Shown one piece after another: positions 1 through 40,802 of a stretch of DNA of 40,802 nt (position 1 is its first letter; each line of letters begins with the position of its first letter). Position numbers and translations under genes: made by a program. The stretch covers positions 1-40,802 of the forward strand of contig CACYCN010000122.1 of NCBI GenBank assembly GCA_902772895.1. The letters are read 5' to 3'. The stretch is from an uncultured Ruminococcus sp. (GTDB lineage Bacteria > Bacillota > Clostridia > Oscillospirales > Acutalibacteraceae). The notes under the pieces are model-generated. The model ran no database searches, had not been told where the DNA came from, and saw nothing but the letters and a program-made list of their open reading frames with translations.

Positions 1-205
1 CTAACAGAATATAGATCATGGCAGCGGCTTTTCCGACGATACGGTCAGCGGCATAAGACCCCAGAAACGCTTTCGATTCGGCAAAGCTCAATAAACGATA
101 GAGTCCGGGTTCACGGCTGTAATAAACAGTGGTGCCGGTATCGATGACAAGGGTATAGTCATCGCTGTGATAAAGCGAAATAATGTTTTCCAACTTATTT
201 TCCAT
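1..205 (-). CDS. DUF1893 (TM1506-like) family protein, N-terminal part only; the gene runs off the window start
   Basis: Absent from the ORF track because it is open at the window edge. Minus-strand ATG at 203-205, with GGAGG (complement of 215-219) 9 nt upstream. Translates MENKLENIISLYHSDDYTLVIDTGTTVYYSREPGLYRLLSFAESKAFLGSYAADRIVGKAAAMIYILL. The layout and the ADRIVGKAAA motif match my recollection of DUF1893 proteins. The start overlaps the stop of the upstream ECF S gene by 11 nt. Confidence 0.55.
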   Translation of the reverse strand, partial: MENKLENIISLYHSDDYTLVIDTGTTVYYSREPGLYRLLSFAESKAFLGSYAADRIVGKAAAMIYILL

Positions 206-749
206 GTTTGGGAACCTCCAGTCGATAAAGTATCAGAGGGATCAGAACCCACTGTAAGAGCAGCCCGAATAAGCCGACAGACAGGCTTGTCCAGATAGTA
301 GAAACGTTCATGGTGCTGCCGAAACCGTAAACCGCTATCAGGATAGCGGCGGCACGGACCAGACGTCCGGCGATCTGAGCGATCAGCACCTTCACAAGAG
401 AGGGGAGTCTGACATGACGCAGCAGTCCCGCCGTCAGACCGTAAACGCACAATTCTGCCATCATGAACGGCAGCATCGCGGCGTCCGGCATTCCGGTGAT
501 GGCAAAGCTGACCAGCGGCGCCAGAAATCCGGAAACGGCTCCTGCAAAGGGACCTGCCAGAAGTCCGACCAGAATAATCGGCAGATGCATCGGAAGAAAA
601 ACTTCGCCCAGCGAGGTGCCAAGTCCGGAGACGGCTCCCAGTACATGGAAAAGCTGCGGCAATGCGACTGCGGCAACCAGTGCGCCGAGTGCATAGAGGG
701 TTTGTCGCCGGAAGGAGAGCTTCGGTTTGGCGGCGATGGTATTGGTCAT
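195..749 (-). CDS. ECF transporter S (substrate-capture) component, substrate unknown
   Basis: 184 aa, all hydrophobic, about 5-6 TM helices. Motifs FLPMHLPIILVGLLAGPFAGAVSG and GMP are typical of ECF S components. RBS AAGGAG lies upstream (complement of about 757-763). Confidence 0.75.
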   Translation of the reverse strand: MTNTIAAKPKLSFRRQTLYALGALVAAVALPQLFHVLGAVSGLGTSLGEVFLPMHLPIILVGLLAGPFAGAVSGFLAPLVSFAITGMPDAAMLPFMMAELCVYGLTAGLLRHVRLPSLVKVLIAQIAGRLVRAAAILIAVYGFGSTMNVSTIWTSLSVGLFGLLLQWVLIPLILYRLEVPKHGK

Positions 750-805
750 AAGAAAACTCCTTTCTGCTTTGGAATCTGTCTTTTATCATTGCTTTTATTA
801 TAACA

Positions 806-842
806 AATCCCTGCGGTTTTCGCAACGAAAATCGCAGGGATT
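806..842 (-). terminator. Stem-loop after the PBP gene (aatccctgcg / cgcagggatt, 10-bp arms), followed on the minus strand by TGTTATAAT
   Basis: Perfect inverted repeat 806-815 / 833-842. On the minus strand it is followed by tttgttataataaaagc. This likely acts as the terminator of the rodA-pbp operon. The TGnTATAAT-like extended -10 could drive the ECF S gene. Confidence 0.5.
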
Positions 843-890
843 CTGACAGTCTTCGACAATTTTTGGCAGACTATGCCGGACAGGAACGGT

Positions 891-2261
891 TTATTGCTGA
901 TGATACAGTGCGGCGGCACGGTCCAGTACATACTCGGCGGCAGGAATGGCGACATTGATACCGGAATTGCCGTTTTCGACGACAACCGCAAATGCCAACG
1001 GATAATCTTCATTCTGACAGAAACCGGTGACCCAGGCATGGGCATTGCCGTCACCGATTTCGGCGGTGCCGGTTTTGGCACAGACATCATGGTTGAGGAA
1101 TCGTCCGTAAAGACGATAATTGTTTTTGACGGTATAGTCCATCATATCACGAAGGGTATCGGCGGTATCACGGGACATCATTTTCCTGCCCAGGGAGGCG
1201 GAATTTTTTTGTGAGCCGCCGATGCTTTTGATGAAATAAGGCTTGACAGGTGTCCCGCCGTTCGCAATGGCGGCAGAGATCATTGCCATATTGATAGGGG
1301 TTTCCAGAACGGTGGATTGACCGACTCCTGACCATGCCAGTTCGGAAACGCTGGCGTCTGACATATCATAGACGCTTTTGGCAGTGGTGACACCGTCCAG
1401 TGTGACAGAAGAATTGAATCCCATACGTTCGGCGTAGGAAGTCATTTTTTTAGCGCCGACTTCCGTTGCCAACTGTGCGAAAAACGCGTTACAGGAAACA
1501 CATAATGCGGTCTGATAATTGACCGTTCCGTTGACTTCAAAACAGGTGATATCATCGTCTCCGATATGAACGGATCCGGTACAATCAAATGTCCGGGTCC
1601 TGAAATCCGGTATTTCGTTCATAGCGGCGGCAGAGGTGACCAGTTTGAAAGTAGACCCCGGCGGATAAGCGGCTGAGAGGGTACGGTTGAGATAGGCGCC
1701 TTCATAGTAGGGATTGGTTTCGATATCATCGGGGACATTCATGGGGTCATAGGCAGGGGTACTGACCATGCAGAGAATTTCTCCGGTTTTGTAATTATAG
1801 AACAGGATAGCGCCTTTTGCATAACCAAGCGCTTCCAGACCTGCCTTCTGGAGTTCACTGTCGATGGTAAGGGTAATATCTTTTCCTTTTTTCAAGGAAT
1901 CCGGCATTCCCAGTCCGAAGACAAAACTATAGTCTGTCAGTTCTGAGCGGTATACCGTCTGAACGGCGGTTGAGATATTGGTGGAATCATCGCCGACGAT
2001 ATGTACACAGGCACGGCGTATTTCTTCATCCGTATGATAGACACGTTTCTGATCGACGGTTTCGGCAAGCGCTACGCCGTTACGATCCAGGATCTTTCCG
2101 GCAAAAGCCAGTCCGTTATGATCCGAAAGATGCGCATTGGTGGGCTGTGAAGCCCATTCTTCTGCGTGCATGACCAGATTGACCGTATGGTATATCAGTC
2201 CTGCAAAAAACACCAGCGTCAATATCAATACCATTGCGGATCTTGAACTCGTATTTCTCAT
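891..2261 (-). CDS. Penicillin-binding protein 2-type peptidoglycan D,D-transpeptidase (class B PBP)
   Basis: 456 aa with an N-terminal TM anchor. All three transpeptidase motifs are present: STFK (GSTFKLV), SxN (VSCNAFF) and KTG (AKTGTAE). It lies 12 nt downstream of the SEDS gene, so the two look like one operon. Confidence 0.9.
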   Translation of the reverse strand: MRNTSSRSAMVLILTLVFFAGLIYHTVNLVMHAEEWASQPTNAHLSDHNGLAFAGKILDRNGVALAETVDQKRVYHTDEEIRRACVHIVGDDSTNISTAVQTVYRSELTDYSFVFGLGMPDSLKKGKDITLTIDSELQKAGLEALGYAKGAILFYNYKTGEILCMVSTPAYDPMNVPDDIETNPYYEGAYLNRTLSAAYPPGSTFKLVTSAAAMNEIPDFRTRTFDCTGSVHIGDDDITCFEVNGTVNYQTALCVSCNAFFAQLATEVGAKKMTSYAERMGFNSSVTLDGVTTAKSVYDMSDASVSELAWSGVGQSTVLETPINMAMISAAIANGGTPVKPYFIKSIGGSQKNSASLGRKMMSRDTADTLRDMMDYTVKNNYRLYGRFLNHDVCAKTGTAEIGDGNAHAWVTGFCQNEDYPLAFAVVVENGNSGINVAIPAAEYVLDRAAALYHQQ

Positions 2262-2273
2262 CGTCTTACCTCC

Positions 2274-3944
2274 TTACTGTTGCGGTGTCGGCAGCGGGCG
2301 GCGGTAGGTACGTTCATCGGCCGCTTTGATGAAGGAAAGCAGTCCCCAGCAGGCAATCATACTGGAACCGCCGTAGCTCAGGAAAGGAAGCGTTACGCCT
2401 GTTAACGGAAGAATGTCTGTCAGACCGAAAACATTCAGCATTGCCTGAAAGACGAATAATCCTCCTGCCGTGCAGGCGGAAATGGAATAGAAAGTGGATC
2501 GGCTGCGGGTGGCAACCGCGCGGGAATAAATCATGAATCCGCCGATGACGGCGCAGAATAATAACGGCATCAGAAGTCCCATCTCTTCACTGGCCAGTCC
2601 GAAAACCAGATCGTTTTCGGAGGCAAAGAGATATTGCAGGTATCCTTTCGACAGTCCTACGCCGAACAGTCCGCCGCTGGCGCTGTAAATAAACGAATTG
2701 ACCTGCTGATAGCCTACGGAATCCGCATACTCCCAGACATGTCCCCATGCCTGGAAACGATCGGCAATATAGGGCTTTACCGTCAGAATGACCATGACGC
2801 CTAAGACGGCGGCGGTAACGGCAAAAATGACGGTCTTGAAGTCTCCCGAACGCATGAAGGCGATCATCAGGAAGGTGACAAAGAAGATCAGCGCCGTACC
2901 GAAATCACTCATCAGAAACAGCAGCAGGACACATAGCGCGGAAACGATAATGAATCCAAAGAGGTTTTTCTTGGTCTGCAGTTGGTCAAGGGTGGCGGCA
3001 CCGACAAAAATATAGGCGATTTTGGCAAATTCAGAGGGCTGTACCATGACCGGTCCCAGGACGATCCAGTTTTTGGCGCCGTTTAAGGAACTGCCGATAA
3101 TCAGAGTAGACGCTAACATACCTAAGGCTAACACATAGATGATGATGCGCCACTTCATGATACGGTCGGGGATTTCGATAAACCACAGCATAAAGCAGAA
3201 CAACGCATAACCCAGCGCAATCGAGATCAACTGAATGTATGCCTGCCGCTGGTCATGTACCGCATTCAGCAATACCCCCGATCCGGATAAAAATAATGCC
3301 AGTGATTCCAGTTCAAAGTTCGGCCGTTTGAAGATCAGCCGTGAAATCATATAAAGCGCCCATAACAGACAGATCAGAATGACGGAATGGGGAAGAATGA
3401 CGATATTCCCCATATTGATCATGCCTTCGGCGCTGAGGATCCCGAAATACAGGGTGATTACGGTCAGAATGACGCCGATCGGAACGGTACTATGTACTTT
3501 GGGTGAAATAAGAGGCTGACGGTTATTGGCTTCGGTAGGGTCGTCTGCCCGGTGAAGCGTCAGGGTAGTCATGCCAAGGGTAATGCGGTCGCCTACATAA
3601 ACCGGGTGACGTCCGGTGGTTTGTTCATCATTGACGAATACGCCGGCTTTGGAACCGGTATCGGTGATGAACCAGCCGTCATCACGCCGCAGCAGAACCG
3701 CATGATCCCGTGATACGGTGGGATCGGCGATCCGGATATCGGAACTTTTGCTTCGGCCAAGGGCGTTTTCCCAGTAAAGTACCGGGTATCGGATATTGGT
3801 GGCGCTGTCGTCAAGGACGATCAGGGCGCGTTTCTCTCGTCTGCCGTATCGCAGGGAGGAAAAACACAGCACTACAATGATCAGGCCAATGATGGGCGTC
3901 AGAATCCTTAGAATAAAGGAGACTATGTCGAGGGTTTCTGTCAT
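2274..3944 (-). CDS. FHA domain fused to a SEDS-family glycosyltransferase (FtsW/RodA/SpoVE)
   Basis: 556 aa. N-terminal TM, then FHA (LGRSKSSDIRIADPTVSRDHAVLLRRDDGWFITDTGSKAGVFVND), then about 10 TM helices with the SEDS C-terminal signature (LPLTGVTLPFLSYGGSS). RBS AAGGAGATG lies upstream. Confidence 0.9.
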   Translation of the reverse strand: MTETLDIVSFILRILTPIIGLIIVVLCFSSLRYGRREKRALIVLDDSATNIRYPVLYWENALGRSKSSDIRIADPTVSRDHAVLLRRDDGWFITDTGSKAGVFVNDEQTTGRHPVYVGDRITLGMTTLTLHRADDPTEANNRQPLISPKVHSTVPIGVILTVITLYFGILSAEGMINMGNIVILPHSVILICLLWALYMISRLIFKRPNFELESLALFLSGSGVLLNAVHDQRQAYIQLISIALGYALFCFMLWFIEIPDRIMKWRIIIYVLALGMLASTLIIGSSLNGAKNWIVLGPVMVQPSEFAKIAYIFVGAATLDQLQTKKNLFGFIIVSALCVLLLFLMSDFGTALIFFVTFLMIAFMRSGDFKTVIFAVTAAVLGVMVILTVKPYIADRFQAWGHVWEYADSVGYQQVNSFIYSASGGLFGVGLSKGYLQYLFASENDLVFGLASEEMGLLMPLLFCAVIGGFMIYSRAVATRSRSTFYSISACTAGGLFVFQAMLNVFGLTDILPLTGVTLPFLSYGGSSMIACWGLLSFIKAADERTYRRPLPTPQQ

Positions 3945-4061
3945 GGATAATCATCTCCTTGTGATAGTCGTGTGAATCAAACGGGCGGAAATTGGCTTAC
4001 CTATATGATATTCTGCAAAAGGGCGCTTGTCAACTACAATTCTGTTACAGGAGGTTACAAT

Positions 4062-4382
4062 TCAAACAAAGAGAAAAATCCGATAGAAAAATTGAAAGAG
4101 CCGTAAAAGCACTGCGGTCAGAAAACAGAATGTCAGAAGAGACAGCATAACCGAAACCGCTTTCAACGGAATGGGATGCGTAAATGACGGCAGCGTGCGA
4201 TCAAGCAGCAGGGTCAGTATAAAAAGAAGAAAGACCGCAGCGGATGAAAAGGATAAGGAATGCGGTGATGTAAACATTCTGTCAGCGCGGGGCAGTAAGC
4301 CGAACAGACAGTTGCACAGACTCAGAAAAACCATCAGGATCCGTTTTTCCCGACAGGCGGCGTGTAAGGAAAGAGATTTCAT
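4062..4382 (-). CDS. Small hypothetical membrane protein (about 3 TM helices)
   Basis: 106-aa hydrophobic ORF. AAGGAG lies 8 nt upstream of the ATG (complement of 4391-4396). No recognisable family. Confidence 0.4.
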   Translation of the reverse strand: MKSLSLHAACREKRILMVFLSLCNCLFGLLPRADRMFTSPHSLSFSSAAVFLLFILTLLLDRTLPSFTHPIPLKAVSVMLSLLTFCFLTAVLLRLFQFFYRIFLFV

Positions 4383-4483
4383 GATGTTGTCTCCTTATAG
4401 GCTGTATAGGAAGGAATCACGGGATAAAACGGGGCCATTGTCAATCCTGCCTCCATCATGCGCAAAAAATGATTGTCAAAATA

Positions 4484-4513
4484 TTGACAAAAAAGGGTCG
4501 GATATTGTAAAAT
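4484..4513 (+). promoter_or_regulatory. Sigma-A type promoter TTGACA-18-TAAAAT for the decarboxylase gene; the -35 sits inside palindrome TTGTCAA-N4-TTGACAA (4473-4490)
   Basis: ttgaca at 4484-4489 and taaaat at 4508-4513. The track ATG at 4518 lies only 5 nt after the -10, so it cannot be the start codon. Confidence 0.55.
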
Positions 4514-4544
4514 AGAAATGTATTTTTTCAATCGGAGGGGATTG

Positions 4545-5804
4545 ATGATGTCAAAAACACCGTTTATTAACAAGGAACAGGCAGAAAAGATAATTGCGGA
4601 ATTTCCGACACCGTTTCATATTTATGATGAAAAGGGGATTCGTGAAAATGCCAGAAGATTAAAGAAAGCGTTCTCCTGGAATAAAGGATTCAAGGAATTC
4701 TTTGCCGTCAAGGCAACACCTACTCCCGCTATCTTACAGATCCTCAAAGAAGAAGGCTGCGGAACAGACTGCTCTTCTTATGCGGAATTGCTGATGAGTC
4801 AGAAATGCGGCTTCGGATTCCCGGAAATTATGTTTTCTTCCAATGATACACCCGAAGAGGAATTCCGTTTTGCCAAAGAAGTAGGGGCGATTATCAATCT
4901 GGATGATATTACCCATATCGAAATGCTGAAAGAGGTCTGCGGGATTCCGGAGATCATTTCCTGCCGTTATAATCCCGGCGGTACTTTCTCCATCTCTACA
5001 CAGATCATGGATAATCCCGGGGATGCCAAATACGGTATGACCAGAGAGCAGATCAGAGACGCTTTCCTGCAGCTTAAAGCGCTGGGCGCCAAGAAATTCG
5101 GAATTCACTCTTTCCTTGCCAGCAATACCGTTTCCAATGAGTATTATCCCACACTGGCACGCATCTTATTCCAACTCGCCGTCGAACTCAAAGAAGAAAC
5201 CGGTGTGGAGATTTCATTCATCAATCTGTCAGGCGGCGTCGGCGTTCCCTATACACCCGATAAGGAACCCAATGATATCGAAGTGATCGGTCAGGGTGTC
5301 AGGAAGGTCTTTGAAGAAGTGCTGGTGCCTGCCGGTATGGGAGATGTCAGTATTTATACCGAACTGGGACGCTATATGCTCGCGCCTTATGGCCATCTCG
5401 TTACCAAAGCCATTCATGAAAAGCATATCCATAAGGAGTATATCGGTGTGGATGCCTGCGCCGCTAACCTGATGCGTCCGGCAATGTATGGCGCTTATCA
5501 TCATATTACCGTCCTGGGTAAAGAAAATGAACCCTGTGACCATGTCTATGATGTGACCGGTTCTCTGTGTGAAAACAATGATAAGTTTGCCATTGACCGT
5601 AGTCTGCCCAAAATCGATATGGGAGATATTCTGGTTATTCATGATACCGGCGCTCATGGTTTTGCAATGGGCTATAATTATAACGGTCGTCTGAAAAGCG
5701 CCGAACTGCTGCTTCGTGAAGACGGCAGTGTGATCGAGATCCGCCGTGCCGAAACCGTTGACGATTATTTCGCAACCCTTGACGGTTTCTGGAATCTCAT
5801 CTGA
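4545..5804 (+). CDS. Fold-III PLP-dependent decarboxylase, diaminopimelate decarboxylase-like (LysA family)
   Basis: PLP-lysine context FFAVKATP, GGVGVPY glycine loop, ELGRY, and CENNDKF / HDTGAHG near the C-terminus. Start moved to the ATG at 4545, which has GGAGGGG at 4534-4540. Confidence 0.8.
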   Translation: MMSKTPFINKEQAEKIIAEFPTPFHIYDEKGIRENARRLKKAFSWNKGFKEFFAVKATPTPAILQILKEEGCGTDCSSYAELLMSQKCGFGFPEIMFSSNDTPEEEFRFAKEVGAIINLDDITHIEMLKEVCGIPEIISCRYNPGGTFSISTQIMDNPGDAKYGMTREQIRDAFLQLKALGAKKFGIHSFLASNTVSNEYYPTLARILFQLAVELKEETGVEISFINLSGGVGVPYTPDKEPNDIEVIGQGVRKVFEEVLVPAGMGDVSIYTELGRYMLAPYGHLVTKAIHEKHIHKEYIGVDACAANLMRPAMYGAYHHITVLGKENEPCDHVYDVTGSLCENNDKFAIDRSLPKIDMGDILVIHDTGAHGFAMGYNYNGRLKSAELLLREDGSVIEIRRAETVDDYFATLDGFWNLI

Positions 5805-5825
5805 TCATCACGATCCATGTAACTA

Positions 5826-5861
5826 ACACCTCCGACATTCGGTTGTCGGAGGTGTTTTTTC
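5826..5861 (+). terminator. Rho-independent terminator of the decarboxylase gene
   Basis: acacctccgaca / tgtcggaggtgt, 12-bp perfect stem, followed by tttttt. Confidence 0.85.
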
Positions 5862-5941
5862 GGGGAAATCATGCGTGGCAGCCTGTCCGGAAATCCTACT
5901 GCTTTTTCCATAAAATCCTGGTTACAAAAACTTCATAATTG

Positions 5942-5970
5942 TTGATTATTATCAGAAAAGGATTTATAAT
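5942..5970 (+). promoter_or_regulatory. Promoter TTGATT-17-TATAAT upstream of aqpZ
   Basis: ttgatt at 5942-5947 and tataat at 5965-5970, 17-nt spacer. RBS GAAGGAGG precedes the ATG at 6033. Confidence 0.5.
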
Positions 5971-6032
5971 ATAGGTAGACAATTTCTGTTGCCAAACAGA
6001 GATCGTAAAAATTTTATGAAGGAGGAATCATT

Positions 6033-6755
6033 ATGGAACTTCTGAAAAAATGTGTGGCGGAATGTATCGGAACCTTTGTCCTGGTATTGTTCGGCTGCGG
6101 TACCGCTTGTGCGGTGGGCTGTGATACCTTGCCGGGTTATATGCTGACAGCGCTGGCGTTTGGTCTGGTGATTGTCGCAATGGCATATTCTATCGGTAAT
6201 GTTTCGGGCTGCCATATCAATCCGGCGGTTTCTATCGCAATGCTCGTCAGCGGCAAAATGAACATCAAGGAGTTCTTCGCTTATATCGCTTCTCAGTTTG
6301 TAGGCGCGATTGCAGGCGGCGCACTGCTGTTCTCGATCTTCCCGGCTTCGACTAACTACGGCTCTAACGGACTGTATGATAATGGGAATATCTGGGCTTC
6401 ATTGCTCATCGAAATTATCCTGACTTTTGTATTTGTCCTGGCGATTCTGGGGGTTACCTCTAAGAAGGGTAACGGTGCGGTTGCCGGTATCGTTATCGGT
6501 CTTTCCCTCACATTGGTACATATTTTCGGTATTTACTTTACCGGTACCTCTGTTAACCCTGCCAGAAGCTTTGGCCCCGCTATTTTTGCCGGCGGCGCTT
6601 CCTTTGCAAATGTATGGGTATTTATCGTAGCACCTCTTGTCGGCGGCGTTCTGGCTGCTTTGATCTATAAGTTCATCTCTTCCGGCGTTTGTGACAAGGA
6701 AGACGAAGAACCTGCTCCGGCAAAGGCTGCCGGCGCTAAGAAAAAGAAAAAATAA
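6033..6755 (+). CDS. aqpZ: Aquaporin Z / MIP-family water channel with a short acidic-then-Lys-rich C-terminal tail
   Basis: Two NPA boxes (HINPAVS, SVNPARS) and six TM helices. N-terminus MELLKKCVAECIGTFVLVLFGCG is typical of AqpZ. Confidence 0.9.
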   Translation: MELLKKCVAECIGTFVLVLFGCGTACAVGCDTLPGYMLTALAFGLVIVAMAYSIGNVSGCHINPAVSIAMLVSGKMNIKEFFAYIASQFVGAIAGGALLFSIFPASTNYGSNGLYDNGNIWASLLIEIILTFVFVLAILGVTSKKGNGAVAGIVIGLSLTLVHIFGIYFTGTSVNPARSFGPAIFAGGASFANVWVFIVAPLVGGVLAALIYKFISSGVCDKEDEEPAPAKAAGAKKKKK

Positions 6756-6780
6756 TCTCTGATGGGTTTTCAGAAACCAT

Positions 6781-6812
6781 AACAGCGGATCGCCGACAGG
6801 GGATCCGCTGTT
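6781..6812 (+). terminator. Stem-loop terminator after aqpZ
   Basis: aacagcggatc / gatccgctgtt, 11-bp stem. The downstream tract ctatctgtattt is only moderately T-rich. Confidence 0.6.
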
Positions 6813-6874
6813 CTATCTGTATTTGAAAAAATAGAGATTTTGTCGCTTTTGTCCGGGAAAATCAGGGGAAATTG

Positions 6875-6903
6875 TTGACATTTTAGACAGTATTATTTAT
6901 AAT
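6875..6903 (+). promoter_or_regulatory. Consensus promoter TTGACA-17-TATAAT heading the FHA island
   Basis: ttgaca at 6875-6880 and tataat at 6898-6903. The TTG at 6903 that the ORF track uses as a start lies inside the -10 box, so the true start is further downstream. Confidence 0.65.
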
Positions 6904-6968
6904 TGTATAGAAGAAATGTGGTATTGTGTCTGAAAGGAAATTTAATTCAGAAAGGAACCTATTCGGAA

Positions 6969-9248
6969 ATGAAGTTAAAAGAGTATGATATTTATGTGAT
7001 CGAAGGAGAATCGATTTGTAAATATAGTACCGGTATGTTCCCTAAAAGAGAGCTTACCGTTGGTACTGTCGGAACGGATATTATGGTTCGTACCCCCTCT
7101 GTTTCCAAACAGCATTTACAGATAAGATTCGGTGAAAACGGCGTCTCTTTTGCCGATCTTGGCAGCAGTAACGGCTCCTTTTTGTTTACCGGAAAAGGCT
7201 TTTTCCAGCTGGAACGCCTGAAGTATTTCGGCGGAAGACAGGGAAAAAATCTGGTGATGCTGGGAAATGCCGTTATGCTGCTGGTGGTGCTGTCACATGG
7301 AAAGGATTATGTCAGGATGCCCGTGCAGATGGGGCTGTCCATCGGACGCAGTACCAATTGCAGTATTGTGCTGGATCATGTCGGCGTATCTCGTAATCAT
7401 GCCCAGATCGTACCCGCTGAAGGCGGTAATATGATCCTCAGACCCATCGGTAAGAACGGGAGCTTTGTCAACGGAAAGGAACTGGATGGGGTTCATCAGC
7501 TGAAAGACGGCGACTATATCCAGATTCTCAATTACTCCTTTGTTTATTTCGGCAACAGTGTGATCTATCGGGATGTTGCGGTCGGCAGCGGTCTGGAAGT
7601 TTATCATCTGCTGAAAAAGGTCAAGGGTAAGGGCGGAAAGAAAAAAATTATTCTTAATGATGTGAGTCTTAAAATCGAAAGTAATGATTTTGTCGCTATT
7701 ATCGGCGGCTCCGGTTCCGGTAAGACCACTCTCATGAACGCTATCAGCGGATTTGATGATAAACTCACGGGCGGCGCCGTTTTCTATAACGGAATCGACC
7801 TGCTGGAAAATTTCGAAACTCTGAAAAGTGTGATCGGCTATGTGCCGCAGCAGGATATTATCTATGAAAATCTGACGCTGCGGAAAATGCTTCACTATAC
7901 CCTGAAACTCAAGTCGGGCGATGAGCTGACTAAAGAAGAAATGAACCGTAAAATTGATAAGGTATTGGAAATCGTTGAACTGACCCAGCATCAGCATACC
8001 TATATCAGAAAACTCAGCGGCGGTCAGAAAAAACGCGCCAGTATTGCCGTGGAACTGCTGGGCGATCCCAGCTTATTCTTCCTGGATGAGCCGACTTCCG
8101 GCCTCGATCCGGGAACGGAAGCCCATCTGATGCAGTCCCTCCAGAAACTTGCCAAAAATGAATCCAAAACCGTTATCCTCGTCACGCATAATACGCAGAA
8201 TCTCGATCTGTGTGATAAAGTTATCTTTATGGGCGCAGGCGGTAAAATCTGTTTCTGCGGCAATATCGAAGACGCCAAACAGTACTTCAAAACGGACGAT
8301 CTGATTAAAATCTATGAGGAAATCAGCGAACGTCCGGATTATTGGTCCGAAAAATATAAAAAGACTTTCAGCTTCTCCGGTTCATCCGCCAAACCGCAGA
8401 AATCAAAGCCGACAAGAGGCGTTAATTATTTCCGTCAGTTCGGGGTCCTGACTATCCGCTATGCCGAATTGATCAAGAACGATATGGCAAGACTGATTCT
8501 GCTGTTTGCGCAGCCGGTCGTGATGGGATTCCTGATGTTCTTTGTGGCCCGGGCACAGGTCTATGACTATTACGAAGATGCCAAGTCGATTTTCTTTGTG
8601 ATGTCCTGCGCGGCGATCTGGCTGGGCGTATTTAACTCGATTCAGGAGGTTTGTAAAGAAAGGGTCATCCTTAAACGAGAATATATGGGTAATGTCAAGA
8701 TACCGGTTTATATCCTTTCCAAGTATCTGATCCAGATCATTATCGCCCTGGTTCAGGCGGCTATTATGCTTCTGACATTTATGCTGACCATCGGACTGCC
8801 GGATATTGAACCGTTTATTTTCCCCAGTACGTTTATGGATATGTTCTTCGTCCTGTTTATGACGATTTTTACTTCCGCTGCGTTAGGACTGGTTATTTCG
8901 TCCTTTGTCAAGAGCAGCGACCGCGCTATGGCGATCGCTCCGTTTGCACTGATCGTGCAGTTGTTATTCTCCGGAATTCTGTTCAGCCTCAGCGGCTTTA
9001 CGGAGGTCCTTTCCTTCTTTACCGTCAGCAGATGGTCAATGGAAGCCTTTGGTAATCTGATGGATCTGAATAACATGAAACTGGTGTTACAGGATGCCTA
9101 TCCCCAGATCGCCCATTCCGTTGAATCGATGTTTGTCCATAGTCAGCCCCGTTACTGGCTGTCTATTGCCATGATGGGAATTATGATCTTCCTGCTGATG
9201 ATGATCAGTATGGTATCGCTTCGTAATATCTCCAAAAACGACAGATGA
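6969..9248 (+). CDS. FHA-FHA-ABC exporter: two N-terminal FHA domains, an ABC ATPase and an ABC-2 type permease in one polypeptide (Rv1747-like architecture)
   Basis: FHA1 is VGTVGTDIMVRTPSVSKQHLQI...SSNGSF, where the conserved Arg is replaced (GT). FHA2 is IGRSTNCSIVLDHVGVSRNHAQI...KNGSFVNG. Walker A GGSGSGKTT, signature LSGGQKKR, Walker B LFFLDEPTSGLD. Six C-terminal TM helices. Start set at the ATG at 6969 (MKLKEYD). Confidence 0.85.
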   Translation: MKLKEYDIYVIEGESICKYSTGMFPKRELTVGTVGTDIMVRTPSVSKQHLQIRFGENGVSFADLGSSNGSFLFTGKGFFQLERLKYFGGRQGKNLVMLGNAVMLLVVLSHGKDYVRMPVQMGLSIGRSTNCSIVLDHVGVSRNHAQIVPAEGGNMILRPIGKNGSFVNGKELDGVHQLKDGDYIQILNYSFVYFGNSVIYRDVAVGSGLEVYHLLKKVKGKGGKKKIILNDVSLKIESNDFVAIIGGSGSGKTTLMNAISGFDDKLTGGAVFYNGIDLLENFETLKSVIGYVPQQDIIYENLTLRKMLHYTLKLKSGDELTKEEMNRKIDKVLEIVELTQHQHTYIRKLSGGQKKRASIAVELLGDPSLFFLDEPTSGLDPGTEAHLMQSLQKLAKNESKTVILVTHNTQNLDLCDKVIFMGAGGKICFCGNIEDAKQYFKTDDLIKIYEEISERPDYWSEKYKKTFSFSGSSAKPQKSKPTRGVNYFRQFGVLTIRYAELIKNDMARLILLFAQPVVMGFLMFFVARAQVYDYYEDAKSIFFVMSCAAIWLGVFNSIQEVCKERVILKREYMGNVKIPVYILSKYLIQIIIALVQAAIMLLTFMLTIGLPDIEPFIFPSTFMDMFFVLFMTIFTSAALGLVISSFVKSSDRAMAIAPFALIVQLLFSGILFSLSGFTEVLSFFTVSRWSMEAFGNLMDLNNMKLVLQDAYPQIAHSVESMFVHSQPRYWLSIAMMGIMIFLLMMISMVSLRNISKNDR

Positions 9249-9299
9249 CCGGCGCAGGCTGACAGCCGAGATTGACAGAATTGTGTTTCCTGTTGCTGT

Positions 9300-9333
9300 C
9301 CGTTCCTTCCGGGCTACACTCCGGAAGGAACGG
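9300..9333 (+). terminator. 13-bp perfect stem-loop after the ABC gene, with no T-tract
   Basis: ccgttccttccgg (9300-9312) / ccggaaggaacgg (9321-9333), 8-nt loop. The downstream sequence atggaataacgg is not U-rich, so terminator function is uncertain. Confidence 0.35.
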
Positions 9334-9549
9334 ATGGAATAACGGCGGAGCATTGGTCTGTCGTTGATACGTCTGCCGGTTGTGAAAAATTTAGTATGCG
9401 GCATGAAAGAGAGCAGAATAGAATAGCGTTTCCCGATCTCTCAAAAATCGGCAAAAATACGGGACGGATGGCAGAATAAATTTCAGTTTTTGGCGTTTTT
9501 TATGATGGCGCAGGGGCGGAGCCTTTGTCGGGAACAAGTAGTTTAGGAT

Positions 9550-10284
9550 GTGGAGTGTTTGCTGGTTATCGGAATTTGTGACATTAATCCAAGTCACAGA
9601 GGAATCATCAAAAACTTAATAGAAGCTGTGTTTTTTGATCAGTCGGAAATTTCGGTCTCTGAATATGATAAGGCGGAAAAACTCATACAGGCTATCGGTA
9701 TGGGAAATCTGTCTTTCGATTTGGTGATCCTTGATGTTGCGTCCTGCGGCGGCTTATCGATTCCCGAGTACTTCAAAAACGGAGATATCCACACCGACGT
9801 AATAGTTTATTCCGATACGCCGGCGTTTGTTTTTGACGGCTATCGGTACGGTTTGTTTGATTATGTTCTGAAACAGCCCTCACTTGAAAATCTGCAGGAG
9901 TCGCTGACCCGCTATATCGCCGAAAAACTGAACTGTATGACGGAGTATCTCAGCGTCAGAACCAACGGCTGTATGCAGAATATCCGACTGGATAAAGTTA
10001 CCTATTTTGAAAGCCGCGGACGAAAGATTGCCGCGGTTTCTATGGAAGAAAAATTTGAGTTTTATCAGAAAATGGACGAGCTGCTGGCGGTATTGCCGAT
10101 CGGCAGCTTTGTGCGCTGCCATCAGAGCTATACCGTGAATATCAAGGCAATCTATTCCTATAGCTCGTCCTCCATCGTTTTGAAAAACGGACAGAGTATC
10201 CCGGTCAGCCGCAAGTATTATCAGGATCTGAAGATGATTTTTGAACCGTCAAATTTGTCTGAAAAACAGTCAATTATTACATAG
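9550..10284 (+). CDS. LytTR-family DNA-binding regulator with an atypical receiver-like N-terminal domain; no partner histidine kinase in the window
   Basis: C-terminal LytTR signature (IRLDKVTYFESRGRKIAAV...FVRCHQSYTVNIKAI...IPVSRKYYQDLK). The N-terminal domain keeps the DLVILDV Asp, but the usual N-terminal acidic pair is replaced (VIGICD). The start codon (GTG 9550) is uncertain. Confidence 0.75.
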   Translation: MECLLVIGICDINPSHRGIIKNLIEAVFFDQSEISVSEYDKAEKLIQAIGMGNLSFDLVILDVASCGGLSIPEYFKNGDIHTDVIVYSDTPAFVFDGYRYGLFDYVLKQPSLENLQESLTRYIAEKLNCMTEYLSVRTNGCMQNIRLDKVTYFESRGRKIAAVSMEEKFEFYQKMDELLAVLPIGSFVRCHQSYTVNIKAIYSYSSSSIVLKNGQSIPVSRKYYQDLKMIFEPSNLSEKQSIIT

Positions 10285-10374
10285 TTGCCTATTTTGAATC
10301 AGTTTGTAGTATAATAGTTCTAAAGCAAGGAATGTATCCTGCCGGATGTGTTCCGGATGCGGGAGGTTGAGGTT

Positions 10375-11103
10375 ATGGTCGATTATGCATTTGTTACGTC
10401 TGAGGGCGGCAGAGAAGTCAATGAAGATAGTGTTAATATTGTGAAACGGGATGAGAATCATTATTGTTTTCTGCTGGCAGACGGCCTTGGCGGTCACGGC
10501 CTGGGGGATGTGGCGTCCTCTTTGGCAGTCAAGAATTCACAGGATGTGTATATGGCGTTTTGTGAACAGGATAATGTGCTGGGAATGATTTTTGAGGCGG
10601 CGCAGAAACGTGTGTTATATGAACAGGAAAGACGCAGGGCGCATGCCGCTCTGAAAACAACGCTCACAGCCCTGACCATTGAAAACGGTGCGGCAAAATG
10701 GGGACATATCGGTGATTCCCGTATCTACTGTTTTCAGAATGACGCCGTCAGAAAACGTACCAAAGATCATAGCGTACCCCAGATGCTGGTGGATATGGGA
10801 AGGATCACGGAAGATCAGATCCGGAATCATCCGGACCGTAACCGCCTGCTGAGAGTTATCGGTGAAGAATGGTCCTCCATGAGTTATCAGCTGGAAGAAC
10901 CCTTTCCGGTGACGCAGGGAATGGCATTTCTCCTCAGCTCGGACGGCTTCTGGGAACTCATCACCGAAGAGGAAATGATCGCCTGTATGAAATGGCATAA
11001 GAGCGCGGAAGGCTGGCTGAATGATATGGCGGCGATCGTAAAGCAAAGAGGCGCCGGAAAACGCTCGGATAATTATTCCGCTATTGTCGTCCGGATCCGA
11101 TAG
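10375..11103 (+). CDS. PP2C-family Ser/Thr protein phosphatase (copy 1)
   Basis: NEDS, LLADGLGGHGLGDVASS, IGDSRIY, LLSSDGFWE and DNYSAIVV motifs. Start moved to the ATG at 10375, which has GGGAGG at 10361-10366. Confidence 0.85.
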   Translation: MVDYAFVTSEGGREVNEDSVNIVKRDENHYCFLLADGLGGHGLGDVASSLAVKNSQDVYMAFCEQDNVLGMIFEAAQKRVLYEQERRRAHAALKTTLTALTIENGAAKWGHIGDSRIYCFQNDAVRKRTKDHSVPQMLVDMGRITEDQIRNHPDRNRLLRVIGEEWSSMSYQLEEPFPVTQGMAFLLSSDGFWELITEEEMIACMKWHKSAEGWLNDMAAIVKQRGAGKRSDNYSAIVVRIR

Positions 11104-11114
11104 GAGGGAAGACT

Positions 11115-11645
11115 ATGTCATTGAAAATGTGTGATAAGGGTCATCACTATGATGACTCACTGTTTGCTTCCTGTCCCGTGTGCGCGGTGTCTGTGAATGA
11201 AACGCCGCAGGTGAATCCGCCGGTCAAGGTCAAACGGATTACCATCAGCCGCAAACAGACGGAGGATGCCGAAGAAAAAACCATCGCTTATCATTCCGAA
11301 TTCAAAGGAAATAATTATGTGACCGGATGGCTGATCTGCTCGGAGGGCGCGGAAAAGGGAAGAGATTACCGGCTGCATTACGGGTTTAACCGGATCGGAA
11401 CTTCCGGTTTGATGGATGTTTGTATCAACGGTGACCGGAAAATTGCCGACCGGTCGCATTGTTCCGTGGTATATGACAGCAAGGGTAATGAATTCTTTGT
11501 ATCTCCCGGAAAGGGAACCATTACTTATGTCAACGGTGAACTGCTGAAAAAATCAAGGGAACTTCATCAGGGGGATAAGATCGAGATCGGTGAAACGACA
11601 CTGGAATTTATTCCGTATTGCGGAGGGGATAAAAAATGGGACTGA
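11115..11645 (+). CDS. Zinc-ribbon + FHA protein (Zn-FHA paralog A, degenerate pThr pocket)
   Basis: N-terminal zinc-ribbon MCDKGHHYDDSLFASCPVC. C-terminal FHA-like module GWLICSEG...NRIGTSGLMDVCINGDRKIADRSHCSVVY...YVNGE. C-terminal tail FIPYCGGDKKWD. The stop overlaps the next gene's ATG. Confidence 0.75.
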   Translation: MSLKMCDKGHHYDDSLFASCPVCAVSVNETPQVNPPVKVKRITISRKQTEDAEEKTIAYHSEFKGNNYVTGWLICSEGAEKGRDYRLHYGFNRIGTSGLMDVCINGDRKIADRSHCSVVYDSKGNEFFVSPGKGTITYVNGELLKKSRELHQGDKIEIGETTLEFIPYCGGDKKWD

Positions 11646-13549
11646 AAAATTGGACAATCCGGATGGCAGTCGGTATCGCGGTCCTCACGGCGCTGACAGC
11701 GGTGATCCCGTCATTCGGCGCAAAAGCCGCATCGGATTCCCTGGCGGTTTCCGAGATCGAACAGGTCTATGTGAATATGCCGGAGATCCGGGTGTATTTC
11801 AGTCATCTGGACGATGATGTCAGAACGCCCGGCGATATCAGGGCTTTTTATGATGATACCACTATGGTCTGCGAGTCTGTTTCGTATTTTTCGGAAACGG
11901 GTGACGGGGTGGACTATTATGTCCTGTTGGATACGTCGTCTTCTATCCTGAACGCTACCTTCGAAAAAATGAAGGAAGCCATTAAAAGCTTTAATAACGA
12001 GCTGGGAGAAAAAGACCGGATGACACTCATCACCTTCGGAGATGATGAAAAGGAATTATACCGGTCAGACCGCAGCGGTGACGATCTGGCAACGATTCTG
12101 GATAAACTCAATGCTACCAGTAACTCTACCTCTCTGTTTGCGGGATTATCCCTGGCGGCTCAGCTGTCCGACAGTAATAACAGCGATAATTACCGGCGGA
12201 AGATCTGTCTGCTTTATACGGACGGTTATGACAGGGCTGCCGGTAAAGAAACCATTGATGAAACCAAGGATAAACTGATTAAGTATAATCTGCCGGTTTA
12301 TACGATTTCCGCAGTGGCGACGACTTCGGAGGATAACGCCAAGTTAGGCGAACTGTCCAGAACGACCGGCGGCGCAATGAAGGTGCCGGGAAATGATAAG
12401 ACCTTCACCGATATGACCAGGGAAGTGGTGAAGGAGATCGCTGATTCGAATGTGCTGATCTTTAACGCAGATAATAATCTTGTCAGTCCGAATGAAAAGA
12501 AAAGTCTTTCGGTGCAGTTTGTGAAGAAAGATATTACCAAAAGTAAGGATGTCTATTTTATCCGCAGCCAGAAGGATGATACCGCTCCCAAAATTGAGAA
12601 AGTGGAGTCAGATGGCACCGATAAAATCAAGGTTTATTTCACGGAGGATGTGCTGGATGCGGATAATCCGAAGAACTATCAGGTAACCAATGCCCAGGGC
12701 ATTGATATGATCGTCACAGAGGCGGTCTATGAAAAGAAAGACGGAAAGTATATGGCTACCGTTACTTTCAGTACGCCGGTGATCAAGGGAGATTATACGA
12801 TTTCCTGCCGTAATATCTGTGATAATTCCATGCAGAAGAATGCCATCGTCGGCAGTGTGGATCAGTATCTGGAAGGGGTGGAAGCGCCCAATGCGTTCTT
12901 GCAGTTCATCCTCTCCTGGCAGGGAATTATCCTTGCGGCAGTCGTGGTGATCGCAACGGCAGTATTGGTCATCGTTATCATCCGCTCCCGTAAAAAATCC
13001 GCCAGAGCCGCTAAGCTTGCCGCAGAGAAAGCCGCTAAGGAGGCCGCCATAGAGGCTGCCAAGAATACGCCTCCCAAAGTAGTGCAGGTGGTACAGCCCG
13101 TGATGCAGACACCTGCGCCCACTCCCGCTCCTGCTCCGGCTGTTGCGCCGAATCCGCCGCCTCAGAAAGATCCGGTGCCGCATCCCAGACAACAGGTCAT
13201 CAATGATATTGAAAGACAGGCGCCTAAGTATGTGGTCAATATCCGGGAAACCAACAGTATCTTTATGAATATCCAGCTCGAAGGCGGCGAAAGCAAAATG
13301 GTCGAACTGGAATTTGAGGATAAGTTAGTGGTAGGTAGAAGTCAGAACTGTGATGTCTGCATTGATGATAAGTTTATTGCCAGAAATCAGTTTGTGATAG
13401 AAAAACAGAACAATCAATATTATGTAACGGATCTGAATTCCACAAACGGAACTTCCGTCAACGGAATCAGAATTACAGGAAAACACCGTCTGGAAAAGGG
13501 TGATGTGATCAGCGCCGGTATGGTGCGGATGACAGTGTCCTGGAAGTGA
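11636..13549 (+). CDS. Single-pass membrane protein: signal/anchor, extracellular vWA (MIDAS) and Ig-like module, TM, Ala/Lys- and Pro-rich linker, cytoplasmic FHA
   Basis: MIDAS DxSxS (LLDTSSSI) with later T and D (LLYTDGYD). Ig-like segment DDTAPKIEKVESDGTDKIKVYFTEDV. TM GIILAAVVVIATAVLVIVII. Linker PAPTPAPAPAVAPNPPPQ. FHA LVVGRSQNCDVCIDDKFIARNQFVI...STNGTSVNG. The ATG at 11636 overlaps the upstream stop by 10 nt, and GGAGGGG lies upstream. Confidence 0.8.
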   Translation: MGLKNWTIRMAVGIAVLTALTAVIPSFGAKAASDSLAVSEIEQVYVNMPEIRVYFSHLDDDVRTPGDIRAFYDDTTMVCESVSYFSETGDGVDYYVLLDTSSSILNATFEKMKEAIKSFNNELGEKDRMTLITFGDDEKELYRSDRSGDDLATILDKLNATSNSTSLFAGLSLAAQLSDSNNSDNYRRKICLLYTDGYDRAAGKETIDETKDKLIKYNLPVYTISAVATTSEDNAKLGELSRTTGGAMKVPGNDKTFTDMTREVVKEIADSNVLIFNADNNLVSPNEKKSLSVQFVKKDITKSKDVYFIRSQKDDTAPKIEKVESDGTDKIKVYFTEDVLDADNPKNYQVTNAQGIDMIVTEAVYEKKDGKYMATVTFSTPVIKGDYTISCRNICDNSMQKNAIVGSVDQYLEGVEAPNAFLQFILSWQGIILAAVVVIATAVLVIVIIRSRKKSARAAKLAAEKAAKEAAIEAAKNTPPKVVQVVQPVMQTPAPTPAPAPAVAPNPPPQKDPVPHPRQQVINDIERQAPKYVVNIRETNSIFMNIQLEGGESKMVELEFEDKLVVGRSQNCDVCIDDKFIARNQFVIEKQNNQYYVTDLNSTNGTSVNGIRITGKHRLEKGDVISAGMVRMTVSWK

Positions 13550-13581
13550 CGGAAAATGATTGTAACCGAAAAGGTGAATGA

Positions 13582-14859
13582 ATGATGTTGTGTCCAAATT
13601 GTTTTAAGTATACTTTTGACGGAAACGTCTGTTCGTCCTGCGGCTATCAGCCCAACGGCGATAATTTTGAAGATATGAAAATGTTCTATAAGCTGAAGAA
13701 CCGTTATTTGATCGGACGGTCCATCGGCGCCGGCGGTTTCGGCATCACCTATCTGGCGTATGATACACTGACAGACAGCCGGGTATGCGTGAAGGAATAT
13801 TTCCCGATGGGTCTGGTGGTGCGCAGCAATGACGGCGTCACCATCCAATATACCCGTCAGAACCGTATGGAGGAATTTCAGCACGGAATCGAACGTTTTG
13901 TGGGAGAAGCAAGGGTCATCAGTGAAATGAGTAATATTTCCGGCGTGGTCAATATTATTGATTGCTTCGAAGAAAACGGTACCGCTTATTATGTCATGGA
14001 ATATCTGGACGGTCTTTCACTCAAGAGAATCGTGCCGGAAGGCGGAATGGATCTGAATGCTGCCAATGATATTATCCGTAAGATCGGCAGAAATATCGAT
14101 CTTGTCCATAAGGAAAAGGGCTATCTTCACAGAGATATCAGCCCCGAAAATATCATGATACTGGCATCCGGACGGGTGGTGCTGATTGATTTCGGCAGCG
14201 CCAAGAATTTCTTTATGAGCAACAGTAACTATACCATTACCCTGAAACATGGTTTTGCGCCGATTGAACAGTATTCTTCTACGGATTCCCAGGGTCCTTA
14301 TACGGATCTTTATGCCCTTGCCAGTACCTACTATTATATGCTCACCGGTAAGGTGATCCCCCGCGCAACGGATCGTCTCAGCGGAGCGCAGTATACGCCG
14401 CTGCATCTGGCAAGATCGGATGTCAGTAAGGCGTTATCGGATGCGGTTGACCGTGCCCTGATGCTGAATCCTGCCGAACGTACCCATACGATCGGGGAAT
14501 TTATCGATGAACTGGAACAGGCGATCGGCGCCAAGAGCGTGGAACTGGTGGAACATTATGTCCGGGTCAATATCGACGGACAGGATGTCAATAAAGTAAA
14601 AGTGGAGCCGGATAAGTGGATGACAGTCGGACGTTCCGTTAAAAGTGATATTGTATTTCCGAATTGTGATAATGTCACCCGTACCCATTGTAAGCTGATG
14701 TTTGATACGTATCGCCAGCGGTATTGTCTGGAGGATTGTTCCACTAACGGTACTTATATCAATTATGTCAGAATGGAAAAAGGAATGCGGTATTTTGTAG
14801 GTGAGACGGATCTGATCATTCTCGCCAATACCCGTTATCGATTAGTATTGGGAGGTTAA
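13582..14859 (+). CDS. Hanks-type Ser/Thr protein kinase with N-terminal zinc-ribbon and C-terminal FHA (predicted active)
   Basis: Zinc-ribbon MLCPNCFKYTFDGNVCSSCG. G-loop GAGGFG, VCVKE Lys, HRDISPEN, DFG, APIE. C-terminal FHA MTVGRSVKSDIVFPNCDNVTRTHCKL...STNGTYIN. Confidence 0.9.
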   Translation: MMLCPNCFKYTFDGNVCSSCGYQPNGDNFEDMKMFYKLKNRYLIGRSIGAGGFGITYLAYDTLTDSRVCVKEYFPMGLVVRSNDGVTIQYTRQNRMEEFQHGIERFVGEARVISEMSNISGVVNIIDCFEENGTAYYVMEYLDGLSLKRIVPEGGMDLNAANDIIRKIGRNIDLVHKEKGYLHRDISPENIMILASGRVVLIDFGSAKNFFMSNSNYTITLKHGFAPIEQYSSTDSQGPYTDLYALASTYYYMLTGKVIPRATDRLSGAQYTPLHLARSDVSKALSDAVDRALMLNPAERTHTIGEFIDELEQAIGAKSVELVEHYVRVNIDGQDVNKVKVEPDKWMTVGRSVKSDIVFPNCDNVTRTHCKLMFDTYRQRYCLEDCSTNGTYINYVRMEKGMRYFVGETDLIILANTRYRLVLGG

Positions 14860-14863
14860 GCGG

Positions 14864-15661
14864 ATGTATTCTTCGGACGAAAGTAACTTTATTACCGAAA
14901 AATATGTGCAGGAATGTCGGGCAACCATGGTGGCTTCGACCATTATCGGCACAAGAAAATATCAGCAGGATTCCTATGGCTGTATTGAAACGCCTGACGG
15001 GGGACTGGCGGTTGTCTGTGACGGCATGGGTGGTCTGGAAGGCGGCGAAAAAGCCAGTACATTGGCGGTAGGAATGCTGATGGAGGATTATCTGCGTACC
15101 CCGGTGACGGATTATAAGGAGTTCTTTTATCAGGAAGCCGTTAAACTGGATGATCTGGTCTATCATATTACGGATGAACAGGGAAAACTATTGGGTGCCG
15201 GTACCACGATCGTAGCCGTGCATATCCAGGGAAATATGATCCATTGGCTGTCGGTGGGAGACAGTAAAATCTATGTGATCCGCAGTAATGCCATGCAGTG
15301 TATTGTCAGAGAACATAATTATCGCATGATGCTGAACGATCTGTATATGAAGGGCAAAATCTCCATTGAACAGTACCGGAGTGAGGAAAGTAAGGCGGAA
15401 GCATTGACCAGCTTTCTCGGCATCGGTAATGTTTCCTTGATCGACCAGAGTGAAACACCCGTGGAACTGCTGAAAGGAGATATTATCCTGCTGTGCAGTG
15501 ACGGATTGTATAAATCTTTGTCGGATGATAAGATACTGGCGATTATTACCGATAACTTTTTTGACCTGCAGCGGGCTGCCAATGAACTGACAGCTTCTGC
15601 GCTGAAGTATTCCGGCAGGGGTCAGGATAATACGACGGTAGTGCTGGTGAGATATAGCTGA
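14864..15661 (+). CDS. PP2C-family Ser/Thr protein phosphatase (copy 2)
   Basis: QQDS, VVCDGMGGLEGGEKAS, VGDSKIY, LLCSDGLYKSL and GQDNTTVVLV motifs. GGGAGG RBS. Starts 4 nt after the kinase stop. Confidence 0.85.
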   Translation: MYSSDESNFITEKYVQECRATMVASTIIGTRKYQQDSYGCIETPDGGLAVVCDGMGGLEGGEKASTLAVGMLMEDYLRTPVTDYKEFFYQEAVKLDDLVYHITDEQGKLLGAGTTIVAVHIQGNMIHWLSVGDSKIYVIRSNAMQCIVREHNYRMMLNDLYMKGKISIEQYRSEESKAEALTSFLGIGNVSLIDQSETPVELLKGDIILLCSDGLYKSLSDDKILAIITDNFFDLQRAANELTASALKYSGRGQDNTTVVLVRYS

Positions 15662-15735
15662 CCGGATGGTGATTCTCTGAACGGTACTGACTGAATCGAG
15701 AGTTGACCGGGAAGAGCATCGTATTGAGAGAACGG

Positions 15736-16125
15736 ATGAGTAAATTGAGTATTTATGACAGAATGGGTTCACATACAAAGTCCCAGATAACGATTGTGCA
15801 TACCACAGGTACTCTTCGGAGAGGCTGTGTGACCGTCCTGAGCGGTGAAGGCGCAGGCAGATCCGTGACGGTTGACGCAATGGAAAAAGTGAAGATCGGC
15901 AGAAACGAAAAGGATTGTGAACTGGTGATCCCTTCCAGGGATATCAGCAGAATTCATTGTATTGCCGAATATGACAGTGAACGGTGTATGTTTATTGTAA
16001 CGGACTGTTCCATGAACGGAGTGTTTATTAATGGACAGCGGCTGCCGCTTAATATTCCTGTGCTGTTCGCAGGAGGAACCATTCTTATGCTGTCAAACGA
16101 TTCGCATCAGATCCTTCTGCGCTGA
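15736..16125 (+). CDS. Stand-alone FHA-domain protein (canonical pocket)
   Basis: VKIGRNEKDCELVIPSRDISRIHCIAEY...CSMNGVFINGQRL. Start set at the ATG at 15736; the track's TTG 15703 start is less likely. Confidence 0.8.
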   Translation: MSKLSIYDRMGSHTKSQITIVHTTGTLRRGCVTVLSGEGAGRSVTVDAMEKVKIGRNEKDCELVIPSRDISRIHCIAEYDSERCMFIVTDCSMNGVFINGQRLPLNIPVLFAGGTILMLSNDSHQILLR

Positions 16126-16182
16126 AGAGGATCTGATGACCAGACCATTAATGGTGTATCAATGTTTATAGAAGGTGATAGG

Positions 16183-17184
16183 ATGTATTTATGTCTGTCG
16201 TGTATGAATGAAATACCGGAGCAGGGGAGAGATGTGTGTCCGTTATGCGGATTCTCTGCCAGCAGTTATCATGTTCCCATGCACTGGCTGGAAGCCGGTT
16301 CTTTGCTGAACCAGCGCTATTATATCGGTAAGGCCCTGAGAACGGATGATTACGGTATTTCTTATAACGCTTATGACGTGGTGATGCAGCGCAGAGTGGT
16401 GATCCGGCAGCTGATGGTGCGCAGCCGGATGCCCAGTGATATCACGATGCTCAGACGGGATGAACCGTTCTTTACGCTGCAGCATGCCGAAAGCTTTTAT
16501 CAGACGTATCGGGAAGAGGCGGATGTGGAGATTTCTTCTCTCCCCAGAATCTATACCTATGGCAGATGCGGGAATGTGCTGTATGCCGTAGAAGAATTTA
16601 TTCCCGGAGCAACACTGGCTCAGTATGTGAAAGACAGCGGCGCCAAGAGCTTTGACGGAACCAAAAAACTGCTGCTGCCGGTGATCATTGCCCTGAAACT
16701 GCTGCAAAGCAGAGGGGTGCATCACGGCAATCTTACCCCGGATCGGATCATCAAAACCGATAAATCCTGTGTGCTGGTAGATCTGACGGGTGTGGATACA
16801 ACGGCGGACGATAAAAACCGGGATCAAGCTGCCCTGACTCCCGAACAAAAGGATGTCAGACATTTCCTGCGGATCTTCCTGTCCGTGCTTTACGGCAGTG
16901 AAACTATGGTGGATGCGGCAATTATCAATGAGGAATTCTTTGACAGAACGGAACCGTATCTTCCGGAAGATGCCAAACAGTATATCTATCAGGCGTTCCA
17001 TCCGGAAGAGCAACAAACCGATATCTCTATACAGGGTGTGCTGAATGTGATTTTTAAATGCGGCGAGATCGCGGTAGGAAAAAAGAACCAGCCGATTCAG
17101 GCAATACCGCCGAAATTCCTGACCGATGCCGCAGAAGCTTCCGGTATGGCGGTTGATAAAATCATCACATCCGTTACCGGCTGA
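16183..17184 (+). CDS. Zinc-ribbon pseudokinase (kinase-like fold with catalytic motifs lost)
   Basis: Same N-terminal layout as the kinase (MYLCLSCMNEIPEQGRDVCPLCG...LNQRYYIGKAL). The G-loop is absent (LRTDDYGISY). The beta3 Lys is Arg (VVIRQL). HRDxxPxN reads HHGNLTPDR. DFG reads DLTG. Start set at the ATG at 16183. Confidence 0.7.
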   Translation: MYLCLSCMNEIPEQGRDVCPLCGFSASSYHVPMHWLEAGSLLNQRYYIGKALRTDDYGISYNAYDVVMQRRVVIRQLMVRSRMPSDITMLRRDEPFFTLQHAESFYQTYREEADVEISSLPRIYTYGRCGNVLYAVEEFIPGATLAQYVKDSGAKSFDGTKKLLLPVIIALKLLQSRGVHHGNLTPDRIIKTDKSCVLVDLTGVDTTADDKNRDQAALTPEQKDVRHFLRIFLSVLYGSETMVDAAIINEEFFDRTEPYLPEDAKQYIYQAFHPEEQQTDISIQGVLNVIFKCGEIAVGKKNQPIQAIPPKFLTDAAEASGMAVDKIITSVTG

Positions 17185-17299
17185 TTCTTCACAAAATGCT
17201 GCTGCCCTCTCTCTTCGGTTTGCCTCTGAAGCGGAAATCGCCGGTGATAGGACGGCTTGTGTCAATTTTTACATTTTTTCCGTTAAAACATACATTGTT

Positions 17300-17328
17300 T
17301 TGACATTTGTTGCTTTATTTGGTATAAT
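17300..17328 (+). promoter_or_regulatory. Consensus promoter TTGACA-17-TATAAT heading the duplicated Zn-FHA / TM-FHA sub-operon
   Basis: ttgaca at 17300-17305 and tataat at 17323-17328. AAAGGAG RBS precedes the ATG at 17386. Confidence 0.65.
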
Positions 17329-17385
17329 AATCTCAAGTTAACTGGAAGAATTCCAACAGTAATTTTTTGAAAAGGAGTTTTTGAT

Positions 17386-18468
17386 ATGACAAAAAGATGT
17401 GTAAACGGTCACTATTATGACGGTGACAAATTCGCCATGTGTCCGTACTGCGGAGCCGGTGATATGGACGGAAATGTCGATAACGGCGAAGCTACCATCC
17501 CGGTATTCCAGGGAGAAGATATCTTCTCTTCCTCGGGCAATACACCGACTGCCTCCAATTATGATGATGCCGGTGATATGGCTACCGTGATGTTGGACCA
17601 GCCGCCGATCGGAGGAAATGATCCCGGTTTCGGAGGCGTTGAATACAGTCCTTTAATGTCTGCACCTATGGCGCAGGATCCGGATGCGACCGTTTCAATG
17701 GGCTCCGGCTCCGGTATTACCGAAGCGATTCAGGGCGTTCCCATGGATTTCGGGATGGGCCAGTCCACCATGGCAAATCAGGATGAAATGGAAGAACTCA
17801 GAAAACAAAAGGAAGAACTGAGAAAACAAAAGGAAGAACTGGAAAAAGCCAGAATGGAAGCGGAAAATGCCAGGGCAGAAGCGGAAAGACTCAAACAGGA
17901 GGCGGAGGAAGCCAAACGTCAGGCTGCCGCTCAGCAGATGCCCACTCAGCAACCCGTTCCGCCGGCACCGCCTGCGGCTCCGATACCTACGGCGCCTCCC
18001 GCTTCATCAGGTCCTGTCAACTACGGCGATCTGCTGAATGATGCCAAGAATAATAAGGCTGCGGCTGCGGATGATGAAAAAACCGTTCGTCTGATGCCGA
18101 GCGGTAATCTGTCTACCGAGCCTATCGTCGGTTGGCTGATCGGTGTCAACGGTCCGTATTACGGCGAATGTTTTGAATTGAAGAACGGGAAGAACTTTAT
18201 CGGAAGAGATTCTTCCATGGACGTTGTTCTGGGCGGAGATAATTCCGTTTCCCGTATCCGTCATGCGGTGGTTCTGTATGAGCCCCATGAAAGAATTTTT
18301 ATCGCTCAGCCCGGTGAGTCAAGAGAACTGTTCTATATCAATGACCGTGTGGTTCTGAAAAACGAACAGCTCAAACCCTATGATATCATCTTAGTGGGAT
18401 CAACCAAGTTGGTGTTCTTCCCGCTTTGCGGCAGTAAGTTCTCATGGGAAGATCTGAAGGAGGAATGA
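17386..18468 (+). CDS. Zinc-ribbon + disordered/coiled-coil linker + FHA protein (Zn-FHA paralog B)
   Basis: RCVNGHYYDGDKFAMCPYCG. Charged heptad-like segment EELRKQKEELRKQKEELEKARMEAENARAEAERLKQEAEEAKRQ. Pro-rich stretch. FHA-like GWLIGVNG...NFIGRDSSMDVVLGGDNSVSRIRHAVVLY...AQPGESRELFYINDRVV. Tail FFPLCGSKFSWEDL. Confidence 0.8.
   Translation: MTKRCVNGHYYDGDKFAMCPYCGAGDMDGNVDNGEATIPVFQGEDIFSSSGNTPTASNYDDAGDMATVMLDQPPIGGNDPGFGGVEYSPLMSAPMAQDPDATVSMGSGSGITEAIQGVPMDFGMGQSTMANQDEMEELRKQKEELRKQKEELEKARMEAENARAEAERLKQEAEEAKRQAAAQQMPTQQPVPPAPPAAPIPTAPPASSGPVNYGDLLNDAKNNKAAAADDEKTVRLMPSGNLSTEPIVGWLIGVNGPYYGECFELKNGKNFIGRDSSMDVVLGGDNSVSRIRHAVVLYEPHERIFIAQPGESRELFYINDRVVLKNEQLKPYDIILVGSTKLVFFPLCGSKFSWEDLKEE
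17791..17842 (+). repeat. In-frame 21-nt tandem repeat (about 2.5 units, EELRKQK) inside Zn-FHA paralog B
   Basis: gaagaactcagaaaacaaaag / gaagaactgagaaaacaaaag / gaagaactgg. Confidence 0.9.
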
Positions 18469-18471
18469 TCC

Positions 18472-19743
18472 ATGAATTATCCAGTCAATAGCAGTCCTGC
18501 GCCGGCGCAGGCACCTCCCACCAAGTCGGTCAAAGCTCTCGTGGCAATGATCGGTGCAATTGTATGCGCAGCGGCAGCTGTCGGTATGATGTTTTTGCCG
18601 TTGGTTACGATCAATAACGGAATCGGTGATTCCGTTACGATCAGTATGTTTGAATACTCCTCTCTCACCACACTGACAACGGCTGACGGGTTCAATCTTC
18701 AGAAAGACGGCGTATTTTCTATGATCGCTACGGTTCTGATGATTTTCCTGGCAGTAGTGCTGGTTGTCGTGGCCGTTTGTAAGATCCTGAGTAAAGTCAA
18801 GGCTTGCCGTATTATCAGCCTGATCGTTTCGATCCTGGGTGTTCTGGGCGGACTGGCCGTTCTGCTTTACGGTTTACTGTTCGGTTCTTTGGTTGTGGTC
18901 GCTTCTTCTCTGGGCGGTTCCGGTTCGATGGGCGTTGCGCCTTTCCTGACACCGGTGTTTACGATCGGTACAATGGTGTTCTGTATTATTGATATGACGG
19001 CTCACAGAGCGGCTCCCGGCGCTCCGTATGCCTTCCCGGCAGATCCGGCTGCTCAGCCGATGCCTGCGATGAATTCCATGCAGCCTCCGATGCCTGCAAT
19101 GGATCCCATGCAGCAGCCCATGCCCGCTCTGGACCCCATGCCGCAGCCCATGCCTGCGATGGATTCTATGCAGCCTCCTATGCCTGCGATGGATCCCATG
19201 CAGCAGCCCATGCCCGCAATGGATCCTATGCAGCCTCCTATGCCCCCGATGGATCCGGTACAGTCGGCGCCTCCTATGGATCCCATTAACTTTGAAGCCA
19301 ATCAGGTTCCTGTGGTTCCCCCGACACCGCTGGGTGATTTCCAGGTGGATCCGCTCGCTTCTACCATTCCTGTTTTTGGCAGTCAGAATGCCGACTTTGA
19401 TCCTGACGATCCGCCCACAACCGTTCAGGAAGGCGGTCTGGTTGGTATCAGCGGCGATTATCAGGGCGCCGATATTCCGATGCGTTCCGGTGAGAAGATT
19501 CTGATCGGTCGTGACGCTTCGGTTTGTAATCTGGTGATCGGCGCGGAAACCAAGGATATCAGCCGTACACATTGTTCTGTCAAGTATGACGCTTATATCA
19601 ACTGCTATAAGGTCATTGATATGTCCTCTAACGGTACCTTTGTGAATGGTCAGCAGCTTCCCAAAAATCAGGAAGCACAGCTCCCTGCCGGAACAATTAT
19701 TTCTCTCGGTAAGGGCGCCAATAAGTTTAAACTCAAGGGTTGA
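18472..19743 (+). CDS. Polytopic membrane protein (about 4 TM) + Pro/Met-rich decapeptide repeats + C-terminal FHA (TM-FHA paralog 1)
   Basis: TM helices in the first 170 aa. Repeat tract PMPAMDPMQQ x7. Canonical FHA ILIGRDASVCNLVIGAETKDISRTHCSVKY...SSNGTFVNGQQL. Starts 4 nt after the upstream stop. Confidence 0.8.
   Translation: MNYPVNSSPAPAQAPPTKSVKALVAMIGAIVCAAAAVGMMFLPLVTINNGIGDSVTISMFEYSSLTTLTTADGFNLQKDGVFSMIATVLMIFLAVVLVVVAVCKILSKVKACRIISLIVSILGVLGGLAVLLYGLLFGSLVVVASSLGGSGSMGVAPFLTPVFTIGTMVFCIIDMTAHRAAPGAPYAFPADPAAQPMPAMNSMQPPMPAMDPMQQPMPALDPMPQPMPAMDSMQPPMPAMDPMQQPMPAMDPMQPPMPPMDPVQSAPPMDPINFEANQVPVVPPTPLGDFQVDPLASTIPVFGSQNADFDPDDPPTTVQEGGLVGISGDYQGADIPMRSGEKILIGRDASVCNLVIGAETKDISRTHCSVKYDAYINCYKVIDMSSNGTFVNGQQLPKNQEAQLPAGTIISLGKGANKFKLKG
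19057..19284 (+). repeat. 30-nt in-frame tandem repeat, about 7.5 units, encoding P-M-P-A-M-(D/N)-(P/S)-M-(Q/P)-(Q/P)
   Basis: Units begin at 19057, 19087, 19117, 19147, 19177, 19207 and 19237, with a partial unit at 19267. The units differ mainly at synonymous or near-synonymous positions. Confidence 0.95.
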
Positions 19744-19895
19744 TCTGATAATCAGACAGGCGGTCCGTATCGGTGCGGTGAAGTGTACGGAAACGGATCC
19801 GCTGCCCTTTGATACACAACATTCATTACCTGACGGCTTGATCTGTCAGCGGATCGGATCCGATCTGATGTAACATTGATAAAAGGAGAATTATT

Positions 19896-20579
19896 ATGAT
19901 AAATACGGTAAGATGCCCAAACAATCATTTTTATGATGCATCCAGATTTCAGGTTTGCCCGTACTGCGGAGCTGCGCCGGGCGTGGCTGCTCCCCAAACA
20001 CAGCCGCAAATGTATCCCCCTGTACAACCGTCACAATCTCCGCAGTCGGTAAATCATATGCCCCCTCAGAATCCCGTTTCACAGCCGGCAATGCCTTCCG
20101 CTCAGCCGGTTATGGTTACGCAGCCCTTCCCCGGTCAGCCCGCCGCTCCTTCCGCCAATACCGCCAATATCTTCCAGCAGTTTACCCAGAGTAACTCTAC
20201 GACCCAGTCTTCGGACAGCAATAAGCAGCCTACGGTAGGTTGGCTGGTTTGTATCGGCGGTTCTTCAAAGGGTAAGTCCTTTGCCATCAGAGAGAACAGA
20301 AACTTTATCGGTCGTTCTCCGTCGATGGATATCGCTATTGTCGATGATAACTCGATTTCGAGAGAAAAACACGGCATTATTACCTATGTTCCCAAACAGA
20401 GATTCTTCCTGGCACAACCCGGTGAATCAAGAGAACTGTTCTATGTCAATGATAAGGTCGTTCTGGATAATGTGGAACTGAGTGCCTATGATAAACTGGA
20501 AATTGGTAAGTCTACATTCCTGTTTGTTCCGCTGTGTGGTTCCGAATTCTCCTGGGATGACTACAGCAGGGATGAATAA
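19896..20579 (+). CDS. Zinc-ribbon + Pro/Gln-rich linker + FHA protein (Zn-FHA paralog C)
   Basis: RCPNNHFYDASRFQVCPYCG. FHA-like GWLVCIGG...NFIGRSPSMDIAIVDDNSISREKHGIITY...AQPGESRELFYVNDKVV. Tail FVPLCGSEFSWDDY. Clearly paralogous to 17386-18468. Confidence 0.8.
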   Translation: MINTVRCPNNHFYDASRFQVCPYCGAAPGVAAPQTQPQMYPPVQPSQSPQSVNHMPPQNPVSQPAMPSAQPVMVTQPFPGQPAAPSANTANIFQQFTQSNSTTQSSDSNKQPTVGWLVCIGGSSKGKSFAIRENRNFIGRSPSMDIAIVDDNSISREKHGIITYVPKQRFFLAQPGESRELFYVNDKVVLDNVELSAYDKLEIGKSTFLFVPLCGSEFSWDDYSRDE

Positions 20580-20581
20580 TC

Positions 20582-21667
20582 ATGAAAAAAGCAATATTAA
20601 TTATTTTCCGGATTCTGATCCCGCTGCTTTGCGCTGCGTCAGCGGCTGCGTTTTTCCTTCCGTCTATCGTTCTGGACTTTGCAAAGGAAGACAGTGAGAG
20701 TATTGAAAAATATGTCGATGACTATCGTGACGCAGAAGAATCTAAAAAAGCATCCTATGAAATGGGCGGTAAGTCGGATGTCATGATTTCCATTGAAGAC
20801 AGCCGGATCTCCGTCGCTGACGTCATTGTGATCCATTCCAAGACAGACGGTAATGAACAGATCGAAAATGCTTCACAGTCTGTCGATATCATTTATAATG
20901 GTATTACAACCACCGTCAATGATAATTATGTCCTGATCTTCATTCTGATTGCGGTTTCCGTGATTTTCCTGCTGGGATCCATGATCTTTTCCGCAATTGG
21001 CGGCAATAAGTATTTCAGTATTTTTGCCATGATCTTTTGCGGGGTTTTCATGGCGGTCAACGGTGCGCTGGCTGCCATTATCCAGACGGTTCTGATTCCG
21101 GCTCTGGATGAGAAAGACCGGATCGGGGCATCCGCTTCTCCGATGCTGTATGCCCTTGTCGCTGCTGCCGCACTGGCTATGGTGCTGGCTATCCTTCGTA
21201 TGATCGTGGAACGGCTTCCGGATCGGAAAAAAGTAAATGTTGCCGTTTCTTCCGGCGATATGGAACAGACGCTTGCAGTGAATCCGAGAACGTATCTCAA
21301 TCAGTCAACGGTCCGTGCGTATCAGCCGCTTGCGCCTCAGCCTGAAGTTAAGCCGGTGATTACCTGTCTGGCAGGAACCTGTCAGGGAATGGACGTTCCG
21401 ATTGAGAATAACGAGACAATTATCATCGGTCGGGAAGCGTCGGTTTGTAATATTATCGCTAAAAATGCGAAGGTCAGCCGTCAGCATTGTTCGGTTTCAT
21501 ATGATCGGAAAAGAAATTCGTATATTGTAACAGATATGTCGCATAACGGCACGTTCCTGGATAACGGAACCAGATTGCTTAAGGATCATCCTAATCTCCT
21601 GCCTGCCGGCAGTGTGATCTATCTGATGGACAGAGAAAATATGTTCCGGTTGGGAGAAAAATCCTGA
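20582..21667 (+). CDS. Polytopic membrane protein with C-terminal FHA (TM-FHA paralog 2)
   Basis: N-terminal TM, about 100-aa exposed segment, 3-4 further TM helices. Canonical FHA IIIGREASVCNIIAKNAKVSRQHCSVSY...SHNGTFLDNG. Starts 3 nt after the upstream stop. Confidence 0.8.
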   Translation: MKKAILIIFRILIPLLCAASAAAFFLPSIVLDFAKEDSESIEKYVDDYRDAEESKKASYEMGGKSDVMISIEDSRISVADVIVIHSKTDGNEQIENASQSVDIIYNGITTTVNDNYVLIFILIAVSVIFLLGSMIFSAIGGNKYFSIFAMIFCGVFMAVNGALAAIIQTVLIPALDEKDRIGASASPMLYALVAAAALAMVLAILRMIVERLPDRKKVNVAVSSGDMEQTLAVNPRTYLNQSTVRAYQPLAPQPEVKPVITCLAGTCQGMDVPIENNETIIIGREASVCNIIAKNAKVSRQHCSVSYDRKRNSYIVTDMSHNGTFLDNGTRLLKDHPNLLPAGSVIYLMDRENMFRLGEKS

Positions 21668-21670
21668 CCG

Positions 21671-21727
21671 GTTCTCTCCGGATTGCCGGAGGGAACAAAC
21701 GGTATTCCCGGTTTCCGGGAATTTTAT
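21671..21727 (+). terminator. Two consecutive hairpins ending the FHA island; the second carries a T-tract
   Basis: Hairpin A is gttctctccgg / ccggagggaac (21671-21696, one G-U-type mismatch). Hairpin B is attcccgg / ccgggaat (21704-22), followed by tttta. Confidence 0.6.
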
Positions 21728-21742
21728 GAAGATGATTTCGAC

Positions 21743-21793
21743 ATATTTAAGACAATGTCAGGTGAAGGGCTTGTTTGACATTGTCTTAAATAT
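21743..21793. repeat. Perfect 18-bp inverted repeat with a 15-nt spacer in the 536-bp non-coding gap
   Basis: atatttaagacaatgtca (21743-21760) / tgacattgtcttaaatat (21776-21793), followed by tttatt. Confidence 0.9.
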
Positions 21794-21988
21794 TTTATTC
21801 GGTAACTTTTGCGGCAGTGTTTCGTGCGCCTCCGGAATAAACAGCACAAAATAACATCTCTTTTCCTCCGGAAACGGCAGGGAAATCAATTTTCAGAAAA
21901 TAAACCGTTGCCGCAACATATTTTCACAAATAGAACAACCGGTTTGTGAAAAAGCAAATGCAAAATCAGCTTTTTTAGGAAGGGAGTT

Positions 21989-22031
21989 CGGGGGATAACC
22001 CTTTTTTCACTTGAAAAAAGGGTTTCCCCCG
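21989..22031. repeat. Second long hairpin (about 18 bp, one bulge) in the same gap
   Basis: cgggggataaccctttttt / aaaaaagggtttcccccg with loop cacttg. The A/T runs lie inside the stem. Confidence 0.7.
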
Positions 22032-22079
22032 AGAAAATGCCGGAAAAAATTGATTTCCGTGCGGAAACGGATGTTGCCC

Positions 22080-22108
22080 TTTACAAGTGGATGAAAACAG
22101 GGTATAAT
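22080..22108 (+). promoter_or_regulatory. Promoter TTTACA-17-TATAAT for the zinc-ribbon/TM/acidic protein gene
   Basis: tttaca at 22080-22085 and tataat at 22103-22108. Confidence 0.6.
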
Positions 22109-22203
22109 GAACAAGAAGACGAGGATGCACAGTTGACTTTTTGTGAATGTGACGGCATTGTCGTCCCAAATGAGAAACATGTAGTTAAAGGACGTGTTGA
22201 CAG

Positions 22204-22863
22204 ATGGTAATTTGTAATAAATGTGGAACGGTGTTTGAGGAGAGTTACTCGATTTGTCCGAATTGCGGGACCCCTTATGTGGAAGAAAAGTCGGATAATG
22301 CACCGGTGCATAAAATTCCGCTTCCTACCCAAAGCCAACCGGCTCCCATGAAACCGGTATCCCCTGAGAAGCCTGTGTCGGATGCTCCTACGGTTCAGCT
22401 GGCGCCTGAGCCGTCAAAGAACTCGGATAAGAAACCACCTGAGAAGTCAAAAAAATTGCTGATTACAATTATTATTATCGTTTGTGCGGTCGTTTTGCTG
22501 GCAGGAGGCGCTGTGCTGGCATTTGTTCTCCTGAATCAGAATAACGGGGACAAAGGTCAGGACGGAAAGACCGAATCTTCTGTTGTGGATGTCAGCGATG
22601 ACCAACAAAACAGTAATCAGACTTCGGATACACAATCTTCCGCCGATCAGGAGTCTGCTGTGGAGTCTTCTGTGGAATCTTCTGTGGAGTCTGTTGCGGA
22701 AGAGTCGGAGAAATCCCTGACGGAATTCTCTGAAGCTTCTAAAGAGTTAACCGACGGTGAACAAGATAATGATACGAATGATACTGCCGGTGACAATGCG
22801 GATAATCATGATGAGGACAATCCGGAGTATTTGCCGGAAGATGTCAATGTCCCTTTGGGATAA
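22204..22863 (+). CDS. Zinc-ribbon + single TM + extracellular Ser/Asp/Glu-rich low-complexity protein
   Basis: MVICNKCGTVFEESYSICPNCG. TM LLITIIIIVCAVVLLAGGAVLAFVLL. The acidic tail contains 12-nt repeats (ESAVESSVESSVESVA, about 22651-22696). Confidence 0.7.
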   Translation: MVICNKCGTVFEESYSICPNCGTPYVEEKSDNAPVHKIPLPTQSQPAPMKPVSPEKPVSDAPTVQLAPEPSKNSDKKPPEKSKKLLITIIIIVCAVVLLAGGAVLAFVLLNQNNGDKGQDGKTESSVVDVSDDQQNSNQTSDTQSSADQESAVESSVESSVESVAEESEKSLTEFSEASKELTDGEQDNDTNDTAGDNADNHDEDNPEYLPEDVNVPLG

Positions 22864-22913
22864 GAATCGCCCTGTCCGGCATCGTTTTTCCGGATCATAA
22901 ATTCCGATGATAC

Positions 22914-22966
22914 AACACCGGATGTGCTGAGATAACCATCAGTACATCCGGTGTTTTGCTTTTTTG
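22914..22966. terminator. Stem-loop between convergent genes; T-tract on the + strand
   Basis: aacaccggatgt (22914-22925) / acatccggtgtt (22944-22955), followed by ttgcttttttg. Confidence 0.75.
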
Positions 22967-22976
22967 AAATATCCGA

Positions 22977-23756
22977 CTATTTGGACAGGGCGGGAAGGGC
23001 TTCCAGAGGAAGATAGGTGTTATCGGAAATCAGTTCCAGATGAAGATGGCTGCCGTCCAGGGATTCACAGGGGATGGTGCCGAGATAGCCGATGGTATCG
23101 CCGGAGGAGACATTGGTGCCTACGGTAATGACAGGCGTATCTGTCATGCCGCAGTAGCGCGCCGTGCAGCTGCCGTGATCGACGGTAATGATATTGCCGT
23201 AAAGCGGGTCTTTTGTCATGGAACGGATGACGCCGTCTTCAATGGCATGGACGGCAGTGCCTTCGTTCGCCGCAATATCAATGCCGCAATGTGTCCGCCA
23301 GTCAGAGGTCGTTTTCGAATACAGCAGATCGCTGAGACTGAATGGTTTGATGATCACGCCTCCGTCAATGGCATCGGAATAAACATTGCCTGAGGGCTCG
23401 GAGTCTTCGGAGGAATCGGGGCTTTCTGCGGTGTCGTCTGAGGAGTTGGTTTCTTCGGTATTGACAGGCTGTGCCTCTTGGGAGGAAGACGTGTTTTCGG
23501 CTGTATCGCTTCCGTCAGGGGTCGGTGACGGTTCGGCGTCAGAGGGGGCATATTCGCCGCTCAGTTCCTGGTCTGTGGCTGCGGCGGATGGCTCGGCCTG
23601 GTCATCGTCGGCGGTATATTCAAGGAGACTGCCGTAAGTAGTCCATGCCGCCGCTGCAATGGTGACGATACAAATGGCTAAGGCAATATAGAATCCGGTG
23701 TTCTTTTTGGGAGAACGTGTTTTTTGATAATGGTTGGTTCGTCTGGTGTTTCTCAT
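22977..23756 (-). CDS. M23-family (LytM/lysostaphin-like) peptidoglycan metalloendopeptidase, membrane-anchored
   Basis: HCGIDIAA (HxxxD) and GSHLHLE (HxH) motifs. N-terminal TM FYIALAICIVTIAAAAW and an acidic linker. Start moved to the ATG at 23754-23756 (MRNTRRTN), which has GGAGGTAAC upstream. The track's longer 367-aa form runs through the upstream terminator and into the next gene. Confidence 0.85.
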   Translation of the reverse strand: MRNTRRTNHYQKTRSPKKNTGFYIALAICIVTIAAAAWTTYGSLLEYTADDDQAEPSAAATDQELSGEYAPSDAEPSPTPDGSDTAENTSSSQEAQPVNTEETNSSDDTAESPDSSEDSEPSGNVYSDAIDGGVIIKPFSLSDLLYSKTTSDWRTHCGIDIAANEGTAVHAIEDGVIRSMTKDPLYGNIITVDHGSCTARYCGMTDTPVITVGTNVSSGDTIGYLGTIPCESLDGSHLHLELISDNTYLPLEALPALSK

Positions 23757-23842
23757 GCTGGTTACCTCCGATTGAAATTTGACTTTCCTGGGAAAGCGTT
23801 TGCTTTTAGTATCGCCTGAATCGGAGTTTTTATGCGTTTCCA

Positions 23843-23876
23843 GCATAAAAAAACAGACACGTAAAACGTGTCTGTT
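23843..23876 (-). terminator. Rho-independent terminator of the acidic-repeat lipoprotein gene
   Basis: aacagacacg / cgtgtctgtt stem (23852-23876), followed on the minus strand by ttttttt. Confidence 0.8.
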
Positions 23877-23898
23877 CGAAATAGTTAAAGTTGTCGGA

Positions 23899-24594
23899 TC
23901 AGGACTCGGAAGTATATTCCTTTTCGTTTTCGATGTCATATTTGCCGCTTGCGGGGATACTTTTCTTGGAGGCACGGAGACCTTCCGTGTTGGTTTTGAA
24001 GACAATACCCGGGTTGACAAATTCTTCGCCGTCAGAAGCAAGTTTGGAAACAACATACTTGTACTTATGCGCGCCTTCATCTACTAACGTCATTTCGATA
24101 CCGAAATCGTCGTTTTTACGGTTAGCTTCATCATAGACATATGCATAGCAGTCTGTCCAGTTTTCGGGTGCAATAAAGTAAACGGTAGCCAGAGCGTTTT
24201 CGTCTGTTGCTTCTGAGGCTTCTTCAGCAGCAGAGGATTCTTCTGTTTCGGAAGGCTCTTCAGCGGCAGAGGATTCTTCTGTTTCGGAAGGTTCTTCTGT
24301 TTCGGAAGGTTCTTCAGCGGCAGAGGATTCTGCGGCTGTTGAGCTTTCAGCGGCAACGGATGATTCCGCCTTAGAAGATTCTTCGGTTTTGCTTGTGTCG
24401 CCGGCTGCAGATGAAGTGGAAGCGTCAGATGCTTTTGAAGACTGCTGTGTAGTATCCTCATCAGTTGCAACGCCGACATAGTTACCGTCTTTATCATAAT
24501 AGTATGTCGTACCTGCGCAGCCTGTCAGCAGTACGCCGGAGCCTGCGGCAAGTGCAAGCGCCATCATAATTGCGGTGATTTGTTTACGTTTCAT
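23899..24594 (-). CDS. Lipoprotein with a Ser/Glu-rich tandem-repeat linker and a C-terminal beta-rich module of about 95 aa (possible carbohydrate-binding module)
   Basis: Lipobox LLTGC. Repeats AAEEPSETEE/ESSAAEEPSETEE. C-terminal ATVYFIAPENWTDCYAYVYDE...GIEMTLVDEGAHKYKYVV...GIVFKTN. Confidence 0.7.
   Translation of the reverse strand: MKRKQITAIMMALALAAGSGVLLTGCAGTTYYYDKDGNYVGVATDEDTTQQSSKASDASTSSAAGDTSKTEESSKAESSVAAESSTAAESSAAEEPSETEEPSETEESSAAEEPSETEESSAAEEASEATDENALATVYFIAPENWTDCYAYVYDEANRKNDDFGIEMTLVDEGAHKYKYVVSKLASDGEEFVNPGIVFKTNTEGLRASKKSIPASGKYDIENEKEYTSES
24214..24363 (-). repeat. In-frame acidic tandem repeats (PSETEE / ESSAAEE units) within the lipoprotein gene
   Basis: Repeated ggttcttctgtttcggaagg / cttcagcggcagaggattc blocks on the + strand. 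Confidence 0.85.
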
Positions 24595-24791
24595 TTCATT
24601 ACCTCCGTTATTGTATGATACAACACGATTCTAATATACTATATATAATTATACACTTTAACAAAAAATTTTCAATATATTTTTTTAATAATTTTAAAAA
24701 ATTGTACATTCTGACGATAGATTTCGTTGACTCTTTCTGAAAGAAACAAAAAATTTGTGAGATATGAATAGATGATAGAGCAGAAATACCA

Positions 24792-24820
24792 TTGACGGCG
24801 GCTCAAGGATTCTATACAAT
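24792..24820 (+). promoter_or_regulatory. Promoter TTGACG-17-TACAAT for the Cof phosphatase gene
   Basis: ttgacg at 24792-24797 and tacaat at 24815-24820, within an AT-rich divergent intergenic region. Confidence 0.45.
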
Positions 24821-24868
24821 AGGCACAGACAGAAATGACTGATTTTTCAATAAAGGAAGCATGATGGT

Positions 24869-25702
24869 ATGTTCTATCGGATCATCGCACTGGATATTGA
24901 CGGAACCCTCACTAACTCACAAAAACGCATCAGTCCTGAAACCAAACAGGTTCTGATGGAGTATCAGCAAAACGGCGGCAGAGTGATATTGGCGTCCGGC
25001 CGTCCGACACAGGGTGTCCTGCCTTATGCCAGAACACTGTCCCTGGAACAATACGGGGGCTATATCCTGTCCTATAACGGCGGTTGTATGATTGACTGTG
25101 AAAAGGATCGTGTGGTATTTCAGAATAAACTGCCGCTTCGGTATATTCCGGAACTCTGTGAGATCATTAAACCGTATCCCGTGGGAATCAATACCTATGA
25201 GGGAGATCAGGTGATTGTGGGACAGCAGATCAACCGTTATGCCCGGCTGGAATGCCGGATCAATCAAATGAAAATGAAGTTCGTCGGAAATTTTGCGGAG
25301 TATGTGAATTTTGATATTACCAAATGTCTGCTGCAGGGAGAGCCGGAAGTGATCAGTGAACTGGAACAGGTTCTTCTGGAACGCTATGAAGGTGAATTGG
25401 GAATCTTTAAGTCGGAACCCTTTTTCCTGGAAATCGTGCCGCCGGATATCGATAAGGCAAAATCAATTGACCGTCTGCTGAAAATGCTGGGAATTCCTAC
25501 AGAAGCCTGTATTGCATGCGGTGACGGGTTCAATGATATTACCATGCTGCAGTATGCCGGATTAGGGGTTGCCATGTCGAATGCCTCCCGCACGGTCCAG
25601 AAAGCTGCCGATTATGTGACTCGTTCCAATGACAATAACGGTATTGCGTATGTGCTTTGCCGTCTGGGAAATCGTGAGATGCCGACATCGGTCAGAGTAT
25701 AA
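24869..25702 (+). CDS. Cof-type HAD-IIB sugar-phosphate phosphatase
   Basis: IALDIDGTL motif I, SGRP motif II, GDGFNDITML motif IV. Length and cap region are typical of the Cof subfamily. Confidence 0.85.
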   Translation: MFYRIIALDIDGTLTNSQKRISPETKQVLMEYQQNGGRVILASGRPTQGVLPYARTLSLEQYGGYILSYNGGCMIDCEKDRVVFQNKLPLRYIPELCEIIKPYPVGINTYEGDQVIVGQQINRYARLECRINQMKMKFVGNFAEYVNFDITKCLLQGEPEVISELEQVLLERYEGELGIFKSEPFFLEIVPPDIDKAKSIDRLLKMLGIPTEACIACGDGFNDITMLQYAGLGVAMSNASRTVQKAADYVTRSNDNNGIAYVLCRLGNREMPTSVRV

Positions 25703-25718
25703 ATTAAGAATCGTTTTG

Positions 25719-25753
25719 AAAGGTGCATCATCTGAGGATAGTGCGCCTTTTTC
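25719..25753 (+). terminator. Terminator after the Cof gene
   Basis: aaaggtgca / tgcgccttt stem (one G-U pair), followed by ttc. Confidence 0.55.
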
Positions 25754-25788
25754 TATTGTGGATTCCGGTGATTTGTGTTATAATGGAA

Positions 25789-25835
25789 AAGTATGATAGA
25801 AAGTATGATAGAAAGTATGATAGAAAGTATGATAG
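25789..25835 (+). repeat. Four perfect tandem copies of the 12-mer AAGTATGATAGA (last copy 11 nt), immediately downstream of a TGTTATAAT extended -10
   Basis: Units at 25789, 25801, 25813 and 25825. tgttataat lies at 25775-25783. A polypurine GGA-rich tract (25858-25886) follows, before the SprT-like start. Confidence 0.95.
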
Positions 25836-25888
25836 TTTGAAAGTCGTGACAGGAATGCGGAAACGGGAAAGGGAAAGGAACAGGGATT

Positions 25889-26383
25889 GTGATGAATGAC
25901 TTCGACCGTCTGATGCAGGAAGTCCGGACGGAAATGAAACGGCTGAAAATTCCGGTTTCACCGAATATTGATCCGGTAGTGCGGGTGAATCGCCGTGCCA
26001 AGACCCGTTTCGGGATGTGTATCCGTGTGAAGGACCGCTTTACGATTGAACTTTCGGAAGTGCTTCTGGAAGCACCGGAACGTTCTTGCCGTCAGACTCT
26101 GGCCCATGAACTGATTCATACCTGCAGGGGTTGTCAGAATCATGGCAAAACTTTTATCAGATATGCCGAAAAAATGAACCGGGCATATGGCTATGATATC
26201 AAACGCTGTCATTCTCCGGAAGAAATGGGGCTGACGGCGGAAAGTATCGCCAAAAAGGTCAATTATATTGTCAGATGTACCAAGTGCGGGACGGAAATTC
26301 AGCGGACCCGCTATTCATCCGTGATTGCTGACCCGTCACGCTATCGCTGCCGATGCGGCGGTCAGCTGAGAAGGATTAAGTGA
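25889..26383 (+). CDS. SprT-like zinc metalloprotease-domain protein with a C-terminal zinc-ribbon
   Basis: HELIH motif (LAHELIHTC). C-terminal CTKCG...CRCGG. The start is GTG 25889 or ATG 25892. Confidence 0.75.
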   Translation: MMNDFDRLMQEVRTEMKRLKIPVSPNIDPVVRVNRRAKTRFGMCIRVKDRFTIELSEVLLEAPERSCRQTLAHELIHTCRGCQNHGKTFIRYAEKMNRAYGYDIKRCHSPEEMGLTAESIAKKVNYIVRCTKCGTEIQRTRYSSVIADPSRYRCRCGGQLRRIK

Positions 26384-26386
26384 GTA

Positions 26387-27373
26387 GTGTCAGGTGCGGA
26401 CGCCGGGAGAGACAAAGGAATGAAAGATCAGAAAGACAGTACCGTTATCAGTCAAACCAGTGAATTCCAATCGAAAAAAGATAAACTCCTGTCCGGCACT
26501 GACAGGACGGCGCAGCCGGAAAAGAAGCAGGGATCCGTCAATGGGGCAGTCCCGGAAAATGAGACGGTTCTGTGCTGTCCGATCTGCGGTGGGAAATTAG
26601 TCAGAGAAGAAAAAAGTTACCGGTGTGAAAAACGGCATAGTTTTGACAGGGCAAGACAGGGATATGTGAATCTGCTGCCGGTACAGCAGAAACATTCTCT
26701 GAATCCCGGAGATACCAAGGAAATGCTGTCTGCCAGACGCCGCTTTCTCGACAGCGGTCATTATCATCCGATCTGTCAGGATGTGGCGGACTGTATTCTC
26801 AGATATCAACGGCGGGAACATCCGCTGTTAGCCGATATCGGCTGCGGCGAAGGCTATTATACCGCTGCGTTTGAGCGTCTGTGCGGTGTGAACGGAATCG
26901 GGGCGGATATTGCCAAGGATGGCGTCAGAATGGCCTGTCAGAGGAGTAAAACCATTCTATGGCTGGTGGCAACGGCTTCCAGACTGCCGTTCCGGGAGGA
27001 AAGCGTGGATGTGTTGACGGCAATGTTTTCGCTGCTGCTGCCGGAAGAGTATGAAAGAGTGCTGAAACCCGGCGGTTGTGTCATTGAAGTGACCGTGGGC
27101 AGCGACCATTTACGGGAACTGAAGGAAATTATCTATGACGAAGTGTTTGAGCAGCATAAGCATCCGGTATCCGTGGAGGGTGCGCTGGTTGAAACGGAAT
27201 GTACGGAACATCGTTACCGGATGACGCTGCCTCATAGGGAATTGCAGGATCTGCTGCTGATGACGCCGCATTTCTGGCGTATCCGTCAGGAACGAAGGCG
27301 GCAGTTGGAGGAAACCGAACAATTGACACTGACGGTTCATTATTGGGTCAGGGTCTTGCAGAAAACGCAATGA
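26387..27373 (+). CDS. rlmA: 23S rRNA (guanine-N1)-methyltransferase RlmA family (Zn-finger + SAM-dependent methyltransferase)
   Basis: CPICGGKL...YRCEKRHSFDRARQGYVNLLP...GDTKEMLSARRRFLDSGHY is the characteristic RlmA N-terminus. SAM motif DIGCGEGYY. The N-terminal extension is about 50 aa longer than I would expect. Start is GTG 26387, with an alternative ATG at 26420. Confidence 0.8.
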   Translation: MSGADAGRDKGMKDQKDSTVISQTSEFQSKKDKLLSGTDRTAQPEKKQGSVNGAVPENETVLCCPICGGKLVREEKSYRCEKRHSFDRARQGYVNLLPVQQKHSLNPGDTKEMLSARRRFLDSGHYHPICQDVADCILRYQRREHPLLADIGCGEGYYTAAFERLCGVNGIGADIAKDGVRMACQRSKTILWLVATASRLPFREESVDVLTAMFSLLLPEEYERVLKPGGCVIEVTVGSDHLRELKEIIYDEVFEQHKHPVSVEGALVETECTEHRYRMTLPHRELQDLLLMTPHFWRIRQERRRQLEETEQLTLTVHYWVRVLQKTQ

Positions 27374-27411
27374 CCGGGAATGATTCATACTAACGGAAAG
27401 AAGGATGACAG

Positions 27412-28194
27412 ATGAAAAAGGGAATCGCATTGCTCTTACTGGCAGCGCTGGTATCGCTGTGCGGCTGTGCGGCCAATGAAAAAACCGAAAGCTCCGTATA
27501 TGAGGGAGTGGAAATCAGTGCGGATGAAAACGGACTGACTTATATTCTGCGTAGTGATGTGTCTGAGATGTCCCAGGGCTCCCGTCTGGAGATTAAAGAA
27601 AAAAGCGATGTCTCTGCGCCGGAGGACAGTATCAGCTTTCAGGAAGCCTGTGATCTGATTGACAGCTGTAATATGGATATGCTCTATCTGCCGCAGAAGG
27701 CTTCGGATTATGAGAAACTGTATTTTGCTACCGTAGATGAGGGCGGCGATCCGTATTACTCGATCTATAACTGTATTGTGGTCGGGAATAAGAAAATTCT
27801 GGTAGGAACCAATTGCTTGGTCAGCTGTAACGGACAAAATGTGTATAAAAAAAGCTGGGTTGGCGCCTTTGAGGAAGTGACACTCCATTCTTCCGGCGCT
27901 GATCAGACCGTGAAAGAACGTTATCCGGATGCCAGGATTACCCCGAATGAAGCGCTTAAAGTACTGGCAGAAAATGAAGAGGGCTTACGGCTGGAGGACG
28001 ATATCACGCAGTATGTCTTTGAATTTGACGAAAAACTGGTGACCGCTGAAAGTATTCCGTGTTATAAAATTACGCCTAAAATAGAATATACGAACAGCGT
28101 GGAACTGAAAACCGCTTATTATGTCAGCGCTTACGGTACCGGAGAGGTATTCTTTCCGAAATCGGACGGAAGCGGCTTTACCAGAATCGGCTGA
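27412..28194 (+). CDS. Hypothetical lipoprotein
   Basis: Lipobox LVSLCGC. No recognisable catalytic motif. Confidence 0.6.
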   Translation: MKKGIALLLLAALVSLCGCAANEKTESSVYEGVEISADENGLTYILRSDVSEMSQGSRLEIKEKSDVSAPEDSISFQEACDLIDSCNMDMLYLPQKASDYEKLYFATVDEGGDPYYSIYNCIVVGNKKILVGTNCLVSCNGQNVYKKSWVGAFEEVTLHSSGADQTVKERYPDARITPNEALKVLAENEEGLRLEDDITQYVFEFDEKLVTAESIPCYKITPKIEYTNSVELKTAYYVSAYGTGEVFFPKSDGSGFTRIG

Positions 28195-28271
28195 CGCTGA
28201 CAGTATCATCCCCGGTGCCGTTACGGTATCGATAGATAAATTGAGAAACATTAACGTAAGGAGAGATCATC

Positions 28272-29444
28272 ATGGTTATTCAACCCAAAGTAAGAGGATT
28301 TATTTGTACGACAGCACATCCGGAGGGCTGTAAGGCTGCCGTGAAGGAACAGATTGATTTTGTCAAGGCACAGAAACATGCGGATGGTCCCCAAAAGGTA
28401 CTGGTAGTCGGTGCTTCTATGGGTTATGGTCTGGCTTCGAGAATTACGGCGGCTTATTCTTTCGGCGCCGCTACCATCGGTGTGATCTTTGATAAGCCTG
28501 CCAGCGGCAATAAAACGGCTTCTTCCGGCTGGTATAATACGGCGGCGTTTGAAGAGTTCGCCCTGGCGGACGGTCTGTATGCCAAAACCGTCAACGGTGA
28601 CGCGAATGCCAAAGAAACCAAGGATTTTGTTATCGAAATGATCAAAAAGGATCTGGGTAAGGTGGATTTGGTCGTCTATAGTCTGGCGGCGCCCAGACGT
28701 ACCACGGATGACGGTGTGACATATTCTTCCGTACTGAAAACGGTCGGCGAACCTTATACCAATAAAACGATTGATCTGAAAAACCGTGTTGTCAGCGATA
28801 TTACCGTTCCGCCTGCTACGGAGGAGGAAGTCAGCGCAACAGTAAAGGTAATGGGCGGCGAAGACTGGAAAAGCTGGATCGATGCCCTGAAAGCTGCCGA
28901 TGCGATTGAGGATAACGCCGTAACCGTGGCATATTCTTATATCGGTCCGGATATTACACATCCGATGTATGCCGATGGTTCGATCGGTAAGGCAAAGGAT
29001 CATCTTTTTGCAACATCCAAGGAAATTACTGCCGAAGGAATCAAAGCTTATATCTCCGTCAATAAGGCTCTGGTGACACAGTCCAGCGCCGCTATTCCGA
29101 TTGTTCCGTTATATATTTCGATTCTGTATAAGGTAATGAAAGCAAACGGTGTTCATGAAGGCTGTATTCAACAGATGTATCGTCTGATGAATCAGAAACT
29201 TTTTGCCGGTGATGCGGTTGTGGATGAAGAAAACCGGATCCGTCTGGATGACCTTGAGATGCAGGAGTCTATTCAGAATGAAGTCAGACAGCTCTGGCAG
29301 GACATTACTACGGAGAATCTTTCCTCTCATGCGGATCTGGACGGCTATTTCAAAGACTTCTATCAGCTGTTTGGCTTCGGTGTAGAGGGAATCGATTATT
29401 CAGCCGATACCAATGCGGATGTCAGAATTCCGTCTATCGGCTGA
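28272..29444 (+). CDS. fabV: Trans-2-enoyl-CoA / enoyl-ACP reductase of the FabV/Ter family
   Basis: N-terminus MVIQPKVRGFICTTAHPEGC and VLVVGASMGYGLASRI are hallmark FabV/TER sequences. About 390 aa. RBS AAGGAGAG. Confidence 0.9.
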   Translation: MVIQPKVRGFICTTAHPEGCKAAVKEQIDFVKAQKHADGPQKVLVVGASMGYGLASRITAAYSFGAATIGVIFDKPASGNKTASSGWYNTAAFEEFALADGLYAKTVNGDANAKETKDFVIEMIKKDLGKVDLVVYSLAAPRRTTDDGVTYSSVLKTVGEPYTNKTIDLKNRVVSDITVPPATEEEVSATVKVMGGEDWKSWIDALKAADAIEDNAVTVAYSYIGPDITHPMYADGSIGKAKDHLFATSKEITAEGIKAYISVNKALVTQSSAAIPIVPLYISILYKVMKANGVHEGCIQQMYRLMNQKLFAGDAVVDEENRIRLDDLEMQESIQNEVRQLWQDITTENLSSHADLDGYFKDFYQLFGFGVEGIDYSADTNADVRIPSIG

Positions 29445-29458
29445 TAGGGTGACCGTTT

Positions 29459-30103
29459 ATGAAGGAAACCGCAAAGGAACCCGTCAAACAGCAGCCTAAG
29501 GTGAATTATCAACTGGAACTTGATAAGACGCTGAAGCGTCTGGTAGAAGAACATCGGCGTCCGAAATTGCTGCTGCATGCCTGTTGTGCGCCCTGCAGCA
29601 GTTATGTGCTGGAATATCTGGAACAATATTTTGACATTGTCGTTTTTTATTACAATCCCAACATATCCCCTGAATCGGAATATCGTCACCGGGTGGATGA
29701 GATCCGTCGGCTGATTCGTGAAATGTGTCCGTCAGTGGGATTTCTTGAGGGCAGGTATGAGCCGGAACGCTTTTTTGAAATGGCGAAGGGATTGGAGCAG
29801 GAACCTGAAAGAGGTGCCAGATGTCTGAAATGTTATCGGATGCGTCTGGAGGAAAGCGCCGCTGCAGCGGCACAGAATGGCTTTGATTATTTTACCACGA
29901 CGCTGACGATCAGTCCTCAGAAGGACAGTGCTGTCCTCAATGCCATAGGAAGGGAAGTCAGTGATCTCTATGGTGTTCCCTATCTCTTTTCTGATTTTAA
30001 AAAGAAAGGCGGCTTCAAGCGTTCTATCGAGCTTTCCGCTCAATTCCGTCTCTATCGACAGAATTTCTGCGGCTGCCCTTTCTCACGGCATGCCACCCCG
30101 TGA
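29459..30103 (+). CDS. queH: Epoxyqueuosine reductase QueH (DUF208)
   Basis: LLLHACCAPCSSY cysteine motif, RCxxCY and NFCGC motifs. About 214 aa. Confidence 0.85.
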   Translation: MKETAKEPVKQQPKVNYQLELDKTLKRLVEEHRRPKLLLHACCAPCSSYVLEYLEQYFDIVVFYYNPNISPESEYRHRVDEIRRLIREMCPSVGFLEGRYEPERFFEMAKGLEQEPERGARCLKCYRMRLEESAAAAAQNGFDYFTTTLTISPQKDSAVLNAIGREVSDLYGVPYLFSDFKKKGGFKRSIELSAQFRLYRQNFCGCPFSRHATP

Positions 30104-30294
30104 CCCCGCTGGGGGCATGAGCCCCCAGACCTGCGTGTTCGCGCTCTCGCTCACTACGTTCGCTTGATAATTGAAAACCGTTAGTTTCATGCCGCGCCTC
30201 TGGATTGTGTGAGGGGTTGCTTTTGAAAAATCCTACATTATAATGTAAATATAAATAATTATAATAATTATATGTCAATAGGTAGTGGAATGAA

Positions 30295-30334
30295 AAACCG
30301 CTGCTGTCGGGAAGAAAAACGACAGCAGCGGTTT
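30295..30334. terminator. Stem-loop between convergent genes (queH side and HAD side)
   Basis: aaaccgctgctgtcg / cgacagcagcggttt, 15-bp perfect stem, followed by gtttta on the + strand. Confidence 0.8.
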
Positions 30335-30389
30335 GTTTTATATTGGGCAGAGAAAACTGCAGGTGCAGGGGATCATCCCCTGACGGGTT

Positions 30390-31055
30390 TCAGGGCAGCG
30401 CCCGGACAATAGAAGGGATATCGGTGGGAGTATGGGCGATGTAGGAAGCGCCTTCGGAAAGCAGTTCGGATTCTGTGCGGAACCCCCAGGTGACGCCGAT
30501 GGATAGGATACCGGCATTGCGGGCAGTTCGGATGTCAACGTTGCTGTCGCCGATGTAGATACATTCAGACGGGACAACGGACAGGGTGTTCAGGATCGTG
30601 CGGACACCGTCAGGCGCCGGCTTGCAGGGGATGCCGTCATGCTTGCCGAAGATCGAGGCAAAGGAAAAGGAAGGAAATAAGGATGTGACAATATGTTTGG
30701 TGAAATGATCCGGTTTATTGGAGTTGACGGCGCAGAGTATGCCGGCTTTGTCAAGATCGGACAGGACAGACGGGATCTCCGGATAGGGGACGGTGTGATC
30801 AAGACAATGGGCGGTATAGTAGGCGCTGAAATCGGAGAGGATCGCTTCTTTGACGGAAGGCGTATAGTGTTCGGCGGATGCCGCAACGGCACGGTCTGCT
30901 AATACGGAAATACCGTTGCCAACCATCTGACGATAACGTTCTGTCTCATGAGCGGGAAATCTGTTTTTCGTCAGGGCATGGTTCATGGCGCAGGCTAAAT
31001 CGTTCAGGGAATTGATCAGGGTACCGTCCAGATCAAAAATACAGAGCTTTATCAT
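30390..31055 (-). CDS. HAD-IA hydrolase, phosphoglycolate-phosphatase-like
   Basis: IFDLDGTLINS motif I, NSNK motif II, GDSNVD motif IV. Confidence 0.8.
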   Translation of the reverse strand: MIKLCIFDLDGTLINSLNDLACAMNHALTKNRFPAHETERYRQMVGNGISVLADRAVAASAEHYTPSVKEAILSDFSAYYTAHCLDHTVPYPEIPSVLSDLDKAGILCAVNSNKPDHFTKHIVTSLFPSFSFASIFGKHDGIPCKPAPDGVRTILNTLSVVPSECIYIGDSNVDIRTARNAGILSIGVTWGFRTESELLSEGASYIAHTPTDIPSIVRALP

Positions 31056-31056
31056 G

Positions 31057-32952
31057 TTATTGTTTCCTTTCGTTCTTCGGGACGGGTTTCGTTTTTTTGT
31101 TTGTTACCGCTAATTTATTGCCGCCGGGCAGTCCGGAGTCGGTATGACCGGCGCCCAGTCCGGTGACAGGGAGCTTACGGCTGCGGAATACGAATATCAG
31201 GGCAATCGTAATCAGAATGATCAGTGCGGAGACGAAACTGCAGAAGATGATATCGGAGATGTTCGGCGAAGTGACGCTGAATTCGACATCCAGATCGGAA
31301 CTGGATAATGTCATGTTCAAGAAGCCGTTTTCGTCTTTTTTCAGGTCGCTGTCAACGGTGACCGTTTTTTGCGTTTCGGTATCCTGATAGCTCAGACGAA
31401 AACTCTTGATGATATCGCCGCTCTGGGTAGTGATGATGTAATTGACGGGTGTGTCGATATTTTTTCCGACAATCAGTGTGCTGAAATCAACATGATCGGT
31501 AAACTGCTTTTTGGTGCGCAGACTCATGAATTGCGTTTCACTGCTGAATTTGATCAGGTTATGGGAGCCGAAAATCGAAGATATCTGTGAATTGATTTCT
31601 TCCGGCGTTCCGCTGAAAGTTACGGTACAGGTATTTTTACCGCCTTCAACGGATTGTACAGCGCCTTTATTGAGTTTATCGAAATAGGAAGTGGTATAAT
31701 CGGAGGCTTCATTGCCGCCGGTGGCGATATCGTATTTGAAAGTGATGGATTTCTGAAGTTTATTGGCGTCAAGGGGAGTGGCGGTGATATCAATGGAAGA
31801 AGCCGTATATTGTTTGCCGTCGTTGATGCGCAGCATGATAAAGGAATCGCTGCTGCGGATGGCGGCGACTTTTCCGTAACGGTTGGTATCGAGCAGATCG
31901 GTTGCGGCGATCCATTCGTCGTTCTGGAAGATCTGACATTCGCCGAGTTCGGTGGAGCCGTCAACGGAGTAGGTGTATTCCAACGGGACATTTGTGGCGC
32001 CATTGCTGATAAAATGGGAAAGATCAATACTTTCGGTAAAGGAATTCTGTTCTGCCAGAGCGGTGCTGCCGGTGGATTTATCGGCATAGGAAATGTCACC
32101 ATAAATGGTATCGAACAGACGATTGGTATAACCATGCAGTTCCTTGAGGGTGACATCATTGAATTTTACGGTATAATTATAGGCGTTGTTTTCCAGCAGC
32201 CAGCTGGCATTGGCCGTTTTATCGGTGAGACGGCTGAAGTAATCTTTGATGCTTTCAGAGTGGGAATCACTGCTTTTTTCAGAGACGGAATCATAGGTGC
32301 TCTGGGCAATGGTAAAGACAATGGTACGGTCATAACTGTTTTTCTGATTGACGGTGTTGATGGTGATTTTCTGAATGGGATAGCCGTCCAGACAGTTAAT
32401 GGAAATTTTCGGATCACTGGTTTTGACGTCGCTGTTCAGGGCAACCTGGGTGCTGGTTTCCTCGATGGTGAAGCTGATATCGGAAAATCCCTCTGTTCTG
32501 GCGCCTTCATTGATCCATTGCAGCAGGTCGCCGCTTTCGAAATTTTCCTCTAATTTCCAGCCGGTGGTCATAACGGTATCAGGATGGGAAAAACTGACGG
32601 TGGTTTGTTTACCGACCAGCTGTGTGGTGAGTTCTTTGTAGTTTTCGGCGGATTCAAACTGTAAAAGAAAACTGTAGTTGATTTTCCCGTCGGTAATATT
32701 CTTGACATAATTCATGGATTCCGGACAATATTTCTGGATCACCTTATCCAGATTGGCTTCCGTTTCGGTTCCGGTAGAGACAATGCTTTCGGGGAAGGTC
32801 AGAACGATCGTCCGGGAACCGCTGAAACTGTCATTGATGCTGAGTGTGGTGTGAATATCGGCGTGTTCGGTGGTAGAGTTATTACAGGATGGCAGGAACA
32901 ATAAGGCGACAATTGTTAGCAGAATTGCGGGGAGATAGTATTTTCGGGGCAT
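31057..32952 (-). CDS. Large hypothetical surface protein with an N-terminal lipobox and a C-terminal TM anchor
   Basis: LLFLPSC lipobox. About 560 aa of Ser/Thr/Asn-rich beta-type sequence. C-terminal TM IIFCSFVSALIILITIALIFVF followed by a basic tail. Its stop abuts the HAD gene start with a 1-nt gap. Confidence 0.6.
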   Translation of the reverse strand: MPRKYYLPAILLTIVALLFLPSCNNSTTEHADIHTTLSINDSFSGSRTIVLTFPESIVSTGTETEANLDKVIQKYCPESMNYVKNITDGKINYSFLLQFESAENYKELTTQLVGKQTTVSFSHPDTVMTTGWKLEENFESGDLLQWINEGARTEGFSDISFTIEETSTQVALNSDVKTSDPKISINCLDGYPIQKITINTVNQKNSYDRTIVFTIAQSTYDSVSEKSSDSHSESIKDYFSRLTDKTANASWLLENNAYNYTVKFNDVTLKELHGYTNRLFDTIYGDISYADKSTGSTALAEQNSFTESIDLSHFISNGATNVPLEYTYSVDGSTELGECQIFQNDEWIAATDLLDTNRYGKVAAIRSSDSFIMLRINDGKQYTASSIDITATPLDANKLQKSITFKYDIATGGNEASDYTTSYFDKLNKGAVQSVEGGKNTCTVTFSGTPEEINSQISSIFGSHNLIKFSSETQFMSLRTKKQFTDHVDFSTLIVGKNIDTPVNYIITTQSGDIIKSFRLSYQDTETQKTVTVDSDLKKDENGFLNMTLSSSDLDVEFSVTSPNISDIIFCSFVSALIILITIALIFVFRSRKLPVTGLGAGHTDSGLPGGNKLAVTNKKTKPVPKNERKQ

Positions 32953-32990
32953 TTTTCGTCACTTCCCTTTTCTTTTTCGCTATATCTTCT

Positions 32991-33019
32991 ATTTTACTCT
33001 TTTATCATTTTAATGTAAA
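32991..33019 (-). promoter_or_regulatory. Promoter TTTACA-17-TAAAAT (minus strand) for the 31057-32952 / HAD operon
   Basis: Complement of tgtaaa (33014-33019) and atttta (32991-32996), 17-nt spacer. Confidence 0.5.
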
Positions 33020-33241
33020 GGGTTTTCGGGAATGTTATGAAAAAGACTGCGCAAAGCGAAAAATGTGTAAAAATCAGATGATTCATACCCTTTTCAGATG
33101 AGTGACCCGAAGAATGTCGGAATTCGGGGGGAAAAGTGAAAATTTTGCTTATAGTGTTGAATAAACGCAGTTGTCCTTTGTCTGAAATGCACAAAAAATG
33201 GTGATTTTTCAATTTATATTTCCCAAAAAAATCATTATCCA

Positions 33242-33270
33242 TTGACATGAGTCGATTCGAGTGTTAAAAT
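33242..33270 (+). promoter_or_regulatory. Promoter TTGACA-17-TAAAAT for the pilus locus
   Basis: ttgaca at 33242-33247 and taaaat at 33265-33270. AAAGGAG RBS precedes the ATG at 33367. Confidence 0.55.
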
Positions 33271-33366
33271 AGCCATAGACATTATTTTTCGAACGAATTA
33301 TTTGTTGATTTTGCAAACGAATCAACTGCTGATATCACGAAACTAATTGCAAAAGGAGTTTTCAAT

Positions 33367-36300
33367 ATGATCAAATTATCACGAAAGAAGATCAATCGCT
33401 TCCTGGCCGTGCTGGTGGGTATCGCTCTTTTGATGACGAGCTTTTTGTCAATATATATCGTGAATCATAACCGGGTCCGGGCGGCAGATACGGTTACCGT
33501 CTATTTTGATACTTCCAATACGGGAACCGGTTCCGGCTACGGTTGGTCAAAATCGATGACACAAGTATACTATTATGCCTATAACAGCAGCGGTAACAAC
33601 GGCGGTCTGAAACCCATGACGTATGCGGAAGAAAGCGGCAAGGACGGCGGTAAACTGTTTTATGCTACGTTCGATAAGAAGTATACCGATATCATATTCT
33701 GTTCTGCGTCCTCCTTTCCCTCCGGTAATGACAAATTAAAGCAGACCTACCATCTTTCGGTACAAAATAACGGAATCTATATCCTGAACGGATCACAGTA
33801 TAATGACGGCAATATCAAGTATCAGAATATGTACCGCTATGGTATCTATGAGGAAAAGACGGAGACGGATTATGCCGGTCAGAAATATAAGCTCTGCAAT
33901 ATGACGGATACGGCAGTGGATCTGAAGCTGATCTATACCAACGGCACTGACTCGACTACCGCAAACGTGACGGTACTTGCCAGAGCTACCGGCGATGAAG
34001 TAACCATCCCCTCTGCCGGAGATAATAAAACACCTTACCAACAGGTAACGGTTCAGCGGGCAAATGGCAGTCAGGACCTGAAAACATATGTGTTCTCTGA
34101 AGGAAAAATCATTGGTCAGACGTTCTATTATGGTGTGACAGAGAATCTTCCGGAGAATACACTGGATTACGGCGATACAAAAACACTCTGCTATCGTGGT
34201 GATGACTTCACGTCAACTCCGGCGGTGAACAGCAAGAAACTGTATTTCAGCAAACAGCACTTTCAAGAAGGTTCAACTGTTTCTGTCATGATCGGCAGTA
34301 CCACGTATCCGACCAATGAGGTAACTTCGAAAGGTAATGCCTCGTATGTGACAACCACTGAGGTATCGGTTGCGGCAAATCAGATTTTTTCCGTCATCTA
34401 TAATGGCGTGACCTATAACCTGGTATGGAGCGATGCTTCGAAAAACCTGGTTACCATTACAGGTAATGTAGCCTATCTGAACAGCGTTTACACCGTACAA
34501 AGTACGGACAATATGTTTAATGGACAGAAGTATATTACCATTCAGGCAGACTTCTTCGATTATCAGTACGATAAGTTTCAATATCTGTATAACAACGGGA
34601 CACATAATTCACAGACCGGTTCTGCAAAAAGACCTTATGTGGCGGTCAATACAGCGCTGAGTAAGTCTTCTTACGGCAACACTTCCTATCCGTTGTATCT
34701 GGGTCAGTTCTGGCTACCACTTGTTAATGAAAGCGGTCAGAATTTCCCCACCAGCGACAAGGCTTATACCGCCGCAACTGCAGCAAATCAGCGTGTTGGT
34801 CACAACGGAGATAAGGACACTTACTGGATAGAGGGTGAACAGGACAGCGGCTATTACAAGAACTTTGGTTTCGGCGAAAAAATGAATAACTTCCATTGGG
34901 CAGCAAACCTGGCATACAGAACGTCGGATCAGGCTGCCGGTACTTACAGACCCTATGATGCTGTTGTGCAGGGACTGGTTCATGATACGCTTGCAGTGAA
35001 TGAGGATGGAAGTTATCATCTGATGGCAACGAGTACGGAGACATTTCCGTATTTTGATGCGTCCTGGTGGCAAGGGAACGTTTCCGCTACGATGAAATAT
35101 AGCAACTCGTGGTCACAGACACAAACCGTCAATAAGTCGGATTATCTGACGGAATACCAGCAGCTCCCCTTCCCATTCTTTGAGATTCAGGACAGTGATA
35201 TTTCCTTCCAGAACGGCTATAGCTCAGACTGTATGTTGTCAAACGAAAATGATAAGTATGAAGGAACCTACTATGTATTCGATTCCCATAAGTATTCCAT
35301 CTTTGTGGATAACAGCGGACTGGCAATTACCGGTAACAAAGGAGACCATCTGGTCTATGACAACTACGGTGACGGTAAATTCACGGATTCACAGCCCGGT
35401 TTCTTCCCGTTCAATACAACGGTTGATAATAATTCGGCAAGATTGCATTATGGCTTCGGCGTGCAGTATACGATGGATTTCTTCTATAACGAAAACGGTA
35501 CCCTGAATGGTGAACCGGACGGTATTCCGATTACCTTTACTTTCCAGGGCGACGATGACGTGTGGGTATTCGTGGATGATAAACTGGTGCTGGATATGGG
35601 CGGCGCTCATAAAAACGCTATCGGTGAAATCAACTTTAATACACAGTCCGTTTATATCGGTTCGGCAGAAAAGATCACAAACAGTAATAAGGACAATGTG
35701 ACGACCAATGATCCTAAGCCGTCTTATACCGCCAATTTCAGCAATCTTGGTGTCGGTAACATGAAAGTCGGTAAGCATAAGATCACCATGTATTATCTCG
35801 AAAGAGGTATGCTGAACTCCAACCTGTATGTCATGTTTAACCTGCCGCTGGCACTGACAACATGGGAACTGCAGGAAGATACGGATTTTGAAGGCGTTAA
35901 TGAAGGTTTCCTTGCCTCTACCAAGTTCGTTTCAGATAATGATATCTTTAACTACAGTGTATCCAATAAAGGTACAGAACAGAAGGGCGTAACCGGCAGC
36001 GGTTATAAGAGCCCCAGCTATGGTACTGTAGCCAGAAATAATAATGGTATCGACGGCGGAAATACGCGTCAGACTGCACTGAGTGAAGGTACGGTTCCCA
36101 CGCTTTCAACGATCACATCGACCCAAACCAAGCCGAATCGAATCTATCTTGATACCAGCAGCTTTACCGGTTGGGAAGGTGGCAATGCCAAGTATGGCGC
36201 CTTTATGAAGAATTCTTCCACAGGTAAGAGAATGTACGCTCCCGCTAAAAAAGACTTAGATAACAATAAATGGTATGTGGATTATTATGATGCCTATCCG

Positions 36301-39006
36301 GATAAAATCCAATGGATGAGAGCTAAACCTGACGGATATCTGGAGGATGTGGTTTATAAGATCGACGAAGACAAAATAACTACAAGCGGTACAGGCAAAA
36401 TATGGGGATTTATGACCATTTGGGATTGGGGTTCAGAACATAATATGCCGAATCTGACCCAGAAAAATACTATTAAAATAACAGATTGGAAAAATTCTGA
36501 AGTCAGCAGTACGCTGACATCTTATCAGAAGTCAGAAGTCAATTATGCGCAATACTATCATACCTATAATTTCAAACCGGATGCGGATGCGACGGTTGAA
36601 TCTCCGCTTGTCTCCGAAAACGGCGGTGTTACCTACCGTCTGACGGATATGTTCACGGGTCAAACAGTCAATTTTGACACCAGAGCTTTGGGCGGACAGG
36701 CAAATGTCGTTTCCCTGCAGCACGGTGAGTGGGCTACCTTCAGCAAACAGTTCAAGAAGGGCAGTATCATGAAGGTGACGCAGCTGGATAATTTGTCCGG
36801 ACCGAGCGGTGGTTCCCGTGTGAATACTTATAATGAAAGTACCGGAAGAACCGTTTCAACGTATTATAATACTTTCACCAGATCAAACGGTGACAATATA
36901 GGCTTGAACCAGTATTATGCCGGTATTTATGACGGTGATGATCTCCGTGACATCGATGCCAATTATGCCAAAACGATGTATGATTCTGTGGAAAACTACG
37001 GTTTGAGTTCCACGGTGAACCTGCAGACCACCAGTACTTCGGCAAGAACAAAGACTACCTCAACCTCTGCTAACGTAACCACAACGTATGCGTTTGTTGA
37101 CCCGTCTGAGGTTTCAAATGAGTATGCATATGTTCGTCAGGTTATTGTCAATCAGGTAAAGACCTATAGCCTGACAATCAACAAGTATATGGTTAATAAT
37201 GATCGGCCGGAGGATGAATTTGAATTCCATATTACCTTTGATACGATCTTCGGCAATACGGACGGCGATGACTTGCTTGATATCGCTAACATCAGTTATT
37301 CCAAGTATCAGTATGACAGTGAAAACAACGAATGGTTTGAGACAACCGGTTTGAAACTTGGAAAGGTCAATGACACTACCGGTTCGTTTAAGCTGAAGGC
37401 GAAAGACTATATCGTCATCTCCGGTATTCCTGTCGGAACCAAATACAGTATCACGGAAGAAAGCAGCGAGAAGTATACTTTGTATGATGATGCTTGCATA
37501 AATCTGAGCGGTACGATGAGCGAGGATATGGTAGCGACTGCCTATAATAAGATTAAGACAGGTAATGTCGAGATCACAAAGTACGTCTATGATGAAAACG
37601 ATGGTATCGATGACACTAACACCACCGAGGAATTTGATATTGAATTCAAGCTGACTTCGATTCCCGATGGCATTGATATCAAGCAATACGAGATCACTTA
37701 TAGCATTTCGGACGGCGCATTCGGAACCATTGCGGATGACGCGGATCATAACATCACGACACTGTCGGATCTGGCAAATAGGGATGCCATCACGTATACC
37801 CTGAAGAATCAGCAAACCCTGACGATTGCCGGTCTGCCGTATGGCTGTGAGTATGAGGTAAGAGAAGCCCAGAAGGACGATCAACACTACTATTGCAGTG
37901 TTGAACCCAAGCAGTATACTGTTGACGGCGAAACCGTTACAAGTGACAATACCATTAACGATCAGATAATCGGTGGCACAGAGGAACATCCGGAGTACGC
38001 CAAACCGCCGGTTGACAGGGTATGGGTTGAGAACTACCCGGTTATCCTGGATGTAGAAAAGGAAGTTGTCATCGAATCAGCAGAGGTGAATCAGGAGATT
38101 TACAATCAACTGGATTCCGATAAGGTGGCGAATCTGGAGTTCGAGCTGACACTGGCAGAAACCAGTTATGATGCCGATGTTTCAAGAGATGTTGATATCC
38201 CTGCGAGCAATAAGTCATACACCAACCATTCCGGTCCCAACAATGCAGAAGTGGCAGGTTCTACCGATGCCAACGGCAAGTTCACCATTAAGAATGATTA
38301 TAACTTGAATAAAACAAGGAAGACCGGTAAGCCGGAAATTGACACGTTCAGAAATCAGTTTGATTATCAAGAGGGTCAGGTCAAAATGCTGAAGCTGACC
38401 GAAAAAGAGGATACTGCGTTTACCACGACCATTTACAACTGGGATAATACGGCACAGGAAACGGTGTATCTCGTTAGTGAGAAGATGACCCTCACCCGGA
38501 ACTGCAGCTTCAAGGTTCAGAATAAACTCAAAACCGCTCCCCTTACGATCACCAAAACCCTCACGGCAGCTGCTGAGGAGGATGTGACATTCAAATTTGA
38601 TGTGACGCTGACGAATGTGGCAGGTCATGACCTTGGAACACCACAACCCATAGTAATTACTAAGAGTGTAACGGTTAAGGCTGGTTCAACGGAAGCAAGC
38701 TTAGAGATTGACAAAATTCCGGTCAACACAACCTACAGGATTGAGGAAGTGGATCTTCCGGAAGGATATGTTCAGGTGACACCGTCAGATGATCTGACCG
38801 GCACCATTACAGCCGATGGTATAACGGAAACCGTCGAAAACAAGAAACACGTTAAGGTTGATATGCCGGAAACCGGTGTGGCTGCCAAGGTGTTTGACTT
38901 TACTGTAATAGGTATTATTGTAATGTCGCTTGCCGGCGTTGCGGTACTTATATACAAGAAGAAACTAAAAAAAGCATCCGTAGATAAAGATGGAAAAGGG
39001 AGGTAA
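33367..39006 (+). CDS. Giant (1879 aa) sortase-anchored surface adhesin, likely pilus tip subunit, with a PA14/fibro-slime-type module and C-terminal SpaA/CnaB-like stalk domains
   Basis: Signal peptide. GFFPFN...ITFTFQGDDDVWVFVDDKLVLDMGGAHKNAIGEINF...MYYLERGMLNSNLYVMFNL matches the fibro-slime/PA14 signature. Repeated stalk motifs (GIPVGTKYSITEE, GLPYGCEYEVREA, KIPVNTTYRIEEVDLPEGY). C-terminal MPETG + hydrophobic helix + KKKLKK sorting signal. Confidence 0.8.
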   Translation: MIKLSRKKINRFLAVLVGIALLMTSFLSIYIVNHNRVRAADTVTVYFDTSNTGTGSGYGWSKSMTQVYYYAYNSSGNNGGLKPMTYAEESGKDGGKLFYATFDKKYTDIIFCSASSFPSGNDKLKQTYHLSVQNNGIYILNGSQYNDGNIKYQNMYRYGIYEEKTETDYAGQKYKLCNMTDTAVDLKLIYTNGTDSTTANVTVLARATGDEVTIPSAGDNKTPYQQVTVQRANGSQDLKTYVFSEGKIIGQTFYYGVTENLPENTLDYGDTKTLCYRGDDFTSTPAVNSKKLYFSKQHFQEGSTVSVMIGSTTYPTNEVTSKGNASYVTTTEVSVAANQIFSVIYNGVTYNLVWSDASKNLVTITGNVAYLNSVYTVQSTDNMFNGQKYITIQADFFDYQYDKFQYLYNNGTHNSQTGSAKRPYVAVNTALSKSSYGNTSYPLYLGQFWLPLVNESGQNFPTSDKAYTAATAANQRVGHNGDKDTYWIEGEQDSGYYKNFGFGEKMNNFHWAANLAYRTSDQAAGTYRPYDAVVQGLVHDTLAVNEDGSYHLMATSTETFPYFDASWWQGNVSATMKYSNSWSQTQTVNKSDYLTEYQQLPFPFFEIQDSDISFQNGYSSDCMLSNENDKYEGTYYVFDSHKYSIFVDNSGLAITGNKGDHLVYDNYGDGKFTDSQPGFFPFNTTVDNNSARLHYGFGVQYTMDFFYNENGTLNGEPDGIPITFTFQGDDDVWVFVDDKLVLDMGGAHKNAIGEINFNTQSVYIGSAEKITNSNKDNVTTNDPKPSYTANFSNLGVGNMKVGKHKITMYYLERGMLNSNLYVMFNLPLALTTWELQEDTDFEGVNEGFLASTKFVSDNDIFNYSVSNKGTEQKGVTGSGYKSPSYGTVARNNNGIDGGNTRQTALSEGTVPTLSTITSTQTKPNRIYLDTSSFTGWEGGNAKYGAFMKNSSTGKRMYAPAKKDLDNNKWYVDYYDAYPDKIQWMRAKPDGYLEDVVYKIDEDKITTSGTGKIWGFMTIWDWGSEHNMPNLTQKNTIKITDWKNSEVSSTLTSYQKSEVNYAQYYHTYNFKPDADATVESPLVSENGGVTYRLTDMFTGQTVNFDTRALGGQANVVSLQHGEWATFSKQFKKGSIMKVTQLDNLSGPSGGSRVNTYNESTGRTVSTYYNTFTRSNGDNIGLNQYYAGIYDGDDLRDIDANYAKTMYDSVENYGLSSTVNLQTTSTSARTKTTSTSANVTTTYAFVDPSEVSNEYAYVRQVIVNQVKTYSLTINKYMVNNDRPEDEFEFHITFDTIFGNTDGDDLLDIANISYSKYQYDSENNEWFETTGLKLGKVNDTTGSFKLKAKDYIVISGIPVGTKYSITEESSEKYTLYDDACINLSGTMSEDMVATAYNKIKTGNVEITKYVYDENDGIDDTNTTEEFDIEFKLTSIPDGIDIKQYEITYSISDGAFGTIADDADHNITTLSDLANRDAITYTLKNQQTLTIAGLPYGCEYEVREAQKDDQHYYCSVEPKQYTVDGETVTSDNTINDQIIGGTEEHPEYAKPPVDRVWVENYPVILDVEKEVVIESAEVNQEIYNQLDSDKVANLEFELTLAETSYDADVSRDVDIPASNKSYTNHSGPNNAEVAGSTDANGKFTIKNDYNLNKTRKTGKPEIDTFRNQFDYQEGQVKMLKLTEKEDTAFTTTIYNWDNTAQETVYLVSEKMTLTRNCSFKVQNKLKTAPLTITKTLTAAAEEDVTFKFDVTLTNVAGHDLGTPQPIVITKSVTVKAGSTEASLEIDKIPVNTTYRIEEVDLPEGYVQVTPSDDLTGTITADGITETVENKKHVKVDMPETGVAAKVFDFTVIGIIVMSLAGVAVLIYKKKLKKASVDKDGKGR
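35270..35850 (+). other. PA14 / fibro-slime-like domain within the adhesin (approximate borders)
   Basis: GDDDVWVF...LDMGGAH core at about 35540-35610. GFFPFN at 35398-35415. Confidence 0.65.
38863..38877 (+). other. Sortase recognition pentapeptide MPETG of the adhesin
   Basis: atg ccg gaa acc ggt, in frame, followed by a hydrophobic helix and a basic tail. Confidence 0.7.
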
Positions 39007-39124
39007 GAAAACAGAAATCAAATCATGATCTGGTAACAATATGGCAGTCCGATAGTCGTGAGGATCGCCTGCCATATTTACACCGACCCTCACGACATCA
39101 TATTTAATTTGGAGGTATTAACTC

Positions 39125-40726
39125 ATGAAAAAGAAGACATTCAAAAAGGCAGGCGCTGCCGTTCTGACAATGGCAATGGTTCTCTCGATGGGCGCTCTGG
39201 CTGCAACAAGTGTTGGCGCAGAGCCTGATACTGCAACTTTTGACGTAACAATTAACAACGGTAATCAGTTTGGCTACAAGTACAGCAAGATTGCAAGTCT
39301 GGATGAAGATGGTATTTCCTATACGGTTGAGACTGCCTGGCAGTCTTATATAGGTGTTGACGGCAATAATTATCTGTGCTTAAAGGATGGAGATGGCCTT
39401 GGTAAGAAATTGTCCGATATTACAGCCGCTACTTCCATGCAGAAACTGGCTACCGATCTTGCCGCTTATAATGTTGCCGGAACTGCAGTAGGTGATACCG
39501 ATGTGGTTACGTTGACACCCGGTTATTATCTCTTCAGCAGCTCCCAGACGAATGTTCAGCCTATCTTAGTGGAAATCACAGGTCAGCAGACACTGAATGC
39601 TAAAGCAAATGATGTTACGATTACCAAAACAATTACTGCAATTGAAGATAATACGACAACAGAAGCTCCAGCCGATTTGATTAAGAATGATGGTAAGGTT
39701 GGTTTAGTTTCTGATGGTGCGAAAGTAACCTTTACCCTGAGCACATCTATTCCGCGTTATGATGCCACAAATCTGGCAGGTGCCAATATCACAGACTTTG
39801 TAGTGACAGATATTCCGGAAGATACCCTGAAGAATCTTACTGTAACCAAGGTTGAGGTTGCCGGACTTGCGGTTGTAGCCGGTGAAGGAACTTATTCTGT
39901 AGATGATGCTGAAAATGATACACTGAAAGCCGATGACACAAAGAAGTATTTCACTGAGGATCAGGTGGAAGAGGGTCAGGAGAAAAAAGATTCTGCAGGC
40001 GAGGGTAAGAAAATTACTTTCAAAGATGCGTATGTTCTGGCTAATGGCGGTAAGAATGTTGTCATTACATTGACTGCCGATGTCGAAGATCCTGATGTTA
40101 ATCTGGATGAAAACAGCAATACCGCAACTGTTGAATACAACAACAACTACTGGACAGGCGGCAGCAAATTTAAAACTCCTGAGAATCCTAAAGATGATGA
40201 CGATAAGATTCCGGATCCGTCCAAAGAACCGGATGATCCGAACGATTATGATCAGGATACCGTTGCCGTATATGCAACCTTACTGACGGTTGATAAACTT
40301 GACCAGGATGGACATTCGCTGGCAGGTGCTGAATTTGAACTGTACAAAGGTAATTCCGCAACAGGTGAGCCGATCGCTACACTTGGTGGCAGAAATGAGG
40401 AAATGTCAGAGTTTTTATTCTCCGGTCTGAATGTTGGTACATATACACTCCATGAAAGTGTAACTCCTACGGATGAGTATAAAGCAGCTGCGGATATTAC
40501 ATTTACAATTACAAGCACAACAGCAGGTGTGTATTCTTTTACAGGTTTAACTAACAACACTGCTTATCCTGGTGGTGTAATCGACGTAACCAATATCAAG
40601 GGTCAGTCTCTCCCTGCAACCGGCGGCATCGGTACCATTATCTTCACCGTTGGTGGTGCTGCTATCGTTCTGCTGGCTGGCGCAATGTTTGTGTTCTATA
40701 TGAAGAAGAGAAAGGCAGAGGACTAA
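39125..40726 (+). CDS. LPXTG-anchored isopeptide-type fimbrial (pilus shaft) subunit
   Basis: Signal peptide. SpaA/CnaB-like segments (LLTVDKLDQDGHSLAGAEFELYKG, YTLHESVTPTDEYKAA). C-terminal SLPATGGIGT + TM + KKRK. GGAGG RBS. Confidence 0.85.
   Translation: MKKKTFKKAGAAVLTMAMVLSMGALAATSVGAEPDTATFDVTINNGNQFGYKYSKIASLDEDGISYTVETAWQSYIGVDGNNYLCLKDGDGLGKKLSDITAATSMQKLATDLAAYNVAGTAVGDTDVVTLTPGYYLFSSSQTNVQPILVEITGQQTLNAKANDVTITKTITAIEDNTTTEAPADLIKNDGKVGLVSDGAKVTFTLSTSIPRYDATNLAGANITDFVVTDIPEDTLKNLTVTKVEVAGLAVVAGEGTYSVDDAENDTLKADDTKKYFTEDQVEEGQEKKDSAGEGKKITFKDAYVLANGGKNVVITLTADVEDPDVNLDENSNTATVEYNNNYWTGGSKFKTPENPKDDDDKIPDPSKEPDDPNDYDQDTVAVYATLLTVDKLDQDGHSLAGAEFELYKGNSATGEPIATLGGRNEEMSEFLFSGLNVGTYTLHESVTPTDEYKAAADITFTITSTTAGVYSFTGLTNNTAYPGGVIDVTNIKGQSLPATGGIGTIIFTVGGAAIVLLAGAMFVFYMKKRKAED
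40610..40624 (+). other. Sortase recognition pentapeptide LPATG of the pilin
   Basis: ctc cct gca acc ggc, in frame. Confidence 0.8.
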
Positions 40727-40762
40727 TTTCGGATTGTAACTGAAATTATCCTTTTCGGAAAT

Positions 40763-40790
40763 CTGCTCCCCTTCCCGGGAGCAGGTTTTC
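40763..40790 (+). terminator. Hairpin after the pilin gene
   Basis: ctgctccc / gggagcag stem, followed by gtttt. Confidence 0.6.
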
Positions 40791-40802
40791 CAAAGGACTT
40801 GA

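Follow-up and report, generated by a model that had tools for sequence, protein, structure and literature searches.

A family of small, soluble zinc-ribbon pseudokinases encoded in a conserved kinase, phosphatase and FHA operon of uncultured Clostridia

Pseudokinases are known from bacteria, but hardly any has been characterised; the two whose mechanisms are understood, MviN and EssB/YukC, sit in the membrane as parts of large machines. MviN (MurJ), of the ActPs3 class, is found in M. tuberculosis together with PknB and FhaA; PknB phosphorylates the tail of the pseudokinase, and the FHA domain of FhaA is then recruited (PMC12599244). In the Firmicute T7SSb, EssB/YukC is a bitopic membrane protein whose kinase-like domain contacts the FHA domains of YukB/EssC, and these FHA partners have lost their pThr-binding residues and bind independently of phosphorylation. 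The DYD and ActPs2 pseudokinases (O'Boyle et al. 2025) were collected using the Pfam Pkinase threshold. PknB, PknD and StkP form a back-to-back N-lobe dimer by which Hanks kinases are activated allosterically, and R10, L33 and D76 have a role in the dimerisation and activation of PknB (PMC13434768); PknB interface mutants are in the PDB (3ORI and 3ORM, listed in PMC8541300). An active actinobacterial kinase with a TPR domain, PknG, which phosphorylates the FHA protein GarA/OdhI, carries a metal-binding Cys4 knuckle module directly N-terminal to its Hanks kinase domain. Lastly, JAK (JH2-JH1), the plant tandem kinases and the multi-module zinc-ribbon kinases (P0015, P0020, P0021 and others) combine an intact kinase with a degenerate paralogous module.

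Here we describe a pseudokinase family that is new, although its kind is already known. The family is rare and unannotated, and it occurs in uncultured gut or rumen Clostridia, its hosts being uncultured Clostridia and a Ruminococcus MAG. The member analysed here is encoded in a stretch of 40,802 nucleotides (the window) by an ORF at 16162/16183..17184 (+) with a product of 333 aa plus stop. ATG 16183 is the likely translation start: a Shine-Dalgarno-like sequence precedes it, M-x-x-C opens the orthologs and the database protein has 333 aa. Judged from the alignment and a structure model, the product consists of a four-Cys zinc ribbon, a predicted Hanks-type kinase fold and a conserved C-terminal tail. 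The features of the gene were as follows:

16171..16178 (+), Shine-Dalgarno-like GAAGGTGA, read from the sequence, 4 nt 5' of ATG 16183
16183..17184 (+), pseudokinase gene (ORF call; identical 333-aa database protein P0001; kinase fold by profile and structure)
16183..16257 (+), N-terminal four-Cys zinc ribbon (C4, C7, C19, C22; CPxCG knuckle), the four Cys being invariant in the family alignment
16300..17052 (+), degenerate Hanks-type kinase domain, about residues 40-290 (D55, R75, H181-G182, D200-L-T-G, D224; truncated activation segment)
17053..17181 (+), family-specific C-terminal tail: disordered linker, PPxxL, one short helix at 311-319 and, close to the C-terminus, the conserved T329-S330

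The Hanks-type kinase fold was found both by profile search and by structure comparison. The family profile matched the Stk1/PknB kinase domain (4eqm) with E = 2e-14 over profile positions 39-275, thereby covering both lobes. An AF2 model of the product, built on a 17-sequence alignment, reached a pLDDT of 86.2 and a pTM of 0.81 (a 4-sequence version with a pLDDT of 44.8 was discarded), and its top Foldseek matches were Stk1, PknA and PknB, with S. aureus Stk1/PknB the best (TM 0.58-0.70, probability 1.00). With Pfam PF00069 (Pkinase) the protein scored 12.7 bits (E = 0.084) over residues 125-200 only, under the 31.7-bit gathering cutoff. No family member carried a precomputed Pfam domain, and the family had no annotation or name in any source. 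Pseudokinase families thus exist under the Pfam Pkinase threshold and so lie outside the current kinome atlases. A Pfam and TM scan of the product detected neither an FHA domain nor a TM segment nor any further Pfam domain, which bears out the earlier note's description of a stand-alone protein without a C-terminal FHA.

To follow the catalytic residues across the family, about 21 members, 124 intact zinc-ribbon kinases and Mtb PknB were brought into register by an HMM-guided alignment. The catalytic columns of the window protein (Gly loop / beta3 / alphaC / HRD / Asn / DFG) read R-D-G / R / T / H-G-N / R / D-L-T. The GxGGFG loop had become R-T-D-D-Y-G, with the third Gly alone surviving and the second replaced by an Asp that all family members share, so the claim that the GxGxxG loop is absent held. 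As also claimed, the VAIK Lys was replaced by Arg (BLASTP paired VVIRQ with VCVKE in the neighbouring kinase); this position was Arg in 20/21 members and His in the remaining one. The alphaC Glu was replaced by T/F/S/V/A in the HMM-guided register or by Tyr/Phe/Cys in the MAFFT register, and Glu was found in none of the 21 members either way. The HRD motif had been read as HHGNLTPDR, and this segment did align with HRDISPEN and had lost the Asp, but the HRD His was kept. Family-wide the motif was H-G-x, with Gly in 21/21 members, Asp in 0/21 and an unconserved residue at the catalytic-Asp position (N/C/Q/L/A/M/S, Asn in nine of the 21), and the catalytic Asn was kept in 7/21. The reading of DFG as lost (DLTG) was only partly right: the F-G register was gone (VDL against IDF, giving D-x-x-G), but the Asp was retained as D200, and the position was D in 15/21 members and E in 4/21. 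In sum, the HMM alignment of the catalytic columns that had been suggested as a check confirmed the register, with Lys, HRD Asp and Asn not intact, but showed the DFG Asp to be present. In addition, the activation segment/APE was about 17 residues shorter than in the kinases.

The protein therefore does not carry the full residue set of an active Ser/Thr kinase (GxGxxG, beta3 Lys, alphaC Glu, HRD Asp, Asn, DFG Asp). The bacterial kinome atlas defines a pseudokinase as a kinase fold without at least one of VAIK-Lys, HRD-Asp and DFG-Asp, and in this family the VAIK Lys and the HRD Asp were missing throughout. Intact ORFs persisted down to 26% identity, and R45, Y46, D55, D65, M68, R70, F105, G153, G182, D224 and P261 were invariant. 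Since every member has lost these residues while the gene clearly remains under constraint, the 16183 protein is, by sequence, a genuine pseudokinase rather than a copy in decay. From these residues we infer that it does not turn over ATP. It may still bind nucleotide, since the DFG Asp, the HRD His and the beta3 Arg75 are conserved.

Comparison with the described classes showed shared as well as differing features. MviN shares with it a Hanks-fold pseudokinase with degraded K and HRD motifs (PMC12599244). In MviN the activation loop is deleted and all three catalytic motifs are lost; in the 16183 family the segment is shortened and neither Lys nor HRD Asp remains, and most members keep the DFG Asp. 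The MviN pseudokinase is a domain of an actinobacterial membrane flippase, while the 16183 protein is soluble, stand-alone, clostridial and equipped with a zinc ribbon; the membrane association of ActPs3 (C-terminal TM or MurJ fusion) and its actinobacterial lineage were both absent here. There was no specific sequence relationship between the two, the nearest relatives of the 16183 protein being zinc-ribbon kinases. EssB/YukC is likewise a Firmicute pseudokinase with degraded catalytic motifs and Gly loop and an attenuated activation loop. The beta3 Lys-to-Arg exchange is shared with DYD and ActPs2, the loss of the alphaC Glu with DYD, and the Asn in place of the HRD Asp with some members of ActPs2. 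In contrast, DYD is membrane-associated and keeps HRD, the catalytic-loop Asn and a D-Y-D motif, where the soluble 16183 family has H-G-x and D/E-x-x-G. ActPs2 has its DFG deleted and is nested in actinobacterial Act2, whereas the 16183 family keeps the DFG Asp and has its nearest relatives among Clostridial-type zinc-ribbon kinases. The 16183 family further differs from these two classes in its zinc ribbon and C-terminal tail, and both classes were gathered with a threshold below which the 16183 protein scores.

The zinc ribbon links the pseudokinase to its neighbour. BLASTP of the 16183 protein against the 13582 kinase gave 25% identity over residues 1-201 (E = 2e-10) and aligned CxxC...CxxC as well as LNQRYYIGKAL with LKNRYLIGRSI, confirming that the ribbon and its spacing to the kinase core mirror those of the kinase, which carries the same module. 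The ribbon also matched rubredoxin knuckles weakly (E about 1e-3). The family profile aligned to PknG from profile position 14, inside the ribbon, and the likeness of the ribbons is at the motif level only. A recent tandem duplication of the 13582 kinase was rejected as the origin of the pseudokinase, as this neighbour scored 86 bits on the family HMM against 88-120 bits for unrelated zinc-ribbon kinases.

The C-terminal tail had no significant match in Pfam or the PDB. An HTH or LysM-like motif was considered and rejected (HTH_31 with E = 0.15 in 1/12 members; the LysM protein 4uz2 with E = 0.12). In the AF2 model the pLDDT fell below 50 at residues 297-306 and 329-333, and T329-S330 was the sole conserved Ser/Thr within a low-confidence, disordered segment, making it a candidate phosphosite by alignment and model. 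A tail Thr read by an FHA domain would be a parallel to MviN, in which the phosphosite is documented, and both proteins occur alongside an active Hanks kinase and FHA proteins. The conserved Thr sits 2-5 residues before the C-terminus across members, and some of them therefore lack the pT+3 residue that FHA domains usually read. The tail and the shortened activation segment/APE are both additions to what the earlier note had described.

The surface of the N-lobe showed a further constraint. The equivalents of PknB R10, L33 and D76 in the pseudokinase are R45, M68 and T125, and these were R in 21/21, M in 21/21 and T in 20/21 members, making them the best-conserved surface positions of the family. 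The positions of this back-to-back interface are under constraint in MviN as well. R45 and Y46 are conserved in ordinary kinases too, so their invariance may partly reflect fold stability. In contrast to the PknB/PknD/StkP dimer, the putative arrangement here would be a heterodimer with a dead kinase as one partner, and Leu33 is replaced by Met and Asp76 by Thr; a symmetric R10-D76 salt bridge of the canonical kind is therefore impossible. The operon kinase retained the R and D equivalents, while its L33-equivalent was variable (T/N/T/M/R in 13582 and four orthologs), which can be read for or against a canonical back-to-back interface. As this position simply varies, there was no clear covariation to support a co-adapted interface with the operon kinase.

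As had been proposed, and as Pfam hits across the region confirmed, the gene has an active zinc-ribbon kinase for a neighbour, and the operon that holds them is rich in FHA genes:

9550..10284 (+), LytTR response regulator (Pfam; synteny)
10348..11103 (+), PP2C (Pfam; synteny)
11115..11645 (+), zinc-ribbon FHA protein (Pfam; synteny)
11636..13549 (+), VWA-TM-FHA protein (Pfam; synteny)
13582..14859 (+), zinc-ribbon Ser/Thr kinase with C-terminal FHA, the candidate active partner (Pkinase 8e-27, FHA 2e-12)
14864..15661 (+), PP2C phosphatase (PP2C_2 8e-11)
15703..16125 (+), small stand-alone FHA protein directly upstream of the pseudokinase (FHA 7e-13)
17300..17328 (+), sigma-70 consensus promoter (TTGACA, 17 nt, TG-n-TATAAT; 12/12 match) in the 200-nt gap 3' of the pseudokinase gene
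17386..18468 (+), zinc-ribbon-FHA protein (Pfam FHA; motif alignment; syntenic)
18472..19743 (+), TM-FHA protein (Pfam FHA; motif alignment; syntenic)
19896..20579 (+), zinc-ribbon-FHA protein (Pfam FHA; motif alignment; syntenic)
20582..21667 (+), TM-FHA protein (Pfam FHA; motif alignment; syntenic)

The pseudokinase gene closes a conserved transcription unit (LytTR, PP2C, FHA, VWA-FHA, zinc-ribbon kinase-FHA, PP2C, small FHA, pseudokinase). In all nine distinct loci, including those with 28-35% identical members, it was preceded by PP2C, the small FHA gene or both, and where the contig extends far enough (six loci, counting the window) the active zinc-ribbon kinase-FHA was upstream without exception. 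The PP2C was syntenic in each locus with enough upstream contig, and the small FHA gene was directly upstream in 7/9. All catalytic residues were intact in the 13582 kinase and four orthologs. In total the operon encodes eight FHA proteins and two PP2Cs, and zinc ribbons were found on six proteins of the region. The pThr-binding motifs GR / S(T)-x-x-H / NG were kept in five FHA domains, among them that of the adjacent 15703 protein (GR / S-x-x-H / NG), and the motif alignment showed the FHA domains of 11115, 11636, 17386 and 19896 to be non-canonical. The family is thus small and soluble and belongs to one conserved operon with a presumptive kinase, two phosphatases and canonical as well as non-canonical FHA readers; in this co-operonic setting it differs from MviN.

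We consider it probable that the 16183 protein is a soluble, catalytically inactive pseudokinase that acts as a non-enzymatic subunit, either regulator or scaffold, of a Ser/Thr phospho-signalling module. Such a role is the most likely because the protein is catalytically dead and is encoded beside a working kinase, phosphatases and FHA proteins. The back face of its N-lobe (R45, M68, T125) could pair with the N-lobe of the active zinc-ribbon kinase or of a second pseudokinase, and this pairing might tune kinase activity allosterically. The neighbouring kinase would phosphorylate the disordered tail at Thr329-Ser330, the phosphorylated tail would be read by a canonical FHA domain of the operon, with the small FHA protein immediately upstream as first candidate, and the two PP2C phosphatases would reset the system. 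The earlier note's idea of a phospho-scaffold or allosteric partner accordingly stands as a candidate, backed by the nine-locus synteny (to 28% identity), the canonical adjacent FHA, the tail Thr-Ser and the N-lobe invariance. If so, this would be a compact bacterial system in which to study how an inactive kinase controls an active one, or how it serves as a scaffold for phosphothreonine readers.

A scaffold that binds FHA domains independently of phosphorylation, as EssB/YukC does, would nucleate a multi-FHA assembly without directly affecting the kinase. In E. coli, where there is no Hanks kinase, the YukC pseudokinase domain and the YukB FHA domains are purified together (PMC9600267). The eight FHA proteins of the operon, four of whose FHA domains are non-canonical, and the small FHA gene as tightest neighbour would fit such a scaffold. 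We hold it to be unlikely, as the adjacent 15703 FHA keeps all pThr-binding residues, unlike the YukB/EssC FHAs, and the pseudokinase persists without the small FHA in 2/9 loci (L003 and L010). Moreover, the protein has no membrane anchor, and the T7SS genes FtsK/EssC, WXG100 and EsaA were all absent from the locus.

The conserved active-site residues D55, R75, H181, G182 and D/E200 do not look random, and the beta3 Lys-to-Arg exchange with a kept DFG Asp and HRD His resembles DYD and ActPs2, which are AF3-predicted ATP binders (PMC12599244). The protein might then be a nucleotide-binding switch or an atypical enzyme that holds ATP or another ligand through Arg75, Arg70, His181 and Asp200, for sensing or for a non-canonical reaction. 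Comparators for such a protein are WNK, CASK, SelO and SidJ. Several observations make this reading improbable. No residue is conserved at the catalytic-base position, the catalytic Asn survives in only seven members and the whole N-lobe offers no conserved Lys that could compensate. The Gly loop has lost two of its three glycines, and an invariant acidic residue lies where backbone amides are expected to contact phosphate; to judge from the analogous VRK3, an acidic residue in the Gly-rich loop should repel ATP. A structural salt bridge in place of K-E would also account for D55 and R75. Least probable of all is a competitive decoy that mimics the kinase, competes for its zinc-ribbon/N-lobe docking site on a membrane partner or the VWA-FHA protein and dampens signalling: the matching ribbon and spacing, and the ribbons on six proteins that suggest a common docking mode, would suit it, but the family's own conserved tail and its invariant M68 and T125, unlike those of the kinase, argue against simple mimicry.

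Returning to the non-enzymatic subunit, a more specific form of this reading is tentative. Here the 16183 protein, encoded in trans, would correspond to the dead modules of tandem zinc-ribbon kinase arrays. It would be an obligate allosteric subunit that forms a heterodimer with the neighbouring kinase through an asymmetric N-lobe interface (R45, M68 and T125 against the R and D of the kinase), and its phosphorylated Thr-Ser would nucleate an ordered FHA assembly. If true, bacteria would have a counterpart of JAK-like kinase/pseudokinase signalling that is built from several proteins and that, in Clostridia, controls an envelope or cell-wall process. An intact module was fused to at least one degenerate module in 14/20 multi-module zinc-ribbon kinase proteins, whereas 16183 and 13582 are separate genes. 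The fused degenerate modules were rejected as orthologs of the 16183 family, as they fitted the active-kinase HMM better and are independent degenerations; the evidence from fusions is therefore an analogy only. The 16183 family suggests that the zinc-ribbon kinase superfamily has yielded kinase-pseudokinase pairs repeatedly, both fused and split.

Membership of a defence system (PD-T4-6, MADS mad6 or Mokosh MkoA) was also considered and rejected. PADLOC gave only partial, generic kinase-fold matches, the best being PD-T4-6 with 3.9e-16 over residues 40-207, and none for the VWA, FHA or LytTR proteins. The operon is flanked by housekeeping genes, with conserved synteny to OrnDC and MIP. No Rfam elements were found in the window, and an antisense 340-aa ORF at 16243..17265 is a shadow ORF that the orthologs do not conserve. 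The true start of 15703 is probably an internal Met, because its orthologs are 118-121 aa long. Finally, a sigma-70 consensus as perfect as that in the window was found 3' of the pseudokinase ortholog in locus L003.

The product of 16183..17184 (+) is very probably a kinase-fold protein that is under constraint, lacks catalysis and belongs specifically to this operon, a reading that is well supported. The ORF spans 16162..17184 (+), and an in-frame ATG at 16183, preceded by GAAGGTGA at 16171-16178, gives a 333-aa product. The public-collection protein P0001, also 333 aa, is essentially identical, and an M-x-x-C start is common to all orthologs; P0004, the sole ortholog called without the zinc ribbon, has a wrongly called start. 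An antisense ORF of 340 aa (16243..17265 (-)) spans the whole gene and was rejected as a chance shadow ORF unconserved in orthologs, as antisense stretches free of stops reached at most 78-228 aa in eight orthologous genes.

The Pfam Pkinase model matched the pseudokinase weakly (12.7 bits, E = 0.084; cutoff 31.7 bits), and NCBIfam kinase models gave E-values of 4e-7 to 1e-5. BLASTP aligned residues 1-201 with the operon kinase, a zinc-ribbon Ser/Thr kinase with a C-terminal FHA domain, at 25% identity (E = 2e-10). The earlier note had proposed that the ribbon and its spacing to the kinase core mirror this kinase, and the alignment took in the CxxC...CxxC ribbon together with all the motif pairs quoted there. 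A profile of 17 family members matched S. aureus Stk1/PknB (4eqm, E = 2e-14) across its entire kinase domain, and StkP, PpkA, PknG and PknB were matched as well. The AlphaFold2 model built from the same 17-member alignment was confident (pLDDT 86.2, pTM 0.81) and contained the N-lobe strands, alphaC, alphaD to alphaF and alphaH/alphaI; its Foldseek neighbours were the bacterial Hanks kinases Stk1, PknA and PknB (TM 0.58 query-normalised, 0.70 target-normalised).

Catalytic columns were compared across 21 family members after aligning them, with MAFFT and under HMM guidance, to M. tuberculosis PknB, the operon kinase and 124 intact zinc-ribbon kinases. The PknB reference sequence was checked and was identical to 6b2p/1mru. 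The columns read:

Gly-rich loop: x-D-x-x-G; an invariant Asp in place of the second Gly, the first Gly also lost, only the third retained
beta3 Lys: Arg in 20/21, His in 1/21
alphaC Glu: Glu in 0/21
HRD: H-G-x, Gly in 21/21; catalytic-Asp position N, C, Q, L, A, M or S
Catalytic Asn: retained in 7/21
DFG: D/E-x-x-G; Asp in 15/21, Glu in 4/21
DFG-to-alphaF distance: 24 versus 41 residues, read directly from the alignment; APE/P+1 loop absent
alphaF Asp (D224): invariant

The Lys, the alphaC Glu and the HRD Asp were thus missing family-wide, and the earlier note's observation was borne out, including the replacement of the VAIK Lys by Arg. It needs small corrections: the HRD motif has lost its Asp but keeps its His, and the degraded DFG motif still has its Asp in most members. 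Two features come on top of that description, a truncated activation segment and a C-terminal tail that is conserved and specific to the family.

The gene lies in the following region:

9550 (+), LytTR response regulator
10348 (+), PP2C
11115 (+), zinc-ribbon FHA protein
11636 (+), VWA-TM-FHA protein
13582..14859 (+), zinc-ribbon kinase-FHA protein (operon kinase)
14864 (+), PP2C
15703 (+), small FHA protein
16183 (+), pseudokinase
17300..17328 (+), perfect sigma-70 promoter (12/12), TTGACA-17 nt-TATAAT with an extended -10 TG, in a 200-nt gap
17386, 18472, 19896 and 20582 (+), four more FHA proteins, downstream of the promoter

This gene order was also found in the related loci L001/L004, L005, L006 and L008/L009 (40-48% identity). 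The small FHA gene was missing in L003 (54%) and L010 (35%), and members with 28-29% identity on short contigs retained PP2C, FHA and pseudokinase (L014) or FHA and pseudokinase (L015). In three relatives, perfect 12/12 sigma-70 promoters precede the gene for the LytTR regulator (L001 2853-2881, L005 3372-3400, L006 2472-2500), and a perfect consensus promoter was located 3' of the pseudokinase gene in L003 (3545-3573). Promoters before the LytTR gene and after the pseudokinase gene fit a unit spanning regulator to pseudokinase. A recognisable defence island was rejected, since PADLOC returned only generic kinase-fold matches on the locus and the flanks of the signalling region are housekeeping genes.

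Between the MIP and LytTR genes sits an ABC transporter (6903..9248 (+)) built like M. tuberculosis Rv1747, in which an ATPase and an ABC-2 permease follow two FHA domains at the N-terminus. The orthologous loci L005 and L006 lack this gene, which suggests that it was inserted into the signalling region in one lineage. Just past the last FHA gene (20582..21667), a hairpin with a 20-bp stem followed by a T-rich run (21745..21791 (+)) probably terminates transcription of the downstream FHA unit.

R10, L33 and D76 of PknB are the residues mutated to disrupt the back-to-back N-lobe dimer (PMC13434768; PDB mutants L33D and D76A), which activates PknB allosterically and is needed for StkP activity in vivo (PMC13434768). 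Their equivalents were R45 (21/21), M68 (21/21) and T125 (20/21) in the pseudokinase family, and R/K, L (103/124) and D (91/124) in active zinc-ribbon kinases; orthologs of the operon kinase kept the Arg and Asp with a variable L33 equivalent (T/N/T/M/R). An altered yet preserved N-lobe face on a dead kinase would fit a dimerisation or allosteric role, and constraint in the MviN pseudokinase is likewise concentrated at this face (PMC12599244).

The only conserved Ser/Thr in the low-confidence (disordered) segment of the model was T329-S330, which lies within 2-5 residues of the C-terminus and has T in 16/20 members and S in 19/20. It recalls the MviN tail Thr, which is phosphorylated by PknB and then recruits FhaA (PMC12599244). 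The pThr-binding GR, S(T)-x-x-H and NG were kept in five FHA domains of the region, including the small FHA directly upstream, and four others were non-canonical.

We infer that the pseudokinase would pair with the operon kinase through its N-lobe and/or would present a phosphorylated tail to an FHA domain. We lean towards this and/or statement as a whole; each mechanism by itself is less probable. A YukC-like scaffold that binds FHA domains without phosphorylation is unlikely: the degenerate FHAs of EssC/YukB do bind the YukC pseudokinase independently of phosphorylation (PMC9600267), whereas the region here has FHA domains with intact pThr-binding residues. A ligand-binding switch or atypical enzyme is quite improbable, even though the beta3 Arg, DFG Asp and HRD His are kept as in the DYD and ActPs2 families, which are predicted to bind ATP (PMC12599244). 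The alignments contained neither a conserved residue at the catalytic-base position nor a conserved compensating Lys, which argues against phosphotransfer while being compatible with nucleotide binding. That the protein is a decoy in competition with the kinase is very unlikely.

Kinase-pseudokinase pairing was also seen in fused form. Among the top matches in the zinc-ribbon kinase superfamily, 14 of the 20 multi-module proteins fused an intact module to at least one degenerate module. Two to four tandem modules were found in the metagenomic proteins P0015 (four modules, 1291 aa), P0020-P0023, P0025, P0030, P0032, P0033, P0036, P0040, P0077, P0119 and P0126. The fused degenerate modules were rejected as members of the pseudokinase family; being independent degenerations, they back the kinase-plus-pseudokinase logic by analogy only. 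Such fused pairs look to have emerged repeatedly and independently in one bacterial kinase superfamily.

The pseudokinase family is rare. A word-indexed search of 5.8 billion clusters returned 4, then 9 family clusters, none with a Pfam domain or source name, and when 1.84 billion representatives were searched exhaustively with the profile, about 15 matched over their full length (276-372 aa, E 1e-92 to 1e-36). Larger zinc-ribbon kinases matched the profile over residues 1 to ~210 only (3,833 proteins at E < 1e-10). Among GTDB species genomes, only one, an uncultured Clostridia MAG, had a close relative, and a second copy, 35% identical, was found in an uncultured Ruminococcus MAG. Besides EssB/YukC, a published bacterial kinome atlas and a 2025 review describe seven pseudokinase families, and no zinc ribbon occurs in any of these; the sequences were gathered by PF00069 homology, which the pseudokinase in the window fails. 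Bacterial pseudokinases and pseudokinase-FHA partnerships are already known kinds. The family itself is undescribed and distinct in architecture, a soluble, stand-alone protein with a Cys4 ribbon, a dead kinase domain and a conserved tail, and its operon context is also distinct and strictly conserved. The value of the family is more that of a tractable model system than that of a surprise.

Six proteins within ~11 kb start with a short CxxC...CxxC zinc ribbon (11115, 13582, 16183, 17386, 19896 and 22204), namely the kinase, the pseudokinase, three FHA proteins and one TM protein, which suggests a docking or localisation module shared across the pathway. The products of 17386..18468 and 19896..20579 (+) are paralogous zinc-ribbon FHA proteins in which the FHA signature diverges (S-R-x-x-H lengthened by one residue, N-D replacing N-G) and a C-terminal motif, PLCGSxFSWxD, is conserved; the former also has an E/K/R-rich coiled-coil-like segment. 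Within the 18472..19743 gene, a tandem repeat (19054..19256 (+); 30-nt, 10-codon unit, 6.8 copies, 79% identity) encodes Pro/Met-rich PMPAMDPMQQ-type sequence between the membrane segment and the FHA domain.

Elsewhere in the window, an FtsW/RodA-family gene (2274..3944 (-)), whose product has an N-terminal FHA domain, comes just before a gene for a PBP transpeptidase (891..2261 (-)). In the mycobacterial fhaA-fhaB-pstP-rodA-pbpA-pknA-pknB cluster the FHA and RodA functions are encoded separately, whereas the gene here fuses the two. A 1879-aa DUF7601/DUF5979-repeat protein followed by a SpaA-fold LPXTG-anchored protein (33367..40726 (+)) resembles a pilus or adhesin pair of Gram-positive bacteria and has no bearing on the pseudokinase.

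Follow-up and report, generated by a model that had tools for sequence, protein, structure and literature searches.

The window analysed here, a 40,802-nt stretch of a contig from an uncultured Ruminococcus sp., carries on its forward strand four consecutive genes that form two pairs. The first pair consists of ZnFHA1 (17386–18468, 360 aa) and TMFHA1 (18472–19743, 423 aa), and the second of ZnFHA2 (19896–20579, 227 aa) and TMFHA2 (20582–21667, 361 aa). The genes are separated by 3 nt in the first pair and by 2 nt in the second, and the Shine-Dalgarno-like sequences of both TM-FHA genes sit in the 3'-terminal part of the preceding Zn-FHA gene. A sigma-70-type promoter (17300–17328, forward strand; TTGACA, a 17-nt spacer with an extended -10 TG, and TATAAT) was found 57 nt 5' of the ZnFHA1 start codon; it scored 12 of 12 and was the sole perfect match within 9–23 kb. 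The open reading frames, the short junctions and the pairs' own consensus promoter, as described by a sequence-only reading of this DNA, were thus all recovered. The orthologous loci have upstream intergenic regions with -10-like elements at an equivalent position; among the seven other tandem loci, most have such elements ahead of the orthologous gene, and they are clearest in L005, L001 and L007. Between the pairs lies a structured, palindrome-rich spacer of 152 nt (19744–19895), whereas the spacer of orthologous loci measures only 14–64 nt. It contains the ribosome-binding site AAAGGAG ahead of ZnFHA2, folds with -46 kcal/mol (z = -2.4), and had no match in Rfam. A terminator-like element 3' of the last gene (21745–21791, forward strand; a 20-bp hairpin, then a T-rich tail) is probably the end of the transcription unit.

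Both Zn-FHA proteins begin with a zinc ribbon (C5-H9-C19-C22 in ZnFHA1, C7-H11-C21-C24 in ZnFHA2), continue with a disordered linker and a divergent FHA domain (residues ~245–345 and 112–215), and end in the tails PLCGSKFSW and PLCGSEFSW, respectively. The linker of ZnFHA1 is long and coiled-coil-like and carries the motif DDEK-T233-V, while that of ZnFHA2 is rich in Pro and Gln and its T motif has degenerated. The C-H-C-C ribbon and the PLCGxxFSW tail are family-specific and invariant across 25–30 homologues. Pfam FHA was found in all four proteins, with weak scores in the Zn-FHA proteins (~26 bits) and strong ones in TMFHA1 and TMFHA2 (52–57 bits). The AlphaFold2 model of ZnFHA2 reached a pLDDT of 93–97 in the FHA domain and 80–89 in the ribbon, with a disordered linker. 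The best PDB matches of the Zn-FHA domain in Foldseek were the FHA domains of GarA, OdhI and FhaA (rmsd 1.3 Å, 29% identity), and GarA ranked first in a profile search of PDB sequences. In the alignment with GarA, the phosphate-binding Arg and Ser were kept, one residue was inserted before the His, and Glu-Leu replaced Asn-Gly in the beta6-beta7 loop.

The membrane partners, judged from their hydrophobic segments, have a common topology of TM1, exo-loop, TM2, TM3, TM4, linker and FHA domain. TMFHA1 has four TM segments (residues ~17–177), a Pro/Met-rich cytoplasmic linker with 6.8 decapeptide repeats (nt 19054–19256), and a canonical FHA domain (residues ~326–421) with GR, SRTH and SNGT motifs. 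In TMFHA2, TM1 is followed by a 75-aa acidic exo-loop and TM2–TM4 (residues 1–199 overall), and then by the linker and, at residues 263–357, a canonical FHA domain. The two FHA domains are 48% identical over 97 aa by BLASTP, which found no similarity between the TM regions; hhalign gave a marginal match there (77%, 51 columns), on hydrophobic segments, where spurious matches arise easily.

When all 10 FHA proteins of the window were compared with one another, ZnFHA1 and ZnFHA2 were reciprocal best matches (144 bits), with at most 49 bits to other FHA proteins, and because this margin is wide their similarity is not generic FHA similarity; BLASTP of the two against each other gave 145 bits (E = 2e-46). 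It is also not confined to generic FHA residues, since the two share the ribbon (a separate N-terminal BLASTP match, 58% over 24 aa) and the PLCGxxFSW tail. In neighbour-joining trees without bootstrap support, the Zn-FHA proteins and the partner FHA domains each split into a "position-1" and a "position-2" clade, with the same genomes in both. The distance matrices of Zn-FHA and partner genes were correlated at r = 0.79 (permutation maximum 0.40), a value inflated by shared phylogeny, and r fell to -0.24 when the partners were mis-paired in some two-pair genomes. The duplication is common to at least 8 genomes, 5 of them with the full four-gene form; separate orthologues of either copy occur in at least 7 other genomes; and DNA similarity between the copies is nearly erased, with 82 nt at 76% identity left. 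Judged by sequence comparison, then, the two pairs are paralogous and stem from an ancient duplication of a two-gene unit. The duplicated module proposed at the outset holds as a case of true paralogy with congruent trees, but a recent amplification in this genome does not, given that at least 8 genomes share it.

A third pair lies upstream. ZnFHA3 (11115–11645, forward strand, 176 aa) has a ribbon, a disordered linker with EEK-T56-I and an FHA domain, and residues 27–65 of its AlphaFold2 model have pLDDT below 50. It belongs to a separate Zn-FHA subfamily linked to vWA genes. The next gene (11636–13549, forward strand), whose start overlaps ZnFHA3 by 10 nt, encodes a vWA-TM-FHA protein with a signal/TM segment, an extracellular vWA domain, a TM segment, a cytoplasmic Pro-rich linker and an FHA domain. 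A Zn-FHA gene precedes vWA-TM-FHA in 31 of 34 loci, the most conserved pairing. The FHA domain of the vWA-TM-FHA protein scores ~30 bits against those of TMFHA1 and TMFHA2 and groups with FtsW- and ABC-linked FHA domains. The proposed rule that a soluble Zn-FHA gene precedes a membrane FHA gene three times is therefore right in that ZnFHA3 is real and adjoins its partner, but the architecture and FHA clade of that partner differ; the third instance has only the Zn-FHA gene in common with pairs 1 and 2.

The pairs had been read in isolation, but the region turned out to be one conserved kinase/PP2C/multi-FHA cluster. On the forward strand it includes an FHA-FHA-ABC exporter of Rv1747 architecture (6903–9248), which belongs to the same conserved supercluster and whose gene lies directly downstream of a Zn-FHA gene in 11 related loci; a PP2C phosphatase (10348–11103) directly 5' of ZnFHA3; a Hanks kinase that has a Zn-ribbon and, C-terminally, an FHA domain (13582–14859); a second PP2C phosphatase (14864–15661); a small soluble canonical FHA protein (15703–16125); and a Zn-ribbon pseudokinase (16162–17184), the final gene ahead of the pairs' promoter. 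FHA-FtsW and PBP genes are located on the minus strand (891–3944). The Hanks kinase, in which catalytic K, HRD and DFG are present by eye, is the presumed writer of pThr marks, and its class has vWA-TM-FHA upstream in 33 of 41 loci. The pseudokinase gave weak kinase matches, and its catalytic Lys, HRD and DFG, read from the translation, are degenerate. The FHA domain of the small protein is the closest in the window to those of the TM-FHA proteins (73 and 63 bits). Among 55 loci with full flanks, PP2C was found in 44, STK-FHA in 41, polytopic TM-FHA in 41, vWA-TM-FHA in 30 and FHA-ABC in 25, and each held 2–8 FHA domains per 12.6 kb (median 6). The pairs lie at the distal end of this large, conserved supercluster, whose components are a kinase, PP2C phosphatases and some ten FHA domains; it is an uncharacterised Ser/Thr-phosphorylation signalling cluster that is common in gut and rumen Clostridia.

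The gene order was then compared across 80 loci (128 Zn-FHA genes from 80 genomes), a biased sample because these were the best 80 of 342 matches to ZnFHA2. The next gene encoded a membrane FHA protein for 84 of 118 Zn-FHA genes (~70%), compared with 76 of the 449 other genes of these loci (17%), so that the adjacency extends well beyond this genome; the enrichment (odds ratio 12, p = 1e-28) is not corrected for phylogeny and is inflated by shared descent. Gaps to the next gene were mostly -40 to +30 nt. Genes of other kinds, among them those for TM kinases (14) and LytTR regulators (2), stood behind about 30% of Zn-FHA genes, and 31 of 71 polytopic TM-FHA genes (44%) had no upstream Zn-FHA. 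The pairing is thus strong, but the obligate partnership first suggested has to be given up. An acidic-x-K-T-[V/I] motif (D-x-K-T-V) occurs in most Zn-FHA linkers ~14 residues before the FHA domain, in a segment predicted to be disordered, and is kept at fixed spacing in both Zn-FHA subfamilies. Of 83 Zn-FHA genes whose partner bears an FHA domain, 71 have it, versus 6 of 14 with a TM-kinase partner, an association likewise inflated by shared phylogeny. The canonical motif is lost in ZnFHA2 and in its closest orthologue.

On balance we consider it probable, though only just, that each pair is an ancient paralogous, translationally coupled unit with its own promoter, in which a soluble adaptor docks on its membrane partner in a pThr-dependent manner. 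The first gene would encode the adaptor, and the second a four-TM protein whose cytoplasmic tail ends in a canonical pThr-binding FHA domain. The data above establish the fold, the paralogy and joint inheritance of the genes, their conserved adjacency, the conservation of the motif and the genomic context; beyond these, we infer a phosphorylation, a physical pairing and a direction of signalling: the cluster kinase (13582–14859) would phosphorylate Thr sites of the disordered linkers, and the FHA domain of the membrane protein would capture the phosphorylated motif of its cognate Zn-FHA and bring the adaptor to the membrane. The adaptor's own FHA domain and ribbon might then bind a further phospho-target or output, and the two PP2C phosphatases would reset the system. 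Duplication of the unit, followed by divergence of linkers and exo-loops and by loss of the T motif in ZnFHA2, may have produced two channels of different specificity. Since ZnFHA2 has no canonical T motif, the second pair here cannot dock in quite the manner proposed.

The two genes could instead be neighbours in an operon and no specific partners: their products would serve one kinase/phosphatase cluster independently, as substrates or adaptors, and the adjacency would reflect conserved operon order and co-expression rather than a physical pair. With 2–8 FHA domains per 12.6 kb, FHA–FHA adjacency is likely anyway; TM kinases, LytTR regulators and unrelated genes also follow Zn-FHA; and the upstream PP2C (neighbour of 69 of the 128 Zn-FHA genes) is about as conserved as the downstream gene. 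We nevertheless hold this explanation to be unlikely, as the adjacency is four times the same-loci background (71% vs 17%), the junctions overlap or span just 2–3 nt, and both genes have been duplicated and passed on together. In another reading, only the Zn-FHA gene would have been duplicated, and each copy would have come to lie beside a different pre-existing polytopic FHA membrane gene. Such independent recruitment would account for TM regions with no BLASTP and marginal hhalign similarity, for polytopic TM-FHA genes that exist without Zn-FHA, and for locus L001, where the TM2-type gene lies elsewhere, after the ABC gene, and another gene stands behind the position-2 Zn-FHA. However, the partner FHA domains form one superclade with two subclades that mirror the Zn-FHA clades, both partners have an identical four-TM topology with the exo-loop equally placed, and the pairing is consistent across two-pair genomes, which makes recruitment quite improbable.

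A self-inhibiting switch of the GarA/OdhI type, in which the pThr motif would bind the FHA domain of its own Zn-FHA protein and thereby release or block a target, would leave the membrane FHA protein acting in parallel rather than as a receptor. In its favour, no protein matches better in structure or sequence than GarA and OdhI, and a disordered N-terminal segment with a conserved Thr ahead of an FHA domain resembles both. In FHA domains the binding loops lie at the far end of the sandwich from the first strand, and a Thr just ~14 residues from that strand would have a short tether with which to reach them. Moreover, the NCBIfam OdhI model scored 23 bits (cut-off 200), Asn-Gly of the beta6-beta7 loop is not kept, and the metabolic-enzyme context is absent; we therefore regard this switch as very doubtful.

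None of the described families covers these proteins, although several known systems resemble them in part. GarA and OdhI of Actinobacteria are likewise small soluble FHA regulators whose disordered N-terminal segment holds a conserved Thr, but they have no zinc ribbon, their motif is ETTS rather than D-x-K-T-V, their tether to the FHA domain is longer, and their genomic context differs. The mycobacterial fhaA-fhaB-pstP-rodA-pbpA-pknA-pknB cluster, with FhaA and the MviN (MurJ) pseudokinase and with FhaB/FipA, similarly encodes FHA adaptors together with PP2C, Hanks kinases, a pseudokinase and an FtsW/RodA-PBP pair, and FHA-FtsW with PBP (891–3944) and a pseudokinase (16162–17184) also occur in the window. 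The docking of an FHA domain on a phosphorylated membrane protein is a further point of resemblance. In contrast, the membrane proteins here bear FHA domains themselves, FhaA has DUF3662 in place of the zinc ribbon, and the FhaB model scored 19–28 bits for the Zn-FHA proteins and 24 for TMFHA1 (cut-off 125). The FHA domains of Rv1747 bind pThr in its own linker; in Rv1747/PknF, too, the cytoplasmic FHA domains of a membrane protein read pThr written by an operon kinase in a disordered linker (PMC3138270). Rv1747 lacks a soluble zinc-ribbon FHA companion, and the TM-FHA proteins here contain neither an ATPase nor an ABC permease domain. The FHA output protein EsrG carries its phosphorylated Thr in a disordered linker and has a variable N-terminal domain, with zinc-finger variants reported (PMC13622651). 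The actinobacterial Esr pathway, which also has a vWA protein and a kinase/phosphatase pair, belongs to the MoxR-vWA systems described by Kaur et al. 2020 (PMC7159879). Genes for a MoxR ATPase, a beta-propeller sensor or Esx proteins were not found in the window, and membership of the clostridial system is not supported. Finally, in the archaeon Sulfolobus acidocaldarius, the zinc-finger FHA protein ArnA binds the vWA protein ArnB in its phosphorylated form, an interaction that needs phosphorylation by Hanks-type kinases and is reversed by a phosphatase (PMC6509490). The ArnA finger is of the four-Cys RanBP2 type rather than C-H-C-C, its FHA structure 5A8I was neither among the profile matches at E <= 0.01 nor among the top Foldseek matches, ArnB is cytoplasmic whereas the vWA domain here is extracellular and its protein has its own FHA domain, and pairs 1 and 2 of this clostridial system have no vWA domain at all. 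Nevertheless, ZnFHA3 and the vWA-TM-FHA protein follow the same gene-pair logic as ArnA and ArnB.

The ORF listing recovered both pairs on the plus strand exactly as the sequence-only reading had placed them, with the short junctions claimed there. The soluble zinc-ribbon, linker and FHA protein ZnFHA1 (17386-18468, 360 aa) is followed by TMFHA1 (18472-19743, 423 aa), a four-transmembrane (TM) protein with a C-terminal FHA domain, and ZnFHA2 (19896-20579, 227 aa) is followed by TMFHA2 (20582-21667, 361 aa). The stop-to-start distance is 3 nt in pair 1 and 2 nt in pair 2, and in both a Shine-Dalgarno-like sequence lies within the 3' end of the upstream gene. The claimed promoter (TTGACA and TATAAT separated by 17 nt that include an extended -10 TG; plus strand, 17300-17328) was confirmed by promoter scoring and was the sole 12/12 match within the 14 kb searched, while a terminator-like 20-bp hairpin with a T-rich tail (plus strand, 21745-21791) was found 3' of TMFHA2. 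The spacer between the pairs (19744-19895) contains many GATC/CGGATCCG palindromes, has a predicted fold of -46 kcal/mol (z = -2.4) and is 152 nt long, compared with only 14-64 nt at the same position in orthologous loci. An Rfam scan of 17000-22300 returned spurious microRNA matches only and no known RNA element in this structured spacer, which could be an internal attenuator, a processing site or an inserted element. A 30-nt tandem repeat (19054-19256; 6.8 copies, 79% identity) encodes QPMPAMDPMQ decapeptides in the cytoplasmic linker of TMFHA1, and linker length varies strongly among orthologues (232-414 aa ahead of the FHA domain). Two adjoining 21-nt repeat arrays (17786-17887) encode EELRKQK-type heptads in the ZnFHA1 linker, a charged, coiled-coil-like insert that is absent from ZnFHA2 and from the third zinc-ribbon FHA protein, ZnFHA3 (11115-11645).

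The Pfam FHA model scored above cut-off in all six proteins scanned, weakly in the zinc-ribbon FHA proteins (Zn-FHAs; ~26 bits, together with the FHA-clan model Yop-YscD_cpl) and strongly in TMFHA1 and TMFHA2 (52-57 bits). BLASTP aligned ZnFHA1 with ZnFHA2 at 145 bits (E = 2e-46), and a second, separate alignment covered 24 N-terminal residues at 58%. When the ten FHA proteins of the window were compared all against all by BLASTP, these two were reciprocal best matches (144 bits); ZnFHA3 came second to them at 69-87 bits, and all remaining FHA proteins reached at most 49 bits. TMFHA1 and TMFHA2 were also reciprocal best matches (89 bits, 48% identity), only over the 97-aa FHA domain, and their nearest relative after each other was a small soluble FHA protein (15703-16125). 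Outside the FHA consensus, a 25-sequence Zn-FHA alignment had invariant positions in the N-terminal ribbon (C-x3-H-x9-10-C-P-x-C), in a PLCGxxFSW tail at the C-terminus and in a G-W at the first strand. Thus, given the reciprocal best matches and the ribbon and tail, the similarity is not one of generic FHA residues only. The ribbon pattern C-x3-H-x9-10-C-x2-C was found in 123 of 128 family members, and the isolated N-terminal ribbons matched no zinc-finger or other Pfam model above cut-off. Some homologues (P0037, P0051) carry two tandem N-terminal C-H-C-C ribbons in the alignment.

Screening one genome per species gave 342 relatives, of which the best 80 loci were kept; ORFs were called in these and annotated by HMMs derived from domains of the window itself. 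Eight genomes (the window and the related loci L001, L005, L006, L007, L008, L044, and L083) have a Zn-FHA gene, a polytopic TM-FHA gene and another Zn-FHA gene in this order, and the complete four-gene form was found in five of them. In neighbour-joining trees calculated without bootstrap support, the first- and second-position genes of the other seven genomes grouped with ZnFHA1 and ZnFHA2, respectively, and ZnFHA3 fell into a separate clade of which nearly all genes lie upstream of a vWA-TM-FHA gene. The partner FHA domains formed one polytopic-TM superclade whose position-1 and position-2 subclades match the Zn-FHA clades, and the vWA-linked FHA domains clustered with FtsW- and ABC-linked ones, not with this superclade. 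Moreover, the Zn-FHA and partner-FHA distance matrices were correlated (r = 0.785, 40 pairs; permutation maximum 0.40, n=2000), which partly reflects species phylogeny. These mirrored clades and correlated distances argue that both genes were probably duplicated together and passed on as one unit, well before these species diverged. The residual DNA similarity between the pairs amounts to 82 nt at 76% and 39 nt at 82% (blastn), and together with the orthologue trees it rules out a recent tandem duplication. The duplicated two-gene unit read from the window is genuine, but it is ancient, its DNA similarity having been mostly erased. By itself, such a duplication is an ordinary evolutionary event.

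The neighbours of 128 distinct Zn-FHA genes from the kept loci (best 80 of 342) were surveyed. The downstream gene encoded a polytopic TM-FHA in 40 of the 128, a vWA-TM-FHA in 31, a TM kinase in 14, an FHA-FHA-ABC exporter in 11, and a LytTR regulator in 2, and the rest were followed by another gene, a gene on the opposite strand or the contig end. Counting same-strand neighbours within 300 nt only, a membrane FHA gene came next after 84 of 118 Zn-FHA genes, compared with 76 of 449 for all other genes of the same loci (odds ratio 12, p = 1e-28, without phylogenetic correction), and the gaps to the next gene concentrated at -40 to +30 nt. Seen from the other side, a Zn-FHA gene directly precedes 31 of 34 vWA-TM-FHA, 40 of 71 polytopic TM-FHA, and 11 of 28 FHA-ABC genes. 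A PP2C phosphatase is the upstream neighbour of 69 of the 128. The rule that a membrane FHA gene follows a Zn-FHA gene is strong, not obligate: the adjacency is conserved in other genomes, as had been proposed for an obligate soluble/membrane pair, but other downstream genes occur. The supposed third instance, ZnFHA3 with the vWA-TM-FHA protein (11636-13549), does have a Zn-FHA gene ahead of a membrane FHA gene, but as a different combination whose partner FHA belongs to the FtsW-/ABC-linked group. At locus L003 the gene that follows the Zn-FHA (9983-10693) encodes a soluble FHA protein of 109 aa, the TM-FHA gene being found on the upstream side. Loci L013-L015 and L019 (e.g., L015 10016-11020) contain a further Zn-FHA subgroup, the third, which is highly diverged (267-339 aa; profile score 72-79 bits). 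Its gene lies 3' of an FHA-polytopic-TM gene with the domain order reversed and, in three of these loci, is followed by one for a 223-aa ribbon-only protein.

The pairs belong to a more extensive conserved signalling cluster, whose parts recur in Lachnospiraceae, Oscillospirales and related MAGs. It is a single long plus-strand array from ~6.9 to 22.9 kb, beginning with an FHA-FHA-ABC exporter with two N-terminal FHA domains (6903-9248), a LytTR regulator, a PP2C, ZnFHA3, the vWA-TM-FHA protein, and a Zn-ribbon kinase with an FHA domain (STK-FHA, 13582-14859). Then come a second PP2C, the small FHA protein, a Zn-ribbon pseudokinase (16162-17184), the promoter, ZnFHA1, TMFHA1, ZnFHA2, TMFHA2, the terminator-like hairpin, and a Zn-ribbon-TM protein (22204-22863). 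Among 55 loci with full flanks, PP2C was found in 44, STK-FHA in 41, polytopic TM-FHA in 41, vWA-TM-FHA in 30, and FHA-ABC in 25, with a median of six FHA domains per 12.6 kb. The commonest order was PP2C, Zn-FHA, vWA-TM-FHA, STK-FHA, PP2C, Zn-FHA, and then a polytopic TM-FHA or FHA-ABC. The exporter, which adjoins a Zn-FHA gene on the 3' side in 11 related loci, has the same architecture as Mycobacterium tuberculosis Rv1747. The pseudokinase has a kinase-like fold with degenerate catalytic motifs as read from the translation (VAIK Lys to Arg, HRD to HHG, DFG to DLT); in L005, L007, L008, and L044, too, such a pseudokinase immediately precedes the position-1 Zn-FHA, reminiscent of the mycobacterial pairing of the MviN pseudokinase with FhaA. 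The minus strand encodes a putative FHA-regulated peptidoglycan synthase pair near the cluster: first a protein of the FtsW/RodA family (2274-3944), whose N-terminus has a TM segment and an FHA domain, and then a class B PBP transpeptidase (891-2261). The FHA domain of the FtsW/RodA protein clusters with those linked to vWA and ABC.

Relatives of the Zn-ribbon-TM protein are far longer (L001 12383-13828 and 17231-19866, L005 7848-10907, L008 6614-10405); the L001 copies have TPR and other repeat domains, and the copies in related loci are often serial. These proteins may be sensors or substrates of the system. Elsewhere in the window, a 1879-aa protein with DUF7601 and DUF5979 repeats (33367-39006) and an LPXTG-anchored SpaA-fold protein (39125-40726) have no relation to the FHA pairs; they are surface or pilus-like proteins of the Gram-positive kind. 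Loci L019, L038, L050, and L054 carry the clostridial cluster in bins labelled Bacteroides, Selenomonadales, Prevotella, and Bacteroidales, which probably reflects wrong binning or labelling of contigs and not real transfer.

The FHA domain is an eleven-stranded beta-sandwich, and its canonical phosphothreonine-binding residues are Gly-Arg (beta3-beta4), Ser-x-x-His (beta4-beta5), and Asn-Gly (beta6-beta7). AlphaFold2 placed an FHA sandwich at residues 110-215 of ZnFHA2 (pLDDT 93-97), preceded by a small two-strand N-terminal ribbon (pLDDT 80-89) and a disordered linker, and the model matched 120 PDB FHA structures at E <= 0.001, with TM-scores, normalised by target length, of up to 0.90. According to their translations, TMFHA1 and TMFHA2 have every canonical residue (GR, SRTH/SRQH, S-NGT). 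Aligned by profile with GarA, the Zn-FHAs retain the phosphate-binding Gly-Arg and Ser-Arg, with a one-residue insertion ahead of the conserved His (S-R-x-x-H), and have S-R-E-L for S-x-N-G, the beta6-beta7 Asn-Gly being replaced by Glu-Leu within a near-invariant GESRELFY. Most Zn-FHAs of both subfamilies contain a threonine motif, acidic-x-(K/R)-T-(V/I)-x-x-Y, ~14 residues ahead of the first strand (the T motif; DDEK-T233-V in ZnFHA1). The segment of the ZnFHA3 model that holds the motif (T56) has pLDDT <50, as is usual for short linear motifs.

The analysis establishes that the pairs are paralogous and co-inherited, that their coupling and the motif are conserved, which fold the Zn-FHA domain has, and that a kinase and phosphatases lie in the same cluster. 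A docking mechanism may be proposed, in which linker threonines would be phosphorylated by the cluster kinase, the canonical FHA of the membrane protein would grip the phosphorylated motif of its Zn-FHA, the divergent FHA and ribbon of the latter would touch a further target, and the PP2C enzymes would reset the system. Against docking stand the loss of the T motif in ZnFHA2 and its closest orthologue, which leaves pair 2 without it, the non-obligate adjacency and the confounding of the statistics by phylogeny. One alternative is that Zn-FHA and TM-FHA are operon neighbours with no partnership; against it, the distance correlation in the five two-pair genomes was r = 0.79 with the true pairing versus -0.24 with partners mis-assigned in some genomes. 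A GarA-like intramolecular switch is another alternative; the FHA domains of GarA, OdhI and FhaA are the top PDB structural matches of the ZnFHA2 model (rmsd 1.3 A, 29% identity), and GarA also came first in a profile search of PDB sequences. The T motif, for its part, was present in 71 of 83 Zn-FHAs with an FHA-bearing next gene versus 6 of 14 with a TM kinase next. It is also conceivable that the membrane genes were recruited independently: the membrane parts of TMFHA1 and TMFHA2 have no BLAST similarity. They share a common layout (TM1, an exo-loop of 28 or 75 aa, TM2, TM3, TM4, linker, FHA), and profile-profile comparison of the two orthologue sets gave a marginal match of the TM2-TM3 hairpin (77% probability, 51 columns).

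FHA/Hanks-kinase/PP2C signalling has received much study in Actinobacteria and type VI secretion; to our knowledge, it has barely been studied in Clostridia, which are dominant in gut and rumen communities. The kind of signalling is known, and the useful result is an unnamed, widespread Zn-FHA/membrane-FHA gene-pair family. This large family, recognisable by its C-H-C-C ribbon, conserved Thr motif and divergent FHA, and habitually encoded just upstream of membrane proteins with a canonical FHA, comprises 1384 clusters at 90% identity (E <= 1e-5) or 1969 clusters at 50% identity (E <= 1e-30). The sole name for these proteins in any source was 'FHA domain-containing protein', and our literature search found no description of the clostridial cluster or of a Zn-ribbon FHA family. 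Should the partners of each pair form cognate complexes that depend on phosphorylation, they would offer a tractable entry into FHA-rich envelope signalling, cultured carriers including Petralouisia muris, Faecalicatena contorta, and Fusibacillus kribbianus, and the paralogous pairs of the window would be a natural experiment in specificity divergence after duplication. A broader hypothesis, which we consider unlikely, is that the pairs are the Ser/Thr-phosphorylation counterpart of two-component pairs, the membrane FHA acting as input and its cognate Zn-FHA as phospho-gated output, with pair duplication creating new insulated clostridial channels. The membrane FHA serving as input would then have an ectodomain or exo-loop that varies between proteins (four-TM, vWA or ABC), and the channels would share one kinase and one phosphatase set.

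No curated OdhI, FhaB, TagH or defence model reached its cut-off in the NCBIfam, PADLOC and Pfam scans beyond FHA. ZnFHA2 scored 23 bits against OdhI/GarA (NF041660, cut-off 200); against FhaB/FipA Rv0019c (NF049868, cut-off 125), the Zn-FHAs scored 19-28 bits and TMFHA1 24; and scores against T6SS TagH/Fha1 (TIGR03354, cut-off 120) were 30-34 bits. The window contains no T6SS genes, and the organism is Gram-positive (LPXTG proteins). For the T3SS YscD cytoplasmic domain (PF16697), only ZnFHA1 was marginally over the cut-off (34.5 vs 33.2 bits), because the YscD model belongs to the FHA clan; the others were under it and no T3SS context was present. An EspA assignment was rejected, the NCBIfam and PADLOC scans having given sub-threshold generic FHA or kinase matches only. 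None of the pair proteins satisfied a PADLOC model of a known anti-phage defence system: ZnFHA2, ZnFHA3, TMFHA1, TMFHA2, and vWA-TM-FHA had no match, ZnFHA1 gave coiled-coil noise only, and the kinases gave generic kinase matches only. None of the window ORFs scanned encoded a MoxR or AAA+ protein; therefore, the MoxR-vWA ternary conflict systems (Kaur et al. 2020) and the Esr systems do not apply.

Precedents for the proposed mechanism are ArnA/ArnB (PMC6509490), EsrG (PMC13622651), Rv1747 (PMC3138270), and a Deinococcus vWA-kinase-FHA-PP2C operon (bioRxiv 10.64898/2026.01.23.701218). ArnA has a four-Cys RanBP2-type finger, whereas the Zn-FHAs have a C-H-C-C ribbon, and its structure 5A8I was missing from the PDB profile matches at E <= 0.01; on both counts an ArnA-type zinc-finger FHA protein was ruled out. 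Pairs 1 and 2 lack a vWA domain, unlike the ArnA/ArnB module. Its gene logic, a zinc-finger FHA gene beside vWA, kinase and phosphatase genes, is seen only at ZnFHA3 and vWA-TM-FHA, where the order is PP2C, ZnFHA3, vWA-TM-FHA, STK-FHA, PP2C. Although finger type, cellular location of the vWA domain and sequence relationship all differ, ArnA/ArnB is the nearest analogue in logic, for ZnFHA3 and vWA-TM-FHA alone.
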